From Escherichia phage phiLLS, in sequence record NC_047822.1: 64,000 nt of DNA; one strand, given 5' to 3'. Both the position numbers and the translations under genes were made by a program. Positions 1 through 64,000 of this stretch are shown piece after piece; within the stretch, counting starts at the first letter, position 1, and each line of letters opens with the position of its first letter. The notes beneath the pieces are model-generated. The model saw only the letters and a list, made by a program, of their open reading frames with translations, had not been told where the DNA came from and ran no database searches.

Positions 1-1
1 A

Positions 2-1588
2 GCGGGAATCGGGTATCATCTTGAAAGCAGATCAATTGCTGATCCGGTGCGAAATGGGGCATTCCCGCATTCCGGAAAACTGCCATATTATCGACACATT
101 GACCGCTCAGTAAAGGCCAATACTCAGCAAACTCGTGGTGGTTCTGCTACAGTGTCTTATCCATACTTCGACCCTGAAATCATTCAATTGATGCAGGTTA
201 AGCAACAACGTGCTACAGATGAGAATAAAATCGATAAGATGGATTATTCTCTGAGCTTCAACAATCTTTTACTAAAACGTTATCTTAAAAACGAAGATAT
301 TACGCTAATGTCATACTTCTATGCTCCAGAAGTTCATGAAGCGTTTTATAGTGATGACGAGGCTAAATTTGAAGAAATCTACGTGGCAGCGGAGAAACGT
401 GTGGCATCTCTTACAAAGATCGACCACGAAGGAAAAACAGTTCCTGCAGCTCCTAAAGTCTCTGCAAAAGAAATCCTAGATACTTGGCTACGTATCCGAA
501 TGGAAACAGGACGTATGTATGCTCATCACATCGGGGAATCTAATCGTCACGGTAACTTCCTTGATCCAATCCGTATGACAAACCTTTGTGTTGAAATTAC
601 TCAGCCTACGCGCCCGTTCCATCATATCACAGAACTGTATAAGACAAAAGAGCAGCTTGATCAAATGAAGCCGGAGGATATTGGTGAAGTATCTCTGTGT
701 AACTTAGGTGGTGTTGTACTGGGGCGCATGGAATCTCTGGCTGAGTGGGAAAAAACTTGCTACATCCTCCTGAAATTCGTTGATACAATTATTGAAATTC
801 AGGATTATCCGTTCCCAACTATGGAATATACGGCTAAGAAACGTCGTAATGTTGGTATTGGCCTAATGAACGCAGCAGGTGCAATGGCAGCAGAAGGTCT
901 GGCTTATGAAGGTATTGAAGCCCGTAACTGGATTCACCGTGAGGCTGAAAAACTGTCCTACTTCCTGCATAAAGCCTCTGTACGCCTAGCTAAAGAACAG
1001 GGTGCATGTGAGTGGTTTGATCGTACTAAACCATCTAAAGGAATTCTGGTAATCGACACGTACAAGAAAACTGTTGATGAACTGGTATCCGTAGGTCTAG
1101 AAATGGATTGGGAGTCTCTGCGTGCAGATATTCTGAAATACGGTATGCGTAACTCTGTTCTGACTGCTCAGATGCCAGGAGAAAGTTCTTCTGTTCTGTT
1201 AGGTGTTACTAATTCTATTGAACCGCCTCGTAAGATTGTATCTATCAAGGGTAGTGCAGTGAATAAAGTAATTGCAATTGCTCCGGGTGCAACCGATTGG
1301 GAAACGTTAATGAGCTATAAACTGGCTTATGATGTAGATCGTATCGAGTGGATCAAATGGGTAGCAACTATGCAGAAATTCTTCAGTCAGTCTATCAGTA
1401 CGAATATGTACTATGACTACACCAAGTTTGAGAATGAAATCATTCCTGGCCCAGTAGTAGTTCGTGATTTCATGACTGCTGTTAAGTATGGGTGGAAGAC
1501 TTTCTACTACGCAAACTTCAACACCGCAAATGGTGGGGGTGCTGGAGAAGAAGCAGCCGGTTGTGCATCCGGTGGTTGTACTATTTAA
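2..1588 (+). CDS. nrdA: Ribonucleotide reductase class Ia large subunit, C-terminal part (gene starts upstream of window)
   Basis: Frame open from window start; active-site NLCxE motif (TNLCVEI); C-terminal CASGGC redox tail. Confidence 0.8.
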   Translation, partial: AGIGYHLESRSIADPVRNGAFPHSGKLPYYRHIDRSVKANTQQTRGGSATVSYPYFDPEIIQLMQVKQQRATDENKIDKMDYSLSFNNLLLKRYLKNEDITLMSYFYAPEVHEAFYSDDEAKFEEIYVAAEKRVASLTKIDHEGKTVPAAPKVSAKEILDTWLRIRMETGRMYAHHIGESNRHGNFLDPIRMTNLCVEITQPTRPFHHITELYKTKEQLDQMKPEDIGEVSLCNLGGVVLGRMESLAEWEKTCYILLKFVDTIIEIQDYPFPTMEYTAKKRRNVGIGLMNAAGAMAAEGLAYEGIEARNWIHREAEKLSYFLHKASVRLAKEQGACEWFDRTKPSKGILVIDTYKKTVDELVSVGLEMDWESLRADILKYGMRNSVLTAQMPGESSSVLLGVTNSIEPPRKIVSIKGSAVNKVIAIAPGATDWETLMSYKLAYDVDRIEWIKWVATMQKFFSQSISTNMYYDYTKFENEIIPGPVVVRDFMTAVKYGWKTFYYANFNTANGGGAGEEAAGCASGGCTI

Positions 1589-1596
1589 TAAAAACA

Positions 1597-1621
1597 AGGA
1601 GATCTTCGGGTCTCCTTTTTC
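1597..1621 (+). terminator. Rho-independent terminator after nrdA
   Basis: GC hairpin ggagatcttcgggtctcc followed by TTTTT. Confidence 0.6.
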
Positions 1622-1634
1622 TTTGAAATTTTAC

Positions 1635-1663
1635 TTGCTAATCGCTATCAGATTTGCTATAAT
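1635..1663 (+). promoter_or_regulatory. T5-type early promoter
   Basis: -35 TTGCTA, 17-bp spacer, -10 TATAAT. Confidence 0.55.
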
Positions 1664-1689
1664 ATCTTCATTAATTAGGGAGATATAAT

Positions 1690-2190
1690 TTGATTACGCA
1701 AGAAGAATTAAAACTTTTATTGGATTATGGCCCAATAAAAGGAATCTTTATATGGAAAGAACGAAATCCAGATAAAGGTGGATTTAACAAACAATTCGCA
1801 GGAAAAGTAGCAGGAACATATGATGATCTTGGCTACCTACGAATTAAGATTAACGGTGTGCAATATTTAGCGCATAGATTGGCCTTCCTTTTCGTAAAAG
1901 GATATATGCCAGAATTAGTAGACCATAAAGACCGTAATCCTAGTAATCTAGCTTGGGACAACCTTAGAGAAGCTACCAATTCTCAAAATATAATGAACTC
2001 AGCTGCTAGATCAGATAATAAACTAGGACTAAAGAACATAAGAATCAAGGGAAACTCATATCAGGTACGAATAGGCAAGAATGGCAAATCGTACACCAAG
2101 ACTATGAAATCTCTTGAAGAAGCCATAGAATGGCGGGATACTAAACTAGCTGAACTACACCAAGAATTTGCTAACAATGGAGAAGATTAA
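1690..2190 (+). CDS. HNH homing endonuclease (TTG start)
   Basis: HNH motif VDHKDRNPSNLAWDNLREAT; sits between nrdA and nrdB; AT-rich codon usage. Confidence 0.7.
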   Translation: MITQEELKLLLDYGPIKGIFIWKERNPDKGGFNKQFAGKVAGTYDDLGYLRIKINGVQYLAHRLAFLFVKGYMPELVDHKDRNPSNLAWDNLREATNSQNIMNSAARSDNKLGLKNIRIKGNSYQVRIGKNGKSYTKTMKSLEEAIEWRDTKLAELHQEFANNGED

Positions 2191-3335
2191 TGACGACTTT
2201 ACTTAACCTAGCGTGGGATCATACTAATCCTGAACTTTTCTTAGGTGACTCCCTGGGTATTGCTGACTATGTACGAGTAGCCCACCCTGAGTTAGAACGT
2301 CTAGCACTGCTACAGCGTTCCCAATTCTGGACTGAGACAGAAATTAGTCTAGAGAGCGACAAAAAACAATGGCCTAATCTCCAACGAGAAATTCAGGAAA
2401 TTACACTCCTGAACTTAGCATGGCAGACTCAAACTGATTCCTTTATCAGTCGTGCCCCTGAAGCAGCTATTATGCCGCTTGTAAGTCGTCCAGAATTGGA
2501 AGGTATGCTCAAACAGTGGAGCTATTTTGAAGACCTGCATAGTCGTGCTTATAGCAATATTATTCGTAATGTTCTGACTGATCCAGCAGAATTTATTGAT
2601 TCTGTAACCAAAAACCAAGAAGCATTCGCACGAATCGCTGATTCTGTTGAACTATTCGATGAACTGTACCAGTTAGGTCAGTATTTCATCGCAGTACGCG
2701 ATCATCGTGGCGACAATACATATCCAGAAACTGAGTTCCCTGAAGTTAAACGTGAAACTCAGGCTAAACTATTAGACGCTTACTTTGCTATCTATGGTCT
2801 GGAAGCAATGCAGTTTTACGCATCCTTTGCATGTACCTTTGCACTAGCAGAGAACGATATTCTGCAAGGTATTGCTAAAAATCTGCAATTAATCGCTAAA
2901 GATGAGGCTCTGCATACTCAGATGTCCAAAGCAATCATCCAGATTATGTTCCAGCAGTTTGACAAAGACCTGGTGGATGAAGCCGTGGCTAAAGCACCAG
3001 CACAGCTCCTGAAAACTCTGAAAACTGAAATTGAATGGGGTCATTTCATTTTCAAAGGTCGTAGTCTGATTGGCTTGAATGCAGAACTTCTAGAAGAATA
3101 TTTGTACTTTGTGGGGCGTAATGCATTTATGCACATCGGTGTAGAATGGCCTAGTCATTTACCAGTAATCACCAAAAATCCTATTCCGTGGATCATGAAC
3201 TGGTTGGATACTACTTCTCTACAGCCTGCTCCACAAGAAATCCAGATTGGTGCAGCCTACCGTGTAGGTCAGGTAACTGAGACCTCTACTGATACTCTGA
3301 AAGATCTGGGCAATGAATTTGGAGATTTCTTATGA
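2190..3335 (+). CDS. nrdB: Ribonucleotide reductase small subunit
   Basis: 381 aa directly downstream of nrdA; translation consistent with the di-iron RNR beta family. Confidence 0.7.
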   Translation: MTTLLNLAWDHTNPELFLGDSLGIADYVRVAHPELERLALLQRSQFWTETEISLESDKKQWPNLQREIQEITLLNLAWQTQTDSFISRAPEAAIMPLVSRPELEGMLKQWSYFEDLHSRAYSNIIRNVLTDPAEFIDSVTKNQEAFARIADSVELFDELYQLGQYFIAVRDHRGDNTYPETEFPEVKRETQAKLLDAYFAIYGLEAMQFYASFACTFALAENDILQGIAKNLQLIAKDEALHTQMSKAIIQIMFQQFDKDLVDEAVAKAPAQLLKTLKTEIEWGHFIFKGRSLIGLNAELLEEYLYFVGRNAFMHIGVEWPSHLPVITKNPIPWIMNWLDTTSLQPAPQEIQIGAAYRVGQVTETSTDTLKDLGNEFGDFL

Positions 3336-3865
3336 TTACAGCAATGTATGCAGTTGGGCCGAATGGGGAGTTCGGCCTCCGCGGTAAACTTCCATGGGGT
3401 TCCTTCAAAGAAGAACTAGATGCTTTCTATTCTCAACTGGACGTGTTGAATCCAGATAACATCATCATTGGTGCGGGTACTTATTTAGCTCTTCCATACG
3501 CCGTTAGAGAACGTATGATTGGAGCTTCTGACCTATTTATTCGTGCTGATCGTCCACTGCCAGATGATATTACACATGATATTTACACCCCAATTTCTAA
3601 GATTGGGGATGCTTTACCTACTTTTCTGAAAGATCAGCAGACAGTAGTTCTAGGTGGGGCTAACCTTCTTCTAGAAATGTATATTCATGGACATATTGAA
3701 AGTGCTTTTGTATCCACAATCTTTAGTGATCAAAAACTAGAGGCAGATGTACATCTGGATAATACGATTCTAGATTACAACTATGAATCTACTCGTTTAG
3801 TTTACGCAACTGGCGCAAACAGTGATAACAGCCTGCGATTTGTACAGGAATTGGTTACTTATTAA
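3332..3865 (+). CDS. frd: Dihydrofolate reductase
   Basis: N-terminal DHFR signature (GxxxxLPW: GLRGKLPWG); 177 aa; overlaps nrdB stop. Confidence 0.7.
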   Translation: MITAMYAVGPNGEFGLRGKLPWGSFKEELDAFYSQLDVLNPDNIIIGAGTYLALPYAVRERMIGASDLFIRADRPLPDDITHDIYTPISKIGDALPTFLKDQQTVVLGGANLLLEMYIHGHIESAFVSTIFSDQKLEADVHLDNTILDYNYESTRLVYATGANSDNSLRFVQELVTY

Positions 3866-4704
3866 TGCAACAATACTTAAAAATTTTGACAGATGTAATT
3901 TTACTAGGTGAACCACGTAACGATCGTACAGGGACAGGCACAGTTTCAATTTTTGATTCCTATGCTAAGTTCGATCTACGTGAAGGGTTCCCGGCTGTAA
4001 CTACTAAACGCCTGGCCTGGAAATCAGTAGTAGGAGAACTCTTATGGTTCTTGTCTGGTTCCACAAATCTCCATGATCTACGTGTATTCACCTTTGGTCG
4101 TGACGAAGGACAGTGGACCATCTGGACTCCAAATTATGAAGACCAAGCTATAAGTATGGGGTATGATAAGGGTAATCTAGGACCAGTATATGGTAAACAA
4201 TGGCGCAACTTTGGTGGACGAGATCAGATCCTAGAACTCATTGAGGGTCTCAAGAATAATCCACATGGTCGTAGACACCTAGTATCTGCATGGAACGTAG
4301 CTGAACTTGATAAAATGGCATTACCACCCTGTCACTACGGCTTCCAGTGCTATGTAAGTAACGATGGATACCTAGATCTTAAATGGACACAACGTTCTGT
4401 AGATTGTTTCCTCGGTTTACCTTTCAATATTGCTAGTTATGCTTTATTAACGCATATATTAGCAAAACTGACAGGATTAAAACCTCGTTATCTTATCTTT
4501 AGTGGCGGTGATACTCATATCTATAATGACCACATGGAACAGGTAGAAGAACAGGTAAAACGTAAACCTCGTGCTTTACCTACTCTAGTAATGCCAGAGT
4601 TTGTAGATCTTTACGATTTATTAGAAAATAATACGGCAGCTTGGTCCTTCCAGCTTGAAGGATATGATCCGCATCCGGCTCTTAAAGCTAAAATGTCCTC
4701 TTAA
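3865..4704 (+). CDS. thyA: Thymidylate synthase
   Basis: Conserved ThyA motifs (RLAWKSVVGELLWFLSG, active-site PPCHYGFQCYV); 279 aa. Confidence 0.85.
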   Translation: MQQYLKILTDVILLGEPRNDRTGTGTVSIFDSYAKFDLREGFPAVTTKRLAWKSVVGELLWFLSGSTNLHDLRVFTFGRDEGQWTIWTPNYEDQAISMGYDKGNLGPVYGKQWRNFGGRDQILELIEGLKNNPHGRRHLVSAWNVAELDKMALPPCHYGFQCYVSNDGYLDLKWTQRSVDCFLGLPFNIASYALLTHILAKLTGLKPRYLIFSGGDTHIYNDHMEQVEEQVKRKPRALPTLVMPEFVDLYDLLENNTAAWSFQLEGYDPHPALKAKMSS

Positions 4705-4710
4705 CTTAAA

Positions 4711-4734
4711 TAGCCCTTCGGGGCTATTATATTT
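4711..4734 (+). terminator. Rho-independent terminator after thyA
   Basis: Hairpin tagcccttcggggcta followed by T-rich run. Confidence 0.6.
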
Positions 4735-4744
4735 GAAATTGTAT

Positions 4745-4774
4745 TTGCTTATTAAGTACAATTTCAAATATAAT
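4745..4774 (+). promoter_or_regulatory. T5-type early promoter
   Basis: -35 TTGCTT, 18-bp spacer, -10 TATAAT. Confidence 0.5.
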
Positions 4775-4804
4775 ATACTCAATAAGTACAAAAAGGATAA
4801 TAAA

Positions 4805-5188
4805 ATGAGTAAAGAAATTGAATTAGAACAAGCCCTTCTGAGTTACTCCAATTACTTGCAGAGTGATAAAGAAACTATTACTAAGGAACAGGTATTATTA
4901 ATACTAGACTCTATCACTTCTAAATTCAGGACTTTAGAAGACTACTACTCTGTAGGCAATGGAGATGAGAAGGTAGAGTTACGTCTAAATCTTCTAGAAG
5001 ATATGGGTTGGGACGAGGAAGATCAATTAGGATATTTAGGTATATCTACAGAAATTCTAGAAAATACAGAGCATGAAAATATACTTGAAGTAAAGAGCAA
5101 AAGTGCTATTCGATATAATACTTATGGTACAGGTATTACAGGAATAAAAGCATTACTTAGTATAGACATAGGATGGTTAGATGAGTAA
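4805..5188 (+). CDS. Hypothetical protein
   Basis: ATG with upstream AGGA-type RBS downstream of terminator and promoter; the ORF-track start at 4655 overlaps thyA. Confidence 0.5.
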   Translation: MSKEIELEQALLSYSNYLQSDKETITKEQVLLILDSITSKFRTLEDYYSVGNGDEKVELRLNLLEDMGWDEEDQLGYLGISTEILENTEHENILEVKSKSAIRYNTYGTGITGIKALLSIDIGWLDE

Positions 5189-5729
5189 AAAGTTACCTAG
5201 CCAAGAAAGATTAAAAGAAATACTAATCTATGACCCAGATACTGGTATATTTACTAATAAGGTAAGTCGTGGTAGGGGAGGAAAAGCAGGTTCGCTAGCT
5301 GGATACCTAAGAAAAGACGGCTATATAACTATTAAGATAGATAAAATAGATTATTTAGCGCATAGGTTAGCCTTTCTATACATGACAGGATCAATACCTG
5401 ATTTAATAGACCACAAAAATAGAATTAGGTCAGATAATAGGTGGATAAATCTAAGAGAAGCTACAAGCCAGTCTAATAACAGAAATTGTACCGCATCGAG
5501 TAAATCTGGATATCTAGGTGTACACTGGAACAAACAACTACAGAAATGGCAAGTACAGGTGATTGATAATAATGGTAAAAATATTTACGGGGGTGTTTTT
5601 GACTACTTAGACCTAGAAAGTGCGGTCATAAAGGCTAATGAACTAAGAAAAACACTTCATGGTAACGAAGCAGTTATAGAAGATTTCTATACCAACTATT
5701 ACCCACCAATAGAGGAACTTAATAAGTGA
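5181..5729 (+). CDS. HNH homing endonuclease
   Basis: HNH motif IDHKNRIRSDNRWINLREAT; paralogous to the 1690-2190 protein. Confidence 0.7.
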   Translation: MSKKLPSQERLKEILIYDPDTGIFTNKVSRGRGGKAGSLAGYLRKDGYITIKIDKIDYLAHRLAFLYMTGSIPDLIDHKNRIRSDNRWINLREATSQSNNRNCTASSKSGYLGVHWNKQLQKWQVQVIDNNGKNIYGGVFDYLDLESAVIKANELRKTLHGNEAVIEDFYTNYYPPIEELNK

Positions 5730-6202
5730 GCGTTTTCCACATTTACACAGATGGTGCTTGTAAGTCTAACCCAGGTCCAGGTGCTTGGGGTTTTATTGTC
5801 TATGATGATAACGACGATCGTTTAGGTTCTAAATCTGGATATAGTCCTAAAACTACAAATAATGAGATGGAACTCACGGCTATTGTAGAGGCTCTACGTT
5901 GGTCAGTTAAAAAAGATAATAGACCAATTGTTATCTATACTGACTCTGCTTATTGCAAAAATGGCATGGAAAGTTGGATGTTTTCTTGGCAAAGGAAAGG
6001 CTGGAAGAAAGCAGATGGTGAAGTTCCTCTTAATCTAGAACTTTGGCAGGAAGCATTTAAATTAACACAGCAGTATATCAACTTTCATAATACTAACCCT
6101 ACCTTTATTAAGGTTAAAGGACATTCTGGTATTAGTGGTAATGAAGCTGTAGACGCCTTATGTAACACAGTTATTACTGAAGCTGAAATGGCTGAGATGT
6201 AA
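5726..6202 (+). CDS. rnhA: Ribonuclease H
   Basis: RNase HI signature YTDGACKSNPGPGAWG; 158 aa. Confidence 0.8.
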   Translation: MSVFHIYTDGACKSNPGPGAWGFIVYDDNDDRLGSKSGYSPKTTNNEMELTAIVEALRWSVKKDNRPIVIYTDSAYCKNGMESWMFSWQRKGWKKADGEVPLNLELWQEAFKLTQQYINFHNTNPTFIKVKGHSGISGNEAVDALCNTVITEAEMAEM

Positions 6203-6222
6203 TAAATAAATTAAAAATTCTC

Positions 6223-6251
6223 TTGCTTAAATCTCTCTAATTTAGTATAAT
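6223..6251 (+). promoter_or_regulatory. T5-type early promoter
   Basis: -35 TTGCTT, 17-bp spacer, -10 TATAAT. Confidence 0.55.
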
Positions 6252-6278
6252 ATTTGTATTGAAAGTGAGGAGGGCTTT

Positions 6279-6557
6279 ATGCGGATTTATAACTCAAATT
6301 CATTAGGATTTAAACCATTGAGAAAACGTGCACAATCACCTCGTCAAATAAGAAAGGCTAATATTGGTGAGCCAGAAACACGTCTTCCACCTCCTCCAGA
6401 ACAACGTTTAGTTTATCTGGATGAAGAGTTAGCTGAACGCGAAAGAAAAGCTCAAGAAGAGATTGAGCGTAAGAAAATGTGTACTGCTCCAGCGTATAAT
6501 AAAGGAGCGTATCAATATGTTTCCGATGCAGAACAAGCCAAGATGGTTGGTAGATAA
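6279..6557 (+). CDS. Hypothetical protein
   Basis: ORF with GAGGAGG RBS immediately after promoter. Confidence 0.55.
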   Translation: MRIYNSNSLGFKPLRKRAQSPRQIRKANIGEPETRLPPPPEQRLVYLDEELAERERKAQEEIERKKMCTAPAYNKGAYQYVSDAEQAKMVGR

Positions 6558-6573
6558 TTTTTAAAAAATTCAT

Positions 6574-6602
6574 TTGCTAAACGCTTCAAATTCTCGTATA
6601 AT
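6574..6602 (+). promoter_or_regulatory. T5-type early promoter
   Basis: -35 TTGCTA, 17-bp spacer, -10 TATAAT. Confidence 0.55.
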
Positions 6603-6640
6603 ATACTTCATAAATTGATAAACAAAAAGGAAAATAAATA

Positions 6641-7156
6641 ATGGCTAAGCAGAAAAACGCAAAAACTCAAGCAGCTACTACAGTTAAAACTTTCCCTCAG
6701 ACTGAGGCTAACCGCAAAGCTCGTCTGGAACGCCACCTGCGCAAGCACCCTACTGATGCTCAAGCTGCACAGGCACTGAATCGTCCGGCTCCGATTCGTC
6801 AAAAGCCGAAGGCTAAGAACGCAACTCGTTCTGTAGCCCGCCTTGTGACCTATGTACAGGGTTACGGTCACAAATCTGTTCCAGTAGCACTGAGTTTCAA
6901 TGCTGGAGCAGAATTGTTCCCTCGTAATGGCATGGCCATGAAAGATTACGAGAAAGCAGTTAACCAGAAACGCAAACCAACGGCAGATGTATTGCGTGAT
7001 ACTCGTGGACAGTTTGGTTCTGTTAAGCCAAATATCTTTGGCGTAGAGTATAGTAAAGATAATGTTCGTGCTCTGTGTTACGGTGTAGGCATTAAGTTCA
7101 CGGGTGATTCTGCTCGTAAATCTGCTAAACCAGCTCGTAAACGTAAAGCGAAGTAA
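6641..7156 (+). CDS. Hypothetical basic protein
   Basis: 171-aa Lys/Arg-rich ORF with RBS after promoter; high-expression-like codon usage. Confidence 0.55.
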   Translation: MAKQKNAKTQAATTVKTFPQTEANRKARLERHLRKHPTDAQAAQALNRPAPIRQKPKAKNATRSVARLVTYVQGYGHKSVPVALSFNAGAELFPRNGMAMKDYEKAVNQKRKPTADVLRDTRGQFGSVKPNIFGVEYSKDNVRALCYGVGIKFTGDSARKSAKPARKRKAK

Positions 7157-7219
7157 TAGATAAATAGGGGCTTCTGCCCCTAGAATCTACTAATTCTCTA
7201 ACTAATCAAGGATATTTTT

Positions 7220-7435
7220 ATGTTCTCTAAGAAACCACGTTCTGTTACTGAAATCGTTGCTTCCTTTACCATCATCACTGATGAGCTTCAAGCTCGTATT
7301 GAGGCTGATCAAAAAATTGCTGCGGATATTCAGAAACAGCAGGAAGAACTCGCTTTAAAGTTGGCTGAAACCAACAAGAGTGAAAAATCTGCCCAAACTA
7401 TTATGGAAAATATCCTTAAACTGCTGGGCAAGTGA
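7220..7435 (+). CDS. Hypothetical protein
   Basis: 71-aa ORF with RBS; predicted helical. Confidence 0.4.
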   Translation: MFSKKPRSVTEIVASFTIITDELQARIEADQKIAADIQKQQEELALKLAETNKSEKSAQTIMENILKLLGK

Positions 7436-7741
7436 TTTAAATCAGGGGGCGAAAGCCACTCTTATTTGGAGAAACTATGCGTAATTTTGTAGCAAAGAAT
7501 GATTTTAACCGTGCTAGCACCCATAAGTCAGCTAGGGATTATACATGACTTTCTAGTCATGAGGTAATGGATGCCTGTTATGAAGAGCTGGAAGGTAGCT
7601 GGAATGAATGGCCCGACTTCTCTATGGAAGAGAACTGGGATGTCAGTGAGGATATGCTTCCTGGTTTTAAAGACCCCAAGAAGTGGGAGTCTATTAAAGA
7701 GACAGCTCTTTAATAGTTTTCTACACAATAAAGGATAAGTT

Positions 7742-8443
7742 ATGAAAGTAAAACCATTTGGTATGCTAGATATTGAATCTCTAGGAACTCCAGGAGATTG
7801 TGGTACTACTCATATCGCAATGCCTTCTTTCGCTTTTGTGGCTATGCATGGGATTGACAAAGACCCTGACTTAGTATTTGTTACTTTGGATGTGCAGGAT
7901 CAGCTTAATTCTGGTGCCAAAGTTACAGCATCTACTCTAGCATTCTGGATGGATCAAGCTAAAAATAGCCCCTCTGCTATTCACATAATGGAAGCTATGA
8001 AGGAACGTAATCCAAAACTGATTGCCTTCCAAAATGGTAAACATCACTGTACTAATAAGCTCGGCTCTAACTATGCTGCCTTCTCTATGGCTCAAAATAT
8101 TATGGAGTTGGCTCTAGGCGAAAATGCTTTGTATTATGGCAATGGCCCAGAGTTTGATATGACTATCTACTCTGCAAACACGTTCCATGCTGGAACCAAT
8201 GAAGAGGTAGTTCCGTGGAAATTCTGGAATTTGGGTAATGTTCGATCTCTTCGTAATCTCTGGATGCAAGCTGGATACAGTTATAAGGCTCTAGAGACCG
8301 AAGCTATTAGCTGGGCAATAGCTAAAATGGAGAAGATGGACACCATTCGTTATGGGATCTATCCGGTTAAGCACGACCCAGCATTCGATGCACTAGTTGA
8401 GGGCTATTGTGTTGCAGCTATGATCGAAAAAATGAAAATTTGA
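7742..8443 (+). CDS. DEDDh-type 3'-5' exonuclease (DnaQ-like)
   Basis: Exo I motif LDIESLG and Exo III-like H-x4-D (HDPAFDA). Confidence 0.6.
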   Translation: MKVKPFGMLDIESLGTPGDCGTTHIAMPSFAFVAMHGIDKDPDLVFVTLDVQDQLNSGAKVTASTLAFWMDQAKNSPSAIHIMEAMKERNPKLIAFQNGKHHCTNKLGSNYAAFSMAQNIMELALGENALYYGNGPEFDMTIYSANTFHAGTNEEVVPWKFWNLGNVRSLRNLWMQAGYSYKALETEAISWAIAKMEKMDTIRYGIYPVKHDPAFDALVEGYCVAAMIEKMKI

Positions 8444-8444
8444 T

Positions 8445-8473
8445 TTGCTTCCGGCTTCAAAATTCTGTATAAT
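8445..8473 (+). promoter_or_regulatory. T5-type early promoter
   Basis: -35 TTGCTT, 17-bp spacer, -10 TATAAT. Confidence 0.55.
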
Positions 8474-8513
8474 ATATTCATAAATTTGAGAAAACAATAA
8501 AAGGAAAACAAAT

Positions 8514-8696
8514 ATGCCAGTATCTAAAAATGTTCGTAAAAATGGTAAGAAAGCTACTCGTAATCTGGGTATCCGTCGTATGGCTGAACGTCAATCAGGT
8601 GTCCAGAAAATCTTTGATCTGCTAAATCGTGCTAATCCTAAAATTGATAACAGTAACGATACTGTTCTACGCACTCTGCTGGCAATTGGTCTGTAA
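8514..8696 (+). CDS. Hypothetical small basic protein
   Basis: 60-aa ORF with RBS after promoter. Confidence 0.45.
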   Translation: MPVSKNVRKNGKKATRNLGIRRMAERQSGVQKIFDLLNRANPKIDNSNDTVLRTLLAIGL

Positions 8697-8749
8697 TAGA
8701 CCAACTTTAAACAAATTCAAATCTCAAACTTCATATAAGGAAGCAAATA

Positions 8750-9388
8750 ATGACTACTCGTATTTCTAAAACTCGCGCTCTAGCAACTATCAAATCTCTG
8801 GAAGCTAAAATCCGTAAAGCTACTGAACAGCAGCTTCTGATCGCTGTTGGTGAAGGTAAGGATAAAAACCAGGTTGTAGTTGGCGCTGCAATCGAAGTAG
8901 CTGATCTGTCTACTCGTATTAAGACTGATTTCCAGTCTCTGCTGGATATGATGTCCCAGCGTGATTGTATCAAAGCTGCTCTGATTAAAAGCAATGCGGA
9001 AACAATCGTTGAGATTGGCTCTCGTAAGATGACTGTTGCGGAAGCAATTGAAGCTAAGCGTTCTATGGAACTTAAAGCCCAATTGCTGGCTAACATGCGT
9101 AAGCAGTTCCATGCCGCTACGGTTAAGTTTAATACGCAGAAAGCACAGTTTGATGCTAAATATGAGCGTTTGCAGGATAGCATGGCTACCCGCGATAAGA
9201 AAACTTCCGAAGATGAAGTTAAAATGCAGCTCAACCTGCTGGAACTCAAGAATACTCCATTCTTGATTGATCCGCTGGAACTGGAAAAGCTGATTAAGCA
9301 GCATGACGAGGAATACCAGGACTTTGCAACAAATGTTGACTTTGTTCTGTCCGAGTCTAACGCCTCTACCTTCATTGAAGTAGAGTAA
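8750..9388 (+). CDS. Hypothetical protein
   Basis: 212-aa ORF with RBS; helical; the overlapping minus-strand ORFs are judged spurious. Confidence 0.55.
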   Translation: MTTRISKTRALATIKSLEAKIRKATEQQLLIAVGEGKDKNQVVVGAAIEVADLSTRIKTDFQSLLDMMSQRDCIKAALIKSNAETIVEIGSRKMTVAEAIEAKRSMELKAQLLANMRKQFHAATVKFNTQKAQFDAKYERLQDSMATRDKKTSEDEVKMQLNLLELKNTPFLIDPLELEKLIKQHDEEYQDFATNVDFVLSESNASTFIEVE

Positions 9389-9771
9389 TAATTTAAAAGC
9401 TAGTAAATCGGTAGACGAAAGCCCAAGCATCTTACCTCGCAGCAGCGGTTGAAATACGAGGTTAAATAAGACCGCTGACCATACTATAAAATATAATCTA
9501 TTGGAGATTATGTTTATTACACCAGCCTTTTAAGCTGACACGTAAGAACAAAGCGTCGTTGATATTACCGACACAACTTCAAAGATCAACATTTAAGTAT
9601 GAAAGCTGAAAAGTTTAAAGAACTCAAACTTCTAAACTTCTAAAGCTAAAAGATGCAAAGTATTCGTTGATGATTCAAACCCTAGATCAAAGGTACATGG
9701 CTCATAAGATATGGCCTGTGGCGCCTCTAGGCTGTTTATCGGTTTACTAGTTTCACAATTTAAAAATGTAT

Positions 9772-9800
9772 TTGCTAATTTACTAAGTTATCTGTATAAT
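9772..9800 (+). promoter_or_regulatory. T5-type early promoter
   Basis: -35 TTGCTA, 17-bp spacer, -10 TATAAT. Confidence 0.55.
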
Positions 9801-9830
9801 ATATTTTTAAATTGATGAAACGAGGCTATT

Positions 9831-10148
9831 ATGACTTTTCATATTTTGATTGATGATGTGCGTAATCTTCACGGAATGGACATTATCATTCGAACCCCAG
9901 AAGCCGCTGTCGAGTTTCTGAATAAAACTGATACCACAGGCCACTTCGTTTATATGGATAATGACTTGGCTGTAGATGGTATGGAAGGTTATCAAATTCT
10001 TCGTTTACTCTTAGAATTTGGGCAGAGACCAAAGAAAGTGGTACTAGTAACCTCGAACCCAGTAGCTAAGCAACATATGCGTAATGATTTGCTTGACTTA
10101 GGGTACAAAGAAAGCCCCAATCGTGTTGAATATGATTGGCAGGAGTAA
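9831..10148 (+). CDS. Hypothetical protein
   Basis: 105-aa ORF with RBS after promoter. Confidence 0.5.
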   Translation: MTFHILIDDVRNLHGMDIIIRTPEAAVEFLNKTDTTGHFVYMDNDLAVDGMEGYQILRLLLEFGQRPKKVVLVTSNPVAKQHMRNDLLDLGYKESPNRVEYDWQE

Positions 10149-10153
10149 AAAGA

Positions 10154-10603
10154 ATGAAGGCAGCTTTGCTTTTAGTAGCTGCCCTTACCTTCAGCTTTAG
10201 TAGTCAGGCATCGCACGATGCAAAAGAAATAGATTGCATTGCTAAAAATATCTATTTCGAAAGTCGTGGTGAGGGCATAAAGGGAATGACGGCGATTGCA
10301 CACGTTACTAAAAACCGTGTAAACTCCGGTAAATTCCCAGATTCCTACTGTAAAGTAGTATATCAGTCTAACCAGTTCTCTTGGGTATCTAAGAGACCAA
10401 AAGTTGATAAAACTGATGAGGCTTGGCAAACCGCTAAGAATTTAGCTAGAGTGATATACTACGTTGATTTACCACAAGATCCTACACATGGAGCACTATA
10501 CTTCCATAGTGGTAAAGATAAACCTTACTGGACAAAGAAGTTTAAGAAAACAACTAAGATTAAGGGACATACGTTTTATAAACCTGTTGTCACTAAAACT
10601 TAA
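10154..10603 (+). CDS. Secreted SleB-like cell wall hydrolase (Hydrolase_2 family)
   Basis: Signal peptide then KNIYFESRGE...TAIAHVTKNR...QSNQFSW, typical of SleB-type hydrolases. Confidence 0.7.
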   Translation: MKAALLLVAALTFSFSSQASHDAKEIDCIAKNIYFESRGEGIKGMTAIAHVTKNRVNSGKFPDSYCKVVYQSNQFSWVSKRPKVDKTDEAWQTAKNLARVIYYVDLPQDPTHGALYFHSGKDKPYWTKKFKKTTKIKGHTFYKPVVTKT

Positions 10604-10611
10604 AAATTTAC

Positions 10612-10640
10612 TTGCTTAAATACTTAAATTTCCGTATAAT
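10612..10640 (+). promoter_or_regulatory. T5-type early promoter
   Basis: -35 TTGCTT, 17-bp spacer, -10 TATAAT. Confidence 0.55.
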
Positions 10641-10671
10641 ACTTCCATAAATTAATGAGAGGAAGCGAAAT

Positions 10672-10842
10672 ATGAAATCAGTTGTAATTATTGGTGTTAA
10701 CACTCGCGGTATTCGTACTACGAAAATTGTTAAAACTTCTAACGTTGCTGAGATCACTACGAACCCTAAAAAGTTTGATTTCGCCAAAGTCTCAGCAGTT
10801 ATGACAGAACAATCTTTTAACCAAGCGTTAGGAATGAAATAA
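10672..10842 (+). CDS. Hypothetical small protein (56 aa)
   Basis: ATG with GAGGAAG RBS after promoter; stop overlaps next start (TAATG); below ORF-track length cutoff. Confidence 0.45.
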   Translation: MKSVVIIGVNTRGIRTTKIVKTSNVAEITTNPKKFDFAKVSAVMTEQSFNQALGMK

Positions 10843-11285
10843 TGGAAGAGAATATTTTAGATGTTTTGCGTAGAGCTTTGCAGGATTCTAAGTTTAATGG
10901 TTCTGATAAAGAAGTCGCTAAAAGCTATCAGACCATAATCGGGGATCTTCAGCGTATTGATAAAGATTTCATCACTTCTGAACAATTTGTGTCTTATCTC
11001 AAAGCTCAACTAAAAAGCATTAACCAGATGAAAGCTAAACTTCATGGTCAAGATCTTGATAGTTATAGCTTGCAGTCCGCTCAGTATGAATACATTCTAA
11101 ATAAGTGGTTGCAGGAGTATCTGCCTCCTCAGTTATCTGATACTGAGATTCGTAAATACTTTGCAGAATTAGTTAAGCTAAACCCTGGAATTACAAAAGG
11201 TATGCTGATGAAAGCGATTAAGGAAGAATTTCCTGGGCGTTACGATGGTGGTACTGCTGCTCAGATTGCTGGCGAATTTAATTAA
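10842..11285 (+). CDS. Hypothetical protein (possible GatB/YqeY-like domain)
   Basis: 147-aa ORF; weak resemblance to YqeY-like proteins. Confidence 0.45.
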   Translation: MEENILDVLRRALQDSKFNGSDKEVAKSYQTIIGDLQRIDKDFITSEQFVSYLKAQLKSINQMKAKLHGQDLDSYSLQSAQYEYILNKWLQEYLPPQLSDTEIRKYFAELVKLNPGITKGMLMKAIKEEFPGRYDGGTAAQIAGEFN

Positions 11286-11293
11286 AAATTTAT

Positions 11294-11322
11294 TTGCTAA
11301 ATGCTTATAAATTCTGTATAAT
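11294..11322 (+). promoter_or_regulatory. T5-type early promoter driving an 0.9-kb non-coding transcript region
   Basis: -35 TTGCTA, 17-bp spacer, -10 TATAAT. Confidence 0.55.
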
Positions 11323-11560
11323 ATATTCATAAATTAGAGAACAGCGAGCCGATTACGCTGAACTTGTCTTAATGTAAGATGCGTCGAGCACTAAGATTCG
11401 TTGAATAGAGTCGGTGGGTTAGTTGTAAAACTAGTACACAGGGGGCGGCAATCCCGGTTAGTGGCTAGAACGTGTAAAATGAGGCGTCTGAAACCTCTCC
11501 CCTAAACTCTTCTCTAATTTATAAATAGTGGGGTGTGGAAATCACTTATGTAGTAACACT

Positions 11561-11632
11561 GCCGTCCTAGTATAATTGGTATTATCAAGCCGTAACCGGT
11601 GGAAGATGTAGGTTCGAATCCTACGGTCGGTA
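11561..11632 (+). tRNA. tRNA-like element (canonical T-arm and acceptor pairing; anticodon arm not resolvable by hand)
   Basis: T-arm gtagg-TTCGAAT-cctac; 6/7 acceptor pairing; no clean anticodon stem. Confidence 0.3.
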
Positions 11633-12135
11633 AGAACTGGATAACTGATGCTTTTAACGTAAAAGCTTCCGAGGTTAGTTGCGCACTGCCTAAACCACGC
11701 GGTAGTTGGTTCCAGACTAACCAACCAGTCTGCTGAATAGTTTTATTACGATTTAACTATGTCCAGGCTAAAGAAGAACTTTAGAAGGTATTCTAGGATA
11801 GTGAAGTTCTTTCTCCATATCGGAGTAGTTTTTCAAGCTATCCACAAAGTGGGAAATGCTGACATGAGAGATGTCACTAATGGTGCACAATAGCACAGGT
11901 AATTCGCGATAACTCCTGTTGAGTAGCAGCAAAAGGCGGGAAGTCATGACCCCAAGCCTAACCGAGTCCTCAATATACCGCAGGACATAACCACTAAGTC
12001 ACCCTGACTTAAACTGGAAAATAATAGACGTTACTGTATTTTGTCTTGAAATACTTAATGAGTGAGACTTATGACTCTCCCGGTATCGTCTGTATTTTTA
12101 AGAGTTTTTTACGAGAGTTCTTAAAAATACTTAAA

Positions 12136-12210
12136 CGGGGTGTAGTCTAAGGGAGAGGCAGGAGTCTTCTAAATTCCTTTATGCAGGTTCGAATCCTGTC
12201 ACCTCGGCCA
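12136..12210 (+). tRNA. tRNA-Arg (anticodon TCT), CCA encoded
   Basis: Acceptor cggggtg/cacctcg, anticodon stem ggagt/attcc with loop CTTCTAA, T-arm gcagg-TTCGAAT-cctgt. Confidence 0.6.
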
Positions 12211-12244
12211 ATTTTATTAACTGTAACTAAAACAAAGGAAATAT

Positions 12245-13192
12245 ATGTTTGCTACTAAAAATATGAAAGAACTGACTTCTGAGCAGAAAGTAATTCGTAC
12301 TATTAAACGTTGGGGTATTGGTGCTGTAGTTGGTTTAGCAGGTTTAGTCCTAGCTTTTAATTCATATACTATTGTTTCTGATGGTACGGTTAAAACCCAA
12401 ACATTCCTGGGTAAAGTAGACCCTAATCCTGTATTACCTGGTTTTCATCTTGTAAACCCATTTGCATCTTTCGATACTTTTAGTACAAAAGACATTGCTG
12501 TAAAATTAGATAAACTTCAGGTTCCTAGTCAGGATAAGTTTAAATCCACTGTTGACCTGACTGTTATGTTGCAGTTTGATGGTTCTAAGGCACCAATTAA
12601 CCGTATTAACGCAGGTACTCAGGACCAGGCGCTAGACAAGTATGTAACTGAAAAATTACTGTCTACTATTCGTGAGTTTGGTAAATCTGTACCTAAAGCA
12701 CAAGATTTATTTGATGCTAAAATTCAGGCTCAATTGCAAACTGCAATTCAACAGGAAGTTGAAGAGTATGCACGCCCATATGGTTACACAGTTAAGCAGG
12801 TGTTTCTTCAGGATATTACTTTGCCACCAGTAATTATGGAGCAAGTACAAAATACAAAAGTTCGTGAAGAACAAGTTAATGCGGCTAAAGCTGAATTGGC
12901 TCGTGTTGAACAAGAAGCACAGCAGAAAGTCAAACAAGCTGAAGCAGATCGTGAAGCACGTAACAACCAAGCTATCGCTAATGAACGTGACGCCGATGCT
13001 AAGCTGTATGCAGCTAAGAAAGAAGCTGAAGCTAACGCCGCATTGCAACGTACCATTACTCCTGAGATGATTCGTTGGAAGCAATTGGAAGTCGAAATGA
13101 TTCGTGCTCAGAAATATCAAGGTGGTGTACCTCAGACTGTGGTAGGTACTGGCTACGATGGTCAAATGATCATGGATATGCGTAATAAATAA
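12245..13192 (+). CDS. SPFH/band-7 (stomatin/prohibitin/HflC-like) membrane protein
   Basis: N-terminal TM segment, SPFH-like core, C-terminal coiled coil. Confidence 0.5.
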   Translation: MFATKNMKELTSEQKVIRTIKRWGIGAVVGLAGLVLAFNSYTIVSDGTVKTQTFLGKVDPNPVLPGFHLVNPFASFDTFSTKDIAVKLDKLQVPSQDKFKSTVDLTVMLQFDGSKAPINRINAGTQDQALDKYVTEKLLSTIREFGKSVPKAQDLFDAKIQAQLQTAIQQEVEEYARPYGYTVKQVFLQDITLPPVIMEQVQNTKVREEQVNAAKAELARVEQEAQQKVKQAEADREARNNQAIANERDADAKLYAAKKEAEANAALQRTITPEMIRWKQLEVEMIRAQKYQGGVPQTVVGTGYDGQMIMDMRNK

Positions 13193-13216
13193 TATCCGCA
13201 CGTAACATCTGAAGTA

Positions 13217-13250
13217 AGCCCTGCGTTCCCTGGAGAGCGCAGGGCTTTTC
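13217..13250 (+). terminator. Rho-independent terminator
   Basis: Hairpin agccctgcg...cgcagggct followed by TTTTCT. Confidence 0.65.
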
Positions 13251-13269
13251 TGTACTTAAGATAAAAGAA

Positions 13270-13298
13270 AAGCCCCTAAGTCTTTCTACTAGGGGCTT
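13270..13298. terminator. Bidirectional terminator hairpin
   Basis: Perfect stem aagcccct...aggggctt with T-rich flanks on both strands; lies between convergent genes. Confidence 0.5.
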
Positions 13299-13516
13299 TA
13301 TTGTTTGGTTTCTTAGAACCATATACTCTTGTTACAGCAACCACCCATACGGGAGGCCAATCTTGACTGAAAATCTACTCTAGGGGGCAGGATAAGAGTA
13401 GGCTTAAAGGCAAAGGGATTGAACGCCGGTATTTGTGTAAACATTGCTGGAGAGCAACAACGTGCTACAGGCATTGGGCAGCACGAAACAGATTTTCTGC
13501 AACACATAATTTCTCC

Positions 13517-13933
13517 TTAGGAGTTATTACCACCATTTTGAGCTTTTGCAACTTGGCTTTGGCAGAAGCTATTAAACTTACCCATAAGTGATACAAGCTG
13601 TTTCCCATCCTCTGTCTTTGCGAAGTCTTCGAAAAGGGCTAGTACTGCCTGTCCTTCCGCAGAAACCTGCGGTTGTTGGGTTTGTTGCTGAACTTGCTGC
13701 TGAGCCACCTGTTGCTGCATTTGTTGAGGCATTTGCGACTGCCCGCTCATTTGCTGCATCATTTGCATAGGACTCACACTTCCAGGGTTTTGCTGGAGTT
13801 GTTGCTGCATCTGTTGCGCTTCTGCTAAACGCTGTTGCAATTGTTGTAAGTAGGGGTTATCCAGACCCGGAATGGGCTGCTGGGAGCCCCTACTTTGATT
13901 AAGTCCGTTATTTACAAAACCATATTTACTCAT
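13517..13933 (-). CDS. Hypothetical Gln-rich low-complexity protein
   Basis: 138-aa minus-strand ORF, poly-Q/QM repeats; AGGAGG RBS. Confidence 0.5.
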   Translation of the reverse strand: MSKYGFVNNGLNQSRGSQQPIPGLDNPYLQQLQQRLAEAQQMQQQLQQNPGSVSPMQMMQQMSGQSQMPQQMQQQVAQQQVQQQTQQPQVSAEGQAVLALFEDFAKTEDGKQLVSLMGKFNSFCQSQVAKAQNGGNNS

Positions 13934-13954
13934 AATGGGCTCCTCCCCCTAATA

Positions 13955-14947
13955 TTAAGCCGGCAGTTTAGCCTGCAGACCAGCCAGAGTCTGAGTGATA
14001 GCACCAAGACTTACAGCGATTTGATTAATTACCTGACCGTTAGCACCGTTACCCGCAGCGATTGCTTCACGTAGGCGACATGCATCTAACTCATCCTGAA
14101 TACGAGCAGTAGTTACACCAGCGATAGCAGTCTGAAGTTCACAGCAACATTCAGCGATCTGACGTTCCAGAGAGTTCTGGTTAGCACACATCTGAGCCTG
14201 AACAGCGGCAAACTGGTTATTAGTTTGTAAAGTCTGCTGGAAAGCGATCTGTGCAGAATCAAACTTATCTTGTGCACGAGCTATCTGATTAGCTGCGAAA
14301 GATTGATCAATCTGGCGAGAAAGATCGAACTGACCCTGAATAACGTTGCGAGTTTCCTGACAGATCTGATTAGACAGATTAGCACCTGTACCATAGATCG
14401 TAGTTAGTACAGACTGAGTATCACGGCTCTGGTTTTGGGATGTCTGGCTAAACCCATTGTTAACTGCGCTTAAAACAGCTCCAGTACCCTGGTTAGCTTC
14501 TGTACGAGTAGTGTTAATAGCTGCTAGAATACTAGCGGTATCTTGGTTCTGAAGTACTGCATCAACTGCGGTACCATCACCAACTACACCACGTCCACCG
14601 AATCCACCGAAACCACCGAATCCGCCTGTTAATAGAGCACCGATTAGGATAGCTCCGAATAGTCCCATACCTTCACCACCGAAAGCACCTGCGTTTGCTG
14701 GGTAACCACCCAGTAGGCCAGGGAAGCCACTAGTAAATACGTTTACTGGTTCTTGCATTTTATGTTTTCCATATTTATGACAATGTTCATCGTCATCTTC
14801 TTCATCATCGTGTTCACGATGTTTTTCTTCGTAGGCTCTGACCTTCTCCCACTTTTTCTTATCTGATTCCTCGTGACGGTGCAGTTCTGCTGCAACGCTA
14901 GCGACGGTCTCAGGACTCTTAGCTACTTCTTCTGTCATTTTTGACAC
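13955..14947 (-). CDS. Hypothetical Gly-rich and Gln/Asn-rich protein
   Basis: 330 aa; acidic His-rich N-terminus, glycine-zipper hydrophobic segment (GGFGGFGGFGG), C-terminal Cys cluster; strong AGGAGGTG RBS. Confidence 0.55.
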   Translation of the reverse strand: MSKMTEEVAKSPETVASVAAELHRHEESDKKKWEKVRAYEEKHREHDDEEDDDEHCHKYGKHKMQEPVNVFTSGFPGLLGGYPANAGAFGGEGMGLFGAILIGALLTGGFGGFGGFGGRGVVGDGTAVDAVLQNQDTASILAAINTTRTEANQGTGAVLSAVNNGFSQTSQNQSRDTQSVLTTIYGTGANLSNQICQETRNVIQGQFDLSRQIDQSFAANQIARAQDKFDSAQIAFQQTLQTNNQFAAVQAQMCANQNSLERQIAECCCELQTAIAGVTTARIQDELDACRLREAIAAGNGANGQVINQIAVSLGAITQTLAGLQAKLPA

Positions 14948-15145
14948 CTCCTAGTATATAGAAAATGTGTGTCTCTTTGATCACTCATCCATAACATATA
15001 CTTTACACTACCCCAGCGAAAATGTCAAGGGGTCTTTAAAAATTGCCCCTGAATTTTTAGTGGGGTCACAAATTTTGGTCCTCACCACTTATCTGCTATC
15101 CTTAAGTGCCCTATGATTTTCCTCTAAAAAGTTAAAAAAATTTGA

Positions 15146-15174
15146 TTGCTTGAATGCTAAATTCTCTGTATAAT
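15146..15174 (+). promoter_or_regulatory. T5-type early promoter
   Basis: -35 TTGCTT, 17-bp spacer, -10 TATAAT. Confidence 0.55.
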
Positions 15175-15204
15175 ATATCTATAAATTTGAAAGAGGAACC
15201 AAAT

Positions 15205-15723
15205 ATGAATGTTGATGAGCTAACACAGCACCTCTTATCTAGAGGATTTGATACAGATAAATATCATTGCTGGTTAAGTCCGGAAGGATGGCTAACAGTC
15301 CCGTTGTATGACTTCTCTGGGATGTTGAGGGGCTATCAAACTTATAATCCTTCTGCTCCAAAAGGTCATGGTAAGTGCCCCTTTGAAGCTAAATACTTTA
15401 CTTATTCTACTACCCAGTGTGTATGGGGACTAGAAACTCTCAATGGAGATGAAAAAGTAGTATTGATTGCTGAATCTGTATTTAAGGCAGTTGCGTTACA
15501 TAATGCTGGTTATCCAGCCCTAGCAATGTTGGGTTCTTCTCCAGGAAAAGCGTTATTAAAGCAACTGAAATTACTACCTTTTAAATTGGTAGCTGTCGGA
15601 GATAATGATCCTGCGGGTGAAAAATTTGCTAGAAAATTAAACGGCTTTGTTTCTCCCGTAGATGTGGATGAGATGTCTACCGAAAACTTGAAAAATTTTC
15701 TTGCTATGAAGCTAAATTTCTAA
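15205..15723 (+). CDS. Hypothetical protein, possible Toprim-domain protein
   Basis: ATG with AGAGGAAC RBS; IAES...GDNDPAGE resembles Toprim acidic motifs. Confidence 0.4.
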   Translation: MNVDELTQHLLSRGFDTDKYHCWLSPEGWLTVPLYDFSGMLRGYQTYNPSAPKGHGKCPFEAKYFTYSTTQCVWGLETLNGDEKVVLIAESVFKAVALHNAGYPALAMLGSSPGKALLKQLKLLPFKLVAVGDNDPAGEKFARKLNGFVSPVDVDEMSTENLKNFLAMKLNF

Positions 15724-15729
15724 TATAAT
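15701..15729 (+). promoter_or_regulatory. T5-type promoter upstream of tRNA genes
   Basis: -35 TTGCTA, 17-bp spacer, -10 TATAAT overlapping the 3' end of the preceding CDS. Confidence 0.5.
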
Positions 15730-15744
15730 ATATCTTATAAATTC

Positions 15745-15833
15745 GGAAGAATAGCATAACGGTATTGCAGCAGATTGCTAATCTGTCGGTTTGAAATATA
15801 GCCTTGTGGGTTCGATTCCCGCTTCTTCCGCCA
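15745..15833 (+). tRNA. tRNA-Ser (anticodon GCT), class II, CCA encoded
   Basis: Acceptor ggaagaa/ttcttcc, anticodon loop TTGCTAA, long variable arm, T-arm gtggg-TTCGATT-cccgc. Confidence 0.65.
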
Positions 15834-15839
15834 AATTCT

Positions 15840-15917
15840 GGTTCTCAAGCTCATATGGTATGAGCACCCGGCTCATAACCGGAAGGTACGTAGGTTCGAA
15901 TCCTCGGGGAGCCACCA
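15840..15917 (+). tRNA. tRNA with anticodon CAT (Met or Ile2)
   Basis: D-stem gctc/gagc, anticodon loop CTCATAA, T-loop TTCGAAT, acceptor with two G-U pairs, CCA encoded. Confidence 0.55.
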
Positions 15918-15936
15918 AATTAAATAGAGGTCACAA

Positions 15937-16125
15937 ATGGATCTATATATAGTTTATGTTGTGTTTATCCAAGATAGAGAATACCCGGATGAATATAAAA
16001 AAGGGTATAGGTTGGCCAGAGCTACCTCTGAAGCCCAAGCTATGGATAAAGTGGCAGATTATATGATTACGGTAGAAAACATACACTATATCGACTACCT
16101 TGAAGCCTCAAAAGTAATTGACTAA
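15937..16125 (+). CDS. Hypothetical small protein
   Basis: 62-aa ORF with GAGG RBS between tRNA genes. Confidence 0.45.
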   Translation: MDLYIVYVVFIQDREYPDEYKKGYRLARATSEAQAMDKVADYMITVENIHYIDYLEASKVID

Positions 16126-16132
16126 ACTACAC

Positions 16133-16209
16133 GGGGGTGTAATCGAATTGGCATAGGTACTGGACTTAAAATTCAGGTTTTGTGGGTTCGAATCCCACCA
16201 CCCCTACCA
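16133..16209 (+). tRNA. tRNA with anticodon TAA (Leu-type anticodon) but short variable loop
   Basis: Acceptor gggggtg/cacccct, anticodon stem ctgga/ttcag with loop CTTAAAA, T-arm gtggg-TTCGAAT-cccac, CCA encoded. Confidence 0.5.
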
Positions 16210-16224
16210 AACTAAGGAAATAAG

Positions 16225-16392
16225 ATGTATAGACATCCACCTCCGCCAACACGTCGTTCTAGAGAAGTTATCCTCATGGAATTGACTAAAAACTTCAAGG
16301 CAACTCTTGAAGATAGAGATCTAGGTACAGATGAAGACGTTGATTTCATTTGTAAACTATTAAAAATGAAGCTGGAGAAACATCATGGCTAA
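16225..16392 (+). CDS. Hypothetical small protein (55 aa)
   Basis: ATG with AGGAAA RBS; below ORF-track length cutoff. Confidence 0.35.
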   Translation: MYRHPPPPTRRSREVILMELTKNFKATLEDRDLGTDEDVDFICKLLKMKLEKHHG

Positions 16393-16591
16393 CCGTGAAA
16401 TTACTATGCAACGAATCATGACTAAAGGCATGATAGCCGAGGCAGGTATTGAACAAGAAGTAAAAGGCTATTACGAACAGATTAAGACTATTATAGACTC
16501 TGCTAAAAACACCGGAGAAAAAGAGCATGGTGCGGCAATTATGGCTATAACTCTTATTAGTCTAGACTTGGCCGAAGAATCTGGAGTTTAG
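16385..16591 (+). CDS. Hypothetical small protein
   Basis: 68-aa ORF; start overlaps the preceding small ORF. Confidence 0.4.
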   Translation: MANREITMQRIMTKGMIAEAGIEQEVKGYYEQIKTIIDSAKNTGEKEHGAAIMAITLISLDLAEESGV

Positions 16592-16621
16592 CTCCTCCAA
16601 ACAGAATTTTTAAAAATGTAC

Positions 16622-16651
16622 TTGCCTTTTGCTTTAAATTTCTGATATAAT
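16622..16651 (+). promoter_or_regulatory. T5-type early promoter
   Basis: -35 TTGCCT, 18-bp spacer, -10 TATAAT. Confidence 0.5.
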
Positions 16652-16681
16652 AGTTATATAAATTGATGGAGGAGTTAACGA

Positions 16682-16957
16682 ATGCAAAATCGTGTTGTAG
16701 CAACTGGTATTGAAAGTGCAATCTGTAAATCCTGGGAAGGCTGGGAAGGTGAGATTGAATGGCTTTATTTCTATGATGTAGAACTTCTACCGGAAGTTAA
16801 AGCTAAATGTATTGAAGCTGGCATGGCTCCAGATGCAAAAGCTGATATTGATATTTTAATGTCTGAACTTAAAGGTCGTGTAGTTACCGTTAGTAATGAG
16901 GGCGAAGAAGTTTTCGAACTTCCGTTCTCCTTAACTGTCACTCCTAAGTTCGACTAA
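16682..16957 (+). CDS. Hypothetical protein
   Basis: 91-aa ORF with GGAGG RBS after promoter. Confidence 0.5.
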   Translation: MQNRVVATGIESAICKSWEGWEGEIEWLYFYDVELLPEVKAKCIEAGMAPDAKADIDILMSELKGRVVTVSNEGEEVFELPFSLTVTPKFD

Positions 16958-16993
16958 CTAATACAGCACTGAGCAAGTTCTTTAAAATTTGAC

Positions 16994-17022
16994 TTGCTCA
17001 GTGCTATAAAACTTGATATAAT
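16994..17022 (+). promoter_or_regulatory. Promoter embedded in a terminator hairpin, upstream of tRNA genes
   Basis: -35 TTGCTC, 17-bp spacer, -10 TATAAT; the -35 lies in the 3' arm of hairpin agcactgagcaagt...acttgctcagtgct. Confidence 0.5.
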
Positions 17023-17156
17023 AGTTATCTAATTTGGAAAGTTCTTTTTAAGGTAGTTCCTACTTTAGTAGAGTAAATTTTTGGCAGATGGCCCCCACCA
17101 TTTTACCGATAACTCCTAGTCAGTGCGGCAACACTGGCTACCTTAAAGAGAATTTT

Positions 17157-17244
17157 GGGCGTTTATTCCGTAAGTGGTAGCGGAGGGGATTGTAAATCCC
17201 TGGTCATTGCGACTCGAGTGGTTCGACTCCATTAACGCCCACCA
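17157..17244 (+). tRNA. tRNA-Tyr (anticodon GTA), class II, CCA encoded
   Basis: Perfect acceptor gggcgtt/aacgccc, anticodon loop TTGTAAA, long variable arm, T-arm agtgg-TTCGACT-ccatt. Confidence 0.6.
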
Positions 17245-17251
17245 ATTTAAT

Positions 17252-17326
17252 GCACCTATCGTCTAGCGGTTAGGACACCACTCTTTCACAGTGGGAACAC
17301 GAGTTCGACCCTCGTTGGGTGTGCCA
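17252..17326 (+). tRNA. tRNA-Glu (anticodon TTC), CCA encoded
   Basis: D-arm GTCTAGCGGTTAGGAC as in bacterial tRNA-Glu, anticodon stem ccact/agtgg with loop CTTTCAC, T-arm acgag-TTCGACC-ctcgt. Confidence 0.7.
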
Positions 17327-17335
17327 ATTAATAAT

Positions 17336-17406
17336 TGGGGTACGCATAGGTTGCAAATGGGCCTCCAAAACCCATGAAAAGGTTTCGAATACCTTTACCC
17401 CTGCCA
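17336..17406 (+). tRNA. tRNA-Trp (anticodon CCA), compact, CCA encoded
   Basis: Anticodon loop CTCCAAA, T-arm aaggt-TTCGAAT-acctt, acceptor tggggta/tacccct with 1:72 mismatch. Confidence 0.5.
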
Positions 17407-17412
17407 AAATTT

Positions 17413-17487
17413 GCACCTTTAGCTGAGATGGATTAGCGCTTGCCTGAAGAGCTTGAGAGGTTCGTTCGATTCGAACAGGGTGCACCA
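17413..17487 (+). tRNA. tRNA, probable Phe (anticodon GAA), CCA encoded
   Basis: Acceptor gcacctt/agggtgc, D-arm gctg-agatggat-tagc, loop CTGAAGA, T-arm gttcg-TTCGATT-cgaac; anticodon stem weak. Confidence 0.5.
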
Positions 17488-17504
17488 ATTTGAAGGAGCT
17501 GCTG

Positions 17505-17777
17505 ATGCATACTGAAAACTTCTTTATTTACTGCGCGGATAAGTCGCTGAAACGTAGAATTAACAAAGTCTATCATTATCGTGTTAGTCAACAGCCTTAT
17601 GTATATGCTTTTGACGGTGATCACATTCCACTAGAACAATTATCTTGTGATTACATGATATTGAAGAACTTTGACGAGACAAAGATCTCAAGCGTTCATA
17701 ATCGACAGAATCCATTAACGTGGAAATATAAGAAGAAAAAGAAAGGCATCAAATTCTTAAAAAATGTAGTTGCTTAG
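17505..17777 (+). CDS. Hypothetical protein
   Basis: ATG with GAAGGAG RBS right after the tRNA; the ORF-track TTG start at 17490 is less likely. Confidence 0.45.
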   Translation: MHTENFFIYCADKSLKRRINKVYHYRVSQQPYVYAFDGDHIPLEQLSCDYMILKNFDETKISSVHNRQNPLTWKYKKKKKGIKFLKNVVA

Positions 17778-17797
17778 TTTCCAAAAGTTCTGTATAA
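17769..17797 (+). promoter_or_regulatory. T5-type early promoter
   Basis: -35 TTGCTT, 17-bp spacer, -10 TATAAT. Confidence 0.55.
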
Positions 17798-17845
17798 TAA
17801 TTACATAAATTGAACTGGAGAAGCAACATGACAGAATAAGATAAA

Positions 17846-17921
17846 CCGACCGTTGGCTGAATGGCTTAGGCGAAGGATTGCAAATCCTTTTTATGTGAGT
17901 TCAAATCTCATGCGGTCGTCC
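17846..17921 (+). tRNA. tRNA-Cys (anticodon GCA), CCA encoded
   Basis: Acceptor cgaccgt/gcggtcg, anticodon stem aagga/tcctt with loop TTGCAAA, T-arm gtgag-TTCAAAT-ctcat. Confidence 0.7.
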
Positions 17922-17943
17922 AAATTACTAAAGGAAAGAAGTA

Positions 17944-18462
17944 GTGCATACAAAAGTTTTTGATAGTTTGGTAAAGAAAGGCATTGTTACTAATAAGCCT
18001 TTCTGTATAACCGCAGAACTAATCCAAAGATTTATGGAAGAATATATAAATCTTTCAGGAACTAATGGTAATACCAAAAAGAATACAAATACTATGTATT
18101 CGAGAAAACTTGCCGCACTTTCCTTTATAAAGTTTAAGCAGGAAAATAAACTTCCTATTTCTGAAGGTTTTGTATACTGTATTAGTAATCCTGCATGGAA
18201 AAATCAGTATAAAATAGGTATGAGTCAAAATCCAAAAGAGAGATTAGCTCAATATCAGACCTATTCCCCCTATAGGGATTATAAATTAGAGCATTGGTCG
18301 TTTTGGTTTGACAAACGAAAAGGTGAAAAACTAATTCACCAGTATTTCAAAGATTTAAAAGAACATGAGTGGTTTAGTATAAATTCTAGGGATCTTAGTA
18401 AATATCTAGAACGTATTAACTCTAGTTCTGACTTATATGGTTCCTTAGCTCTAATTGGTTAG
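17944..18462 (+). CDS. T5orf172 / GIY-YIG-like domain protein (GTG start)
   Basis: GFVYCISNPAWKNQYKIGMSQNPKERL resembles the GIY-YIG-like T5orf172 domain; AT-rich; 3' end overlaps the next tRNA. Confidence 0.55.
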   Translation: MHTKVFDSLVKKGIVTNKPFCITAELIQRFMEEYINLSGTNGNTKKNTNTMYSRKLAALSFIKFKQENKLPISEGFVYCISNPAWKNQYKIGMSQNPKERLAQYQTYSPYRDYKLEHWSFWFDKRKGEKLIHQYFKDLKEHEWFSINSRDLSKYLERINSSSDLYGSLALIG

Positions 18463-18516
18463 AGCGGCATCTTGTTAAGTTGAGGGTTGCTGGTTCGAAT
18501 CCAGCAGGAACCGCCA
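18439..18516 (+). tRNA. tRNA, probable Asn (anticodon GTT), CCA encoded
   Basis: Perfect acceptor ggttcct/aggaacc, D-stem gctc/gagc, loop TTGTTAA, T-arm gctgg-TTCGAAT-ccagc; anticodon stem weak. Confidence 0.5.
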
Positions 18517-18618
18517 AATTCTGTGTAGAGTTAAGTAAACCGGTAGCCAACCAGCTATCATTGCTGACATCGAATTCAGCCACAGATACCATTTTCATTA
18601 ATAACTGAGGAAATAAGC

Positions 18619-18804
18619 ATGTCCAAGAATGTAATTGCGCAGCTAGAAGTTCATCGTGATAGCACTATCAACAATATTGAAGTTGAAAAGAAATACATCG
18701 AAGAACTTAAACACGATATACTAATAAGTCTCAATCGTCTTAATGTACGAAAAGAGTTTCTTAAAGAACTTAATGCAGCTATTGAAAAACTCAAAGCTGA
18801 GTAA
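18619..18804 (+). CDS. Hypothetical small coiled-coil protein
   Basis: 61-aa ORF with GAGGAAA RBS. Confidence 0.45.
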   Translation: MSKNVIAQLEVHRDSTINNIEVEKKYIEELKHDILISLNRLNVRKEFLKELNAAIEKLKAE

Positions 18805-18813
18805 ATGAATTAT

Positions 18814-18890
18814 GCGACCGGGGCTGGCTTGGTAATGGTACTCCCCTGTCACGGGAGGGAATGTGGGTTCAAATCCCATCGGTCGCGCCA
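18814..18890 (+). tRNA. tRNA-Asp (anticodon GTC), CCA encoded
   Basis: Perfect acceptor gcgaccg/cggtcgc, anticodon stem ctccc/gggag with loop CTGTCAC, T-arm gtggg-TTCAAAT-cccat. Confidence 0.7.
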
Positions 18891-18915
18891 AATTAATTTA
18901 GTATGAGAATATACT

Positions 18916-19263
18916 ATGCGTAATGCCAAAGAAGAGCTGTTACTTGCCTTAAAAAATACTAATTCTGAAGTTAAATGTATTAAAATAGAATTCGGGTATT
19001 ATGGGGATAAAAAAGTTTGGGTATTGCCTTTAGGTTACACAGAAGAAGATATTGAGGATTTTCTTAATAACCTAGACTTTAAATATGACTCTGGGTACGG
19101 TGGACAATTACTTTATGGTAATGTATGGTTTGCCGATGGAACTTGGCTAGAACGTGGAGAATATGATGGTGCTGAGTGGTGGGAATACAAAGCCACACCA
19201 GCAATTCCAGAGGAATGCCGAACAATTAATGGTGAAGTAGATAATACTTTACGGTTAAACTAA
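18916..19263 (+). CDS. Hypothetical protein
   Basis: 115-aa ORF between tRNA genes. Confidence 0.45.
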   Translation: MRNAKEELLLALKNTNSEVKCIKIEFGYYGDKKVWVLPLGYTEEDIEDFLNNLDFKYDSGYGGQLLYGNVWFADGTWLERGEYDGAEWWEYKATPAIPEECRTINGEVDNTLRLN

Positions 19264-19385
19264 TAAAATTTCAGTGCAGAACACGGAGCTAGCAATTCGG
19301 AAGTGCTGACTCATGATAAGCTGCCTATGTACTTGCGAAGCGGTCGTGTCCAAGACTCGGACTCTTGCACTGAAAACAATCAAAC

Positions 19386-19506
19386 ATTCTAGCGTGGTTG
19401 ATGGGGAAACCAGCTTGGCTAGGGCAGAAGCTCGTTCGATTCGAGTGAAAGAATGGTTCTCGTAAGTCCGCACAAGTGATAACAGGTTCGAGTCCTGTCT
19501 AGAATG
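19386..19506 (+). ncRNA. Atypical tRNA-like element with two T-arm-like hairpins enclosed by a perfect 7-bp acceptor-like stem
   Basis: attctag...ctagaat closing stem; D-like arm tggtt-gatgggga-aacca; T-arms gctcg-TTCGATT-cgagt and acagg-TTCGAGT-cctgt; 121 nt. Confidence 0.3.
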
Positions 19507-19692
19507 ACATATTCTGGAGATTCTATGGATTATGAAGAGTTAGATAAATTAGCTGATACATTATCAGAACTATCTGATAATGTAGTAATAAAAGATTCTA
19601 GGATAGACAGTTTTATTGCTGATTATCGTAATGGTATTATCTCTAGGCAAGAACTAGTAGATAAAACTTATCAATATTTAAAGGGAAAGTAA
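19504..19692 (+). CDS. Hypothetical small acidic protein
   Basis: 62-aa ORF. Confidence 0.4.
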   Translation: MTYSGDSMDYEELDKLADTLSELSDNVVIKDSRIDSFIADYRNGIISRQELVDKTYQYLKGK

Positions 19693-19710
19693 ACGAAAGT
19701 TTACTTATTA
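19689..19710 (+). terminator. Terminator-like hairpin
   Basis: gtaaacgaaagtttac followed by TTATTA. Confidence 0.4.
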
Positions 19711-19837
19711 TGTAGGTTCCGATAGATCGGCGGGTCTATTCTGGCATTTAAGAGAAGTCTCGCAAACTTCTTTGTCAGCCGTGGGGTTGGTAGCCTCCAG
19801 GTGGCCTACACAATAAGTAAATTTATTAAAAATTCAT

Positions 19838-19866
19838 TTGCTATTCTGCTTTATTATCTGTATAAT
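19838..19866 (+). promoter_or_regulatory. T5-type early promoter
   Basis: -35 TTGCTA, 17-bp spacer, -10 TATAAT. Confidence 0.55.
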
Positions 19867-19898
19867 ATATTTTATAAAGTGAAGAGAAGGAAAGCAAA

Positions 19899-20057
19899 AT
19901 GAAACACAAGATAGCTCAAGTTTTTATGGCATTATGGTGTATGCCAATAGCTATAACAGCATTTAATCTAGATACTTTTACTATAGAAGAAAAATGTATC
20001 GGATTAGTTAGCGGTTTTAGTATGCTGGGCTTATCTTTGCTGTGGTTAAAGAAATAA
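19899..20057 (+). CDS. Hypothetical small membrane protein (52 aa)
   Basis: ATG with AGAAGGAAAG RBS after promoter; hydrophobic; below ORF-track cutoff. Confidence 0.4.
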   Translation: MKHKIAQVFMALWCMPIAITAFNLDTFTIEEKCIGLVSGFSMLGLSLLWLKK

Positions 20058-20061
20058 TATT

Positions 20062-20139
20062 CTCCGTGTAGCTCAGTTTGGCCAGAGCGTTTCGTTTGGG
20101 GCGATAGGGTCGGGGGTTCAAATCCTCCCACGGAGACCA
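20062..20139 (+). tRNA. tRNA-Pro (anticodon TGG), CCA encoded
   Basis: Perfect acceptor ctccgtg/cacggag, D-stem gctc/gagc, loop TTTGGGG, T-arm ggggg-TTCAAAT-cctcc. Confidence 0.65.
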
Positions 20140-20145
20140 AACAAT

Positions 20146-20223
20146 TGCGGGTTAGATCTCTGGTAGAGATCGCTAGTCTCATAAGCTAGAAAGAGGTAGG
20201 TTCGATTCCTGCACCCGCTTCCA
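20146..20223 (+). tRNA. tRNA with anticodon CAT (Met or Ile2), CCA encoded
   Basis: D-stem gatc/gatc, anticodon stem ctagt/gctag with loop CTCATAA, T-arm gtagg-TTCGATT-cctgc, 1:72 mismatch. Confidence 0.55.
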
Positions 20224-20243
20224 TTTTAATAGAGGATTTCGAA

Positions 20244-20411
20244 ATGAAAGTATTTCGATTAGTAGTAAGTGACAAACGTTTAGGTAATAATACCTCAAGA
20301 TCCTTACTTGCACATTATGGAAAAGATGAAAAAGAAGTAATGGCGGAGTTTGGGATTAATCATTCTTACTTAAAAGTCCATTCTATTAAAGAAGTATACA
20401 ATGGTTACTAA
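20244..20411 (+). CDS. Hypothetical small protein (55 aa)
   Basis: ATG with AGAGGA RBS; below ORF-track cutoff. Confidence 0.35.
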   Translation: MKVFRLVVSDKRLGNNTSRSLLAHYGKDEKEVMAEFGINHSYLKVHSIKEVYNGY

Positions 20412-20412
20412 T

Positions 20413-20491
20413 AGATCGCTAGCTCAATAGGTTTAGTAGCATCCGACTTTTAATCGGAAGGTTCTGGGTTCGAGTCCCAGGCGATCTACCA
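20413..20491 (+). tRNA. tRNA-Lys (anticodon TTT), CCA encoded
   Basis: Perfect acceptor agatcgc/gcgatct, anticodon stem tccga/tcgga with loop CTTTTAA, T-arm ctggg-TTCGAGT-cccag. Confidence 0.7.
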
Positions 20492-20509
20492 ATTTCAAGA
20501 AAAACGCAG

Positions 20510-20538
20510 TTGCTTGATGCTTAATTTCTTGTTATAAT
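20510..20538 (+). promoter_or_regulatory. T5-type promoter driving a 1.3-kb ORF-free RNA-gene region
   Basis: -35 TTGCTT, 17-bp spacer, -10 TATAAT. Confidence 0.55.
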
Positions 20539-20871
20539 ATTTATATAAATTGATGCGAAAATAGCTGCCTAGATACCAGGTGTATGACGTCTACACTAGC
20601 AGAGCTACCGAAAAAGAGATCCTCAGGATAAACGTCGTAGCAAAATTAGTCTGGTATCCATCAATTTAGTTCACTAAGGTATTAGCTCGACCTAGGACTG
20701 GCTGCCAAAAAGCACGATCCCTACGATTCGGGAGAAGTTCTAGATTAGTCCACTAGATTCAGCGGCAACTGAATAGTGTATTGGGTTTGCGAGATGACGC
20801 AGTTCCTTCCGCTCGAAGCGAAGGTGCTGTAGTTACGCCGAGCTAATAGCCTTAGTAAACTAAAGAATTTG

Positions 20872-20947
20872 GGGGAATGGGTCTGCATGGAGTGGACACC
20901 TCGCTTGCACCGAGGACATCAGAACGGTTCGATTCCGTTATTCTCCA
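20872..20947 (+). tRNA. tRNA-Ala (anticodon TGC)
   Basis: Acceptor ggggaat/attctcc, D-stem gtct/ggac, perfect anticodon stem cctcg/cgagg with loop CTTGCAC, T-arm aacgg-TTCGATT-ccgtt. Confidence 0.6.
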
Positions 20948-20955
20948 CAAAATAC

Positions 20956-21033
20956 GCGTGATTGATGGAATTGGCATACATACCGTCCTTAGAAGTCGGG
21001 TTTTGAGGGTTCGAATCCCTTGTCACGCACCAA
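20956..21033 (+). tRNA. tRNA with anticodon TAG (Leu-type anticodon) but short variable loop, CCA encoded
   Basis: Acceptor gcgtgat/gtcacgc, loop CTTAGAA, 5-nt variable loop, T-arm gaggg-TTCGAAT-ccctt. Confidence 0.5.
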
Positions 21034-21144
21034 ATTTGATGGTCAGAGTAAATTAAACCTACTATCTCGGTTGAGCTGTTTTAATGGGTTCGAATCCCAG
21101 CGGGGCGTAACTGCCTGGTGTGATAGAGGCATCATCTTATTATT

Positions 21145-21235
21145 GGAAGAGCAAATCGAATTGGCGACGAAAACCGCTTGGAAAGTGGCTGACTGGTAAA
21201 ACGGCTTGAGAGTTCAAATCTCTCCTCTTCCGCCA
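21145..21235 (+). tRNA. tRNA-Ser (anticodon GGA), class II, CCA encoded
   Basis: Perfect acceptor ggaagag/ctcttcc, loop TTGGAAA, long variable arm, T-arm gagag-TTCAAAT-ctctc. Confidence 0.55.
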
Positions 21236-21247
21236 AACAATTTATAT

Positions 21248-21342
21248 GGTAGGTCAATCCAACGGCTGGCGCTGGACTCCGACTTGAAATCGGTTGATCG
21301 TAGTGATACGGTGTAAGGGTTCGATCCCCTTACCTACCTCCA
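21248..21342 (+). tRNA. tRNA-Ser (anticodon TGA), class II, CCA encoded
   Basis: Perfect acceptor ggtaggt/acctacc, anticodon stem ccga/tcgg with loop CTTGAAA, long variable arm, T-arm aaggg-TTCGATC-ccctt. Confidence 0.55.
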
Positions 21343-21707
21343 AATCTTGGAATATGCCGGAATTGGTAGACGGGACTGCCGAATAGGTTTACTAGGAACA
21401 TCCACTCCTAGAAATATACCTTAAAAGCGGTTGAGTTAAATGGTCTAACTCATGAAGGTTCAAATCCTTCTATTCCTTGATACATCAATGGCTCAAAGTG
21501 TAACGGTGCTATTTGATGCACTTGGAAAGACTTTCCCGACATGCGTTCGGGGGTAAGCTTCTGAGGCTAGAATAGAAGAGTTTCTGGGAGCCGCCACAAT
21601 CGAAAATTCGTACTCGTCTTGAGCTGCGTGCAATAGGAGATAACTTGATTAGTATTCTAGAACATGCTAATTGAGGATGGTTTCGCTAACCCTGCGAGTT
21701 TTCAATT

Positions 21708-21784
21708 GTGGCTATATCATAATTGGTTAATGATCCTGATTGTGAATCAGGCCTATGTGGATTCGAATTCCACTAGCCACCCCA
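21708..21784 (+). tRNA. tRNA-His (anticodon GTG), CCA encoded
   Basis: Perfect acceptor gtggcta/tagccac with C73 discriminator, anticodon stem cctga/tcagg with loop TTGTGAA, T-arm gtgga-TTCGAAT-tccac. Confidence 0.7.
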
Positions 21785-21809
21785 AATTAATTTAAATAGG
21801 AAATAAAAT

Positions 21810-22004
21810 ATGGCTGATTTCTGCAAACAATGCTCCATTGATATGTGGGGCAGAGATACTGGTGACTTAGCTGGTCTGATTACAGAAGCCGAAGTCAAAG
21901 AAGGTTATGGTGCAGTTGTGGTTTGCGAAGGATGCGGAGTCATTCGAGTAGACCATAAAGGTAAGCGCCTTGAAGAACCTGAGCCAGTTACTCTATTTCC
22001 ATAG
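21810..22004 (+). CDS. Hypothetical small Cys-rich (zinc-ribbon-like) protein
   Basis: 64-aa ORF with CxxC...CxxC pairs. Confidence 0.45.
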   Translation: MADFCKQCSIDMWGRDTGDLAGLITEAEVKEGYGAVVVCEGCGVIRVDHKGKRLEEPEPVTLFP

Positions 22005-22017
22005 AGTAAAGAATTAT

Positions 22018-22093
22018 TGGGATGTAGATCAATTGGCAGATCGTCGGCCTCTGACTCCGAAGGTTCCACGTTCGATCCGTGGCATCCCAGCCA
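22018..22093 (+). tRNA. tRNA-Gln (anticodon CTG), CCA encoded
   Basis: Perfect acceptor tgggatg/catccca, D-stem gatc/gatc, loop CTCTGAC, T-arm ccacg-TTCGATC-cgtgg. Confidence 0.6.
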
Positions 22094-22099
22094 AATTAT

Positions 22100-22175
22100 T
22101 GGAGAGTAGTGTAACGGTTAGCACAACGGCCTTTGACTCCGTTAATGGTAGGTTCGATTCCTCCTTCTCCAGCCA
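22100..22175 (+). tRNA. tRNA-Gln (anticodon TTG), CCA encoded
   Basis: Acceptor tggagag/ttctcca, anticodon stem acgg/ccgt with loop CTTTGAC, T-arm gtagg-TTCGATT-cctcc. Confidence 0.6.
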
Positions 22176-22192
22176 ACTTAAAAGGTAAAAAT

Positions 22193-22753
22193 GTGAAGGT
22201 AATACCGGAATTTCCATTATATAGTATATCTGAGGATGGTAAAGTTTGGTCAACTTATTCTAATAAGTTTTTATCCTCTTATATTAACAATGATGGGTAT
22301 CCCTGTTATAAATTACATAAGAAGGGGGTTCAGTATACTCAACTAATACATAGATTATTAGCTAGAGTATACAAAGATCTGCCTTCTCTGGATTCTGACC
22401 TAGAGGTAGATCACAAAGATACTAATATTCTTAACTATGCACTAGAGAATATACAAGTTCTCAGTAAAGAGGATCACAGAAAGAAAACCTTACTAGATAA
22501 TGGGTATACTGCGTATAACAAGGTATGTCCAACTTGCTCAGGATACAAAGATCCCGGAGCTATTCAGTGTAAGGGATGTTCTTCGCTATCCCAAGTAAAG
22601 AATAAAGATGTTACTGCTGAGCAAATAGAATACTGGGTGTCCAAGTATTCATGGGTTAGAGCAGCCAAAGAATTTGGATACTCAGATAATGGACTTCGTA
22701 AAAGGTATAAATCCCTTACTGGTAAAGATCCAAAAACAATAAAACGCGGTTAG
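22193..22753 (+). CDS. HNH homing endonuclease (probable GTG start)
   Basis: HNH motif EVDHKDTNILNYALENIQVL plus Cys-rich C-terminus; ORF-track start overlaps tRNA-Gln; stop overlaps tRNA-Gly. Confidence 0.6.
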   Translation: MKVIPEFPLYSISEDGKVWSTYSNKFLSSYINNDGYPCYKLHKKGVQYTQLIHRLLARVYKDLPSLDSDLEVDHKDTNILNYALENIQVLSKEDHRKKTLLDNGYTAYNKVCPTCSGYKDPGAIQCKGCSSLSQVKNKDVTAEQIEYWVSKYSWVRAAKEFGYSDNGLRKRYKSLTGKDPKTIKRG

Positions 22754-22817
22754 CCTCATGGTGGGGACTCAGCCTTCCAAGCTGATGGAGAGGGTTCGAT
22801 TCCCTCTAGCCGCTCCA
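22746..22817 (+). tRNA. tRNA-Gly (anticodon TCC), compact, CCA encoded
   Basis: Acceptor gcggtta/tagccgc, perfect anticodon stem tcagc/gctga with loop CTTCCAA, T-arm gaggg-TTCGATT-ccctc. Confidence 0.55.
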
Positions 22818-22833
22818 ACTTTAAGGAAACACT

Positions 22834-23085
22834 ATGCACGTTTTTGAGTTTCGTAATAAAAGTACTGATAAGCGAGTTATCATTATTGGAGAAACATATC
22901 GAGCATATGAACAAACTGACGGCTCTGTTATCTTGAATGATGAGAAAGGAGGTTTTAGCTTTTATCCAGAAGAACCTTATGAAGAGTTTCGAAAACAATT
23001 TAACCTAGACTGGAGAAAGCATTTAAACACTGTTGCTCCATCTGTAGTATTGCCAACTACCAGTACTGTACCCTCTAATGGCTGA
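22834..23085 (+). CDS. Hypothetical protein
   Basis: 83-aa ORF with AGGAAAC RBS. Confidence 0.45.
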   Translation: MHVFEFRNKSTDKRVIIIGETYRAYEQTDGSVILNDEKGGFSFYPEEPYEEFRKQFNLDWRKHLNTVAPSVVLPTTSTVPSNG

Positions 23086-23242
23086 CAACCTAAAAGTAAA
23101 GATTGATAAACAAAAGAAACGTGTAGAAGTAGAGATTGGCGAAGAACGTGTTGCCTTTACTTTCGAGTTTCTTCAGCAGTTGGCAATGACAGTAATGTCA
23201 GATAAATCCCCTGTATTTGAAAAAGAAATCCCGTTGAAATAA
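23078..23242 (+). CDS. Hypothetical small protein (54 aa)
   Basis: ATG overlapping the stop of the preceding gene (ATGGCTGA); below ORF-track cutoff. Confidence 0.35.
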   Translation: MADNLKVKIDKQKKRVEVEIGEERVAFTFEFLQQLAMTVMSDKSPVFEKEIPLK

Positions 23243-23252
23243 CGGGATTATC

Positions 23253-23327
23253 GCTCCTAAAGCATTGCTGGCGATGCAGTTGCCTTGTAAGCATCTGAAC
23301 CGGGTTCGATTCCTGGTGGGAGCACCA
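23253..23327 (+). tRNA. tRNA-Thr (anticodon TGT), CCA encoded
   Basis: Acceptor gctccta/tgggagc, D-stem gcat/atgc, loop CTTGTAA, T-arm ccggg-TTCGATT-cctgg. Confidence 0.6.
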
Positions 23328-23342
23328 AATTTAAAAATTCAT

Positions 23343-23371
23343 TTGCTTTCTCCCTTATTTATTGCTATAAT
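23343..23371 (+). promoter_or_regulatory. T5-type early promoter
   Basis: -35 TTGCTT, 17-bp spacer, -10 TATAAT. Confidence 0.55.
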
Positions 23372-23401
23372 ATTTATATAAATTAATGAGAGGGAAACCA
23401 A

Positions 23402-23692
23402 ATGAAACGTTATCTTTCTGTAATATTCCAAACTGGTGGCCAAAGATACACCTATGAATTTCCATCCTCTTGGAAAATCAAAGAGGGTGATCAAGTAGTA
23501 GTGCTAACACCGCGTGAAGGATATAAAGTAGTAACGGTTAAACAAGTATTTCCAAAAGATCATGAACCAGCTAAAGGCATCCGCTATAAGATGATTCATG
23601 GTGTGGTTCGTCAAGTACCACGAACTGAGGTAGAAGTAGATAAGACTGGAGAAACTAAATTCCATTATACTTCTTACTTAGACAGTGTGTGA
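23402..23692 (+). CDS. Hypothetical protein
   Basis: 96-aa ORF with GAGAGGGAAAC RBS after promoter. Confidence 0.5.
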   Translation: MKRYLSVIFQTGGQRYTYEFPSSWKIKEGDQVVVLTPREGYKVVTVKQVFPKDHEPAKGIRYKMIHGVVRQVPRTEVEVDKTGETKFHYTSYLDSV

Positions 23693-23707
23693 TGTAAATA
23701 TTTTAAT

Positions 23708-23784
23708 GCTTCGGTAGCTTAGCGATCTAAAGCACTCGGCCGATAACCGAGAGATCGGGGGTTTAAATCCCTCCCGGAGTACCA
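23708..23784 (+). tRNA. tRNA-Ile (anticodon GAT), atypical loops, CCA encoded
   Basis: Acceptor gcttcgg/ccggagt, perfect anticodon stem ctcgg/ccgag with loop CCGATAA, T-arm ggggg-TTTAAAT-ccctc. Confidence 0.5.
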
Positions 23785-23880
23785 AATTTAGGAATTAAGA
23801 CTATGCGTCCAGGAAAGTTTAAAAAAGCTAATTGGTCTAAAGAGTATAAAGAATACTTACTTAGTCTAGTAAAACATAAC

Positions 23881-23956
23881 AGTTAGTTGGCAGAGTGGTT
23901 ATGCACCTCCTTCATACGGAGCGACTACAGTGGTTCAAATCCACTACTAACTACCA
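23881..23956 (+). tRNA. tRNA with anticodon CAT (Met or Ile2), CCA encoded
   Basis: Perfect acceptor agttagt/actaact, D-stem gca/tgc, loop TTCATAC, perfect T-arm agtgg-TTCAAAT-ccact. Confidence 0.6.
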
Positions 23957-23993
23957 TTAAAATAGCTAGAGATAGCTAAATTTAGGAGCAGCT

Positions 23994-24188
23994 ATGTTAA
24001 CAATTAAAATAATGTCAGCCAAGAATGGGGAGCAGATTCATACAGGCAAAAGTGTAAGCTTTAATCCTAGAAATAAAAGATTAGCTATAGTTGGAGTAGA
24101 CCAAGCCATCTTTTTAAAAGAAGATGAAGTAGCATATGTTATGAACCAAACTGGTAAGACAGTTTCCGTATACTATGGAAAAGTATAA
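23994..24188 (+). CDS. Hypothetical small protein
   Basis: 64-aa ORF with AGGAG RBS. Confidence 0.45.
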   Translation: MLTIKIMSAKNGEQIHTGKSVSFNPRNKRLAIVGVDQAIFLKEDEVAYVMNQTGKTVSVYYGKV

Positions 24189-24230
24189 AGAATAAAGAGC
24201 TGAGCCAAATTCTAACATCGGGGAGATCTA

Positions 24231-24599
24231 ATGAAAGCATATCAAAACCTTAAATCTGGCGTAATTAATATTGTTCATAATAATCAGATCATTCAGCTAT
24301 ACTCCGACAATGGTGAACTTAAACAGAAAGTTCTAGTTGAAGATCTAGAAGGTATTACACCACAATTCGATCCTGAATCCTTCCGTGAAGTTAAGGTGGA
24401 AGTCGCCCCTCAAATCGAAGGTGGTCAGCACCTAAATGTCAATGTATTAAGCCGTGATCAGCTTTTGGATGCACAGAAACATCCTGAAAAGTACCCTCAA
24501 TTAACTATCCGTGTTTCAGGGTACGCTGTACGTTTTAATGCACTGACTCGTGAACAGCAGAACGACGTTATTAGTCGTACATTTACTCAGGCGATGTAA
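24231..24599 (+). CDS. Hypothetical protein
   Basis: 122-aa ORF with GGGGAG RBS. Confidence 0.5.
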
Positions 24600-24680
24600 T
24601 GGGGTTTGGATACGATTTCTCCGAATTACGTGAGGTAGTCGAGCAAATTCCATTTATCTCCCAAGTTTTAGGAGAAATGT

Positions 24681-24995
24681 GTGGATCGAGCATTAAGACG
24701 CCATCACCGGCAACGTGTGAAGAACAACCGCAAGAAGTATTGGACAGTATTTCCACATGAAGAAAGCCCTAAGCGGTTAGGTATTATCACTACTACTCCT
24801 TGCATCTGTTCTTGTTGGATGTGCGGGAACCCTCGCAAATATTATAAGAATAGTAAAGCAGGCATGAAAATTTCGGAGATTAGGAAAATGGAAGCAATGA
24901 TTATGGGCATCTCAAATGATGAATTTGATGGCTTTGTAGGATTCGGAGAAGGAATTAGCTCAGGCTGTTTCGAAGATGAACGCCCCGATCTGTAA
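24681..24995 (+). CDS. Hypothetical Cys-rich protein
   Basis: 104-aa ORF (CICSCWMC motif); terminator follows. Confidence 0.45.
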   Translation: MDRALRRHHRQRVKNNRKKYWTVFPHEESPKRLGIITTTPCICSCWMCGNPRKYYKNSKAGMKISEIRKMEAMIMGISNDEFDGFVGFGEGISSGCFEDERPDL

Positions 24996-25006
24996 TTAAT
25001 AACAAA

Positions 25007-25040
25007 CCCCAGCTATTGAATAAGTAGTCTGGGGTTTTTC
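25007..25040 (+). terminator. Rho-independent terminator
   Basis: Hairpin ccccag...ctgggg followed by TTTTTCT. Confidence 0.65.
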
Positions 25041-25116
25041 TGTATAAAGGTACATAATATATGTATAACAAAATTCATCCACATTAGGTTAATTTAAAAG
25101 ACTTAATGGAGGTAAT

Positions 25117-25464
25117 ATGAGCCGTACTTATCGTAAACAATCTGGTGATCAGTGGTGGAAGTCTAAAGAACAATTCTCTCAAGAATATTCTTTCATCAAA
25201 GAAAATGGCTACTGGATTCGTGTTATTTATGCTAAATCCTGGGATGATGTAGAACAGGAAATGAAGGAAGCAACCATTCGTAATGAGAAAAAGGATGGTT
25301 ATAACTGGAATTCTATTAGTAAGAATGTTAAGTGGCATTCTAATAAAATGGTTCGTCAAGGGAATCGTCAAGAACTCCACCGCGTGATGAAAGATCCAGA
25401 AAATTATGATTATAATCGCGATCATGACATGCGTAAGCGTGGATTATGGTGGTGCTATGACTAA
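25117..25464 (+). CDS. Hypothetical protein
   Basis: 115-aa ORF with GGAGG RBS. Confidence 0.5.
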   Translation: MSRTYRKQSGDQWWKSKEQFSQEYSFIKENGYWIRVIYAKSWDDVEQEMKEATIRNEKKDGYNWNSISKNVKWHSNKMVRQGNRQELHRVMKDPENYDYNRDHDMRKRGLWWCYD

Positions 25465-25481
25465 ATTCTGAAATAATTCAT

Positions 25482-25510
25482 TTGCTAAACCTCTCTTTTC
25501 TTGCTATAAT
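25482..25510 (+). promoter_or_regulatory. T5-type early promoter
   Basis: -35 TTGCTA, 17-bp spacer, -10 TATAAT. Confidence 0.55.
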
Positions 25511-25540
25511 ATATTTATAAATTGATGAGAGAGGTTTGAA

Positions 25541-25822
25541 ATGAAAACTCGTCTAGACTGTGCTGTTCATGTTCTTGAACATGATGTTGTGGGAACCTGT
25601 ATGTCTTATCACGAAGCAGGTCGTTTAATTAAAGAACGTGTGGCAGATGTGTGCGGATTGAAGATTACTGCTGAGGAAGCTGATGATCTTTTAGGTCAAG
25701 CACTAGAGAAAACCGAAATGTTTCTCTGCGATTCTTGTTCTTGGTGGTGTGAAGCTCACGAACGTTCTTTCAACGATTATGATGTATGTCGTGATTGTAG
25801 TGGGGAGGATGAAGATGAATAA
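25541..25822 (+). CDS. Hypothetical Cys-rich protein with acidic C-terminal tail
   Basis: 93-aa ORF after promoter; ends CRDCSGEDEDE. Confidence 0.5.
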   Translation: MKTRLDCAVHVLEHDVVGTCMSYHEAGRLIKERVADVCGLKITAEEADDLLGQALEKTEMFLCDSCSWWCEAHERSFNDYDVCRDCSGEDEDE

Positions 25823-26114
25823 GTTTATTATTGCACTGATGATCTCCACAGTTAGTTTCGGTTCTCTGGCATCTACCAAAGTTTCTATGAAAAATGGTAA
25901 TGTTAAAGTCCAACAGAACGGCATTATTACCGAGTATGGTAAAGTTCGTGATGTTAAGGAACGTAATGGTAAAGTAGAAATATATACTAATAAAAACTTC
26001 TCTACTCCAGCCGTTACTATTAGCAAACGCGGTGAAATAACCACTCAACGTACTAATAGCTCCAGTTCTTTTACTTGTCGTTATGATTGCGGCTTTGAAG
26101 GTGAAGATGAATAA
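25809..26114 (+). CDS. Hypothetical secreted protein with acidic C-terminal tail
   Basis: Signal peptide MKMNKFIIALMISTVSFGSLAS; ends CRYDCGFEGEDE, paralogous tail to the preceding gene. Confidence 0.45.
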   Translation: MKMNKFIIALMISTVSFGSLASTKVSMKNGNVKVQQNGIITEYGKVRDVKERNGKVEIYTNKNFSTPAVTISKRGEITTQRTNSSSSFTCRYDCGFEGEDE

Positions 26115-26502
26115 TTTAGACCCTAGAATTAAATTTGCAATTACAGAAATCCAAGATCAAATTGATGAGGATTTCACTGTTTGGTCAAGATCTGGTAATG
26201 GAGAATATTGCCAGCTTTATAGCATGAAAATGGGTATCTCAATTGATCTTAATATCAACTCTGAAGGTAGAGTGGAAGCCCAACCCATGTTCAGTGTTCC
26301 AGGCTTCTCTGGATTTGTTGCAGGTATAAAATTGTGTCTACCAAATAACCATCTTCATCGAGTTATTTGTCAGCTAGAGACTATTAAGCATTTCTTGCCA
26401 GAAGGTAACATTAATGACTACTATCATGAAGTTGTAGCAGCTCATATGATGAAAGAATGCAAACGTCGGAGAGAAGAGCGTGAAAAAGCTAAACATCAAT
26501 AG
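26107..26502 (+). CDS. Hypothetical protein
   Basis: ORF translationally coupled to the preceding gene. Confidence 0.45.
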   Translation: MNNLDPRIKFAITEIQDQIDEDFTVWSRSGNGEYCQLYSMKMGISIDLNINSEGRVEAQPMFSVPGFSGFVAGIKLCLPNNHLHRVICQLETIKHFLPEGNINDYYHEVVAAHMMKECKRRREEREKAKHQ

Positions 26503-26776
26503 CACAGTGCAGATTCCAGCAACTAAGGATATTTTAACATTCCTACGTAGTGAGAATACCCAGTTTTGGCATGACTATATTCAGGAAAATAAAAATAATC
26601 CAGACATAGTTGCTTTTGCCAAAAAACGTATTGGGGAATATAAAGATCCAGAGATTAAAGATGGCATGATTACTATGCAATTGTGGGTAGCCATGAATAC
26701 GTTTGGACCTACTATGAGTCTAGGAGTTACTCCACTGTTTACTAATATTCTAATTAATGAAAAGGATCTAAAATGA
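26480..26776 (+). CDS. Hypothetical protein
   Basis: 98-aa ORF. Confidence 0.45.
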   Translation: MKKLNINSTVQIPATKDILTFLRSENTQFWHDYIQENKNNPDIVAFAKKRIGEYKDPEIKDGMITMQLWVAMNTFGPTMSLGVTPLFTNILINEKDLK

Positions 26777-27057
26777 TTATCTCTCCCTTTGCTCTTTGGT
26801 TCGTCATTGGATCTATAGTAGCTATTTACAGCTTGGTTGATGATCTGTATATTTCTAAGAATAAAGATGTAATATTATACGTTATACATAAAACTCGACC
26901 GTTAGATATACCTCCTCTTGATGATAAAACATTACTGAGATGTGCTAGATCTATGATATTTATTGTGGATATTCTTCTAGGCCCAACATCTGTGTTTTTC
27001 TTTTATAGAAAGACTCGTAATATGAAAAAATTTAAAGCTGAAATGCAGAATACCTAA
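26773..27057 (+). CDS. Hypothetical membrane protein
   Basis: 94-aa ORF with N-terminal TM helix. Confidence 0.45.
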   Translation: MIISPFALWFVIGSIVAIYSLVDDLYISKNKDVILYVIHKTRPLDIPPLDDKTLLRCARSMIFIVDILLGPTSVFFFYRKTRNMKKFKAEMQNT

Positions 27058-27131
27058 AGAACTCGCGTAGGACCGAGTTGCGTCACCTGCAACTGTTACG
27101 GATAAGGGAGTCGTGCCCCTTAGTGCGGTAA

Positions 27132-27512
27132 GTGGTGAGGTGGCTGCTAGCCCTAACTGGAGATAATATGACTATATTACTAATTCTTGTTACAACTTGG
27201 TTTTTAATCGGTGCTGGATACGCGATAGCTATTATTAGACATTTGGATGAACATTCTGCTGAATGGTTTGTTAAGTATCTACGTATTGATGGTCAAGAAC
27301 AGAAGTTTAAAGACGAAAAGCAGAAAAAAGCAGTAAATAATATGACAGCCAAAGAATGCTTGTTCTACATGCGTATTGTAGGGTTCTTTGGACTATTAGT
27401 TGCTGGCCCAATTGGTTCTACCATTGCTCCGTATAAGGAAACAGTTGCTGACATCAAATTGTGGAGAAATGCAGGGGTACTGCACAAAGCTAGAAAAACT
27501 AATATTACATAA
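27132..27512 (+). CDS. Hypothetical membrane protein
   Basis: 126-aa ORF with two hydrophobic segments. Confidence 0.45.
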   Translation: MVRWLLALTGDNMTILLILVTTWFLIGAGYAIAIIRHLDEHSAEWFVKYLRIDGQEQKFKDEKQKKAVNNMTAKECLFYMRIVGFFGLLVAGPIGSTIAPYKETVADIKLWRNAGVLHKARKTNIT

Positions 27513-27556
27513 GATTGACACTAAGTCAGCTTACTAGCAAAAGCAAATAATGACAA

Positions 27557-27591
27557 AGCCCAGCCTGCACTTTTGCGACTGGGCTATTTTT
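27557..27591 (+). terminator. Rho-independent terminator
   Basis: Hairpin agcccag...ctgggct followed by ATTTTT. Confidence 0.6.
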
Positions 27592-27606
27592 ATAATAAAA
27601 TTTTAG

Positions 27607-27635
27607 TTGCTTAGATGCCCAAACTTTTGTATAAT
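27607..27635 (+). promoter_or_regulatory. T5-type early promoter
   Basis: -35 TTGCTT, 17-bp spacer, -10 TATAAT. Confidence 0.55.
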
Positions 27636-27666
27636 ATGTTTATAGATTGAGGCAAGAGGATTAAAT

Positions 27667-28365
27667 ATGAGGATTATTTCTAAGTTCGCCGATGTGTATG
27701 ATTTGCAGAACAGTTTGTTTGACCCAGATCGTGTGTGGGAACGTAAAACTGAGGAGTTACTGGTTAAAGTAACCGATGATGCAGAAAAGAACATTGTGCA
27801 TACTCGCCAGGTATTTCGTGATGGTTCGCTATCTTTCCATGGTGATTTCGAATATTTTGTAAACCCACTATTTGTTGCAGGTGAAGTTTACTGGTTACAC
27901 GAGCTGTACTGCTGGCATCCAGCATTTAGCTTCAAAACGTTCAACCTCGACACTATGTTCGATAAAATGGAAGAGATGGGATTGCATGCTCGCTCTTACT
28001 TAATGGATAAAAGTCGTGGGGATGTTCGTGAAACAATGCGTGATCTGCTAGTTGAAGCAAAACCTAAAGCAGAACGTATCTTATCCGAACTGCGTGTACC
28101 GATTGCATATGTGAAAGGTATTAAAAAGAATGATAACGATGATGTTCGTAACTTCGTAATTCAGACTAACATTCGTTTCCATCAGTCAGGTATTCCGTGG
28201 CAGGAAATTGAAAGTAACTTATACCGTTTACACCAAGTTCTCGAACAGTATATCTTTGGTGTACTAGGAACTGGTGAGCCTGATATGATTAAAGTATCAG
28301 ATAAAGACAGGTTAGCAGCGCATGGATTTGATACAAAAACTTCTTTCAGGAATATGGCAAGGTAA
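27667..28365 (+). CDS. Hypothetical protein
   Basis: 232-aa ORF with AGAGGA RBS after promoter. Confidence 0.55.
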   Translation: MRIISKFADVYDLQNSLFDPDRVWERKTEELLVKVTDDAEKNIVHTRQVFRDGSLSFHGDFEYFVNPLFVAGEVYWLHELYCWHPAFSFKTFNLDTMFDKMEEMGLHARSYLMDKSRGDVRETMRDLLVEAKPKAERILSELRVPIAYVKGIKKNDNDDVRNFVIQTNIRFHQSGIPWQEIESNLYRLHQVLEQYIFGVLGTGEPDMIKVSDKDRLAAHGFDTKTSFRNMAR

Positions 28366-28771
28366 GTGGTATATCCTGGGAGCAGGTCTAGCGATAGGCA
28401 TCGGGTTCGGTGCTTATCACTTAGTAAATAAAGTGGAGACTTTGGCGGGAGATCTTGCGGTAGCTACTAAAAAGATTTCTTCTCTAGAGACTTCCCTTAA
28501 CAAGGTGAAAGCTGAAAGCGAACTTCGTGAGACTAGAATGAATCAGTATTTCACAATGAATAATATTTCGCAAGCAGATCTAGACAAAAAGATTAAGCAG
28601 CTAGATAAAGCTCTTAGTCGTCAAGATGTTATCGCTGCAAAGCCTGGATTGGTAACATTAATTGCTAAAAAGCAGAATAAAGAATTCGAGGAAAGATTAG
28701 CGTGTTTAACTGGAAACTTGGAGTACTGCTCGCAGCCACAATCACAATCGCAGGCTGTGCAGAAGAAATAA
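28322..28771 (+). CDS. Putative i-spanin (Rz-like)
   Basis: N-terminal TM helix then coiled coil; 3' end overlaps, in another frame, a lipoprotein gene. Confidence 0.45.
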   Translation: MDLIQKLLSGIWQGKWYILGAGLAIGIGFGAYHLVNKVETLAGDLAVATKKISSLETSLNKVKAESELRETRMNQYFTMNNISQADLDKKIKQLDKALSRQDVIAAKPGLVTLIAKKQNKEFEERLACLTGNLEYCSQPQSQSQAVQKK

Positions 28772-29055
28772 AACCAGAGCCATCTCATGAGTTAAAGCAA
28801 GCTCATGTAGACTGGCCTAAAGGACTTCAACCTTGTAGCTTTGACTTTAAGTTTGAAAAGAAATTAGCTACAAATGGAGAAGATGGCGTAGTAGTTGTTG
28901 TACCGTATAAAGATTGGAATGCAAAAGCAAAATGTGAGGAAGCAGTTTACTCTTACATTTCACGACTGACTGGTATGGTTTGCTTCTATCGCCAAGATTT
29001 ACAAGAAAAACGTTGCTTAGTTTACTATCCACCAATTAACAATAGGAAAGATTAA
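28702..29055 (+). CDS. Putative o-spanin (Rz1-like) lipoprotein
   Basis: Signal peptide with lipobox (TIAGC); several Cys; start embedded in the preceding gene. Confidence 0.45.
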   Translation: MFNWKLGVLLAATITIAGCAEEIKPEPSHELKQAHVDWPKGLQPCSFDFKFEKKLATNGEDGVVVVVPYKDWNAKAKCEEAVYSYISRLTGMVCFYRQDLQEKRCLVYYPPINNRKD

Positions 29056-29807
29056 TGTCAGTATTAGTCGGTTTACATGGTGAAGCTGGTTCGGGAAAAG
29101 ATACCGTTGCAAAATTAATTATCGATTGGTGTAATGACACGTATCCAACGTGTTTATCCCGTCGTTATAGTTTTGCTAAGCCCGTTTATGAACTTGCATC
29201 CGTAATCCTCGGTGTAACTCCAGAGTTTTTAGGAGAGCGCAGGGGAAAAGAGATTGACCAATGGTTTACGGTCACACAATCTCAACTGGAGCGAGCCAGA
29301 GATGTGTGGTTTAAGTACGGTATCGATAAGTTTGAAGACTTCTCGTACGTTTGGCCTATTTTTGAGGAAAAATATCTTAATCCTCAACAACTTATCTCAG
29401 AGAATAAAGAAGACGGACTTTATAGTTTATTTATTTCTCCGAGAAAAATGTTACAGCTCGTAGGGACAGAGCTAGGAAGGCAGCTGGTGCATGAACGCAT
29501 TTGGCTCATAATTCTGGAGCAATCCATCGCTAAAGACGACCCAGATGTCGCCGTAATAACAGATGTTAGATTCCCCAATGAAGGAGAGTTACTCAGAGAA
29601 ACAAACCATTTAGATATGGATTCTTTGATAGTAAATGTAGTACCCGCTGAGCAGAAGTTCACTATTAAATCAGATCATCCATCTGAAAGTGGTATTCCTG
29701 CAAAATATATTACTCACGAATTAGTTAATAAATTCGATGGTATCAATAACCTTAAACTAGAAGTTTATAACTTCTGTGACTTAGAGCTAGAACCACTAGT
29801 TGGATAA
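29055..29807 (+). CDS. Deoxynucleoside monophosphate kinase (P-loop)
   Basis: Walker A GEAGSGKDT; 250 aa, matching T5-type dNMP kinase size. Confidence 0.55.
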   Translation: MSVLVGLHGEAGSGKDTVAKLIIDWCNDTYPTCLSRRYSFAKPVYELASVILGVTPEFLGERRGKEIDQWFTVTQSQLERARDVWFKYGIDKFEDFSYVWPIFEEKYLNPQQLISENKEDGLYSLFISPRKMLQLVGTELGRQLVHERIWLIILEQSIAKDDPDVAVITDVRFPNEGELLRETNHLDMDSLIVNVVPAEQKFTIKSDHPSESGIPAKYITHELVNKFDGINNLKLEVYNFCDLELEPLVG

Positions 29808-29819
29808 TCAAGGATCGCT

Positions 29820-30416
29820 ATGGCTAATAAAAAAGAAAAGACTAATCTGTTTCACTCCATTCGCCAATCTAACGAGTATACCTTCTTCTTTGATGAAGAA
29901 TTAGGCCCGCCGGATGAATACCGTGATTTATCAATGGTACTTATGCAGGCAAATGAGGACGACGAAATTAATCTGATGATTAATGGTCCGGGTGGTTATG
30001 TTGATACTGCTGCACAGTTATCTAACTTAATTGCTAATTGCCGTGGAACAGTTATAGGACACCTGATTGGTCCTAGTGCTTCTGCTTACTGCACAATTTT
30101 CCTATCCTGTCATGGATGGGTAGTACATCCACATGCTACGCTAATGGGACACACGTTCTCTGGCGGATTCTGTGAGAAGGGTCAAGAAATTAAGAAAGCC
30201 TATGAATCTTACAACAAGTTCGTAGAAGATATGATGCTAGATGTCTACTATCCGTTCTTCTCAATAGACGAAATCGACGAGATGGTAAAAGACAACAAAA
30301 ATATCTATCTAGATAGCAAAGAAATCCATAAGCGTATTGAAATCTTGGCAAAATATCGATCTGAGCAATATAATAAAGCCCAGTTACCTCAATTTGAGGA
30401 GCACAGTGGAGAGTAA
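29820..30416 (+). CDS. ClpP-like serine peptidase family protein
   Basis: NGPGGYV and GPSASA resemble ClpP/S14 motifs. Confidence 0.45.
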   Translation: MANKKEKTNLFHSIRQSNEYTFFFDEELGPPDEYRDLSMVLMQANEDDEINLMINGPGGYVDTAAQLSNLIANCRGTVIGHLIGPSASAYCTIFLSCHGWVVHPHATLMGHTFSGGFCEKGQEIKKAYESYNKFVEDMMLDVYYPFFSIDEIDEMVKDNKNIYLDSKEIHKRIEILAKYRSEQYNKAQLPQFEEHSGE

Positions 30417-30425
30417 GTAGTTTTA

Positions 30426-30457
30426 AGCCAGGGTTTAACGACCCTGGCTTTTCTTTT
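30426..30457 (+). terminator. Rho-independent terminator
   Basis: Hairpin agccagggt...accctggct followed by TTTTCTTTT. Confidence 0.65.
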
Positions 30458-30519
30458 ATCTAAAATTCTTCTTGACAACGACAAAATTTTATGCTCCAGA
30501 AGTGATCTTTAAAAACACA

Positions 30520-30549
30520 TTGTAATTTTCCTCCAAAATTAGTATAATG
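30520..30549 (+). promoter_or_regulatory. Sigma70-like promoter upstream of the lysis genes
   Basis: -35 TTGTAA, 18-bp spacer, -10 TATAAT; not the stereotyped early-promoter context. Confidence 0.4.
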
Positions 30550-30572
30550 GTACTGGTTAGAGGAGGTTACAA

Positions 30573-31229
30573 TTGGAAAAGTTCTTACAATTATTAACGG
30601 TACTGCTCCAAGAAGCGAAAGATCCAGCATCGCTTCTTAAACGTCTGCTAACTATCTTAGTTGCTGTCATTATTTTCTTATTTGTTAGTAATACTAGCGA
30701 GGTGATGTCATTCTTAAAGACTTTCTCCACGTCTGCGGTCCTACAGGATGTTCAAACTCAAAGGATAGATAACTTTCCTAATGTAGCTAGAGAAAAGAGC
30801 ATGGTACTCTTTTCTCAAACGGGTGCGGATGCTGTTTTTGTCGTCAAGTATAAACCCGATGCCATTAATGATTATTCTAACATTATTGCATGGGAAAGCA
30901 ATGCGCAATTAGATAGGGCTGACTTGGCCGATAAAGCGGTAAATAAAACGTCTGAGCTATATAGACGTCACTTGGAAGGCTTTAACTACGCATCGGATTT
31001 AAGTGTAAAAGTAAATAAATACATGGGGTTAAATATACCTGCGTTTAAGAACGTTACTTTTAATTACATATACACTTGTCCATATTTCAATCTAAACAAT
31101 ATCTATGCTGGATATATTGGTATTGCTTGGAAAGATAATCCTGTAGATGCAGCCGATTCTGAGAAATTTAACGAGTATTTAACAAAGCTCTGTTCCCCAC
31201 AACAGAGATCTTTAGGTAGATCAATATGA
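30573..31229 (+). CDS. Holin (T4 gpT-like class, TTG start)
   Basis: 218 aa, single N-terminal TM helix plus large periplasmic domain; immediately upstream of and overlapping the endolysin. Confidence 0.55.
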   Translation: MEKFLQLLTVLLQEAKDPASLLKRLLTILVAVIIFLFVSNTSEVMSFLKTFSTSAVLQDVQTQRIDNFPNVAREKSMVLFSQTGADAVFVVKYKPDAINDYSNIIAWESNAQLDRADLADKAVNKTSELYRRHLEGFNYASDLSVKVNKYMGLNIPAFKNVTFNYIYTCPYFNLNNIYAGYIGIAWKDNPVDAADSEKFNEYLTKLCSPQQRSLGRSI

Positions 31230-31639
31230 GTTTTAAATTTGGTAAAAATAGCGAAAAACAATTAGCTACCGTTAAGCCAGAGCTACAAAAAGTAGCTCGT
31301 AGAGCTTTAGAATTATCTCCATATGATTTCACGATCGTACAGGGTATTCGTACAGTAGCACAAAGTGCCCAGAATATTGCTAATGGTACTTCATTTTTAA
31401 AAGATCCTAGTAAAAGCAAGCATATTACTGGTGATGCTCTTGATTTTGCTCCATACATTAATGGCAAAATTGATTGGAATGACTTAGAAGCATTTTGGGC
31501 AGTTAAAAAGGCTTTTGAACAAGCGGGTAAAGAACTAGGCATTAAACTTCGTTTTGGTGCTGATTGGAATGCTTCGGGAGACTATCACGATGAAATAAAA
31601 CGTGGTACCTATGATGGCGGTCATGTCGAACTAGTTTAA
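31226..31639 (+). CDS. Endolysin, L-alanyl-D-glutamate peptidase (M15 family)
   Basis: 137 aa; zinc-ligand motifs HITGDALDF and DGGHVE. Confidence 0.75.
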   Translation: MSFKFGKNSEKQLATVKPELQKVARRALELSPYDFTIVQGIRTVAQSAQNIANGTSFLKDPSKSKHITGDALDFAPYINGKIDWNDLEAFWAVKKAFEQAGKELGIKLRFGADWNASGDYHDEIKRGTYDGGHVELV

Positions 31640-31650
31640 TTAATAACTGA

Positions 31651-31674
31651 GGCGGGAATATTCCCGCCTTTTTA
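31651..31674 (+). terminator. Rho-independent terminator after the lysis genes
   Basis: Perfect hairpin ggcgggaatattcccgcc followed by TTTTT. Confidence 0.7.
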
Positions 31675-31716
31675 GGCAAAGGGGGCTTTAATAATTTTTA
31701 AAGATAGGAGAAAGCC

Positions 31717-32133
31717 ATGTTTGCAGAACTATTCACTATGATGCTGCTAGGTATCTGGAAAATAAGTCTAGTAGTATTCGTTTTAATGATAGTCTTTACT
31801 ATCATTGCATTAACTACCCGAAATAGCTTATTAATAAAGGTTATTCACGGACTAGAGTATATAATTATGGGTTCATTCGGCGTTTGTAAATGCAATTGCC
31901 ATAGAGATACGAAATATTGTTGGTTATGGATGGAACTAGAGAATCCTATATCCATAGCTTTGGCTGTTTCATTCGGCATGATTCTTATGGCCCTTACTCT
32001 AGCATTAATACCTTTGATGTTAGCTGGGGGAGTTACAGCGTATTTCACCCTTTTCTCCCCGATACTTATGTACTCAATTTACCCAATAACTATGTATCTA
32101 GTTAGGAAAAGATTTATACATGCAGTAGATTAA
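31717..32133 (+). CDS. Hypothetical multi-pass membrane protein
   Basis: 138-aa ORF, four hydrophobic segments. Confidence 0.5.
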   Translation: MFAELFTMMLLGIWKISLVVFVLMIVFTIIALTTRNSLLIKVIHGLEYIIMGSFGVCKCNCHRDTKYCWLWMELENPISIALAVSFGMILMALTLALIPLMLAGGVTAYFTLFSPILMYSIYPITMYLVRKRFIHAVD

Positions 32134-32146
32134 GATAAAAAAGTAG

Positions 32147-32175
32147 TTGACTTTTAGCCCTAGTTATTATATAAT
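32147..32175 (+). promoter_or_regulatory. Early promoter
   Basis: -35 TTGACT, 17-bp spacer, -10 TATAAT. Confidence 0.55.
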
Positions 32176-32208
32176 ATATACATAAATTAGTTAAGAGAGG
32201 TATATAAT

Positions 32209-32640
32209 ATGTCTGATCGTTTCTACACTCAAATGGCGGAACATTTTCGTATACCACATTACGAGCTAAACATTGCACTCCGCGATCATGACTCTCCTGA
32301 GTACAAAAAGCTCGAAAAGAAAGCGGAAAAATCTATTGATACAAAGGTAGGTGCATCTATGTCTAAGGGCAAAAAGTTAACTCGTCTTGATCTTAATAAA
32401 ATTTTAACTGAACTTTTGGGTACTGATATTGAGGGTGCTAAATTACCGCTTCTTGTACTAGAGACTATGATTAAAAAGGTCAAAAATAAAGAATATAAGA
32501 AGGTAGAAGTCCCAGAAGGCAGATTAAAGGCTCCTTATCAGGAAGCATTAACCGAGTGTTTGGGTGTAAATCTTGATCTGAGCACCGCAACCGTAAAAAC
32601 TATGAAAAACTTCTTAGAGGCCATTAATAACTATGAGTAA
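32209..32640 (+). CDS. Hypothetical protein
   Basis: 143-aa ORF with AGAGAGG RBS after promoter. Confidence 0.5.
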   Translation: MSDRFYTQMAEHFRIPHYELNIALRDHDSPEYKKLEKKAEKSIDTKVGASMSKGKKLTRLDLNKILTELLGTDIEGAKLPLLVLETMIKKVKNKEYKKVEVPEGRLKAPYQEALTECLGVNLDLSTATVKTMKNFLEAINNYE

Positions 32641-32923
32641 ATTAGTATATCTATTGAAAGGTTCTACTTGCAATCCTTGCAAAATGTTTGAGCCAGTATT
32701 TGATAAAGTAGTCAATGACTATAATTTGGAAGTCCATAAAGAGACTGATAATACAGAATTAATGCAGAAATTTGGTGTACGCCAAGTTCCTGTAGTAGTT
32801 CTAGCGGATCGCTTACCTAATGGTCGAGTAGAAGCTAATCATATTTTGATTGGACGCCAGCTTCGTAAAGAAACTATGCACGAAGCTATTAAAAATTTCC
32901 TGGATGATAATCCAGAGGATTAA
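32633..32923 (+). CDS. Thioredoxin/glutaredoxin-like protein
   Basis: 96 aa with CxxC (CNPC) near the N-terminus. Confidence 0.4.
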   Translation: MSKLVYLLKGSTCNPCKMFEPVFDKVVNDYNLEVHKETDNTELMQKFGVRQVPVVVLADRLPNGRVEANHILIGRQLRKETMHEAIKNFLDDNPED

Positions 32924-32930
32924 TAAACCA

Positions 32931-32962
32931 AGCCTGATCTTAGCGGATCAGGCTTTTATTTT
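32931..32962 (+). terminator. Rho-independent terminator
   Basis: Hairpin agcctgatc...gatcaggct followed by TTTTATTTT. Confidence 0.65.
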
Positions 32963-32964
32963 AC

Positions 32965-32993
32965 TTGCTTTTTGCTAAAAATTTTGGTATAAT
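32965..32993 (+). promoter_or_regulatory. T5-type early promoter
   Basis: -35 TTGCTT, 17-bp spacer, -10 TATAAT. Confidence 0.55.
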
Positions 32994-33050
32994 AATTATA
33001 TAAATTGATAAGAAGGCTATCTACACACTACAAGAAATAGGGGTATTCCA

Positions 33051-33428
33051 ATGAACTATGCATATCTAATTATTAATAATAACGTAGTTTGTGGTACTCG
33101 CGCTGTTGAGATGGGTATTACAGAAGAAAAGTATAAGTCACTTCCAGAAAAGGAACAACAATATTATGTTGAAGAAGCTGCTTGGGAGTATGCTGAGGTT
33201 TATCCCGAAGAACGTGAAGATTGTCTTACTCTTGTTGTGTCTCTGGGTTTGGTTGGCTGTGATACCGAAGTTGATACAGACCTAGAGACTTTAGAGGAGT
33301 GGGAAGAGTTAGATATTTCAGCTAAAAACTCCTTAATCCGTGAAGCCTTTTGGGAAGCTGTAGATTGCCATGTAGTATTTGAGCCTAATGATGAAGAGGC
33401 TGAAAAACATACTAACCATTGGAGATAA
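33051..33428 (+). CDS. Hypothetical acidic protein
   Basis: 125-aa Glu-rich ORF. Confidence 0.5.
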   Translation: MNYAYLIINNNVVCGTRAVEMGITEEKYKSLPEKEQQYYVEEAAWEYAEVYPEEREDCLTLVVSLGLVGCDTEVDTDLETLEEWEELDISAKNSLIREAFWEAVDCHVVFEPNDEEAEKHTNHWR

Positions 33429-33432
33429 TCAA

Positions 33433-33678
33433 ATGTTAGCAGAACAAGCAAAACGTTTAGCTAGAATAAATAGAGCTGCACTCCTTAAGAGCCGAAAGAA
33501 AACGTATAGATGGGTTAAGCGGAGGATAGTATCTTCTGTAGAGATTGGAGGTTCCTTTGTACAGCTTAATCGTGACGAAATTAGTTATGAAGCTATAAAA
33601 GCCCTCAATAAAGAGGGTTATACTCTCCAATTATCTAATGAGTATGGCACAACTATTTTAACTGTTATTTGGGAATAA
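33433..33678 (+). CDS. Hypothetical protein
   Basis: ATG at 33433 with GGAGATAA RBS; the ORF-track start overlaps the preceding gene. Confidence 0.45.
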   Translation: MLAEQAKRLARINRAALLKSRKKTYRWVKRRIVSSVEIGGSFVQLNRDEISYEAIKALNKEGYTLQLSNEYGTTILTVIWE

Positions 33679-34544
33679 TTATGAAAAAAGAATTTAATGT
33701 GCATAAAACACTAGTAGTACCTGATGATGTTAACTTATTCTTTGTTGGTGATATTCATGGATGCAACGATTTACTAGAAGATGCACTACAATTAGCTGGC
33801 TATAACGGCAAGAAAGACTGCGTTGTATGCGTGGGGGATTTAATTGATCGAGGCACGCAGAACCTACAAGTTTTAGCCAAATTCCTGTATAATCCACGCT
33901 TTATCAGTGTCCGTGGTAATCATGACCAATTTATGATTGTGGGAGATTGGGCTAACTGGATGTATAACGGTGGTATGTGGGCCATGAATGAACTAGATGC
34001 AGATACCATTAAAAATATTGCTGAAGACATGGCTGAAAAAATGCCAGTATTTCTGACTGTATTGCATCGTGGTAAAAAGTATGGTGTTGTTCATGGTGGT
34101 GTACCTTTTACGTACAAAGAATGCGGTAACGAAGTAGAAACCCCAGTATGGGATAGTCTTATTGCACAAGTAGAAGCAGCTAAGGAAGACCCCCATGACC
34201 ATCCTGGATACCATGTTGAGCCATACTTATGGGATCGAGATGTAATCCAAGAAATAGGTTTTCACTTAGCTAAAAATGGTGAAGAACACTCATATTTCCA
34301 GCGTTATGCAGGGTTTAAAGAGAAATACATGGTAGAAGTACCTCCGGTTAATGGAGTAGACTTTGTATTTCATGGGCATACCGGAGTACCTTACCCGATT
34401 TTATACCAGAACCGTGTTTACCTAGATACTGGCGGTGTTTTCAACGGGCAGTTGACGGTTGCGCAAGTTAACGATGAAACTGGCAAAATCACCACATTTA
34501 CCACAGACAAAAATGATAGCTGCGGTGTACAGAGGATCCTTTAA
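33669..34544 (+). CDS. Serine/threonine protein phosphatase (metallophosphatase)
   Basis: GDIHG, GDLIDRG, GNHD motifs. Confidence 0.7.
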   Translation: MGIIMKKEFNVHKTLVVPDDVNLFFVGDIHGCNDLLEDALQLAGYNGKKDCVVCVGDLIDRGTQNLQVLAKFLYNPRFISVRGNHDQFMIVGDWANWMYNGGMWAMNELDADTIKNIAEDMAEKMPVFLTVLHRGKKYGVVHGGVPFTYKECGNEVETPVWDSLIAQVEAAKEDPHDHPGYHVEPYLWDRDVIQEIGFHLAKNGEEHSYFQRYAGFKEKYMVEVPPVNGVDFVFHGHTGVPYPILYQNRVYLDTGGVFNGQLTVAQVNDETGKITTFTTDKNDSCGVQRIL

Positions 34545-34843
34545 TGAATGATAGAATGAAAGAAGTACAAGAAGAATTACGAGCAATGCGTATTGATGCC
34601 CTTCGTTGGAGGGCATTAGTTAATGCTTTCGTCAAAGGAGACACCGGAGTAATATATTCTGGAATAGCAGTCAATTTTTGTTTTAATTCTCCTGCTGAAA
34701 TAGAGATAGAAACAAGGCTTACTACCTACCTTAATGAGGTAGATCTTAAGGAAGGAGAGACTCCTGAGGAGTTTAAAACCAAAGTGTTAACCTCTTGGGT
34801 TGATAGTTTAATACAGAATAAGGAAAAGAGTAATGAAAGTTAA
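34544..34843 (+). CDS. Hypothetical protein
   Basis: 99-aa ORF translationally coupled to the phosphatase. Confidence 0.45.
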   Translation: MNDRMKEVQEELRAMRIDALRWRALVNAFVKGDTGVIYSGIAVNFCFNSPAEIEIETRLTTYLNEVDLKEGETPEEFKTKVLTSWVDSLIQNKEKSNES

Positions 34844-35423
34844 ATTCTGGTCAGACTTGCATCTAGACCACCCTGGAGCGTTACGTTTCCGTCCGTGGTT
34901 TAAGAACATGAAAGAGCACGATGAGTATATTCTAGATACTTTGTCTAAGCATATTGGTAAACGAACAAAACTTATTTTGCTAGGAGATATTGCAGTAGGT
35001 CGTGAAGGTCTAACCAAATTAAAGTCGGTTATCCACAATGTCCCTAATCAACTTATTATGGGTAATCATGATGCGGAACGTCAAGGACTGAGCATCAGGG
35101 ATTTAGCGGAAGTTTATGACGATATCCAGGCTCTAGGTAAACAGACTGGAGGCGGCAAAAAGTTTTGGCTATCTCACTGCCCTTTGCACCCTAATGAACT
35201 TCGTGGCAAACTAAATATTCACGGACATGTACATACTACTTCTCTACGTGATCCACGTTATATTAATGTCTCATTTGAAATGAGTAAAACTCCAATCCCA
35301 CTGGAGGATATTGTATCTGGTAAGTTTACTAGCTATGATAGAGTAGTTAATTGTACTACCGGCGAAGTATTACAAATAGGGGAAGATGTAGCTGCCGTAT
35401 TGCGTGGAGATATAAATGTCTAA
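34833..35423 (+). CDS. Calcineurin-like metallophosphoesterase
   Basis: SDLHLD, GD and GNHD motifs. Confidence 0.6.
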   Translation: MKVKFWSDLHLDHPGALRFRPWFKNMKEHDEYILDTLSKHIGKRTKLILLGDIAVGREGLTKLKSVIHNVPNQLIMGNHDAERQGLSIRDLAEVYDDIQALGKQTGGGKKFWLSHCPLHPNELRGKLNIHGHVHTTSLRDPRYINVSFEMSKTPIPLEDIVSGKFTSYDRVVNCTTGEVLQIGEDVAAVLRGDINV

Positions 35424-35531
35424 GTATATAGCTGAGGCTATTATTAAACGAATCATACAAACAGTAGCAATACTTATAATCATTTGTATTGCTATTGGCA
35501 CAGGATTAGGCATTTTAACTAAAAGTTTTAT

Positions 35532-35560
35532 TTGCTAAAATGCTTAAGTTTCTGTATAAT
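35532..35560 (+). promoter_or_regulatory. T5-type early promoter
   Basis: -35 TTGCTA, 17-bp spacer, -10 TATAAT. Confidence 0.55.
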
Positions 35561-35590
35561 TACTTTATAAATTGATGAGAAGGAATCAAA

Positions 35591-36022
35591 ATGAACAAAG
35601 TTGATAAAGCTCTAGTTTTCGCAGCAGCAGATAAGTTTGAACAAGTTAAGGCAACTTTCCGAACCTTGTTCCAGTCTTACGTTCAGGATAAGTCCAATCC
35701 TATCTCTGAACGTTTGATGGTCTGGGAATGTTATGCTTGCAATGCCCTGCTAATTGCTGATTACCGTAGTGACATAGATAAAGATCTTTGTGAAATCCTT
35801 ATCCCTGAGGAAGCAGAACGTTATCAGCTAATCTCTTTCCAAGATTTGGCAGAGCACATCATCCCTGATGATCTTTGGGACAAGTATTATGGTGATCCTG
35901 AAGATGAAGGAATGACTCCAGAAGCCTGTATTGAGCTGATCTGCAAAGATCATCCTGAAATTGCAGAGAAATTTGAAAAAGTTTTTGCTTCTGAGTTCTC
36001 CGGCGTTGTTAACGATTGGTAA
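35591..36022 (+). CDS. Hypothetical protein
   Basis: 143-aa ORF with AGAAGGAA RBS after promoter. Confidence 0.5.
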   Translation: MNKVDKALVFAAADKFEQVKATFRTLFQSYVQDKSNPISERLMVWECYACNALLIADYRSDIDKDLCEILIPEEAERYQLISFQDLAEHIIPDDLWDKYYGDPEDEGMTPEACIELICKDHPEIAEKFEKVFASEFSGVVNDW

Positions 36023-36039
36023 GTAATTAAAAAATTCAG

Positions 36040-36068
36040 TTGCTTTAGGCCTTAAAATTCTGTATAAT
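36040..36068 (+). promoter_or_regulatory. T5-type early promoter
   Basis: -35 TTGCTT, 17-bp spacer, -10 TATAAT. Confidence 0.55.
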
Positions 36069-36100
36069 AAGTTCATAAATTAATGAGAGAGGAAATTCTA

Positions 36101-36352
36101 ATGGAAAACATGACTAAAAACGAAATGGCTAACGTTCTGGCAATTCTCCTCGACATGCAGGGTTTTGAGGGTCAGCTAATGAAGATGTCTATTCCGGCGA
36201 TGAAAAAGATGTATGATTCTCTGAATAAGAATGCTATGGCGTTCAACCTTGCAAAACAGGAAGCTCGTTTTGCTAAAGAGCATCAAGCGACTGCCGAACG
36301 TCGTGCAGCATCTTTTGAGCGTGAAGTTAAGCAACTGAAAGGTAAGAAATAA
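36101..36352 (+). CDS. Hypothetical protein
   Basis: ATG at 36101 with GAGAGAGG RBS; 36083 is an alternative start. Confidence 0.5.
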   Translation: MENMTKNEMANVLAILLDMQGFEGQLMKMSIPAMKKMYDSLNKNAMAFNLAKQEARFAKEHQATAERRAASFEREVKQLKGKK

Positions 36353-36513
36353 TGGAGAGTAAACTAGCATTAGTAGCAATAATGGTAGTTTTCCAAGCGA
36401 TATTTTTGGGACTTATTCACAATAAAGTTTCTAAACTAGAAAACTCAGCAAAAGAACTGAAAGTAGAAATGTGTAAACTAGTTCCAAACAATGAAAAATG
36501 TAAGGACATTTAA
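36352..36513 (+). CDS. Hypothetical small membrane protein (53 aa)
   Basis: ATG overlaps the upstream stop (TAATG); hydrophobic N-terminus; below ORF-track cutoff. Confidence 0.35.
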   Translation: MESKLALVAIMVVFQAIFLGLIHNKVSKLENSAKELKVEMCKLVPNNEKCKDI

Positions 36514-36794
36514 TGTTGATTGAAATTCTCATTGGATTGCTAGTGCTTATGACACTAGTAGCTATAGGTGGGATTATTGGTATTGTAAGCATGCGAAAAA
36601 ATATAGAGAGTATGCTTACTACTAATAGTGGACTTCACTGCCGCTTAATAGAACAAGAACAAGATATTGAACTAGCGCAAAGACGCTCAGATATTCTAAA
36701 AGAAAAACTAAATAATATTGAAGCAATAGCTGGGAATACAAAATTACCTAATAAAGTAATGCGTGCACAGATAATTACGGAGATTAAAAAATGA
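36513..36794 (+). CDS. Hypothetical membrane protein
   Basis: 93-aa ORF with N-terminal TM helix and coiled coil. Confidence 0.45.
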   Translation: MLIEILIGLLVLMTLVAIGGIIGIVSMRKNIESMLTTNSGLHCRLIEQEQDIELAQRRSDILKEKLNNIEAIAGNTKLPNKVMRAQIITEIKK

Positions 36795-37036
36795 TGATGT
36801 TTATTCTAGCGTTTTATTTGATTGTGGTTGGTGTACTGGTTACCAAGTACCACACATGGACGCCAAAGAATGTTGTTAAGGTAGCTTTATTTGTTATTCC
36901 AGTTCCACTTATTATCTTTTCTATGTTACTGGTGATGTTAGTTGGTAAAGTAACAAAAACCGATATTAAACGTATTGCTGATGAATTACAACAGTCTTGT
37001 GATATGGTAGAGGACATTCTTAAAGATGAAGCTTAA
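36791..37036 (+). CDS. Hypothetical membrane protein
   Basis: 81-aa ORF, two TM helices. Confidence 0.45.
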   Translation: MMMFILAFYLIVVGVLVTKYHTWTPKNVVKVALFVIPVPLIIFSMLLVMLVGKVTKTDIKRIADELQQSCDMVEDILKDEA

Positions 37037-37352
37037 TTTTAACGAATTAAATACCTTACATGAGATATTACAGTTTGTGAATAATAATATTAGTATTCCA
37101 GATGATACACTAGAAGTTCTCATGTTAATCGAGAAAAAGGTAGGAATTGAGATTGAGGACTCCTGGAAACCACTTTCTGTATTAACACCTCTTAATATGA
37201 AAGTGATAGTTAAAAATATCGATACTGGTGAAGAATGTAAGATGATTCGTAAAGAGCTAGCTGATAGCTATTCACCAAAGTCTGTAGTAATGTATCGTGA
37301 TGACACACCTAAGGTTCTACAGACAGCTAATTACGTATGGCGTCTCCCATGA
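37026..37352 (+). CDS. Hypothetical protein
   Basis: 108-aa ORF. Confidence 0.45.
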   Translation: MKLNFNELNTLHEILQFVNNNISIPDDTLEVLMLIEKKVGIEIEDSWKPLSVLTPLNMKVIVKNIDTGEECKMIRKELADSYSPKSVVMYRDDTPKVLQTANYVWRLP

Positions 37353-37451
37353 TTGATTTAGTACCAATTACTGCGGGGCTAATAGCACTATTAGTGCTCG
37401 CAGTTTTCATTATTGTGGAGCAGGCCAAAGTAATAAGGAGACTTAAAAACA

Positions 37452-37652
37452 ATGATAAAACGTCTTGTTTATCGGGCACCAAAGATTGTAACTGAGTATT
37501 TTGTATTACTGCCCCAGATTGTATTTCTAACAGCATTATTTAATATACTTTTTCGACATCTAGGAATAACGGAAAATATCTTCTACACTTCTGAACTACT
37601 TCCTTTTATGTATGAAGGCATCATCGTGGCAATTAACGGAGTTCGTAAATGA
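37452..37652 (+). CDS. Hypothetical small membrane protein
   Basis: 66-aa ORF with AAGGAGA RBS. Confidence 0.45.
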   Translation: MIKRLVYRAPKIVTEYFVLLPQIVFLTALFNILFRHLGITENIFYTSELLPFMYEGIIVAINGVRK

Positions 37653-38110
37653 CAGCACTACAACAACTACAGAATTACTGGTTTGATAACCAATTTAACG
37701 ATCTCTTCATCCAGTTATTTGTCGAAACGAACGGACGCTTCAACTACCGATTCTTTAATAAGTTTCACGAAACAAAATTCTCGCATACAGAAATTAATGC
37801 AGCGATCCAAGACCTAACTGGTTCTAAAGTAGTTCAATATCGTGAAGTAGACTTTACACCAGATTGTTTTGGATTTAAATTGTTTAAGAAAGCATATAAA
37901 TTTGGTAAGTTTGAAGATGCTCGTCAATGGGTTCACGATTTTTGGTATAACACCGATATTGTTCCTAGTCGTGTACTGATTTTTAACTGGATTGCTAAAC
38001 AACATCCGCCTAAAGCTCAATCATCCTTCTTACCAACTGACACAGGAAACCTCTACCATGACAGAAAAGAAAAATCCATTATTGGAGCAGATGAAGGAGT
38101 GGGAGAGTAA
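37649..38110 (+). CDS. Hypothetical protein
   Basis: 153-aa ORF. Confidence 0.5.
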   Translation: MTALQQLQNYWFDNQFNDLFIQLFVETNGRFNYRFFNKFHETKFSHTEINAAIQDLTGSKVVQYREVDFTPDCFGFKLFKKAYKFGKFEDARQWVHDFWYNTDIVPSRVLIFNWIAKQHPPKAQSSFLPTDTGNLYHDRKEKSIIGADEGVGE

Positions 38111-38429
38111 TATTGAATCTGGTCTAGTAGACGGAGAAGATATTGTTAACTCCATGCTAGAAGTAACAGTAGATAATATTAATCCTATTTTGGCCAAAGA
38201 AACCTCCGATCTTATAGGACTCTCTAGCACATTTGATTCTTTGGCTAAATTAGCTTTAGACGATGAAGAGATAACCAAAGAAGATCTCGCTACAGCTATG
38301 AATATGGCTATTAACGCTTACATTGGTAAACGTACCGATGAACTTGGTAAACAGATCAATAAGCGTGATACTACGCTAGGTCTTATGGAAACGGCCACTA
38401 TGTTACGAAGTGGTAAACAACTTCACTAA
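38058..38429 (+). CDS. Hypothetical acidic protein (start uncertain)
   Basis: Internal ATG of the 37992 ORF-track entry; overlaps the upstream gene. Confidence 0.35.
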   Translation: MTEKKNPLLEQMKEWESNIESGLVDGEDIVNSMLEVTVDNINPILAKETSDLIGLSSTFDSLAKLALDDEEITKEDLATAMNMAINAYIGKRTDELGKQINKRDTTLGLMETATMLRSGKQLH

Positions 38430-38436
38430 TTCTAGA

Positions 38437-38468
38437 GGCCAGGACTTAATTGTTCTGGCCTTTTATGT
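38437..38468 (+). terminator. Rho-independent terminator
   Basis: Hairpin ggccaggac...gttctggcc followed by TTTTATGTTTT. Confidence 0.55.
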
Positions 38469-38484
38469 TTTCAAGGAACTTCAA

Positions 38485-38688
38485 ATGCAAGTATATGTCC
38501 TTACCAGAGATATAAATGAGTATAATCAGGATGGTGAGTATTTTGTAAAAGTATTCGCTGAAAAGCCAAGTAAACAACAATTATTAGATGCTGGAGTACC
38601 GGAAGACCAAGCTAAGTGTTTACTACAAGATAAAGAGTTTACTGGAGATGCTTACGAATGTTTCTACCTTAACTGTGAGACTATTTAA
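38485..38688 (+). CDS. Hypothetical small protein
   Basis: ATG at 38485 with AAGGAA RBS downstream of terminator. Confidence 0.4.
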   Translation: MQVYVLTRDINEYNQDGEYFVKVFAEKPSKQQLLDAGVPEDQAKCLLQDKEFTGDAYECFYLNCETI

Positions 38689-38689
38689 T

Positions 38690-39136
38690 ATGAGAGAGAA
38701 AGTAAATGAATTATTAATCGAGGAAGCTAACAACTTTCCAATAAATAGGTTCATTAAATCGGATGGTTCTATTAATAGAACTAGGATTAAGCAGCTACAT
38801 CCCGACTTCCAGCAAGAAGCACTAAACCTTATATTTATCAAGAAAGCCGTTGCAGCTCACGGGGCTTTCTTCGGATATGAGCGTGTAAATTATAAAACAA
38901 TGCAGCAGCAAGTCGAGATTTATTGTCCAGATCATGATGGTTATTACTGGCAGACTGCTAGATCTCATTTAGAAGGGCATGGTTGTCGACTGTGTGCACA
39001 CAAAGTTGTGCAGCGTGTCACGGATTATGGAACTTATACCGTACCAGCATGTTACCATAAATTTGTAATTGACGATAATCATATAGTTTGGTATAATAAG
39101 TTTTCAAAGCTAAGAATGGAGATAAGTAGTGAGTAG
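38690..39136 (+). CDS. Hypothetical Cys/His-rich protein
   Basis: ATG at 38690 after the upstream stop; CPDHDG...HGCRLCAHK suggests metal binding. Confidence 0.45.
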   Translation: MREKVNELLIEEANNFPINRFIKSDGSINRTRIKQLHPDFQQEALNLIFIKKAVAAHGAFFGYERVNYKTMQQQVEIYCPDHDGYYWQTARSHLEGHGCRLCAHKVVQRVTDYGTYTVPACYHKFVIDDNHIVWYNKFSKLRMEISSE

Positions 39137-39419
39137 CTATATTGTATGGTCAAATCCACTAGCAGCACTTAGTAACAAACTATTTAAAACAACATGGGGG
39201 TATAATGAGATAGACTTAGGTAGTCGTCCAATACCAAACAAACACCCTTTAGTTCCAGAGCTGTATAGGGTAGTGATAAATGGCACAGAATATTTGGTTG
39301 ATAAATTTGACAGAAAACGTTTACTAGAGGGTATCTACGATAATTCTACATCGATAAATGAATTAGTAGAACATGCCCAAATATATGATAAAAGCTGGAT
39401 GTTAATATGGAGATCATAG
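39129..39419 (+). CDS. Hypothetical protein (GTG start)
   Basis: 96-aa ORF. Confidence 0.4.
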   Translation: MSSYIVWSNPLAALSNKLFKTTWGYNEIDLGSRPIPNKHPLVPELYRVVINGTEYLVDKFDRKRLLEGIYDNSTSINELVEHAQIYDKSWMLIWRS

Positions 39420-39640
39420 TAATTATTTTAGCAGTTATGTTATTTATTGTAACATTTGTATCATTTGCTATTATGCGTAGAGCTAGAGAACTAGCAGAAG
39501 ATCTAATAAAATTACGTGGTGAGTTAGCTGCTCTTAAATTACAACGTGAGGCTTTAAAGTTGTTTGTGGTTCAGGGTAGCGTAGAACATACAACAGAAGA
39601 CTTCATCACGTACCTCAAACGTTACATGGGAATTAAATAA
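39407..39640 (+). CDS. Hypothetical membrane protein
   Basis: 77-aa ORF, N-terminal TM helix plus coiled coil. Confidence 0.45.
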   Translation: MEIIVIILAVMLFIVTFVSFAIMRRARELAEDLIKLRGELAALKLQREALKLFVVQGSVEHTTEDFITYLKRYMGIK

Positions 39641-39825
39641 TGGAAACTCTTTTTCTTTTAATGCTCGTAGGTTCCCTGCTAGTTATACTAGCACTTCTAC
39701 TAATCTGTAATATTCTTAATAATAAGAATTTAGAGTTAAAGTGTGAGAACCAAATCCTTAATCGTGAACTTAAACAATATAACATAGCAGCGCACAAGCT
39801 ACTAGACAAACTGGAGAATAAGTAA
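39640..39825 (+). CDS. Hypothetical small membrane protein
   Basis: 61-aa ORF, N-terminal TM helix. Confidence 0.4.
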   Translation: METLFLLMLVGSLLVILALLLICNILNNKNLELKCENQILNRELKQYNIAAHKLLDKLENK

Positions 39826-40385
39826 TGACCTTATATGCACAACAATCTATTCAAGTAGTACCGGATCATGAACTGAACACATGGGATTATAGCTTTAAAG
39901 ATTTAACTGCTACTGTACAATTCAAATCTATGAAGCTAACATTTGCACACACTGACCTTAGAGCCTGTAAAGATCTTGAAGGTAAGCTCGAAGATGCTCG
40001 TAAGATTTTTGGCACGGCTCGCATCCCAGCTGATAACCTGATTAATGCACTGATCGATGCTGGGTACAAACTCGTGAAGACCGAGGTGAACCGCCCTAGT
40101 ACTCCAGTGACTATTAGAGATCCGTGGCAGTCAGGGACAATCTCAATGCTGAATAACTCCGATAAAAGATTAATGTCGGATATGCACAATGTTCCATGTG
40201 GTGGTGTGGTAAGTAGTACGCAGTCATATAAGTTTGGGGAAGATTATGGGCCTTCTATACAGTTGAAACATACTCAAGAAGCTCTTGAGTCTGACATGAA
40301 AAGCGTAGCACCTGCGGATGCTGGAGTTTTTAATAAGTCTGTTTATACTATTCCTATGAACAATCCTGTAAGAGTGGAAGTCTAG
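39825..40385 (+). CDS. Hypothetical protein
   Basis: 186-aa ORF. Confidence 0.5.
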   Translation: MTLYAQQSIQVVPDHELNTWDYSFKDLTATVQFKSMKLTFAHTDLRACKDLEGKLEDARKIFGTARIPADNLINALIDAGYKLVKTEVNRPSTPVTIRDPWQSGTISMLNNSDKRLMSDMHNVPCGGVVSSTQSYKFGEDYGPSIQLKHTQEALESDMKSVAPADAGVFNKSVYTIPMNNPVRVEV

Positions 40386-40521
40386 AAGATGCAATTATGG
40401 AAGCACTAGGAGCTGTTATTAATGAGAATAAAAAGGATTAATAATTCCTAATACATGAGCCTCTACGGAGGCTCTAAAATAAAAAGAAGGTCATCCAGAC
40501 CTTAAAAATGAGAGATAAATA

Positions 40522-41406
40522 ATGTATAACTTTAAAGATAAACTAAGACAAAATGCTGGTAAAACAAAACCTAAAGAGAACAATAATGTTCCTAATGCCA
40601 AAGTATTATCATTTCCAGAACTGTCTCAAGAAGAAAAAGATAAGTTAGCATTTATGTTTGATGCCCTTCTAGAGCTAAATGGACGTTTATATTCCTCACT
40701 CAATATTAATGAGAAACGTTTAGTAGAGATGTTTTGTAAGCGTTATCAAGTTACTTCAAAGGGCAATTCTTATAAAGAAGGTGAGAAAGCATTCACAGTC
40801 TTAAAGATTAGCGCATATGCACATCGTTTCTTAGTTTATGGGTTACAGATGGAATACTTCACCATCCCATCATTTAGCTCTTTCCATATCTTTGAAGATG
40901 AACGAATGAATATTGATGATCTCTATGGGGATACATACAAATACTCAGGAAGTCCATTCCATGATGCATTAAGGAGTTACCCAACTAACTATTTACCAGT
41001 TAGGGCATCACAAGGTAAAGCTAGCATCTTCGCTGTTTACTCAGGATCTAAAGCATCGGATCTAGAAACTTATATATTTAAAGAGCGTAAATCTGTGCTT
41101 CCAGATGAAGCATTGTATAACAATCCATTGCTTCCAGAAAAAGAACCAGAAAAAGTTGATGTAACCCCACCAATCCCATCTGATTCTCAGTATTTAATTT
41201 ATGAGAAACAAGTTAAGTTATCCCTAGAAATTGGGTTAGTTACACCGCTTGCTGCAGCGTTCATAAATAGATACCTAGAAATCCCAGAAGAGTTCCACCA
41301 ACGTTATAGTACGAATGTTCAGATAACGGATGAACTAATTGCGTTAGCAAAAGATACACCTACAGATACTGAGGCGTATCAAAAAGCATACCAAGAGTTA
41401 CTGTAA
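40522..41406 (+). CDS. Hypothetical protein
   Basis: 294-aa ORF with RBS; last + strand CDS before the repeat region. Confidence 0.55.
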   Translation: MYNFKDKLRQNAGKTKPKENNNVPNAKVLSFPELSQEEKDKLAFMFDALLELNGRLYSSLNINEKRLVEMFCKRYQVTSKGNSYKEGEKAFTVLKISAYAHRFLVYGLQMEYFTIPSFSSFHIFEDERMNIDDLYGDTYKYSGSPFHDALRSYPTNYLPVRASQGKASIFAVYSGSKASDLETYIFKERKSVLPDEALYNNPLLPEKEPEKVDVTPPIPSDSQYLIYEKQVKLSLEIGLVTPLAAAFINRYLEIPEEFHQRYSTNVQITDELIALAKDTPTDTEAYQKAYQELL

Positions 41407-41918
41407 GATCCTGCATGTCTCGGTGCACAATACCTGTACCGAGACAGAAATACAAACTCTCGTTGACAGATAGCTAAATGTATGTTATCATAACTCTATG
41501 AGTTAATAGAATTAACCATTTAGAGTTGCCACACAGAAGGTGTGGTGGTTCAGTAATTTAAAATTACTAACTTGTAGCGGAGGATACGGAGCGACAGGAC
41601 AAGTTAATAAGTAATTTAATATAAATTGCTAGAAACATCACGAGACCTTCTGGCGGGGGCAAAGCTCTATATGAGAACCCTGGGGGATCTTATATTTAAA
41701 ATAAAAGTAAAACTTTTGACCACATAATTTACATTCAAGATGATACACCTGTTGCCGCTCTTCTGTTAGGATGGCACAACACTTTCCTAGAAACTCCAGA
41801 GTTCTCACGAGATACCACTCTTTCTAGGAACATATACTAGGCGGTTAATACAGGGCGGTTATAGGGAGGGCGGTTATTTCTAGAAGACATTTTTTGAAAA
41901 CACATTTCCAGAAATTAC

Positions 41919-42519
41919 TGTCGGATTTGCACACTGATATTCTAGAAATTTATGGTAGGATTTGCACAAATGCCTAAGTTTTTAGGAACTCTTACTCTCC
42001 TGAAAATAGCAGCATTATTTCGGGCCGAAGGCCCATGATTGCCTGAGTTTTTAGAGCCACAGAAATTTTCACTTGTCAAGCTATTTTGCCCCATTTTGCT
42101 AATAAAATTTCGCTTTTTCTGCACCTATCTCAAATTAACCCAAGTTATCTCACATCTCCTCCAAAATCCCCGCGGATCAGGTGCTCCGCACCAAACATGC
42201 GCTACATCCTTCTAGCCCCCAAATTTCTCTCACTCTCTCATCTTCTCCTCAAACCCACACAATCACACACCCTCCAATCGAAGTCACAAAAATCTTGTCG
42301 GATTCGCACATCTTAATCCTAGAAAAACCGTGTCGGATTTGCACATACTCCACAGGATTGATGCGCAGCATCGGATTGCTGGAGTTTTTGGAAAAATTCA
42401 TTGTCGGATTTGCACACTATAAAAATTTTTCGGGTCGGATTTGCACACTACCAAAAATTGTCGGATTTGCACATACGTGCCCGCACGTAACACCCGTGGA
42501 GCAATGTCGGATTTGCACA
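41919..42519. repeat. Array of at least 6 direct repeats TGTCGGATTTGCACA with degenerate copies
   Basis: Copies at 41919, 42332, 42402, 42435, 42459, 42505; variants at 41957 and 42296; irregular spacing. Confidence 0.8.
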
Positions 42520-42520
42520 A

Positions 42521-42546
42521 AAGCGCAGGGCAATTGCCCTGCGCTA
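42521..42546. repeat. Perfect palindrome agcgcagggcaattgccctgcgct
   Basis: 11-bp arms around a central AATT. Confidence 0.8.
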
Positions 42547-42770
42547 AATACGAATGATAATAAGAATCATTCTCATTTAAAAAGCGGAATGAGAATGATA
42601 ATAATTCGCATTTAGAAAGTGAAATGAGAATCAATCTCATTTAAGAAAGGGAATGAGAACTATTCAAAAAGTGAAATGATTCTCATTTAGGAAAGGAAAT
42701 GATTATCGGTTAGATAGTGGAATGCGAATGATAATGATTTGCATTTAAGAATGGAAGTGAGAAACACTGT
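42547..42770. repeat. Array of about 8 imperfect AT-rich palindromic units (Fur-box-like)
   Basis: Units contain AATGATAAT / GATAATGAT / ATTCTCATT; spacing 21-40 bp, each ending CATTTAAGAAAG-like. Confidence 0.7.
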
Positions 42771-42845
42771 TATTTAAGTTATCCACAGACTTATCAACAG
42801 CACGATTTGACTTGACAGAATCCTAGCCATTTTGAAGCGTTATTA

Positions 42846-42886
42846 ACAGACTTATCCACAGCTTATCCTACTGTATAAATATACAG
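42846..42886. repeat. Inverted repeat, left arm (41 bp, contains a DnaA-box-like TTATCCACA)
   Basis: 40/41 match to the reverse complement of 45894-45934. Confidence 0.85.
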
Positions 42887-43001
42887 TATTCCTACGTAGT
42901 GAATAATTCTAATATACCGCTAAAACGTCCTGAATCGCATTCTAACGCGTTTAATTTTGGTGGGGATACTAAAACAAGGGGGTATTTAACTGGAGGCATG
43001 G

Positions 43002-43023
43002 AAAAACGGGGAGCTAATCCCCG
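43002..43023 (-). terminator. Rho-independent terminator for the minus-strand cassette
   Basis: Minus-strand hairpin cggggattagctccccg followed by TTTTT. Confidence 0.55.
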
Positions 43024-43139
43024 TCGTTCTCAGAGTAGCGGGCAACCGTTACGCTTTGCCCACTCCCGCCACTCATCTTGATGTCTAGATTTGCGACGGC
43101 GTACTAAAAACCGCTTATACCAGTGATTAAACCATCGTT

Positions 43140-43343
43140 TCATAAACCATCCTCCGGTAATTGATGCGTGATCTTTTCCTCTTCCCCATAGGAATCGACC
43201 AAATGCTGATAATAACCATCGTGATCATAAATCACTTTATCATACTCGCCACGCTCGACCGCTTGCCGGTTTTCTGGCGTATCGGGCACGTAAAAAACGT
43301 CAACCATTGTACTGATTTTGGTTACAACAATTTTATTGCTCAT
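43140..43343 (-). CDS. Hypothetical acidic protein
   Basis: 67-aa minus-strand ORF inside the inverted-repeat-bounded segment. Confidence 0.45.
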   Translation of the reverse strand: MSNKIVVTKISTMVDVFYVPDTPENRQAVERGEYDKVIYDHDGYYQHLVDSYGEEEKITHQLPEDGL

Positions 43344-43361
43344 AATAACCCCCGTTATTAA

Positions 43362-43520
43362 TTATTTGCGTAAATATACGCTTGCCAATAGTCCAGCTAG
43401 AAAGCCCGCCGATACACCAAATGAAGCCACACCGGGAACACTAGCACCATGAGCATATAAAGCCCAGCAAATTACATAAGGCAACAACGGAAACATGCCA
43501 GCTATTAAAAACTTTTTCAT
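43362..43520 (-). CDS. Hypothetical small membrane protein (52 aa)
   Basis: Hydrophobic ORF whose ATG overlaps the upstream stop; below ORF-track cutoff. Confidence 0.35.
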   Translation of the reverse strand: MKKFLIAGMFPLLPYVICWALYAHGASVPGVASFGVSAGFLAGLLASVYLRK

Positions 43521-43861
43521 TGCGCCACCTTTCGAAACGCTGTTTCAATACTATCCGCAGTGGATTGAATATACGCGCCTTTCATTACTAGGCGCTCGGT
43601 GCATATCTTGCGGAAAATATTAATAAAATCATCTTCATTTTCTGCAATTAACGCTTCACCCATAACCTGAACGTCACAAGATGCAAAGGTCAAAAATTGA
43701 AACGCTAGTTCACGGGCAACGACCGCATTAATCTTATAATGCGCTTTGCCCTCATAAATATTAATAACGCCCTTATAAGCTGGTGAAAGCTGGTTTAAAT
43801 AGTTTGCTAACAATGCCGGGCGGCAATTAGCAACAAAGCGGTTGCCTTCATAAATAACCAT
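43517..43861 (-). CDS. Hypothetical protein
   Basis: ORF-track 43517-43900; internal ATG at 43861 avoids overlap with the upstream gene. Confidence 0.45.
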   Translation of the reverse strand: MVIYEGNRFVANCRPALLANYLNQLSPAYKGVINIYEGKAHYKINAVVARELAFQFLTFASCDVQVMGEALIAENEDDFINIFRKICTERLVMKGAYIQSTADSIETAFRKVAQ

Positions 43862-43862
43862 T

Positions 43863-44075
43863 TTATAACACCCCACGAAACGCAGCGTAAAAGGTGGCAA
43901 AGTGTTTAACCGTTTCAGCGATCACGTTGCCGCGCTTGTCAAATTTCTTTTCTGTAACACGAAAGGCATTCTTATTACGTGCTACATATTCGATTTTACA
44001 ATCTTCACGCTCGAACGTGTTAACATCCACCAGCTTAAAGCCTTTCGAACGAGCAAGAGAAACGTTGCGGATCAT
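43863..44075 (-). CDS. Hypothetical small basic protein
   Basis: 70-aa minus-strand ORF. Confidence 0.45.
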   Translation of the reverse strand: MIRNVSLARSKGFKLVDVNTFEREDCKIEYVARNKNAFRVTEKKFDKRGNVIAETVKHFATFYAAFRGVL

Positions 44076-44273
44076 TTTTATTCTCCTTTACTAGTCATGC
44101 AGCCCAGCAGATAAGAAAAAACGGCGATACCCGCGCCGACAATAACGGCGTGAACGTCGAAAGCTATAGCAAAAAGTGATAAAATAGCACCCAAGATACC
44201 TGCTAGAATTGACCGAAAAATAACCATTTTCATTCCCCTAGTTAATGGGGCGAAAGTAACGCCCCGTTATTAA

Positions 44274-44504
44274 TTACATTAAAACAATTTTTGCAGCTTG
44301 TTTTTTAGTACAGTGTTCCGCTTTCAGGGTATCCAGCAAAAAGCCCGCTGTTTGCTGATCAATCTTATCAGCGTTGTATAGTTCTTGGATGGTGTTATAG
44401 GTTTTAGCAATGCCGAACTCCTGCACCATTTCATGAATAACAACACGATTAGATACCCAACCTTGCGCGGTGAACAGATGACTAGCAGAAGAATAAGCAA
44501 CCAT
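44274..44504 (-). CDS. Hypothetical protein
   Basis: Internal ATG of ORF-track 44274-44561 preceded by a strong GGAGG RBS. Confidence 0.5.
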   Translation of the reverse strand: MVAYSSASHLFTAQGWVSNRVVIHEMVQEFGIAKTYNTIQELYNADKIDQQTAGFLLDTLKAEHCTKKQAAKIVLM

Positions 44505-44621
44505 TTTAAACCTCCAAATTTTTGGGAAAATTTTCAATCCACCGTTTTGGTGTAAAAGCATTATAACAAAAAAGGCCGCCTATTATGGCGACCTTTACAA
44601 AACTTTACACTAAATTAATTA

Positions 44622-45626
44622 TTACTCGCTTTCGGTGCTAGTGGTAAAAGTAGAAATATCAATACCTTTCACCATTTCATCGATCATTTCAGCGATGTTA
44701 AAACTTTGCACCATTTCTAACATTGCCGCTTCCATAGCGGCCCCTGCTACCGCTTTCGCTTTCTGGTTGCTTGGGGCATACTGGTCAACCGCTACGCTCA
44801 GCAGGTTGGCAATTACTACTCGACCGATAGGCGTATCAATATAACCTTTAATCATGAACGGTGCTTTTTTAGCCGCTACTTTCGTAATTTGAGTAAGTGC
44901 AATTTTACCCGCTTCCAGTTTTGCAGCGTTTACAACAGCGGATTTATTAGCGGCAACAATGTTAGCAATCTTGGTCATAGTATTTTTTCCTTTGTTTTCA
45001 GTGATTTGAGTATTAACGCTTTGAGTGTTAGAATTTACAACATGGTTTTCTGTATTGTCAACTGGTTTTAGCGTAAATCCAGCATTTGCAACATTTGATT
45101 CATTCCCATATTCTAAATAATCGCTAGGGATCAACATGTTGCCACTAGCGCGTTCAAAACATAACACGCCAGTTGTAGAAATTACATCACTATCAGCACT
45201 TTTGTAATTAGCTGATAGTTCACGCCAAATGCTAGTTAATAACGATCCGACACTATCAGTCCTGATATTACTTACTTTTGTTGCTGTTACTTGCTCTTTT
45301 TCTTGCACGTTATATAATCGCGCAATGTAGCCACTATTAGATTCACTATAACCAACAATGATAAAATCAATATCACTCCCACGTTGATTGCGGAAAATGT
45401 GATAATCACGGTTGAAAATTACTAGCGCCCTTTTCTGGTCTAGTAATTGTGTGAAATCTTCAACTGAATAATGAGTATCATTACTGTCTAAAATTTCATC
45501 ATGAATCTTTTCAACCATGCTAGCGGTATGTTGTACACTTGCCGCGCTACTACCATCTAGCAGGTTGCGCAAACTACCCTTTACAATAGTTGCGTTTGCT
45601 GGTACTGCAATTCTAGTAAAAGACAT
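44622..45626 (-). CDS. Hypothetical protein (334 aa)
   Basis: Long minus-strand ORF with GAGGGAG RBS; first gene of the cassette; no motif recognised. Confidence 0.6.
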   Translation of the reverse strand: MSFTRIAVPANATIVKGSLRNLLDGSSAASVQHTASMVEKIHDEILDSNDTHYSVEDFTQLLDQKRALVIFNRDYHIFRNQRGSDIDFIIVGYSESNSGYIARLYNVQEKEQVTATKVSNIRTDSVGSLLTSIWRELSANYKSADSDVISTTGVLCFERASGNMLIPSDYLEYGNESNVANAGFTLKPVDNTENHVVNSNTQSVNTQITENKGKNTMTKIANIVAANKSAVVNAAKLEAGKIALTQITKVAAKKAPFMIKGYIDTPIGRVVIANLLSVAVDQYAPSNQKAKAVAGAAMEAAMLEMVQSFNIAEMIDEMVKGIDISTFTTSTESE

Positions 45627-45893
45627 TTTCTTGTCTCCCTCGTTAATCGGTGAGTAAATGATAAAGGTATTTTCTTTCTAGGGGCAAATATTATTTTACC
45701 TTTTTATTTTCCTTGCCTAGCGCCTAGTTTTATGCTAACCGCGCAGCGGTACAGTAAAGAGCAAAACACGGTGAAGCCGCTAGGGCGGCGCATTGAGGCT
45801 TTACTTTAATATTACCCCCACTGCATTTAGCTCGTTAGAAAGCGATTTAGGCCGCTTAAAATTGATTGCAGTTGTTAACACTACCTTTCTACC

Positions 45894-45934
45894 CTGTATA
45901 TTTATACAGTAGGATAATCTGTGGATAAGTCTGT
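45894..45934. repeat. Inverted repeat, right arm (41 bp)
   Basis: Reverse complement of 42846-42886 with one mismatch; contains CTGTGGATAAG. Confidence 0.85.
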
Positions 45935-46440
45935 GTAAAAGTCCTTATATCGCCGCCTATCGTGTCAAATCATTTTGTGCTGTGGATAACGTTGGGGATA
46001 ACTTAAATGATAGTGGTTCTCACTCAGGCCGATAGTTTCTTATAGTTATTATTTCTATCGGTTACGATTTCTTATAGTTATTATTTCTCATTAATTTATA
46101 AGTATATTATATATTATGGAATAGTTAGTTGGCTAATGAGATTTTCCGTGATTAATAGTCTGCTAATAGTTTAAGCCGTTACAATCCACCAGCATGATTA
46201 TCGTTCTAGCAATTATTAGTCTGCTATCTTTCCGATGCATACTAACAAATAAAAGTCAATTAATTTATTTCATAAAATAAGTAGTTATCCACTGGAAAAT
46301 AAAAGTCAAGTGGATAACTAGGAAAATTTCATTTTTGCTTCTGGGGATAAGTTATCAACAAGGCTAGAATGCGCCTAAAACGCCCTACAACGCAGTAAAG
46401 TTTTTAGCCATCCCATCATAAGGGGATAAGCCGTTTATCG
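45920..46440. promoter_or_regulatory. Cluster of DnaA-box-like 9-mers (TTATCCACA family)
   Basis: GTGGATAAG 45922, TGTGGATAA 45981, GGGGATAAC 45995, TTATCCACT 46285, GTGGATAAC 46310, GGGGATAAG 46343 and 46432, TTATCAACA 46352. Confidence 0.5.
46036..46088. repeat. Tandem direct repeat, 2 x 21 bp (TTTCTTATAGTTATTATTTCT)
   Basis: Identical copies at 46036-46056 and 46068-46088. Confidence 0.8.
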
Positions 46441-46764
46441 CTGCCACGAGCTTTTTAGATTTTGTCAAGTAGGGCAAGGCAAATATAAATGAAAAAATTA
46501 CTTGCTTATCTGCTGGGTTTTATGGTATTCGCGCGCCCGTTTCTTTTAATTTTAGGCCGTCGCCGGACGCGGTGCGAGTATTTGCCTTCTTTACATTTCT
46601 TTACAAAAATAAGGTTGCGCCTTTTTCGTTGTTTGTTATTATTTATCTCGTAGGGCGGCAATGACGAACTACACGGCGGGAAGTTTACCGCCGCGCTCTT
46701 TAAAAATTGGGTATATCTTAAAGTCTATCGGCGGTAAACTTATCAATTATAAGGAATCGACGAT

Positions 46765-46968
46765 ATGAAACAAACTTTACTAATCACTGGTAAACCTAGC
46801 AAGGCACTGGACAGCAAAACAAAAAATTTGTTGACAGTAGCGCAAAGATCGGTAAAATATCGATTTAAGCAGTACAAGAAAGGCCGCCAGCAAGGTCTGG
46901 AAATGATCTGGCGAAATATTATGATTGACCTGAAAGAAAATCATAAAAAACTGCAAAAAATAGTTTGA
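46765..46968 (+). CDS. Hypothetical small basic protein
   Basis: 67-aa ORF with AAGGAA RBS; first + strand gene after the repeat region. Confidence 0.45.
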   Translation: MKQTLLITGKPSKALDSKTKNLLTVAQRSVKYRFKQYKKGRQQGLEMIWRNIMIDLKENHKKLQKIV

Positions 46969-47196
46969 CTTCCTAGCCGATAGGCTTTAAGATGTACCCA
47001 GTTCGATGAGAGTGATAACTTGATACAATTTGACGGCCGGTACTTGCCATAATGTGCCCCGCCCCCTAACTGGGATATAGCGGCCTGAGTGGAGTTCTTT
47101 AATTTGATTATAATGGCGAGTGGATTTTTTCTTATTATCTGCTACTTTCTAGCAGATAATGCGGAACAATCCACTGAATAAACTGGAGTTTATACC

Positions 47197-47448
47197 ATGA
47201 AAAACGTTATTACCGCGCCGAAAGTTGGTCAATCCGTTTTTATTCCTTTCGTTACTAAAACGGACGAATTAACCGGAAAAGCCGAACGTATTAAAGGTGC
47301 GGCGCTTATGCCGTTCGATACAATCGACGCGGTATACGCTGAAAATGAACGCAGCAACAACGGAAAGCCCGTTTTTAGCGTTCGCGTTAAATCCGGCGAC
47401 GTTGTAAAGGTTGTTCAACGCAACGAAAAATGGGAAGCTGTGTTGTAA
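47197..47448 (+). CDS. Hypothetical protein
   Basis: 83-aa ORF; 10-bp perfect hairpin downstream. Confidence 0.5.
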   Translation: MKNVITAPKVGQSVFIPFVTKTDELTGKAERIKGAALMPFDTIDAVYAENERSNNGKPVFSVRVKSGDVVKVVQRNEKWEAVL

Positions 47449-47546
47449 TTTAGTGTTAACTTTATATTCCCCTGAAATATGGGGAATATAACGATTAACA
47501 TTATGTTAATCTTATCCCTTAAATTAAATCAACAGGAGTTACAATC

Positions 47547-47954
47547 ATGACTAACGTTAAAACCGCAAAATTCGCATGGAATGAAGAAAACACTCAGAAA
47601 GCTGTTTCCATGTACCAGCAGTTAATCAATGAAAACGGTTTAGATTTCGCAAATAGCGACGGCCTGAAAGAGATTGCAAAAGCAGTAGGCGCGGCTTCTC
47701 CCGTATCCGTTCGCTCAAAATTGACCAGCGCGAAAGCGTATCAGAAAAGCGATAAGCCGCGCAAAGTTGGCGGCGGCAGTTCAATCCGCAAAGCTCACTA
47801 TGTACGCGTTATTGCAAAACATGCCATTGATTCCGGCATTATCAAAGACGCTGACGATCTGGCATCACTGGAAAGCGCAAAACTGGAAACGCTGGACGCA
47901 GTAGCACAACTGTTAGGCGTTGCCGATGAAGTAAAACAAGCCGCAGGCGAATAA
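47547..47954 (+). CDS. Pre-early A2-like protein (putative)
   Basis: 135 aa with AGGAG RBS, immediately upstream of the A1-like gene; assignment from synteny and size only. Confidence 0.4.
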   Translation: MTNVKTAKFAWNEENTQKAVSMYQQLINENGLDFANSDGLKEIAKAVGAASPVSVRSKLTSAKAYQKSDKPRKVGGGSSIRKAHYVRVIAKHAIDSGIIKDADDLASLESAKLETLDAVAQLLGVADEVKQAAGE

Positions 47955-48012
47955 ATTTAATTAGTGGGGAATACTCCCCACTATAATTTCCCTTAAATCA
48001 GGAGTTATTAAA

Positions 48013-48210
48013 ATGATCTTTTACCCTACTGAATCGTTAATTCTAGGCTTGTTTATTATGGCGGCCTCATTACTATTCGCTTATTTTCAAAATGATCTGG
48101 ATTCGTATTATTTTAAGCGCAAAGCTAATCTAGCAAAGCGTTTGGGCTTATTTTGCTTTATTGCCGCCGTTGTTTGTGGTGTTAGTTCTAGCCTGATGCC
48201 GATTAGTTAA
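48013..48210 (+). CDS. Hypothetical small membrane protein
   Basis: 65-aa ORF, two hydrophobic segments, AGGAG RBS. Confidence 0.45.
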   Translation: MIFYPTESLILGLFIMAASLLFAYFQNDLDSYYFKRKANLAKRLGLFCFIAAVVCGVSSSLMPIS

Positions 48211-48306
48211 ATGTTGCAAATTATAACGCCTATTATTCAAGGCGTTATATCTGGCAATATTGCCAATAACAAACGTTTTTAATCCCTTTAATGGAGTTTT
48301 ATTATC

Positions 48307-49977
48307 ATGGTTATTTCCGCAGAAAAACAAACCCAGATCCTCAATCTTGCCGCTGATTTCAATTTCTATGGTAAACGTCTGCGCGCTACTAAACTGGAAG
48401 TTTGTGACGATATATCAAAAGCGGTTTACGATACTGCAAAACATTCCACCGCGATTTGTGACTGGTTGGAAGCAAATAAACCAGCGAAACCAAAAGCGGC
48501 GAAAGTAGCAAAAGCCATTAAAAACGATGACCGCCCTGAAGCCGCCGGAGTTATTTCTAGCACGGTGGAGCAATGGGAAGTAAAGCAGGGCAACCGCTTC
48601 ATTATCACATCAATCCAGAACAACACGTTCCCGCATAAAAACTTTTTAGCCTCGCTCGAGCAATATGCCCAGTTTATTGGCGCTGATTTGCTTGTTAGCA
48701 AGTTTATTTATAACAAAAACGGTTTTCAAAATGGGGAAGGCGCGGACGGAATAAAATACGATTCCGCGTTTGACAAATATATCTGCAATAAGAACGTATT
48801 TTTAAACAATCGCCGTTTTGCTTTCATGGCTGAGATTAATGTTTTGCCCACCGCAGATTATCCGCTATCTGGATTCGCTGAAACTGCAACGGCTTTAAAT
48901 ATTGAGGGTCTGGCAATTGGGGCGGCTAAAATCACCGCCGAAAGCGTGCCAGCTTTAAAAGGTGAAGTAGTGCGCCGCATGTATTCAACGGGAACGGCAA
49001 CGCTAAAAAACTATATTCAGCAAAAAGCAGGGCAAAAAGCGGAGGCGCTACATAACTTTGGGGCGCTGATTGTTGAGTTCGACGAAGACGGTGAATTTTT
49101 TGTTCGCCAGCTTGAAACGATGGATGAAAGCGGCGTTTTTTACGATTTGAATATTTGCGCTACTCCCGCCGGATGCTATGAAACATCGGGGCATGTTTTA
49201 GGCTTGCAATATGGTGACGTCCACGCTGAAAAACTAGATGAAGAGTGCGCCGCAGCGTCATGGGGACACGGTGACACCTACGGGCTTGTGGATATTCTCA
49301 AGCCAAAATATCAATTCGTCCATGACGTGCATGATTTTACATCACGCAACCATCACAACCGCGCCTCTGGTGTATTCCTAGCAAAACAATACGCCGCCGG
49401 ACGTGATAAGGTTCTGGATGATCTTATCGATACGGGGCGCGTACTGGAAGCAATGGAGCGCGATTTCTCGCAAACAATCATTGTTGAATCTAACCATGAT
49501 CTGGCGTTATCTCGTTGGCTTGATGATCGTAATGCTAACATTAAAGACGACCCAGCAAACGCGGAACTATATCACCGCCTTAATGCTGCAATTTACGGAG
49601 CTATTGCAGAAAAAGACGACACTTTCAACGTGCTAGATTATGCGCTGCGCAAGGTTGCAGGCTGCGAGTTTAACGCTATTTTCCTAACGACTGACCAATC
49701 ATTTAAAATTGCAGGCATCGAGTGCGGCGTACACGGTCACAATGGCATAAACGGCAGTCGTGGCAATCCGAAACAGTTCAAGAAATTGGGCAAATTAAAC
49801 ACGGGGCACACTCATACCGCCAGCATTTACGGCGGCGTATATACCGCTGGCGTGTCTGGTAGTCTGGACATGGGCTATAATGTTGGCGCGTCAAGCTGGA
49901 CGCAAACGCATGTTATTACCTATGCAAACGGTCAGCGCACTTTGATTGACTTTAAAAACGGTAAATTTTTCGCGTAA
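48307..49977 (+). CDS. Pre-early A1-like protein, metallophosphatase-fold nuclease
   Basis: 556 aa; metallophosphatase motifs GDVH, HDVHD, ESNHD. Confidence 0.6.
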   Translation: MVISAEKQTQILNLAADFNFYGKRLRATKLEVCDDISKAVYDTAKHSTAICDWLEANKPAKPKAAKVAKAIKNDDRPEAAGVISSTVEQWEVKQGNRFIITSIQNNTFPHKNFLASLEQYAQFIGADLLVSKFIYNKNGFQNGEGADGIKYDSAFDKYICNKNVFLNNRRFAFMAEINVLPTADYPLSGFAETATALNIEGLAIGAAKITAESVPALKGEVVRRMYSTGTATLKNYIQQKAGQKAEALHNFGALIVEFDEDGEFFVRQLETMDESGVFYDLNICATPAGCYETSGHVLGLQYGDVHAEKLDEECAAASWGHGDTYGLVDILKPKYQFVHDVHDFTSRNHHNRASGVFLAKQYAAGRDKVLDDLIDTGRVLEAMERDFSQTIIVESNHDLALSRWLDDRNANIKDDPANAELYHRLNAAIYGAIAEKDDTFNVLDYALRKVAGCEFNAIFLTTDQSFKIAGIECGVHGHNGINGSRGNPKQFKKLGKLNTGHTHTASIYGGVYTAGVSGSLDMGYNVGASSWTQTHVITYANGQRTLIDFKNGKFFA

Positions 49978-50050
49978 ATAAATCAGGTTGGCGGCTTGAA
50001 ATATGGCCGCCATTATAAAAGTTTATTAAATTAATTGGAGTTTTATAAAT

Positions 50051-50443
50051 ATGAAAAAGCAAAATATCCCATTCGATCGCGCTCAGTCTTCTATTGTTCT
50101 AGTTTATTCTAGTGGTGAGCGCTATCACGTCGAGGCGGGGCACGTTGTTGATGATTTAATCGAGTTTAACGAGGCGCTACAGATCACTACTTTCGCCTAT
50201 ACCACGGGCAAACTATCAAGCCGCATCAAGGCGAAAGGCGTTTATATTGACACGATGAAGCAGGAAACGATTATCATTGACGCGGTGAAGTCCGGTCTAG
50301 CCTTTGCAGTTGTCGCGCCTTGTCCCGCTTGTCTTGATGATCAGTTAATGAGCGCGAAGGTATTCACATGCGCGGGCATTCGTTCCAGCGTATCAGGTGA
50401 GGATATTAGTTTTATCGCTGATGCGCTTGCGTTTGGCCTTTAA
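50051..50443 (+). CDS. Hypothetical protein
   Basis: 130-aa ORF with GGAG RBS. Confidence 0.5.
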   Translation: MKKQNIPFDRAQSSIVLVYSSGERYHVEAGHVVDDLIEFNEALQITTFAYTTGKLSSRIKAKGVYIDTMKQETIIIDAVKSGLAFAVVAPCPACLDDQLMSAKVFTCAGIRSSVSGEDISFIADALAFGL

Positions 50444-50517
50444 TAGCTGGACTAGTCCAGCCCATCCAGCGGGCTGGATTAATTTAATTTAATCCCTTAA
50501 ACGGAGAACGTAACAAA

Positions 50518-51237
50518 ATGAAGATTACCCGTAATTTCCCGCATGTTTCCCGCGTCATGATTTGGGATCTGGATGGCACTATCGTTAACTCATTCCATCG
50601 CGTAGCGCCTTGCTTTGATAGTGAGGGCAATCTAGATCTAAATAAGTATAAAAATGAAGCGTGTAAACATGCTTTGATAATGCAAGATACACTGTTACCG
50701 CTTGTTACCTATATGCGCCAGTGCATGAATGACGCCAACACGTTAAACATTATTTGTACCGCTCGACTAATGAGCAAATCAGATTACTATTACCTACGGA
50801 AGCAAGGGCTGCGAGGGCGTGGGGGTAGCAATATCCGCGTATTTTCCCGCGATACACTGCACAAATATTTTGAAGCTGATAAGGTTAGCGAAATATACCA
50901 CAGCAAAGACGCTATATATAAAAGCCACTATTTTGAGTTATTTAAGCAATTATATCCGAACGCTGATTTCACGATGATTGATGATCATAAAGGCGTGCTA
51001 TCAGCGGCGGCATCATACGGATTTAAAACGCTGGACGCGCAAGCCGTTAACGATATTCTATCGATTGGGGTTACATTGATAGGTGAAACCTTTATCGATG
51101 AATCTCTTGAGGATGATAATGATTATCAGTTCCTGGCCGACCGCCTGCAATTATGTTGGGAAGGTATGACCGAAGAAGAACGCGCAGAATATAGTTGCAG
51201 CCCGCAACAATATATTGAGAAATTAAAAGTTGCGTAA
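50518..51237 (+). CDS. HAD-superfamily 5'-deoxyribonucleotidase-like protein (dmp-like)
   Basis: HAD motif I (IWDLDGTIV) near the N-terminus; 239 aa. Confidence 0.5.
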   Translation: MKITRNFPHVSRVMIWDLDGTIVNSFHRVAPCFDSEGNLDLNKYKNEACKHALIMQDTLLPLVTYMRQCMNDANTLNIICTARLMSKSDYYYLRKQGLRGRGGSNIRVFSRDTLHKYFEADKVSEIYHSKDAIYKSHYFELFKQLYPNADFTMIDDHKGVLSAAASYGFKTLDAQAVNDILSIGVTLIGETFIDESLEDDNDYQFLADRLQLCWEGMTEEERAEYSCSPQQYIEKLKVA

Positions 51238-51401
51238 TAATTAAAGTTGAAATTGTTTCACCTTGCAATTAAAATGGTTGCAGGGTGAAACAGTTAGCAT
51301 GGTAATAGTAACGGGGGTGGCGGTTAGCAGACTAAGTATTTTCGCCGGAGGCAGTGAGCACATCCTCATGTGTAATCTTATGAAATTTCGAGATTTCCAA
51401 A

Positions 51402-51647
51402 TTAGCGCATAGAAGGGTCACCAAACCGATGTTCAGGTCTGAACTCACGGAATCTCTTCCGCGACGCCCGAGAACCATCCGACCATTCTCGTTCAAACTC
51501 CGCACGTTTCTCGTCAAACTTCCGCTCCCTTTCCGCAATCTCCCGCGTCACTCCCGCAATATATTTACGATGCTTGTTGATTGCCGCAGTTGTCCCGAAA
51601 ACCCCCGCGAGTATCCCGATAATAAAAGCAATTACAATACTAAACAT
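51402..51647 (-). CDS. Hypothetical membrane protein
   Basis: 81-aa minus-strand ORF with N-terminal TM helix. Confidence 0.4.
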   Translation of the reverse strand: MFSIVIAFIIGILAGVFGTTAAINKHRKYIAGVTREIAERERKFDEKRAEFEREWSDGSRASRKRFREFRPEHRFGDPSMR

Positions 51648-51831
51648 CTAATTCCCTCTCAATTTGCAGAATACGGGTACTATCACAACGTTGCAGTAGT
51701 GCTAGCTTTTCTAGAGTAACTTGTTGTTTTACCTGAGCTTCTAGAGTTTTTAGGCGGAGATACACGATACGAGAGACAATGAGGATTACCCAGACTAATA
51801 TTACCATTAGTGTAATTGCCACTTCCATCAT
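51640..51831 (-). CDS. Hypothetical membrane protein
   Basis: 63-aa minus-strand ORF with N-terminal TM helix. Confidence 0.4.
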   Translation of the reverse strand: MMEVAITLMVILVWVILIVSRIVYLRLKTLEAQVKQQVTLEKLALLQRCDSTRILQIERELDV

Positions 51832-52239
51832 TTACGTTTCTCCGATAGTAAGGTTTCGATTCTAGCTAAGTGATTATCTAAGATACATTGCCCAATAATC
51901 ACAACCCCCAGTAGTGCAATAATTACCCATTCCATTAAATCCACCCCGCCATAGCTGCTAACCAAAAACCTACGAAGATTAGGAATAATACAAAACCAAA
52001 TCCGTAAATATTAATCCACGCTTCGTACACTTCTCCGCGTCTGTTCTTTCTTTTATTTGACATATCTTTCGTACTCCCGTAAATGTGATTTTTGAAATAT
52101 TCTATAATTTGTGCACAACCAACCGTGCCTGTGGACCCCTAGAAGGGCTTCTACTTTTCTTATATAGTGTTTTCTGCCAGTATACCGTCCAAGAAATAAA
52201 AAATTTAGTTTACTTGGATGTCTTTTTGCTTTATACTAA

Positions 52240-52506
52240 TTACAAGTAATTAGATTGCTCTAGTTTAAATTTACAATCACCGTATTTAAGGTCAAACTGA
52301 CTGAGATCCCACCACCCAAACTTAGTACGGAGCTGTACTACTGGAAAGCGATCTCCCTTAATACGAACTTTTTGAACCTTGAGGCCGTAATGTTCCTCTC
52401 CCGCACCACCAAAAGATTTTACAAATCCCGTACAAAATGGTTTGGGGGCAGGTGCACAACCAGATAACATAACTGCGGCAACTAGTGCAATCACAAACTT
52501 TTTCAT
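52240..52506 (-). CDS. Lipoprotein, putative receptor-blocking lytic-conversion protein (Llp-like)
   Basis: Signal peptide with lipobox (LSGC); divergent from the adjacent receptor-binding protein gene. Confidence 0.55.
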   Translation of the reverse strand: MKKFVIALVAAVMLSGCAPAPKPFCTGFVKSFGGAGEEHYGLKVQKVRIKGDRFPVVQLRTKFGWWDLSQFDLKYGDCKFKLEQSNYL

Positions 52507-52591
52507 ATTTATCTCTCCATTTCTAATTTATGAATCTATTATAGCAAAATAGAGAGATGAAAGCAAATACATTTTTATAATAGGAGATTAT

Positions 52592-54349
52592 ATGGGTTTT
52601 TTCGCTGGAAAATATAGCGATGGTAAGACCGTACTATCTTTAAATACTGAATCTGGTGGTGACATTAATCGTCACTATAGTCCAAATAATAATAGTATTT
52701 TTCATAGTGATATGCCATTTGTCCTAGTTGATGGTACTTATGAGGCAGGATTAGGAGATGCCGGGAATGGGTTTTTTGTCTGTCAGATGCCCTCTGACAT
52801 AATAAATATTAAATCCAACGACCCGGGTAGAGTTATACTAACTGCTATTGAGATTAATGGTACTCATAGGGCTTTTCTTAATGGTACTCAAAGTAAGGTT
52901 GGCCAAACTATAGTTGCTACTCAAGCAGATCCCTTTAGATCTTTTGCTAGTGTTTCTCAAACCAGTGGATTTGCATTTGGTAATAGTCTAGCATCTGGCA
53001 CTTATAATTATAATCCCTCTCTAGGGCATGAAGAATCTATCTCTAGAAATGGTACTGGAGGTACTACGTTACATAGTACCTATCACGGTATAGTTAGGCC
53101 CGGTGCGGGAGCTCCTGTAGGTATTACTGTTGCACAAGCTTTTGAGCAATTGGGTTTCCCTACTAATAGTAGCACAGTACCTGTAGATGGGAATAACCCG
53201 TACTATTGGGATCCCGGATGGATGTCGCCTCTAGGAGCAGCGCATAGAGGGCATGATTGGTTTTATGTCTGCAATTCTAATATACGTGGATATGGTGGAG
53301 TTAGACAAGGGCTCCCAGGTAATGTAAATACTATGTACCACGACGGTGGGAACAGGTTTGTTTGTAGGGGATCTACTACTAATCTAGCTAACCAGTCGGG
53401 TGACTCTACAATACTACAGGATTGGTATAATATAACTCCTACTAAGGTTATTTGGTATGTTCTTAATTTAAGGTACTCGAATGGTGGAATGAGTATTTCA
53501 GGTAATCCCTTTACTGGTTCTGATATTCTTATATCTCCTTCTAATTTCATAATTAAAGGGGTAAGTCTCCCTAATACCGGGTATAAATTTATTAATCAGA
53601 ATGCTTTTGGTAACTTAGGTTATCGTCCTGATATGGAGTATATAGGGAATAACGCAGCGTATACTGGAGCCTTCGGAGATACCACTGCAAGGTGTGAACT
53701 TGTAGGATCTAGTAATGGAGGGTTGTGGTCTCCTGTAGATTATGGAGGGGCTAAATCCCAAATTAGCATTTACAAATTTGGAGCAGGTAAACAGTGGTAT
53801 GTAAACTCTAACGATAATACTATTGGTAATGAGCATGGGGTTGTTTGGGGACCCTCAGCAGTTCCACTGCGACTTTTTGGTGGAAATGTAGGTAGTTCCT
53901 ATATGGGAGATGATATTACTCCCCACTATCCAGGAACGGGTGATAGATACGTTGGTTTATCAACTATTGGGCTAGGTATACCAGGCGGAAATGCTACAGT
54001 AATTCTTACTACTGAAGTTATATCAGGTAATCTTAATTGTGCGGGTGTTCCAGCTAATACATGGAATAATGGTGTGTTTCAAGTGCAAGGAAGAAGAGCG
54101 TATAGCTATAGCGGCGGGGATGCAATATTCCACCAGATTTTAACGCTACCTGTGGGCTATCTAGTACCTTTTCATACTACATCTGCTTTTAGATACACGC
54201 CTAACAATGCTCTTAGTAGAAACAGTTTTATATATACCGTTAAAAATCTAGGAAATGGAAATGTAGAGTTAGGAGTAGTTATGCATGTGAGTTTGGGTAG
54301 CGCAGTTTTCCTACCTAGATTAAGAGTAACAGTTCAACGCCTTACCTAA
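52592..54349 (+). CDS. Putative receptor-binding tail protein (pb5/Oad-like position)
   Basis: 585 aa, Gly/Asn/Ser/Thr-rich; strong AGGAGA RBS; divergent from the lipoprotein gene. Confidence 0.5.
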
Positions 54350-54359
54350 AGGAGGAAAT

Positions 54360-54842
54360 ATGGCAAATGATGTATTAGTACCAGATCTTATGTCCCCTGA
54401 AGGGATGGATGTAATTGAAGCTTATTTACAGTGCGGCAGCGATGTGCCTTCTGCCGCACGTAGTCTTGGAATGTCCGAAATTGCTTTCCGAGATATTATG
54501 AATCGTAGTGAAGTTAAGAACTACTTAAATGATATTTTTATGGAGAGTGGTTTCCGTAATAGGGATCGTTTATTTGGTGTTCTGGATGAAGTTATTAAGC
54601 GTAAGCTGGAGGAACTAGAAGAAACGGGCATGGGTTCTGACCAGGATATTATGGATATTCTCTGGAAAGCACACAAAATGAAGATGGAAGAAATGAAAAT
54701 GATGGTGGAGTTAGAAAAAGCTAAAGCTGCCGTTCGAGCTCCTGCTAATCAGACTAATATCCAGAATAACATTATTGCTGGAGCTGGGGATCAAAACTAC
54801 ATGGATTTAATTACTTCCCTAGCTACTGGAGGTAAGAAGTAA
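54360..54842 (+). CDS. Terminase small subunit (putative)
   Basis: 160 aa immediately upstream of and coupled to the large terminase; HTH-like N-terminus. Confidence 0.5.
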
Positions 54843-56158
54843 TGGAAGTATCAAGACCCTATGTTAATACAGTAGATGTTATTGATTTCGGAATAGATAA
54901 GCGTTTCTTTCGTCTACCTGTTTCAGGAATACTAGCGCAAGAAGGTATTACACCTAATGGTCCTCAAATAGCAATTATCAATGCCCTAGAAGACCCTAGA
55001 CATCGTTTTGTAACGGCGTGTGTATCACGCCGTGTAGGTAAATCTTTTATAGCATATACACTTGGGTTCCTAAAATTGCTGGAACCTAATGTGAAGGTGC
55101 TAGTAGTTGCCCCTAACTACTCACTGGCCAATATCGGATGGTCTCAGATTCGTGGTCTTATTAAGAAGTACGGTCTACAAACCGAACGTGAAAACGCTAA
55201 AGATAAAGAGATTGAGTTAGCTAATGGTTCTCTATTTAAACTAGCTTCCGCGGCTCAGGCTGACTCCGCAGTTGGACGTTCATATGATTTTATCATCTTT
55301 GACGAGGCGGCAATTTCCGATGTGGGTGGTGATGCCTTTAGGGTTCAGCTGCGCCCTACTCTAGATAAACCTAATTCTAAGGCTCTATTTATTTCCACCC
55401 CTCGTGGAGGTAACTGGTTTAAAGAGTTTTATGCCTACGGATTTGATGATACGTTGCCTAACTGGGTATCTATTCATGGTACATACCGTGATAACCCTCG
55501 TGCTGACCTGAATGACATTGAGGAAGCACGTCGTACGGTTAGTAAAAACTACTTCCGCCAAGAATACGAGGCTGACTTCTCTGTATTCGAAGGACAGATA
55601 TTTGATACTTTCAATGCTATCGATCATGTTAAAGACCTCAAAGGTATGCGCCACTTCTTTAAAGATGATGAAGCATTCGAAACGTTGCTGGGTATTGACG
55701 TTGGTTATCGTGATCCTACAGCAGTTCTCACTATTAAATATCATTACGATACGGATACTTACTATGTATTAGAAGAGTACCAGCAGGCGGAGAAAACTAC
55801 AGCTCAGCATGCTGCTTATATTCAGCATTGTATAGATCGTTATAATGTTGATCGTATTTTTGTTGACTCTGCAGCAGCTCAGTTCCGCCAGGACTTAGCT
55901 TATGAGCATGAAATTGCCTCAGCTCCAGCCAAAAAATCTGTCCTAGATGGCCTAGCATGTCTGCAAGCACTGTTCCAACAGGGCAAGATTATTGTAGATG
56001 CCTCATGTTCCTCCTTAATTCATGCATTGCAGAATTATAAGTGGGACTTCCAAGAAGGTGAAGAGAAATTATCACGTGAAAAACCACGTCATGATGCTAA
56101 CTCTCACCTTTGTGATGCGCTGCGCTATGGAATTTACTCTATTTCCCGTGGTAAATAA
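54842..56158 (+). CDS. Terminase large subunit
   Basis: Walker A SRRVGKSF and Walker B DFIIFDEAA, then nuclease-like C-terminus. Confidence 0.8.
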   Translation: MEVSRPYVNTVDVIDFGIDKRFFRLPVSGILAQEGITPNGPQIAIINALEDPRHRFVTACVSRRVGKSFIAYTLGFLKLLEPNVKVLVVAPNYSLANIGWSQIRGLIKKYGLQTERENAKDKEIELANGSLFKLASAAQADSAVGRSYDFIIFDEAAISDVGGDAFRVQLRPTLDKPNSKALFISTPRGGNWFKEFYAYGFDDTLPNWVSIHGTYRDNPRADLNDIEEARRTVSKNYFRQEYEADFSVFEGQIFDTFNAIDHVKDLKGMRHFFKDDEAFETLLGIDVGYRDPTAVLTIKYHYDTDTYYVLEEYQQAEKTTAQHAAYIQHCIDRYNVDRIFVDSAAAQFRQDLAYEHEIASAPAKKSVLDGLACLQALFQQGKIIVDASCSSLIHALQNYKWDFQEGEEKLSREKPRHDANSHLCDALRYGIYSISRGK

Positions 56159-56272
56159 ATAAATATAGGATGGGATACTACTCAGTTGGTATCCCATTCC
56201 TGTATTTTAAAATCCCCTTTACAAATTCGATACGATTATGTATACTATATTCATACAGTTGAGGAGAACACT

Positions 56273-56710
56273 ATGGCAAGCAATATAAAATATAAACGCG
56301 ATGCTATATCCCTTATGAGAGACGGAATAAAAAGTCAATATAAAAAAGACTCTCAATGTGCTATCTGCGGTTGTGCTGAAGAATTAGAGCTTCATCATTA
56401 CCATACGGTGTCTCTACTAGTTAAAAAATTTGCTAAAGAACTCCAATTGGATTTCACTGACGAAGAAACAGTCCTTTCAAATAGGACGGCATTCTATGAT
56501 CGATATAGGCATGAGCTAGTAGAAGACACTGTTACCCTCTGTGTACACCATCACCAATTATTACATAAGGTTTACACAAAAGAACCTCCTTTATTTTCTG
56601 CTAATAAGCAAAAAGTGTGGGTTCAAAAGCAGAAAGACAAATTACAGAATCCTCAAGAAAAGACACAAGTCAAGACTGAAACAAAATCAGGATTCGCAAG
56701 GTTCTTATAA
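56273..56710 (+). CDS. HNH endonuclease (packaging-associated)
   Basis: Cys/His zinc motifs CAICGC...HHYH...CVHHHQLLH; ATG at 56273 with GAGGAG RBS. Confidence 0.55.
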   Translation: MASNIKYKRDAISLMRDGIKSQYKKDSQCAICGCAEELELHHYHTVSLLVKKFAKELQLDFTDEETVLSNRTAFYDRYRHELVEDTVTLCVHHHQLLHKVYTKEPPLFSANKQKVWVQKQKDKLQNPQEKTQVKTETKSGFARFL

Positions 56711-57927
56711 TGGGTTTTAAAAGCTGGATTACTGAAAAGCTAAATCCGGGTCAACGTATTATAAGAGACATGGAACCAGTTAGTCATCGCACTAACCGTA
56801 AGCCTTTTACCACTGGACAAGCCTACAGTAAAATTGAGATTCTCAATAGAACTGCTAATATGGTTATAGATAGTGCGGCGGAGTGTTCTTATACTGTCGG
56901 AGATAAATATAATATTGTTACGTACGCTAATGGCGTCAAAACAAAGACTCTAGACACTCTCTTAAATGTACGACCTAATCCATTCATGGATATAAGCACA
57001 TTCCGTAGACTTGTAGTCACTGACCTACTTTTTGAAGGTTGTGCATACATCTATTGGGATGGCACATCGCTTTACCACGTCCCGGCTGCTCTTATGCAGG
57101 TCGAGGCAGATGCCAATAAGTTTATCAAAAAATTTATATTTAATAATCAGATAGACTATCGCGTAGATGAGATTATCTTTATAAAGGATAACAGTTACGT
57201 GTGTGGCACAAATTCTCAAATTTCTGGACAATCTCGTGTTGCTACTGTTATTGATTCTCTTGAGAAGCGTTCTAAGATGCTTAACTTTAAAGAGAAATTC
57301 CTCGATAACGGAACCGTGATTGGTCTTATTCTTGAAACGGATGAAATCCTGAACAAGAAATTGCGTGAGCGTAAACAAGAAGAATTACAACTCGATTATA
57401 ATCCTAGTACTGGTCAGTCTTCTGTCCTGATTCTAGATGGTGGTATGAAAGCTAAACCGTACTCCCAAATATCCTCTTTTAAAGATCTAGACTTTAAGGA
57501 AGACATCGAAGGATTTAATAAATCTATTTGTCTAGCCTTTGGAGTTCCGCAAGTACTGCTTGATGGTGGTAATAATGCGAATATTCGACCAAACATCGAA
57601 TTGTTTTATTATATGACTATCATTCCTATGCTGAACAAACTGACTAGTTCTCTTACTTTCTTTTTTGGTTATAAGATTACTCCTAATACTAAGGAGGTAG
57701 CTGCATTAACACCAGATAAAGAAGCTGAGGCTAAACATTTAACCTCATTGGTTAATAATGGTATTATGACTGGTAACGAAGCTCGTTTAGAGCTGAACCT
57801 TGAACCTTTAGATGATGAGCAGATGGATAGGATTCGTATTCCTGCTAACGTTGCTGGTTCTGCAACAGGTGTATCTGGTCAAGAAGGTGGTAGACCTCAA
57901 GGTTCCACCGAGGGAGATAAAGAATGA
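56710..57927 (+). CDS. Portal protein
   Basis: 405 aa between terminase and prohead protease. Confidence 0.6.
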   Translation: MGFKSWITEKLNPGQRIIRDMEPVSHRTNRKPFTTGQAYSKIEILNRTANMVIDSAAECSYTVGDKYNIVTYANGVKTKTLDTLLNVRPNPFMDISTFRRLVVTDLLFEGCAYIYWDGTSLYHVPAALMQVEADANKFIKKFIFNNQIDYRVDEIIFIKDNSYVCGTNSQISGQSRVATVIDSLEKRSKMLNFKEKFLDNGTVIGLILETDEILNKKLRERKQEELQLDYNPSTGQSSVLILDGGMKAKPYSQISSFKDLDFKEDIEGFNKSICLAFGVPQVLLDGGNNANIRPNIELFYYMTIIPMLNKLTSSLTFFFGYKITPNTKEVAALTPDKEAEAKHLTSLVNNGIMTGNEARLELNLEPLDDEQMDRIRIPANVAGSATGVSGQEGGRPQGSTEGDKE

Positions 57928-58418
57928 TTGATTATAATGGTCTAAAGACCATTTTTGGTGAAAAACTGCCAGAATCTCATATCTTCTTTGCTACGGTTGC
58001 TGCGCATAAATATGTTCCTAGCTATGCTTTTCTGCGTAGAGAACTAGGGCTTTCATCTGCGCATACTAACCGTAAAGTATGGAAGAAATTTGTAGAGGCT
58101 TATGGTAAAGCAGTTCCTCCTGCTCCACCGGCTCCACCATTAACTCTTTCTAAAGATTTAACTGCTAGCATGTCAGTTGAAGAGGGAGCAGCATTAACAC
58201 TTTCTGTTACTGCAACTGGTGGTACTGGTCCATATACCTATGCATGGACTAAAGATGGTTCTCCTATTCCTGGTGCTTCAGGAGCTACCTATACTAAGCC
58301 TGCAGCAGCTACGGAGGATTCTGGAGCCTATAAAGTAACTGTGACAGATAGTAAGCAAGTAAGCAAGGACTCTACTACATGTGCTGTGACAGTTAATCCT
58401 ACTGTTCCTGGAGGCTAA
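57924..58418 (+). CDS. Capsid decoration protein with Ig-like domain (pb10-like)
   Basis: 164 aa; C-terminal Ig-like segment LTLSVTATGGTGPYTYAWTKDG. Confidence 0.5.
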   Translation: MIDYNGLKTIFGEKLPESHIFFATVAAHKYVPSYAFLRRELGLSSAHTNRKVWKKFVEAYGKAVPPAPPAPPLTLSKDLTASMSVEEGAALTLSVTATGGTGPYTYAWTKDGSPIPGASGATYTKPAAATEDSGAYKVTVTDSKQVSKDSTTCAVTVNPTVPGG

Positions 58419-58421
58419 TAA

Positions 58422-59054
58422 ATGACACAAGCTGCTATTGACTATAACAAGTTAAAATCAGCACCCGTTCATTTAGATGCTTATATTAAATCTATTGATA
58501 GCGAATCCAAAGAAGGTGTTGTAAAAATCCGCGGATTCGCTAATACAATTAGTAAAGATCGCGCTGGCGATGTAATCCCTGCTTCCGCATGGAAAACATC
58601 TAATGCACTTACTAACTATATGAAAAACCCGATTATTCTTTTTGGACACGATCATCGTCGTCCAATCGGTAAGTGTATTGATCTTAACCCTACTGAAATG
58701 GGTCTCGAAATCGAATGCGAGATCTATGAAAGTTCTGACCCGGCTATCTTTTCACTAATTAAAAACGGTGTACTGAAAACTTTTAGTATCGGATTCCGCT
58801 GCCTAGATGCAGAGTGGGATGAAGCTACTGATATATTTATTATTAAAGATTTAGAACTATACGAAGTTTCGGTAGTTTCTGTACCTTGTAATCAGGACTC
58901 AACGTTCAATCTCGCTAAGAGCATGAATGGTCATGATTATACTGAATGGCGTAAATCTTTTACTGCAATAAGTTCTAAAGCTGTCCCAGCTCAAGAACGT
59001 AATCTTTCTGAACTAGAAAAACTTGCGATAGCTTTAGGCTACGTTAAAGAATAA
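58422..59054 (+). CDS. Prohead protease (HK97-family)
   Basis: 210 aa immediately upstream of the major capsid gene. Confidence 0.6.
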   Translation: MTQAAIDYNKLKSAPVHLDAYIKSIDSESKEGVVKIRGFANTISKDRAGDVIPASAWKTSNALTNYMKNPIILFGHDHRRPIGKCIDLNPTEMGLEIECEIYESSDPAIFSLIKNGVLKTFSIGFRCLDAEWDEATDIFIIKDLELYEVSVVSVPCNQDSTFNLAKSMNGHDYTEWRKSFTAISSKAVPAQERNLSELEKLAIALGYVKE

Positions 59055-59071
59055 CGGAGAATTATTTAAAA

Positions 59072-60448
59072 ATGACTATTGATATTAATAAGCTGAAAGA
59101 AGAACTTGGTCTGGGTGATCTGGCTAAATCTCTGGAAGGTCTGACCGCTGCTCAGAAAGCTCAGGAAGCTGAACGTATGCGTAAAGAGCAGGAAGAAAAA
59201 GAACTGGCTCGTATGAATGACCTGGTTTCTAAAGCAGTTGGCGAAGATCGTAAGCGTCTGGAAGAGGCTCTGGATCTGGTTAAGTCTCTGGATGAGAAAT
59301 CTAAGAAGAGCGCAGAACTGTTTGCACAAACTGTAGAAAAACAACAGGAAACTATTGTTGGTCTTCAGGATGAAATTAAATCTCTGCTGACAGCTCGTGA
59401 AGGTCGTTCCTTCGTTGGTGATAGTGTTGCTAAAGCACTGTACGGTACTCAGGAAAACTTTGAAGATGAAGTTGAAAAACTGGTTCTGTTATCTTATGTA
59501 ATGGAAAAGGGCGTATTCGAGACCGAACACGGTCAAAAACACCTGAAAGCAGTGAATCAGTCTTCTTCTGTAGAAGTTTCTAGTGAAAGCTATGAAACTA
59601 TTTTCTCTCAGCGTATTATCCGTGACCTGCAGAAAGAGCTTGTAGTTGGCGCACTGTTCGAAGAACTGCCGATGTCCAGTAAGATTCTTACTATGCTGGT
59701 TGAACCGGATGCTGGTAAAGCTACTTGGGTTGCTGCTTCTACTTATGGTACTGATGCAACTACTGGTGATGAAGTTAAAGGTGCTCTTAAAGAAATCCAC
59801 TTCAGTACTTACAAACTGGCTGCTAAGTCCTTCATTACTGATGAAACTGAAGAAGATGCAATCTTCTCCCTGCTGCCACTGCTTCGTAAGCGTCTGATCG
59901 AAGCACACGCTGTTTCTATTGAAGAAGCCTTCATGACTGGTGATGGTTCCGGTAAACCGAAAGGTCTGCTGACTCTTGCTAGTGAAGATAGTGCTAAAGT
60001 TATTACTGAAGCTAAAGCTGATGGTTCCGTACTGGTAACTGCTAAAACTATCTCTAAATTGCGTCGTAAACTGGGCCGTCATGGTCTGAAACTGAGCAAA
60101 CTGGTACTGATTGTATCTATGGATGCTTACTATGATCTGCTGGAAGATGAAGAATGGCAGGATGTTGCCCAAGTTGGTAATGATGCTGTTAAACTGCAGG
60201 GTCAGGTTGGTCGTATTTATGGTCTGCCGGTTGTAGTTTCTGAGTATTTCCCAGCTAAAGCTACTTCCGCAGAGTTCGCAGTTATTGTTTATAAAGATAA
60301 CTTCGTAATGCCACGCCAGCGTGCTGTTACTGTTGAACGTGAGCGCCAAGCTGGTAAACAGCGTGACGCATACTACGTTACTCAGCGTGTTAACCTGCAA
60401 CGTTACTTTGCAAATGGCGTTGTATCTGGTGCTTACGCTGCATCTTAA
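59072..60448 (+). CDS. Major capsid protein precursor with N-terminal scaffolding domain
   Basis: 458 aa; N-terminal coiled coil then HK97-like fold; high-expression codon usage; strong terminator follows. Confidence 0.75.
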   Translation: MTIDINKLKEELGLGDLAKSLEGLTAAQKAQEAERMRKEQEEKELARMNDLVSKAVGEDRKRLEEALDLVKSLDEKSKKSAELFAQTVEKQQETIVGLQDEIKSLLTAREGRSFVGDSVAKALYGTQENFEDEVEKLVLLSYVMEKGVFETEHGQKHLKAVNQSSSVEVSSESYETIFSQRIIRDLQKELVVGALFEELPMSSKILTMLVEPDAGKATWVAASTYGTDATTGDEVKGALKEIHFSTYKLAAKSFITDETEEDAIFSLLPLLRKRLIEAHAVSIEEAFMTGDGSGKPKGLLTLASEDSAKVITEAKADGSVLVTAKTISKLRRKLGRHGLKLSKLVLIVSMDAYYDLLEDEEWQDVAQVGNDAVKLQGQVGRIYGLPVVVSEYFPAKATSAEFAVIVYKDNFVMPRQRAVTVERERQAGKQRDAYYVTQRVNLQRYFANGVVSGAYAAS

Positions 60449-60467
60449 TACAGGCTTTTCAGCCGAT

Positions 60468-60494
60468 AAGGAGAGCTTCGGCTCTCCTTTTTTA
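60468..60494 (+). terminator. Rho-independent terminator after the major capsid gene
   Basis: Hairpin aaggagagcttcggctctcctt followed by TTTTTT. Confidence 0.75.
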
Positions 60495-60507
60495 TTGGGA
60501 AAAATAA

Positions 60508-61020
60508 ATGCAAATAATCACAGCTGAAGACTATAGATTATATGGTGGGTTAAAACGACCTGAACTAGAATCTGGAGTAGAGATGATGATTACTGCTGCC
60601 AATGCGCTGATTACTAGCCTTTTAGGTATGGATGATGCTGATGCGGTAGACCAGTTAATCAATACAAAACCTACTCGTAAAAAATACTTCTTAAGTTCTC
60701 CCTCGGCTACTTCAGTAACCAAAATGACTATTAACGACAAGGAGATAGATCCAGAACAATATAAGTTGTATTCTGATGGGGTTATACTTCTTAAATTTAA
60801 TCCCCCAGAAGGTTATATGGATGTAGAATACACACAAGGTGGATTTAATCCAATACCTGAGGATCTCAAACTTGCAGCATGTATGCTAGTAGATCATTGG
60901 CATAAACAGGATTACCGTCAAGCTAAAACAATTGGCGGAGAAACAGTTACTTTTAATAATACTAAGTCTGGTATTCCAGAGCATATTCGTACTATTATTG
61001 AAGTTTACAGGAGAGTATAA
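60508..61020 (+). CDS. Putative head completion / head-tail adaptor protein
   Basis: 170-aa ORF directly after the capsid gene; position-based. Confidence 0.4.
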   Translation: MQIITAEDYRLYGGLKRPELESGVEMMITAANALITSLLGMDDADAVDQLINTKPTRKKYFLSSPSATSVTKMTINDKEIDPEQYKLYSDGVILLKFNPPEGYMDVEYTQGGFNPIPEDLKLAACMLVDHWHKQDYRQAKTIGGETVTFNNTKSGIPEHIRTIIEVYRRV

Positions 61021-61787
61021 TGTCTCTTTCTGATTTAGCTACACAAATTATTAAGGAGCAGCTAGATAATGTTGGGCGTTCCGAGAACAATAAGAATACT
61101 GTTGTATATTCTGTTGAAACAGGACTGAAAGATCCTACTAGAGATGGTACTGTTGCTCAGGTATCTTTTAAATTCTCAAAACCTGTATCCCAAGATCTCC
61201 TTAATGTTAGGACCGCTTCTATTCTAAAAGCAGTTTCTTCTAGCTTAGATCTAACAGGAGATTTAGGTGCTCTAGAGAATTTAATACAAGCAACCGCTGG
61301 TAAAAAATCTGCTGTAGGTAAAAAACGTTCTACTGGTAGAGTTCAAGTAAACTTTGGGGATCCTAGAGACGTAGAAGATGGATATTCTGGTGCAGTAACA
61401 GGTGCTTCTGGTCGTTTTGTATCAAATAGTAATATGAAGGTTATTCTGGAGTTGGTTGCTAAAGAATACTTAATAAAGGATATGAAAAAAGCAGGAGCTC
61501 CACTTAAATTTAGAACAGGTCGTTTTGCAAACTCTCTAAAAGTTAAAGATGTTATGCTTAGAGATGCTGGAACTAGCAAAGGTGCTCCGGAATTAAACGT
61601 TACATATAATTATATGGTACGTCCATATTCAGTATTTAATCCTGCAGTATCTACATATCGAAGATTGTCACTACGACCCTACCCAGGTGCTAGAAACCCT
61701 CAAAGACTAATTGGAGAGGCGATAGCTAAAGCTGCAAGAGACTTAATTCACTCCAGATACAAAATTAAGGTTAATCAAGGAACCTAA
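61020..61787 (+). CDS. Hypothetical structural protein
   Basis: 255-aa ORF in the structural module. Confidence 0.45.
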   Translation: MSLSDLATQIIKEQLDNVGRSENNKNTVVYSVETGLKDPTRDGTVAQVSFKFSKPVSQDLLNVRTASILKAVSSSLDLTGDLGALENLIQATAGKKSAVGKKRSTGRVQVNFGDPRDVEDGYSGAVTGASGRFVSNSNMKVILELVAKEYLIKDMKKAGAPLKFRTGRFANSLKVKDVMLRDAGTSKGAPELNVTYNYMVRPYSVFNPAVSTYRRLSLRPYPGARNPQRLIGEAIAKAARDLIHSRYKIKVNQGT

Positions 61788-61790
61788 TAA

Positions 61791-62276
61791 ATGGATCACA
61801 GAACAAGTATAGCACAAGCTCTGGTTGATCGAATAGCCAAACAAATGGATGGCTCTCAACCAGATGAATATTTTAATAACTTGTATGGAAACGTCTCACG
61901 TCAAACTTATAAGTTTGAGGAGATACGAGAGTTTCCTTATGTTGCAGTTCATATCGGAACTGAAACTGGGCAGTATCTTCCCTCAGGTCAACAGTGGATG
62001 TTTTTAGAACTTCCTATCCTGGTGTATGATAAAGAGAAAACAGACATTCAAGAGCAACTTGAAAAACTCGTAGCGGATATAAAAACCGTTATTGACACAG
62101 GTGGAAATTTAGAATATACTGTTAGTAAACCTAATGGATCGACCTTCCCATGTGAGGCGACTGATATGAGCATTACATCAGTTAGTACAGATGAGGGTCT
62201 ACTGGCCCCATATGGTTTAGCAGAAATAAATGTAACAGTGAGGTATCAGCCTCCACGTAGGTCACTTCGCAGATAA
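61791..62276 (+). CDS. Hypothetical structural protein
   Basis: 161-aa ORF in the structural module. Confidence 0.45.
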   Translation: MDHRTSIAQALVDRIAKQMDGSQPDEYFNNLYGNVSRQTYKFEEIREFPYVAVHIGTETGQYLPSGQQWMFLELPILVYDKEKTDIQEQLEKLVADIKTVIDTGGNLEYTVSKPNGSTFPCEATDMSITSVSTDEGLLAPYGLAEINVTVRYQPPRRSLRR

Positions 62277-62302
62277 GTTACAGATTAGGAGAAAATAATT
62301 AA

Positions 62303-63709
62303 ATGTCTTTACAACTATTACGTAATACTCGAATCTTCGTGTCTACGGTTAAGACTGGTCACGATAAGACCAACACGCAAGAGATTCTAGTTCAGGATGA
62401 TATTTCTTGGGGTCAGGACAGTAACTCAACAGATATTACTGTTAACGAAGCTGGTCCGCGTCCTACTCGTGGTTCTAAACGTTTTAACGATTCCTTGAAT
62501 GCAGCTGAGTGGAGCTTCTCCACCTATATCCTGCCATACATGGATAAAACTACTAGCAAACAAATTGTTCCTGACTATATGTTATGGCATGCACTTTCTA
62601 GTGGTAAAGCTATTAACCTTGATGGAGATACTGGAGCACATAATAATGCTACTAACTTCATGGTTAACTTCAAAGATAACGCATATCACGAACTGGCTAT
62701 GCTGCATATTTACATTCTAACTGACAATGCGTGGAGTTACATTGACTCTTGCCAGATCAACCAGGCAGAAGTTAACGTTGATATTGAAGATATTGGTCGT
62801 GTAACTTGGTCTGGTAACGGTAATCAGCTCATTCCGTTAGATAGCCAACCATTTGACCCTGATGCATTAGGTATTGATGATGAAACTTATATGACTATTC
62901 AGAGTTCTTACATTAAGAACAAGTTAACTATCCTAAAAATTAAGGATATGGATTCTGATAAGGCATATGATATTCCTATTACTGGTGGTACTTTTACCAT
63001 TAATAACAACATCACGTACCTAACCCCGAATATTATGTCACGTGTAAATATTCCAATCGGCTCATTTACGGGTGCGTTTGAGTTAACGGGTTCTTTGACA
63101 GCTTACCTTAATGATAAGTCTCTTGGTTCTATGGAACTGTACAAAGATCTGATTAAAACCCTTAAGGTAGTTAACCGTTTTGAAATCGCACTTATTTTGG
63201 GTGGAGAATATGACGAGGAACGTCCGGCAGCTGTGTTAGTTGCTAAACAGGCGCACGTTAATATCCCTACTATTGAGACTGATGATGTACTTGGTACTTC
63301 AGTAGAGTTTAAAGCTATTCCTACTGATTTGGATACTGGTGACGAAGGTTATCTTGGATTTTCTAACAAGTATACAAAAACTACTGTGGCTAATCTGATT
63401 GCTACGGGGGATGGTGCTAAAACTCCTCCAGTTCCCGTTAAATCCATTACAGTTAAGTCGGCAGGTGAGGCTGTTTCTGTAACAAATAGTAATACTTTAC
63501 AGATGTCTGTTGAGGTAACACCTTCAGAAGCTACTAATAAGGCTGTAACTTGGTCTATTTCTAGTGGTAACGCAGCTACAATTGATGCAGAATCTGGGTT
63601 ATTAACAGCTGATGCCTCTAAAACTGGTGCAGTTACTGTGAAGGCTGTAGCTAAAGATGGTTCTGGTGTAGAAGGTACTAAAACTATCACAGTTAGTGCT
63701 GGTGGTTAA
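62303..63709 (+). CDS. Major tail tube protein with C-terminal Ig-like (Big_2) domain
   Basis: 468 aa; C-terminal VKSITVKSAGEAVSV...VTWSISSGNAATIDAESGLLTA is Big_2-like. Confidence 0.6.
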   Translation: MSLQLLRNTRIFVSTVKTGHDKTNTQEILVQDDISWGQDSNSTDITVNEAGPRPTRGSKRFNDSLNAAEWSFSTYILPYMDKTTSKQIVPDYMLWHALSSGKAINLDGDTGAHNNATNFMVNFKDNAYHELAMLHIYILTDNAWSYIDSCQINQAEVNVDIEDIGRVTWSGNGNQLIPLDSQPFDPDALGIDDETYMTIQSSYIKNKLTILKIKDMDSDKAYDIPITGGTFTINNNITYLTPNIMSRVNIPIGSFTGAFELTGSLTAYLNDKSLGSMELYKDLIKTLKVVNRFEIALILGGEYDEERPAAVLVAKQAHVNIPTIETDDVLGTSVEFKAIPTDLDTGDEGYLGFSNKYTKTTVANLIATGDGAKTPPVPVKSITVKSAGEAVSVTNSNTLQMSVEVTPSEATNKAVTWSISSGNAATIDAESGLLTADASKTGAVTVKAVAKDGSGVEGTKTITVSAGG

Positions 63710-63713
63710 ATAA

Positions 63714-64000
63714 ATGTACTACTCTCTAATGCGAGAGTCAAAAGTTATAGTTGAGTATGATGGTAGGGCATTTCATTTTGATGCCCTATCAAACTATGAT
63801 ATACAGACTTCCTACGAGGAATTCAAGACTCTTCGTAGGACTGTTCATCGTAGAACTAACTATGCAGACTCTATTATAAATGCTCAAACCCCCTCTTCTA
63901 TCTCTCTAGCAATAAATTTCAGTAATACTCTTACAGAGGCTAACTTCTTTGAATGGTTAGGTTTTGATAGAAAAGGTAATACTTTCTTACTCCCACTATA
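63714..64000 (+). CDS. Structural protein, N-terminal part (runs off window end)
   Basis: ATG at 63714 after the tail tube stop; frame open to window end. Confidence 0.45.
   Translation, partial: MYYSLMRESKVIVEYDGRAFHFDALSNYDIQTSYEEFKTLRRTVHRRTNYADSIINAQTPSSISLAINFSNTLTEANFFEWLGFDRKGNTFLLPL

What the first reader, a model, noticed from the sequence alone, without database searches (positions are those of the whole stretch)
11340..12135. 800-bp promoter-driven region with no ORF and only one confident tRNA at its end
A consensus early promoter at 11294-11322 is followed by 0.8 kb lacking any ORF with an RBS. It contains one tRNA-like T-arm/acceptor unit (11561-11632) that fails canonical anticodon-arm folding, and nested hairpins around 11700-11740. 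The transcript may encode one or more stable RNAs of unknown function.
Basis: seen in the sequence. Interest (0 to 1): 0.45.

Follow-up and report, generated by a model that had tools for sequence, protein, structure and literature searches.

The report
Phage T5 RNAX structured stable RNA
This promoter-driven 0.8-kb stretch with no gene is the counterpart of "RNAX", a stable RNA of unknown function already annotated in phage T5; comparison with related phages shows a highly structured non-coding RNA carrying a tRNA look-alike without an anticodon loop.

Summary
The window is a T5-like phage (Tequintavirus). A TTGCTA-17-TATAAT promoter at 11294-11322 is followed by about 807 nt (11329-12135) with no conserved ORF, ending at tRNA-Arg(UCU) (12136-12210). 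The same interval is annotated in T5 (NC_005859) and DT57C as "rnaX / RNAX, stable RNA with unknown functions", downstream of "promoter P 16-17".

The new evidence is comparative. Alignments across Demerecviridae show base-pair covariation well above the controls in the central domain (18 of 40 pairs with double changes) and the 3' domain (10 of 61).

The unit at 11561-11632 scores above Rfam's tRNA threshold. It keeps a covarying acceptor stem and T arm and invariant elbow nucleotides. Its anticodon arm is replaced by a short, covarying hairpin, and no CCA is encoded. It sits on a covarying 12-bp stalk made by its own flanks.

The 5' domain is optional: T5 replaces it with a 6-nt loop. The ends are a 5' stem and a 17-bp UNCG-capped 3' hairpin.

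No other Rfam family matches. Function is unknown. The nearest analogues in context are GOLLD and ROOL, the large ornate phage RNAs found beside tRNA islands.

The parts
11294..11322 (+). Sigma-70-type early promoter (TTGCTA-17-TATAAT), equivalent to T5 'promoter P 16-17'. Inferred transcription start is about 11329.
   Evidence: The start site is inferred from the spacing after the -10 hexamer and from the extent of the T5 promoter feature.
11329..11522 (+). 5' domain. A 13-bp stem P1 (11329-11341 with 11510-11522) encloses a variable multi-hairpin insert (11342-11509).
   Evidence: Self-complementarity and MFE fold and duplex folding across relatives. In T5-type sequences the interior is a 6-nt loop but P1 is kept (R2: a 13-bp hairpin). 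S124 and YZU-L1 carry matching insertions on both strands. The whole domain is replaced by an HNH endonuclease ORF in smaug, SE24 and mar003J3.
11528..11698 (+). Central domain, a multi-helix junction closed by GUGG/CCAC (11528-11531 with 11695-11698).
   Evidence: RNAalifold and pair counts on alignment A3: 40 pairs, 97.5% of cells paired, 18 pairs with changes on both sides. The closing pair G-C becomes A-U in YZU-L1.
11541..11649 (+). Stalk P2 (11541-11554 with 11636-11649, 12 bp with conserved C.C and G.G mismatches) that carries the tRNA-like unit at its tip. The unpaired linkers are AACACU (5') and AGA (3').
   Evidence: Seven of the 12 pairs show compensatory double changes and 99.2% of cells are paired (helix 3).
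11561..11632 (+). Anticodon-less tRNA mimic. Acceptor stem 11561-67 with 11625-31 (G1.U72, U5.U68). D arm with U8, A14, G18 and G19. Mini-hairpin GCCG-UAAC-CGGU (11589-11600) in place of the anticodon arm. T arm 11608-12 with 11620-24 and loop UUCGAAU. Discriminator A11632. No encoded CCA.
   Evidence: Rfam tRNA 35.5 bits; not called by ARAGORN. Covariation in the acceptor stem, the T stem and the mini-hairpin. Present in Markadamsvirinae, Sugarlandvirus and Mccorquodalevirinae. Annotated variously as tRNA-OTHER, Ser, Sec or Leu in public records.
11650..11725 (+). Three conserved hairpins: GCUUU(U)-AACGU-(A)AAAGC (11650-11666), GGU(U)AGU-UGCGC-ACUGCC (11673-11690) and GUUGGUU-CCAGACU-AACCAAC (11705-11725).
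   Evidence: helix 7: 3 of 5 pairs with double changes. The other two were compared by eye in the alignments: GGCAGU/ACUGCC in smaug, GACAGU/ACUGUC in SB13, CUAGG/CCUAG in AAS21, and GUUGAUU/AAUCAAC in SB13 and YZU-L1.
11726..11847 (+). Middle region. Long hairpin GAAGAACUUU-AGAA...UUCU...GAAGUUCUUU (11773-11812), CUCC/GGAG (11813-16 with 11822-25), and sequence blocks that are invariant across the alignment, including Sugarlandvirus.
   Evidence: Alignment A4: 40 predicted pairs, 4 with double changes. Diversity is low here, so support is weaker.
11848..12135 (+). Conserved 3' domain. Helices: 11849-52 with 11991-94; 11860-65 with 11871-76; 11881-93 with 11916-28; 11934-40 with 11951-59 (10-nt loop holding the invariant palindrome GUCAUGAC at 11943-50); 11966-71 with 11980-86; 11996-12001 with 12005-10; long-range 12026-35 with 12082-91. 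A terminal 17-bp hairpin (12092-12109 with 12114-12130) with a UNCG-type tetraloop lies 5 nt before tRNA-Arg.
   Evidence: Alignment A2, 29 distinct sequences: 61 pairs, 98.9% of cells paired, 10 pairs with double changes. Matches in 474 phage records; 383 cover at least 80% of the domain. Three unrelated sequence versions of 12023-12091 keep the same helix layout (by eye). Terminal loop variants are UACG, UGCG, UUCG and UAUA.
12136..12210 (+). tRNA-Arg(UCU) with encoded CCA. Its 5' end would define the 3' end of RNAX if RNase P cleaves there.
   Evidence: ARAGORN; Rfam 49.3 bits; annotated in T5.
12245..13244 (+). Downstream SPFH/Band-7 gene (12245-13192) and the first +-strand terminator-like site (13228-13244). 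Probably the same transcription unit.
   Evidence: Pfam Band_7, E = 2e-17; terminator scan. T5 annotates a bidirectional terminator at the equivalent place. Co-transcription is inferred.

Best explanation
The region is the ortholog of bacteriophage T5 RNAX. It is a non-coding RNA of about 0.8 kb, transcribed early from a strong sigma-70 promoter together with tRNA-Arg(UCU) and probably the SPFH gene downstream.

It folds into a chain of conserved domains. (1) An optional 5' domain is closed by a stem that begins at or near the 5' end. (2) A central junction has its longest arm as a 12-bp stalk tipped by a tRNA mimic. The mimic keeps the acceptor/T-arm minihelix and the D-loop/T-loop elbow but has a short closed hairpin instead of an anticodon arm. 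(3) A conserved 3' domain of about 290 nt ends in a long UNCG-capped hairpin.

Inferred mechanism: RNase P cutting at the 5' end of tRNA-Arg releases RNAX with a structured 3' end. The base-paired 5' end and the 3' hairpin make it resistant to RNase E and to 3' exonucleases, so it accumulates as a 'stable RNA'. RNase P may also cut at the tRNA mimic, but the stalk would hold the pieces together.

The RNA acts as RNA, not as a decoding tRNA and not as mRNA. The most likely role, which is speculative, is as a scaffold or decoy that presents a tRNA-shaped handle and conserved loops to host or phage tRNA-binding factors during early infection.

Shown here: homology to RNAX, absence of conserved coding, and conserved +-strand RNA structure. 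Inferred: the processing sites, the basis of stability and the role.
For: Identity:
- 99.6% identity to T5-like phages, and 93-95% identity over 78% of the query to T5 and DT57C, where the feature under the match is 'rnaX: RNAX'.
- T5 and DT57C annotate misc_RNA rnaX, 'stable RNA with unknown functions', between promoter P 16-17 and tRNA-Arg.

Non-coding:
- No ORF survives in relatives.

Structure:
- Central domain: 18 of 40 pairs with double changes, against 7.8 +/- 1.7 in shuffles (0 of 500 reach it) and 1-7 in slid controls; 97.5% of cells paired.
- 3' domain: 10 of 61 pairs, against 6.3 +/- 0.9 (0 of 500) and 0-4 in slid controls; 98.9% of cells paired.
- G.U is the commonest pair at several positions. 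These would be C.A on the other strand, so the structure belongs to the + strand, which is the promoter's direction.

tRNA mimic:
- Above Rfam's tRNA gathering score.
- Invariant T8, A14, G18, G19 and T-loop.
- The anticodon slot is a 3- to 6-bp hairpin with a 3- to 8-nt loop in every lineage examined (by eye).

Constraint and ends:
- Core identity to Epseptimavirus is 79-84%, against 82-91% for flanking genes.
- P1 is retained when its interior is deleted.
Against: - No expression data were available. 'Stable RNA' rests on the depositors' note in the T5 and DT57C records, and no paper describing RNAX was found in the searchable library.
- The tRNA mimic is missing from three relatives (L023, L024, L030) that keep the rest, so it is dispensable in some lineages.
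- The 5' domain is absent from T5 itself.
- The whole-RNA MFE is only modestly below shuffles (z = -1.87 from 20 shuffles).
- Sequences cluster into a few clades, so the number of independent compensatory events is smaller than the cell counts suggest.
- Nothing here identifies a binding partner or a phenotype.
- The upstream YqeY-like gene is also present in the phages that lack the mimic, so that link has no support.
Confidence: 0.8

Rival explanations
1. The region is evolutionary debris. It would be a decayed tRNA gene (a pseudo-tRNA) plus remnants of old genes and homing-endonuclease scars, serving only as a long leader or spacer for tRNA-Arg.
For: - The region is a mosaic. Modules are swapped, deleted or interrupted by HNH and T5orf172/GIY-YIG-type ORFs in relatives.
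- The tRNA-like unit lacks an anticodon loop and a CCA.
- T5 lacks the 5' domain, and three phages lack the tRNA-like unit.
Against: - Debris should not keep helices through compensatory double substitutions in 28 pairs of two domains.
- It should not keep invariant tertiary-contact nucleotides in the mimic.
- It should not stay about as conserved as the neighbouring genes.
- The replacement for the anticodon arm is itself a covarying hairpin in every lineage, which does not look like random decay.
Confidence: 0.07
2. It is not one large RNA but a precursor. It would be cut at the tRNA mimic and elsewhere into several separate small stable RNAs with independent roles, like the 70-170-nt RNAs (RNAI, RNAIII, RNAIV, RNA1, RNA2, RNA2H, RNA3) annotated elsewhere in the T5 tRNA region.
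For: - T5 annotates seven other small stable or tRNA-like RNAs in the same gene cluster.
- The tRNA mimic has the features RNase P recognises, with unpaired linkers on both sides.
- No helix was found joining the central domain to the 3' domain.
- The domains are gained and lost independently.
Against: - The T5 depositors annotated a single 719-nt RNA.
- The P2 stalk would keep the two halves paired after excision of the mimic.
- This rival is a variant of the main explanation rather than a contradiction of it.
Confidence: 0.3
3. It is a cis-acting 5' leader that controls expression of the downstream SPFH/Band-7 gene or the maturation of tRNA-Arg, for example a protein- or ligand-binding leader, rather than a trans-acting RNA.
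For: - No +-strand terminator-like site lies between the promoter and the end of the SPFH gene.
- The order RNAX, then tRNA-Arg, then the SPFH gene (with a small ORF between them in some phages) is conserved in most relatives examined.
Against: - A tRNA, which RNase P would cut out, separates the RNA from the gene.
- In many relatives a further ORF or an endonuclease gene lies in between.
- A length of 0.6-0.8 kb with more than 15 helices is far beyond known leaders.
- No Rfam riboswitch or leader matched at E <= 10.
Confidence: 0.1
4. The region encodes one or more small proteins. Public annotations place 34-60-aa 'hypothetical proteins' here.
For: Gene callers annotate ORFs at the equivalents of 11401-11505 (+), 11542-11724 (-) and 11768-11947 (-) in Baret, PMBT29 and others.
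Against: - Every ORF is absent, frameshifted or stop-interrupted in relatives that keep the nucleotide sequence. ORF 11759-11893 is broken in T5 (89% identity) and mar003J3 (99%). ORF 11768-11947 (-) is broken in T5 and mar003J3. ORF 11401-11505 is absent in T5 and DT57C.
- The starts are TTG or GTG, or lack a Shine-Dalgarno sequence.
Confidence: 0.03
5. The conserved hairpins act at the DNA level, for example as an origin, nick site, packaging signal or endonuclease target, rather than in RNA.
For: - T5 DNA carries site-specific nicks, one of them annotated about 1 kb downstream.
- Homing-endonuclease genes insert precisely at module borders, for example between the terminal hairpin and tRNA-Arg.
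Against: - Many conserved pairs are G.U on the + strand, which would be C.A mismatches on the other strand or in cruciform DNA.
- The element lies directly behind a strong promoter and is annotated as RNA in T5.
- tRNA-type tertiary nucleotides are conserved.
Confidence: 0.03

Closest known systems
Bacteriophage T5 rnaX / RNAX (misc_RNA T5s08, NC_005859.1 40848-41566; also annotated in DT57C and DT571/2)
   Same: - Same position: after the YqeY-like gene and promoter P 16-17, ending at tRNA-Arg(UCU).
- 93-95% nucleotide identity over the shared 630 nt.
- Same tRNA mimic and the same 3' domain.
   Different: - The window's copy is 813 nt, against 719 nt in T5 and 636 nt in DT57C.
- It carries a roughly 165-nt interior in the 5' stem that T5 and DT57C lack.
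- T5 has its own roughly 85-nt insertion, flanked by a direct repeat, in the 3' domain.
- The public record gives no structure and no function.
GOLLD and ROOL: large ornate RNAs of phages and prophages (Rfam families; cryo-EM in PMC12286853)
   Same: - Size class of 0.6-0.8 kb.
- Encoded by phages next to tRNA islands.
- Many covarying helices.
- For GOLLD, a universally conserved 3' region with a less conserved 5' region, and tRNAs sometimes inside a linker. RNAX has a conserved 3' domain, an optional 5' domain and an embedded tRNA-like unit.
   Different: - No match to either Rfam model at E <= 10, so there is no evidence of homology.
- The hosts of RNAX are virulent T5-like phages only; there were 0 hits in 185,579 bacterial and archaeal genomes for a 3'-domain motif.
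- Oligomerisation was not tested. The only hints are a palindromic GUCAUGAC loop and palindromic UCGCGA / CUCGAG / CGCGCG loop variants.
Canonical tRNA (Rfam RF00005)
   Same: - 7-bp acceptor stem, D arm with G18 and G19, 5-bp T stem with UUCGAAU loop, U8 and A14.
- Overall length of 72 nt.
- Scores above the family threshold.
   Different: - No 5-7-5 anticodon arm. A short stem with a 3- to 8-nt loop takes its place in all lineages.
- G1.U72 or G1.A72, and U5.U68 in most sequences.
- No encoded CCA.
- Embedded on a stalk formed by its own flanks.
- Not called by ARAGORN.
YrlA / bacterial Y RNAs (tRNA-mimicking RNAs bound by Ro60/Rsr). Their properties are recalled from my own knowledge of Chen et al. 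2014 and Wang et al. 2018 and were not re-read here.
   Same: A non-coding RNA in which a tRNA-shaped module with conserved D and T arms is joined to a helical stalk. Some are phage-encoded.
   Different: - In YrlA the stalk continues from the anticodon stem and the acceptor end is closed. Here the stalk continues from the acceptor end and the anticodon position is closed.
- No rsr gene is nearby.
- No Rfam Y-RNA-type hit.
Phage T4 'species 1' and 'species 2' stable RNAs in its tRNA gene cluster (from my own knowledge; not checked here)
   Same: Stable, non-tRNA RNAs of unknown function that are co-transcribed and co-processed with phage tRNAs.
   Different: They are much smaller, and no sequence relationship was tested.

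Membership tests
T5 RNAX (annotated stable RNA) | Lies between the YqeY-like gene with promoter P 16-17 and tRNA-Arg(UCU), on the same strand. | tested here: met
T5 RNAX (annotated stable RNA) | Nucleotide homology to the T5 and DT57C rnaX features. | tested here: met
   92.8% identity (T5) and 95.4% (DT57C) over query positions 183-813. The feature under the match is 'rnaX: RNAX'.
T5 RNAX (annotated stable RNA) | Accumulates as a stable RNA in infected cells. | not testable with these tools
   Only the depositors' note in NC_005859 and KM979354. No paper was found.
tRNA (RF00005) | Score at or above Rfam's gathering threshold. | tested here: met
   35.5 bits against 29. Homologs score 29.3-39.2 bits.
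tRNA (RF00005) | Anticodon arm: a 5-bp stem with a 7-nt loop that presents an anticodon. | tested here: not met
   cmscan skips the arm as an 18-nt insertion. ARAGORN makes no call. In all 17 variants the slot forms a short hairpin with a 3- to 8-nt loop.
tRNA (RF00005) | Acceptor stem, T arm and elbow nucleotides (U8, A14, G18, G19, T-loop). | tested here: met
   The nucleotides are invariant in A1. Covariation is seen in the acceptor stem (3 of 5 pairs) and the T stem (2 of 5 pairs).
tRNA (RF00005) | A 3' CCA end, encoded or added, and aminoacylation. | not testable with these tools
   CCA is not encoded: the sequence after discriminator A11632 is AGAAC. Whether it is added cannot be tested here.
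GOLLD / ROOL | Match to the Rfam covariance model. | tested here: not met
   No hit at E <= 1 on 16 kb or at E <= 10 on 961 nt.
GOLLD / ROOL | A large, multi-helix RNA encoded by a phage next to a tRNA island. | tested here: met
   807 nt, more than 15 supported helices, at the edge of a cluster of 21 tRNA genes. This is a resemblance, not membership.
GOLLD / ROOL | RNA-only homo-oligomeric assembly. | not testable with these tools
   Only palindromic loop motifs serve as a lead.
tmRNA | A tRNA-like domain together with a tag-peptide reading frame. | tested here: not met
   ARAGORN finds no tmRNA in the window, and there is no Rfam tmRNA hit.
YrlA / Y RNA | A tRNA-like module joined to the rest through its anticodon stem, encoded next to rsr. 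| tested here: not met
   The topology is the reverse: the stalk continues from the acceptor end. The neighbours are a YqeY-like gene and an SPFH gene. The defining features of this family are taken from memory.

The most novel reading that the evidence does not exclude
RNAX would be the founding member of a new, uncurated class of large ornate phage RNAs. It would be functionally analogous to GOLLD and ROOL: linked to a tRNA island, with a conserved 3' core, a variable 5' region and an embedded tRNA-shaped module. It might self-associate through its palindromic loops (GUCAUGAC at 11943-50; UCGCGA, CUCGAG or CGCGCG in the loop at about 11902-11909). The anticodon-less tRNA mimic on a stalk would be the handle through which it captures or decoys a tRNA-binding host factor, for example a tRNA-directed defence nuclease or a processing or modification enzyme.
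Probability: 0.15. Interest if true: 0.75.

Novelty: already known. Interest (0 to 1): 0.4.

Why it matters
T5 is a classic model phage. Its record lists eight 'stable RNAs with unknown functions' in the tRNA region, and RNAX is the largest. Most T5-like genomes leave this interval blank or fill it with spurious 'hypothetical proteins' and 'tRNA-OTHER/Ser/Sec/Leu' calls.

Three results give concrete handles for experiments and for a curated RNA family:
- The interval is a covariation-supported, multi-domain RNA.
- Its tRNA-like unit is a conserved anticodon-less mimic on a stalk.
- The element is found across the sampled Demerecviridae (three lineages) and was not found in bacterial genomes.

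It also adds a tractable E. coli phage example to the unexplained association between large structured RNAs and phage tRNA islands.

Tried and rejected
- **Rfam.** Searched at permissive thresholds on the region and on 11 related loci. Only tRNA-type hits appeared. There was no riboswitch, ribozyme, intron, tmRNA, Y RNA, GOLLD or ROOL.
- **Literature.** Searches for T5 stable RNAs and RNAX found nothing relevant in the searchable library.
- **Metagenome scan.** The pattern ACACUGCC...GGUUCGARUCC was too unspecific: 118 matches, nearly all ordinary tRNAs, and only L086 and L162 were real homologs.
- **IMG/VR and genome scans.** IMG/VR added few new sequences beyond known isolates. The bacterial and archaeal genome scan for a 3'-domain motif gave 0 hits.
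- **Small-protein hypothesis.** Rejected by ORF conservation.
- **Paralogs.** A self-BLAST of RNAX against the 64-kb window found only T-arm similarity to real tRNAs.
- **Link to the YqeY-like protein.** The upstream gene (Pfam YqeY, 25.4 bits, below the cutoff of 27) is also present in phages that lack the mimic, so a functional link is not supported.
- **RNAalifold's helix 11532-36 with 11683-87** competes with the local hairpin 11673-90. The hairpin has better covariation by eye but could not be counted column by column because of a bulge shift.
- **The small hairpin at 11533-11543** has two competing registers and was left unresolved.
Full report
**What the window is**

The 961 bases around the finding are 99.6% identical to T5-like phages such as Salmonella phage LVR16A and phage NBEco001 (Tequintavirus, Demerecviridae). 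ARAGORN finds 21 tRNA genes downstream, which is the typical T5 tRNA island. The first of them is tRNA-Arg(tct) at 12136-12210.

**Checking the observation**

- **Promoter.** A TTGCTA-17-TATAAT site lies at 11294-11322, matching 10 of 12 consensus positions. The count of promoter-like sites in the scanned 3 kb is not above chance (4 against 6.9 in shuffles). This site, however, corresponds to the promoter annotated in T5 as 'promoter P 16-17'; the first 47 nt from 11294 are identical in T5.
- **ORFs.** Between the promoter and tRNA-Arg the largest ORFs are 34-60 aa. I aligned the interval from 15 relatives and translated each ORF's counterpart. Every one is missing, frameshifted or interrupted by stops in phages that otherwise keep the nucleotide sequence. 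For example, ORF 11759-11893 is broken in T5 at 89% identity and in mar003J3 at 99%.
- **tRNA-like unit.** Rfam's tRNA model hits 11561-11632 at 35.5 bits (threshold 29), and the alignment skips the anticodon arm as an 18-nt insertion. ARAGORN does not call it.
- **'Nested hairpins'.** One of the two is real and conserved: 11705-11725, with G-C changing to A-U in SB13 and YZU-L1. The overlapping second one is not conserved.

The likely transcript start is about 11329.

**What it is**

A distant-mode search showed that in T5 (NC_005859.1) and DT57C the feature under the match is 'rnaX: RNAX'. The T5 record annotates a 719-nt misc_RNA, 'stable RNA with unknown functions', running from promoter P 16-17 to tRNA-Arg. 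DT57C has a 636-nt equivalent. T5 lists seven further small 'stable' or 'tRNA-like' RNAs in the same cluster.

The finding is thus the ortholog of a known but uncharacterised RNA. Other public records leave the interval empty. Some fill it with 'hypothetical proteins', and some label the tRNA-like unit tRNA-OTHER, Ser, Sec or Leu.

**Mosaic organisation**

Comparison with relatives from Tequintavirus, Epseptimavirus, Sugarlandvirus, Pantoea phage AAS21 and Pectobacterium phage My1 shows separable modules.

- **The 5' module.** Its ends (11329-11341 and 11510-11522) form a 13-bp stem, P1. T5-type sequences keep the stem but have a 6-nt loop in place of the roughly 165-nt interior. S124 and YZU-L1 carry matching insertions on both strands. 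In smaug, SE24 and mar003J3 the whole 5' module is replaced by an HNH endonuclease gene.
- **Endonuclease insertions.** Further endonuclease-like ORFs sit exactly between the terminal hairpin and tRNA-Arg in S124, YZU-L1, TrudiRoth, SB10 and My1 (T5orf172/GIY-YIG type in My1).
- **The conserved core.** This is 11524-12135. The 3' domain alone matches 474 phage records, and 383 of them cover at least 80% of it. A 3'-domain motif has no match in 185,579 bacterial and archaeal genomes.

**Evidence for RNA structure**

- **Central domain** (alignment A3, 20 distinct sequences). RNAalifold predicts 40 pairs, and 97.5% of cells are paired. Eighteen pairs have changes on both sides, against 7.8 +/- 1.7 in column shuffles (0 of 500 reach it) and 1-7 when partners are slid by 1-3 columns.
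- **3' domain** (A2, 29 distinct sequences). There are 61 pairs, and 98.9% of cells are paired. Ten pairs have double changes, against 6.3 +/- 0.9 (0 of 500) and 0-4 in slid controls.
- **Middle region.** Less diversity is available here: 4 of 40 pairs have double changes, but several blocks are invariant across the alignment, which includes a Sugarlandvirus sequence.
- **Strand.** At several positions G.U is the commonest pair, so the structure is on the + strand, which is the transcribed one.
- **The 12023-12091 segment.** It exists in three unrelated sequence versions. By eye, each forms a long-range helix with one internal mismatch that encloses two hairpins and an invariant CUUAAU linker.
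- **Conservation.** Nucleotide identity of the core to Epseptimavirus (79-84%) is close to that of the flanking genes (82-91%).
- **Caveat.** The sequences fall into a few clades, so independent events are fewer than the cell counts suggest. No phylogeny-aware test was available.

**The tRNA-like unit**

Seventeen distinct variants were aligned.

- **Acceptor stem.** It covaries: 4-69 G-C to C-G in My1, 6-67 C-G to U-A in DT57C, and 7-66 C-G to U-A in AAS21 and My1.
- **T stem.** It also covaries: GUAGG/CCUAC, GCAGG/CCUGC and GUGGG/CCCAC.
- **Elbow.** U8, A14, G18, G19 and the UUCGAAU T-loop are invariant, so the tRNA elbow should form.
- **Anticodon slot.** It keeps roughly its length (15-18 nt) but forms a short closed hairpin: GCCG-UAAC-CGGU here, a GNRA-capped stem in AAS21, and GUACC...GGUAC in My1. 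Pair 70/79 switches C-G to G-C in five sequences.
- **Ends.** No CCA is encoded. Pair 1-72 is G.U or G.A.
- **The stalk.** The unit's flanks pair with each other: 11541-11554 with 11636-11649, 12 bp with conserved C.C and G.G mismatches. Seven of these 12 pairs show compensatory changes. The mimic therefore sits on a stalk inside a junction closed by GUGG/CCAC (11528-31 with 11695-98).
- **Not universal.** Three relatives (L023, L024, L030) lack the mimic. In L023 and L030 a hairpin of about 45 nt takes its place.

**How it most likely works**

Shown here:
- It is a non-coding, structurally constrained +-strand RNA behind a strong early promoter, ending at a tRNA.

Inferred:
- RNase P cleavage at the 5' end of tRNA-Arg creates the RNAX 3' end. 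That end lies 5 nt after a 17-bp hairpin (12092-12130) whose loop varies among UACG, UGCG, UUCG and UAUA.
- The 5' end is buried in P1. Both features would protect the RNA from decay, which fits the 'stable RNA' note.
- RNase P could also cut at the mimic, but the stalk would hold the halves together.

Whether one RNA or several accumulate cannot be decided here. The biological role is unknown. My preferred guess, at low confidence, is that the RNA presents a tRNA-shaped handle and conserved loops to tRNA-binding factors.

The upstream YqeY-like protein (Pfam YqeY, 25.4 bits, just below the cutoff) is an obvious candidate partner. It is, however, also present in phages without the mimic, so there is no comparative support for that idea.

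**Comparison with what is known**

- It is a member of the T5 RNAX locus by position and by homology.
- It is not a canonical tRNA, because the anticodon arm test fails. It is not a tmRNA, and it matches no other Rfam family.
- It resembles GOLLD and ROOL in context and scale. Those are large ornate RNAs of phages, often near tRNA islands. GOLLD has a conserved 3' region, a variable 5' region, and sometimes tRNAs in a linker (PMC12286853). There is no model match, so this is an analogy only.
- Two loops carry palindromes. GUCAUGAC (11943-50) is invariant in a 10-nt loop. A second loop reads UCGCGA in the window, CUCGAG in SB13 and YZU-L1, and CGCGCG in the T5-like phage Kenya-K36. These could mediate self-association. 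An 8-nt palindrome in one of about a dozen loops is only weakly improbable, so I treat this as a lead.

**Verdict**

As an entity it is already known from annotation. Its structure, its anticodon-less tRNA mimic on a stalk and its distribution are new detail that makes an old open question testable. Interest is moderate.

Noticed in passing
window 15840-15914 (+): Rfam's tRNA model scores 40.3 bits here, directly after tRNA-Ser(gct), but ARAGORN does not call it. In DT57C and T5 the equivalent gene is annotated tRNA-Ile(CAU).
   Followed up: partly
window 21248-21338 and 21410-21478 (+): Two sub-threshold tRNA-type hits: tRNA-Sec model at 38.3 bits against a threshold of 47, and tRNA model at 25.2 bits against 29. 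They lie upstream of tRNA-His, where T5 annotates the 'tRNA-like stable RNA' RNA1 and the stable RNAs RNAI and RNAIII. These are further uncharacterised RNAs of the same cluster.
   Followed up: no
L004 (T5), roughly locus 2510-2575, inside the 3' domain: T5 has its own insertion of about 85 nt. It is flanked by a direct repeat of AGUCACCUUGAC(U/A)UAAACUGGAA, which duplicates the hairpin equivalent to window 11996-12019.
   Followed up: no
L027 2167-2676, L032 2331-2840, L188 and L190 1190-1699, L065 2542-3087; L028 717-1199, L062 817-1299: Free-standing endonuclease-type ORFs are inserted exactly at RNAX module borders: between the terminal hairpin and tRNA-Arg, or in place of the 5' domain. 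smaug's is HNH_3 and My1's is T5orf172/MUG113. The 169-aa S124-type protein has no Pfam match.
   Followed up: partly
L023 about 3922-3970 and L030 about 1719-1765: In these Epseptimavirus-type phages the tRNA mimic is replaced by a hairpin of about 45 nt (GCCAGAUGCUCACAGGCUGACAUUGAGC...UCUGG). The flanking AACACUGCC and AAAGAAUCGGAUAACUC are kept.
   Followed up: no
window 11770-11784 and 11798-11807: AAAGAAGAACUUUAG is invariant in all 16 aligned sequences, and GAUAGUGAAG nearly so. The set includes a Sugarlandvirus sequence whose surroundings have diverged. This degree of conservation is unusual and unexplained.
   Followed up: no
window 13517-13933 (-): A 138-aa ORF that is very rich in glutamine (runs of QQ and QQQ), on the opposite strand downstream of the SPFH gene. 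It is the counterpart of a T5 hypothetical protein.
   Followed up: no
L081 and L130 (metagenome contigs of 182 kb and 349 kb): Both have a match to the loose search pattern that ends ...GGUUCGAGUCCCUCCGCUGGAAAGAAUCAGG. Its 3' tail resembles the RNAX mimic's trailer (GGAAAGAAUCAG). The body does not look like the mimic, so this is probably chance.
   Followed up: no

What the first reader, a model, noticed from the sequence alone, without database searches (positions are those of the whole stretch)
13517..14947. Minus-strand two-gene island encoding Gln-rich and Gly-rich low-complexity proteins
In an otherwise + strand early region, two convergently oriented genes sit between a bidirectional terminator and their own minus-strand promoter/RBS. 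One product is a 138-aa poly-Q/QM protein; the other is 330 aa with an acidic His-rich N-terminus, a glycine-zipper hydrophobic segment and a Cys-rich C-terminus. Such composition is unusual for phage early proteins and suggests a membrane-active or aggregating function.
Basis: seen in the sequence. Interest (0 to 1): 0.5.

Follow-up and report, generated by a model that had tools for sequence, protein, structure and literature searches.

The report
Three-gene cysteine-rich accessory cassette of T5-like phages
The two odd-looking genes are real and belong to a conserved, self-contained and dispensable three-gene unit of T5-like phages; its main protein belongs to a very large phage protein family that nobody has characterised, so the function is still inferred.

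Summary
The window is a T5-like phage, about 98% identical to Escherichia phage SP15. The finding corresponds to T5 genes T5.077 and T5.078 (SP15 ORF76 and ORF77). The large gene starts at ATG 14938, giving 327 aa. A third gene, T5.079 (64 aa, 13313-13507), belongs to the same unit.

The unit has its own sigma-70 promoter (P12), closely spaced genes each with a strong ribosome-binding site, and a bidirectional terminator. All three genes are conserved across about 220 phage genomes. The same trio occurs in divergent ~110-kb phages and in a lambdoid phage between Q and the lysis genes.

The 327-aa protein has a His/acidic N-terminal helix, a Gly-rich hydrophobic segment, a helix of about 155 residues and an invariant CCC motif. 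Its superfamily exceeds 4,300 sequence clusters (T5-like, crAss-like, Seuratvirus/eiAU-like phages) and matches no Pfam, NCBIfam, PADLOC or PDB entry.

The poly-Q stretch of the 138-aa protein is a variable-length linker, not the conserved part. Published deletion strains lacking the promoter or the whole block are viable and assemble normal virions. Canonical spanins lie elsewhere in the window.

Best reading, held with low confidence: a cysteine-bridged helical stalk complex at the membrane, acting as a moron-like host-interaction module.

The parts
15000..15028 (-). Sigma-70 promoter P12 (TTGACA, 17-nt spacer, TAAAGT, then ATATG)
   Evidence: Consensus scan scored 10/12. It occurs once in the window against 0.02 expected. 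It is exactly conserved in T5, phage 5, JLBYU40, SP15, STG2 and HMD-P2. The same hexamers occur in the divergent contig L077. It is annotated 'promoter P12' in NC_005859 and AJ604531.
13955..14938 (-). Gene 1 (T5.077 / SP15 ORF76), 327 aa. It has an N-terminal charged His-rich helix, a Gly-rich hydrophobic segment (residues ~92-114 in 327-aa numbering), a continuous helix of about 155 residues, and an invariant CCC motif.
   Evidence: ORF. The ATG start was chosen because the GGAGG Shine-Dalgarno lies 8 nt upstream and homologues align from residue 3/4. dN/dS is 0.15-0.28. AF2 model. CCC is present in 271 of 283 family members.
13517..13933 (-). Gene 2 (T5.078 / SP15 ORF77), 138 aa. It has a conserved N-terminal coil, a variable Q/M/P-rich linker, and a conserved 45-aa C-terminal domain with an invariant Cys.
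   Evidence: ORF. The Shine-Dalgarno GGGGGAGGAG lies 6 nt upstream and the intergenic gap is 21 nt. dN/dS is 0.15-0.32. Matches PHROG 7894 at E=4e-79. Alignment A5.
13313..13507 (-). Gene 3 (T5.079, unannotated in SP15 and most records), 64 aa. It has 8 Cys as four CC pairs, 8 Pro, and starts MCC.
   Evidence: ORF. The Shine-Dalgarno AAGGAG is present, 9 nt after the gene 2 stop. The ORF is intact at 64 codons in 6 of 6 loci and has full-length tblastn matches in 219 of 220 records. 12 of 20 variable sites fall at codon position 3. Positional homologues of 63-69 aa starting MC(C), with a central CC and an NPF motif, occur in L076, L077 and the lambdoid L078.
13263..13306 (.). Bidirectional intrinsic terminator (stem GCCCCTA/TAGGGGC, flanked by A-run and T-run) that ends the cassette
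   Evidence: Sequence and fold. Annotated 'efficient bidirectional rho-independent terminator' in NC_005859 and 'ter1' in AJ604531. Equivalent bidirectional terminators follow gene 3 in L078 and L077.

Best explanation
The finding is the T5.077-T5.078-T5.079 cassette. It is an autonomous, moron-like accessory transcription unit set antisense in the early tRNA/anti-defence region of a T5-like phage. It has promoter P12, three closely spaced genes each with a strong ribosome-binding site, and a bidirectional terminator.

Shown:
- The three genes are real and co-inherited as a trio across very divergent phages.
- The cassette is dispensable for lytic growth and for virion assembly.
- Gene 1 belongs to a huge uncharacterised phage superfamily. 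The family is defined by a Gly-rich hydrophobic segment, a very long helix and an invariant CCC motif.
- Every one of the three proteins carries invariant cysteines.

Inferred mechanism: gene 1 forms an oligomeric helical stalk, roughly 20 nm or more if the helix is continuous, held at the cytoplasmic membrane by its Gly-rich hydrophobic segment. Its strongly conserved C-terminal 80 residues, including CCC, dock the small adaptor (gene 2) and the Cys-pair peptide (gene 3) through disulfide or metal-thiolate bridges. The complex acts on the infected cell rather than on replication, lysis proper or virion structure. Candidate roles are envelope modification, exclusion of competitors, or counter-defence. 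Topology, oligomeric state, timing and target are not established.
For: Transcription-unit anatomy: with database annotation.

Coding and conservation: dN/dS; 220 records.

Trio conserved at 37-44% identity, always as an antisense island with its own terminator. This holds in ~110-kb Demerecviridae-like contigs and in a lambdoid contig between antiterminator Q and holin/lysozyme/Rz.

Superfamily size and signature:
- 536 clusters at 50% identity with E<=1e-3.
- More than 4,300 clusters at 90% identity.
- HHalign probability 99.3% between the T5-like and environmental subfamilies.
- CCC present in 271 of 283 members.
- PHROGs 8119, 9288 and 16490 are all 'unknown function'.

Structure: AF2 with a 41-sequence alignment gives helix 12-48 (pLDDT >90), a short helix at the hydrophobic segment, and one helix spanning 173-327 (pLDDT 70-85).

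Invariant cysteines: gene 1 C254 and C267-269; gene 2 C124; gene 3 C2, C17 and C18.

Dispensability:
- The T5Mos deletion 30661-38625 (PMC11464382) removes P12 and the first 187 codons of T5.077. Coordinates were checked against NC_005859.
- The ~8-kb deletions in T5n and SP15m give viable phages (bioRxiv 10.1101/2023.03.15.532788).
- The sequenced BF23 isolate lacks ORF071-075 and still yields complete virions by MS/MS (PMC10644984).
- crAss001, whose annotated structural-gene region was inspected here, lacks the gene.

Neighbourhood: the cassette is directly adjacent to rad, the anti-retron gene (SP15 ORF75).

Host range: all cultured-phage hits infect Gram-negative hosts.
Against: No experiment addresses function, timing or localisation.

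Membrane anchoring is only borderline. The Kyte-Doolittle mean is 1.72, my hand estimate of insertion free energy is about +1.6 kcal/mol, and the hydrophobic stretch in L078 is only about 8-11 residues.

Flanking charges do not settle topology. Genes 2 and 3 lack signal peptides. So a periplasmic stalk could not meet them, and the complex may be entirely cytoplasmic.

Hydrophobic periodicity of the long helix is weak (P about 0.03-0.07) and has no single heptad register. The oligomeric coiled coil is therefore a prediction from a monomer model with pTM 0.24.

Physical interaction among the three proteins is inferred only from co-inheritance and shared cysteines.

Outside the T5-like and lambdoid clade, the family has different neighbours: a ~98-aa beta-rich protein, a DUF7841 protein and a ferritin-like protein. 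The trio is therefore not universal.
Confidence: 0.35

Rival explanations
1. Counter-defence effector. The cassette is the outermost member of the T5/SP15 'anti-defence island' and neutralises a host immune system. One candidate is the unmapped anti-AVAST2 activity lost in T5n.
For: The cassette is directly adjacent and divergent to rad (SP15 ORF75). The ~8-kb island deletions end inside T5.077 and remove its promoter. T5n lost infectivity on AVAST2 cells and the determinant has not been mapped. The BF23 authors call the 5-gene block an anti-defence locus. The autonomous, mobile cassette architecture is typical of such genes.
Against: Nine island fragments were tested against retrons Ec67, Ec78 and Ec83, and only F6, F7 and F8 (tRNA-Tyr, ORF71-73, rad) were active. 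No activity is reported for a fragment carrying ORF76. The cassette occurs without rad in Epseptimavirus, lambdoid and crAss-like phages. A long helical stalk with a hydrophobic segment resembles no known anti-defence protein.
Confidence: 0.15
2. Spanin-like envelope protein. Gene 1 is anchored in the inner membrane and its helix spans the periplasm, stabilised by intermolecular disulfides. It would aid outer-membrane disruption or block incoming phage DNA.
For: The architecture is an N-proximal hydrophobic segment followed by a helix of about 155 residues. That is roughly 23 nm if the helix is continuous, which is about periplasm width from general knowledge. Conserved Cys recall the Rz/Rz1 disulfides. 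[quoted passage not shown] In crAss-like genomes the gene lies just after holin and L,D-carboxypeptidase. In the lambdoid contig it lies next to the lysis genes. crAss-type members end in an aromatic/Gly tail (...NSFWG).
Against: T5-like phages already have annotated i-spanin and o-spanin genes plus holin and endolysin (JLBYU40). In the window these correspond to 28322-29055 and 30573-31639. There is no Pfam Phage_lysis hit. By inspection, genes 2 and 3 have no signal peptide or lipobox. In the lambdoid contig the cassette is antisense to the lysis operon, which has its own Rz. From memory, Bacteroides hosts of crAss-like phages lack DsbA, which makes periplasmic disulfides unlikely. The cassette is dispensable for plaque formation.
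Confidence: 0.15
3. Minor virion or ejected protein. This would be a fibre-like or membrane-penetrating component whose Gly-rich 'fusion-peptide-like' segment inserts into the host membrane at infection.
For: In several crAss-like and environmental phages the gene sits in the head module, directly after scaffold and major capsid genes in 5 loci. In eiAU and Seuratvirus it follows the tail-fibre genes. crAss homologues are annotated 'spike protein/glycoprotein' or 'outer capsid protein/viral fiber'. Sub-threshold profile hits to HA2, coronavirus S2 and reovirus sigma-1 coiled coils have E of 0.2-0.7. The segment GLFGAI is identical to the start of the influenza HA2 fusion peptide (from memory; could be coincidence).
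Against: The PDB hits are not significant. The BF23 isolate lacking the block makes complete virions, and the MS/MS list matches the known T5 set with no such protein. crAss001 lacks the gene. T5Mos, T5n and SP15m are infectious. In T5-like and lambdoid phages the cassette is not in the structural operon.
Confidence: 0.1
4. Cytoplasmic metal-binding or metal-handling complex. The thiolates of CCC and the CC pairs, plus the His-rich N-terminus, would coordinate Zn, Cu, Ni or Fe.
For: Cysteines are invariant in all three proteins, none has an export signal, and the cytoplasm is reducing. There are 7 His in the first 62 residues of gene 1, and 15 or more in Epseptimavirus orthologues. The downstream gene in eiAU and Seuratvirus has a His-rich N-terminus. 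A ferritin-like protein lies at +2 in 10 of 38 loci, with a Pfam Ferritin hit at E=6e-4, below threshold.
Against: Each hint is weak and comes from a different clade. There is no homology to any metalloprotein. The His-rich region is poorly conserved and absent from most of the family. A 155-residue helix is not explained by metal binding.
Confidence: 0.1
5. First reader's version. The products are low-complexity, aggregation-prone or toxic proteins whose function lies in their composition (poly-Q, Gly-rich).
For: The composition is real. Q-rich small proteins also flank family members in two other clades.
Against: Poly-Q length varies from about 60 to about 10 residues among orthologues, while the flanking domains are invariant. 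The Q-rich neighbours elsewhere are not homologous (HHalign probability <1%). The most conserved part of gene 1 is the non-repetitive C-terminal 80 residues. Purifying selection acts on all the genes.
Confidence: 0.05

Closest known systems
Phage 'morons' (autonomous accessory transcription units, as defined for lambdoid phages by Hendrix and colleagues; from general knowledge)
   Same: The cassette has its own sigma-70 promoter and intrinsic terminator and is oriented against the surrounding operon. It is variably present, dispensable, and found at the classic Q-to-lysis junction in a lambdoid contig.
   Different: Here it sits in a virulent phage. GC content is raised (46% against 39%), but mostly through amino-acid composition and not through GC3. 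Expression from a prophage, which is the usual rationale for morons, does not apply to T5.
Two-component spanins (lambda Rz/Rz1, Pfam PF03245)
   Same: An N-proximal hydrophobic anchor is followed by a long helical domain with conserved Cys. A small Pro/Cys-rich protein of about 60 aa is encoded downstream. The family is restricted to phages of Gram-negative hosts.
   Different: There is no sequence similarity. The small partner has no lipoprotein signal. A canonical spanin pair exists elsewhere in the same genome. The cassette is dispensable and antisense to the lysis genes.
Class I viral fusion subunits (influenza HA2, coronavirus S2) and reovirus sigma-1 fibre
   Same: A Gly-rich hydrophobic peptide is followed by a very long helix. 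This is the source of the 'spike/fiber' labels on crAss-like homologues.
   Different: The matches are not significant (E 0.2-0.7). There is no C-terminal membrane anchor and no evidence of virion location. The resemblance is architectural only.
T5/SP15 anti-defence island (Rad, tRNA-Tyr, ORF71-73; bioRxiv 10.1101/2023.03.15.532788)
   Same: The cassette is physically contiguous with the island. It is lost, wholly or in part, in the same spontaneous deletions, and it is dispensable in defence-free hosts.
   Different: No anti-defence activity has been assigned to ORF76 or ORF77. The cassette is a separate antisense unit and occurs in phages that lack rad.

Membership tests
Moron-like autonomous accessory cassette | Own promoter and own terminator flanking the genes, independent of the surrounding operon | tested here: met
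   The promoter TTGACA-N17-TAAAGT is unique in the window and conserved in 6 of 6 loci. The bidirectional terminator is at 13263-13306. Both are annotated in T5. Promoter activity in vivo rests on the database annotation and was not tested here.
Moron-like autonomous accessory cassette | Dispensable and variably present among related phages, and able to occur in unrelated genomic contexts | tested here: met
   T5Mos, T5n, SP15m and BF23 deletions give viable phages. The same trio occurs in a lambdoid contig between Q and the lysis genes.
i-spanin / o-spanin pair (Rz/Rz1) | Sequence membership (PF03245 Phage_lysis or a spanin PHROG) | tested here: not met
   No Pfam hit. PHROG 8119 is 'unknown function'.
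i-spanin / o-spanin pair (Rz/Rz1) | Partner outer-membrane lipoprotein with signal peptide and lipobox Cys | tested here: not met
   Gene 2 (MSKYGFVNNG...) and gene 3 (MCCRKSVSCC...) have no hydrophobic signal sequence or lipobox. This was judged by inspection of the sequences.
i-spanin / o-spanin pair (Rz/Rz1) | It is the genome's spanin function and sits in or near the lysis cassette | tested here: not met
   The orthologous genome JLBYU40 annotates i-spanin, o-spanin, holin and endolysin elsewhere. The window equivalents are 28322-29055 and 30573-31639.
i-spanin / o-spanin pair (Rz/Rz1) | Type II N-in/C-out transmembrane anchor with a periplasmic coiled coil | tested here: inconclusive
   Hydrophobicity is borderline and flank charges are ambiguous. 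A long helix is predicted, but its periodicity is weak.
Class I viral fusion protein / viral fibre | Significant sequence or fold similarity to solved fusion subunits or fibres | tested here: not met
   The best PDB profile hits have E=0.016-0.7 (keratin, sigma-1, HA2, S2). Foldseek returns only vimentin, with E>3.
Class I viral fusion protein / viral fibre | Presence in the virion | not testable with these tools
   Indirect evidence only. BF23 virions, from an isolate lacking the block, are complete. crAss001 lacks the gene.
Anti-defence island gene | Demonstrated neutralisation of a defence system | not testable with these tools
   Only adjacency to rad is shown. No activity is reported for ORF76 or ORF77 in the retron screens.
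Known anti-phage defence systems (PADLOC) | Match to a PADLOC model | tested here: not met
   No hit for any of the three proteins.
Poly-Q / prion-like aggregating protein | The Q-rich tract is the conserved, functional element | tested here: not met
   The tract varies from about 60 to about 10 residues among orthologues, while the flanking domains are invariant.

The most novel reading that the evidence does not exclude
The 'CCC-stalk' proteins (PHROGs 8119, 9288 and 16490) would be a previously unrecognised and very abundant class of phage effector, shared by crAss-like, T5-like, Seuratvirus-like and lambdoid phages of Gram-negative hosts. In this reading the protein is a membrane-inserting, cysteine- or metal-clamped oligomeric stalk. 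It would remodel or bridge the host envelope, or disarm a host immune system, by a mechanism unrelated to spanins, holins or known anti-defence proteins. In T5-like phages it would work as an obligate trio with a small adaptor and an MCC-peptide.
Probability: 0.2. Interest if true: 0.8.

Novelty: new variant of a known kind. Interest (0 to 1): 0.5.

Why it matters
The genes have been annotated as 'hypothetical' since the T5 genome was sequenced, so the island itself is not new. What this analysis adds is its scope and context. Its main protein defines one of the larger phage protein families still without any description: more than 4,300 sequence clusters and an invariant CCC signature, with abundant members in human-gut crAss-like phages. 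In T5-like phages it travels as a fixed three-gene unit that can hop into lambdoid phages. It also sits at the edge of the experimentally defined anti-defence island of SP15 and T5, and part of that island's activity (anti-AVAST2) is still unmapped. T5 and SP15 are genetically tractable and spontaneous deletion strains already exist. A function found there would therefore annotate thousands of gut-phage genes at once.

Tried and rejected
- **Family and structure databases.** Pfam, NCBIfam, PADLOC and PHROG scans of all three proteins and of distant homologues gave nothing above threshold. PDB sequence and profile searches and a Foldseek PDB search gave nothing significant.
- **Structure prediction.** The first AF2 run, with 14 sequences, was poor (pLDDT 50). 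The second, with 41 sequences, was usable only for secondary structure.
- **Rfam.** A scan of the island gave no credible RNA family.
- **Spanin hypothesis.** It was weakened by finding the canonical spanins elsewhere.
- **Homology of Q-rich neighbours.** Q-rich neighbours in other clades are not homologous to T5.078 (BLASTP; HHalign).
- **Small 'MC...' ORFs outside the T5-like clade.** They were seen in Seuratvirus and phiWae15 but not in eiAU, so I do not rely on them.
- **Bacterial genomes and plasmids.** The GTDB pattern scan found one 2-kb MAG contig. E. coli genomes and plasmids gave no match.
- **Failed scans.** The search for related loci on the whole-family alignment failed because no block was conserved enough.
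- **Literature.** A search for T5.077, T5.078 and T5.079 by name gave zero papers. The PNAS 2026 RNA-seq supplements do not list these genes. The T5 virion proteomics paper PMC3911642 is not held.
- **Heptad analysis.** It gave only weak periodicity.
- **Topology.** The positive-inside rule was ambiguous.
Full report
**Identity of the window and of the island**

A 4.5-kb stretch around the finding is 98.3% identical to Escherichia phage SP15 and 96-98% identical to many Tequintavirus genomes. In the T5 reference (NC_005859) the equivalent stretch carries three genes, T5.077 (321 aa), T5.078 (138 aa) and T5.079 (64 aa). They lie between 'promoter P12' and an 'efficient bidirectional rho-independent transcription terminator'. 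The phage 5 record AJ604531 annotates the same layout as ORF 327aa, ORF 138aa and ORF 64aa. In SP15 the first two are E0157_076 and E0157_077, and the third is unannotated. All are labelled 'hypothetical'. Several GenBank records call the 138-aa protein a 'cAMP-dependent protein kinase catalytic subunit'. Pfam finds no kinase domain, so that label is spurious.

**Check of the observation**

The evidence that they are genes:
- dN/dS is 0.15-0.28 for the large gene and 0.15-0.32 for the 138-aa gene between the window, T5, STG2 and HMD-P2.
- PHROG matches are E=4e-203 and E=4e-79.
- tblastn finds full-length orthologues in about 220 phage records.

Two corrections are needed:
1. The GTG at 14947 lies inside the Shine-Dalgarno GGAGG. 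The ATG at 14938 is 8 nt downstream of it, and homologues align from residue 3/4. The product is therefore 327 aa.
2. A third ORF, 13313-13507, belongs to the unit. It has an AAGGAG Shine-Dalgarno and starts 9 nt after the gene 2 stop. It is intact at exactly 64 codons in all six loci compared and in 219 of 220 tblastn matches. 12 of its 20 variable sites are at codon position 3.

Synonymous divergence in the third ORF is about three-fold lower than in gene 1 for the same genome pairs (0.15 against 0.46). Its central ~130 nt are almost invariant. This suggests an extra nucleotide-level constraint that I could not explain. Rfam finds nothing there.

**Transcription signals**

- The only good sigma-70 match in 13000-15300 is TTGACA-N17-TAAAGT at 15028-15000 on the minus strand.
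- The pattern occurs once in the 64-kb window against 0.02 expected.
- With its discriminator ATATG it is exactly conserved in T5, phage 5, JLBYU40, SP15, STG2 and HMD-P2.
- The same hexamers and spacing precede the cassette in a contig whose gene 1 is only about 40% identical.
- Downstream, the hairpin GCCCCTA...TAGGGGC (13272-13296) is flanked by an A-run and a T-run, so it can terminate both strands.
- A second hairpin (13218-13245) terminates the convergent SPFH gene. It contains GAGCGCA, the T5 nick consensus, and T5 annotates a major single-strand interruption at the same place.

**The three proteins**

Gene 1 (327 aa):
- AF2 with a 41-sequence alignment gave mean pLDDT 65 and pTM 0.24.
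- It predicts a confident helix at 12-48 and a disordered His/acidic stretch.
- It predicts a short helix in the hydrophobic segment GLFGAILIGALLTGGFGGF (Kyte-Doolittle 19-residue mean 1.72).
- It predicts one uninterrupted helix from 173 to 327.
- Hydrophobic periodicity of that helix is weak (P about 0.03-0.07, period 3.5-3.8, no single register). An oligomeric coiled coil is therefore a reasonable prediction but not shown.
- The most conserved part is the C-terminal ~80 residues (C..NQN.L..QIAECCCE...DELD..RL...NGQ.INQIAVSLG.I.Q.LA.LQ.K).

Gene 2 (138 aa):
- The poly-Q/QM stretch shrinks from about 60 residues to about 10 in distant orthologues.
- The N-terminal YLQQLQQRL coil and the C-terminal EGQAVLALFEEFAKTxDGKQLVSxxGKFNSxCQS domain are nearly invariant.

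Gene 3 (64 aa):
- It has four CC pairs and 8 Pro.
- Positional homologues in three divergent clades are 63-69 aa, start MC(C), keep a central CC, and share an F..P..NPF motif.
- All three proteins thus carry invariant cysteines.

**Relatives elsewhere**

- A single-sequence search reached only 33 clusters.
- A profile search of 1.84 billion representatives found 536 clusters at E<=1e-3 and 112 at E<=1e-10.
- A profile search of the 90%-identity collection found more than 4,300 clusters, mostly on 90-108-kb gut contigs.
- Three PHROGs are linked (8119 T5-like, 9288, 16490 crAss-like), and all are 'unknown function'.
- HHalign between the T5-like and the environmental subfamily gives 99.3% probability and E=5e-20.
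- 271 of 283 members examined carry CCC.
- There is no Pfam, NCBIfam, PADLOC or PDB relative.
- crAss-like homologues are labelled 'spike protein/glycoprotein' or 'outer capsid protein/viral fiber' in GenBank. Non-significant profile hits to HA2, S2 and sigma-1 coiled coils (E 0.2-0.7) suggest how such labels could have arisen.
- Among cultured phages, every hit infects a Gram-negative host: Enterobacteria, Bacteroides, Edwardsiella and Aeromonas.
- A pattern scan of 185,579 species genomes found only one 2-kb MAG contig. E. coli genomes and plasmids gave nothing.

**Genomic contexts**

- In two ~110-kb Demerecviridae-like contigs (gene 1 37-44% identical to the window protein), the same three genes form an island antisense to all neighbours, with its own terminator.
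- In a 26-kb lambdoid contig the trio lies antisense between antiterminator Q and holin/lysozyme/Rz. It comprises 316 aa, a clear T5.078 homologue of 139 aa, and a 64-aa peptide starting MCGCC with four CC pairs. A bidirectional terminator follows. This is the classic position and anatomy of a moron.
- Outside this clade the partners differ. In 38 dereplicated viral loci, the gene immediately downstream is a ~98-aa beta-rich protein in 24. An HTH protein and a 4-TM protein often lie upstream. A DUF7841 protein and a ferritin-like protein (Pfam Ferritin E=6e-4, below threshold) lie downstream. In five loci the gene directly follows scaffold and major capsid genes.
- In crAss-like cr116_1 it lies after holin and L,D-carboxypeptidase and before the capsid genes. 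crAss001 lacks it.
- In eiAU and a Seuratvirus it follows the tail genes, and the next gene has a His-rich N-terminus.

**Dispensability and neighbourhood in T5 and SP15**

- The divergent neighbour at 15154-15723 is rad, the anti-retron gene, defined experimentally as SP15 ORF75 (189 aa) (bioRxiv 10.1101/2023.03.15.532788).
- Spontaneous ~8-kb 'anti-defence island' deletions in T5n and SP15m give fully viable phages.
- The T5Mos deletion is 30661-38625 (PMC11464382). I checked that the paper's coordinates match NC_005859 through the tRNA content of its 'Fragment 1'. In that record P12 is at 37954-38028 and T5.077 at 38064-39029. T5Mos therefore lacks the promoter and the first 187 codons of gene 1.
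- The sequenced BF23 isolate lacks a ~4-kb block, ORF071-075 of AY587007, which starts with rad (PMC10644984). By gene order this is rad, the three cassette genes and the SPFH gene. That mapping is my inference from the numbering.
- BF23's MS/MS virion protein list is complete and matches the known T5 set.
- The cassette is therefore dispensable for growth and for virion assembly in the laboratory.
- Canonical i-spanin, o-spanin, holin and endolysin genes are annotated elsewhere in JLBYU40. The window equivalents are 28322-29055 and 30573-31639. CPT genome announcements also describe a T5-type lysis cassette with spanins.

**Interpretation**

Established:
- The island is an autonomous three-gene accessory cassette.
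- Its proteins are conserved and co-inherited.
- Cysteines are the common invariant.
- Gene 1 belongs to a huge uncharacterised family.
- The cassette is neither essential, nor the genome's spanin, nor a required virion part.

Inferred: I commit, with low confidence (about 0.35), to a cysteine-bridged helical stalk complex. It would be held at the inner membrane by the Gly-rich hydrophobic segment and would act as a host-interaction module. I cannot decide whether the stalk is periplasmic or cytoplasmic. Genes 2 and 3 have no export signals, which favours a cytoplasmic complex and metal-thiolate chemistry. The Gram-negative-only distribution and the length of the helix favour an envelope role.

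Rivals, in order of my belief:
1. Counter-defence effector, given the location at the edge of the anti-defence island and the unmapped anti-AVAST2 activity.
2. Spanin-like envelope bridge or exclusion factor.
3. Minor virion or ejection protein.
4. Metal-handling complex.

**Novelty and score**

The ORFs, the promoter and the terminator were already annotated in T5, so the island is not a discovery. Within the searchable literature I found no description of the points below:
- the size and signature of the gene 1 superfamily;
- the conserved trio, including the unannotated third gene;
- the cassette's moron-like mobility into a lambdoid phage;
- its position relative to the experimentally defined anti-defence island.

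I rate it a new variant of a known kind: an accessory moron-type cassette with uncharacterised content. Interest is 0.5. The feature is real, widespread and experimentally tractable, but its mechanism is still only inferred.

Noticed in passing
window 15154-15723 (+): The 189-aa TOPRIM protein next to the island, labelled 'DNA primase' in many records, is the orthologue of SP15 ORF75. That gene is Rad, the experimentally shown anti-retron protein (bioRxiv 10.1101/2023.03.15.532788).
   Followed up: partly
window 13218-13249 (+): The terminator hairpin of the SPFH gene contains GAGCGCA, the T5 nick-site consensus. T5 annotates a major single-strand interruption at the equivalent position. The divergent contig L077 has GGCGCAGG in the equivalent hairpin at 5521-5549.
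   Followed up: partly
window 13350-13480 (inside the 64-codon ORF): The central ~130 nt of gene 3 are almost invariant at the nucleotide level, even between T5 and Epseptimavirus STG2. Synonymous divergence is about three-fold lower than in gene 1. This points to an additional RNA- or DNA-level constraint. There is no Rfam match.
   Followed up: partly
window 13517-13933 (-) and GenBank records OK272480, PQ880147 and others: T5.078 orthologues are mis-annotated as 'cAMP-dependent protein kinase catalytic subunit'. No kinase domain is detectable.
   Followed up: yes
window 12245-13192 (+): The convergent neighbour is an SPFH/Band-7 membrane protein (Pfam E=2e-17), annotated 'lipoprotein' in T5. 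By my reading of the gene numbering it is lost together with the cassette and rad in the BF23 isolate.
   Followed up: no
window 28322-29055 and 30573-31639 (+): These ORFs have the same sizes and order as the i-spanin (149 aa), o-spanin (117 aa), holin (218 aa) and endolysin (137 aa) annotated in JLBYU40. They lie in the early-strand region.
   Followed up: partly
window 16133-17000 (+): The small ORFs among the tRNA genes correspond to SP15 ORF71-73. The SP15 study reports that two of them together neutralise retron Ec83.
   Followed up: no
window 43517-45626 (-): This is a second group of minus-strand ORFs (127, 95 and 334 aa) in the otherwise plus-strand region, with negative GC skew. I did not examine it.
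   Followed up: no
window 8731-9430: Three overlapping ORFs of more than 210 aa lie on both strands (8731-9375 -, 8750-9388 +, 8780-9430 -). This is unusual and I did not examine it.
   Followed up: no
L014 (MK443266, 'UNVERIFIED Pseudomonas phage RSP') 4001-4459: This record holds a partial match, 59.5% identical, to the C-terminal half of gene 1 in a 63-kb unverified Pseudomonas phage record. It could be a divergent homologue or an assembly chimera.
   Followed up: no
L075 (Salmonella phage STP-SP5) 2934-3640: The Seuratvirus family member appears split by a frameshift. The Gly-rich N-terminal part is in one frame and the CCC-bearing part in another.
   Followed up: no
L016 5629-6018 (crAss-like cr116_1) and 7 other loci: A conserved, unannotated 4-TM membrane protein of about 130 aa lies upstream of the family gene in crAss-like genomes, just after the L,D-carboxypeptidase.
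   Followed up: no
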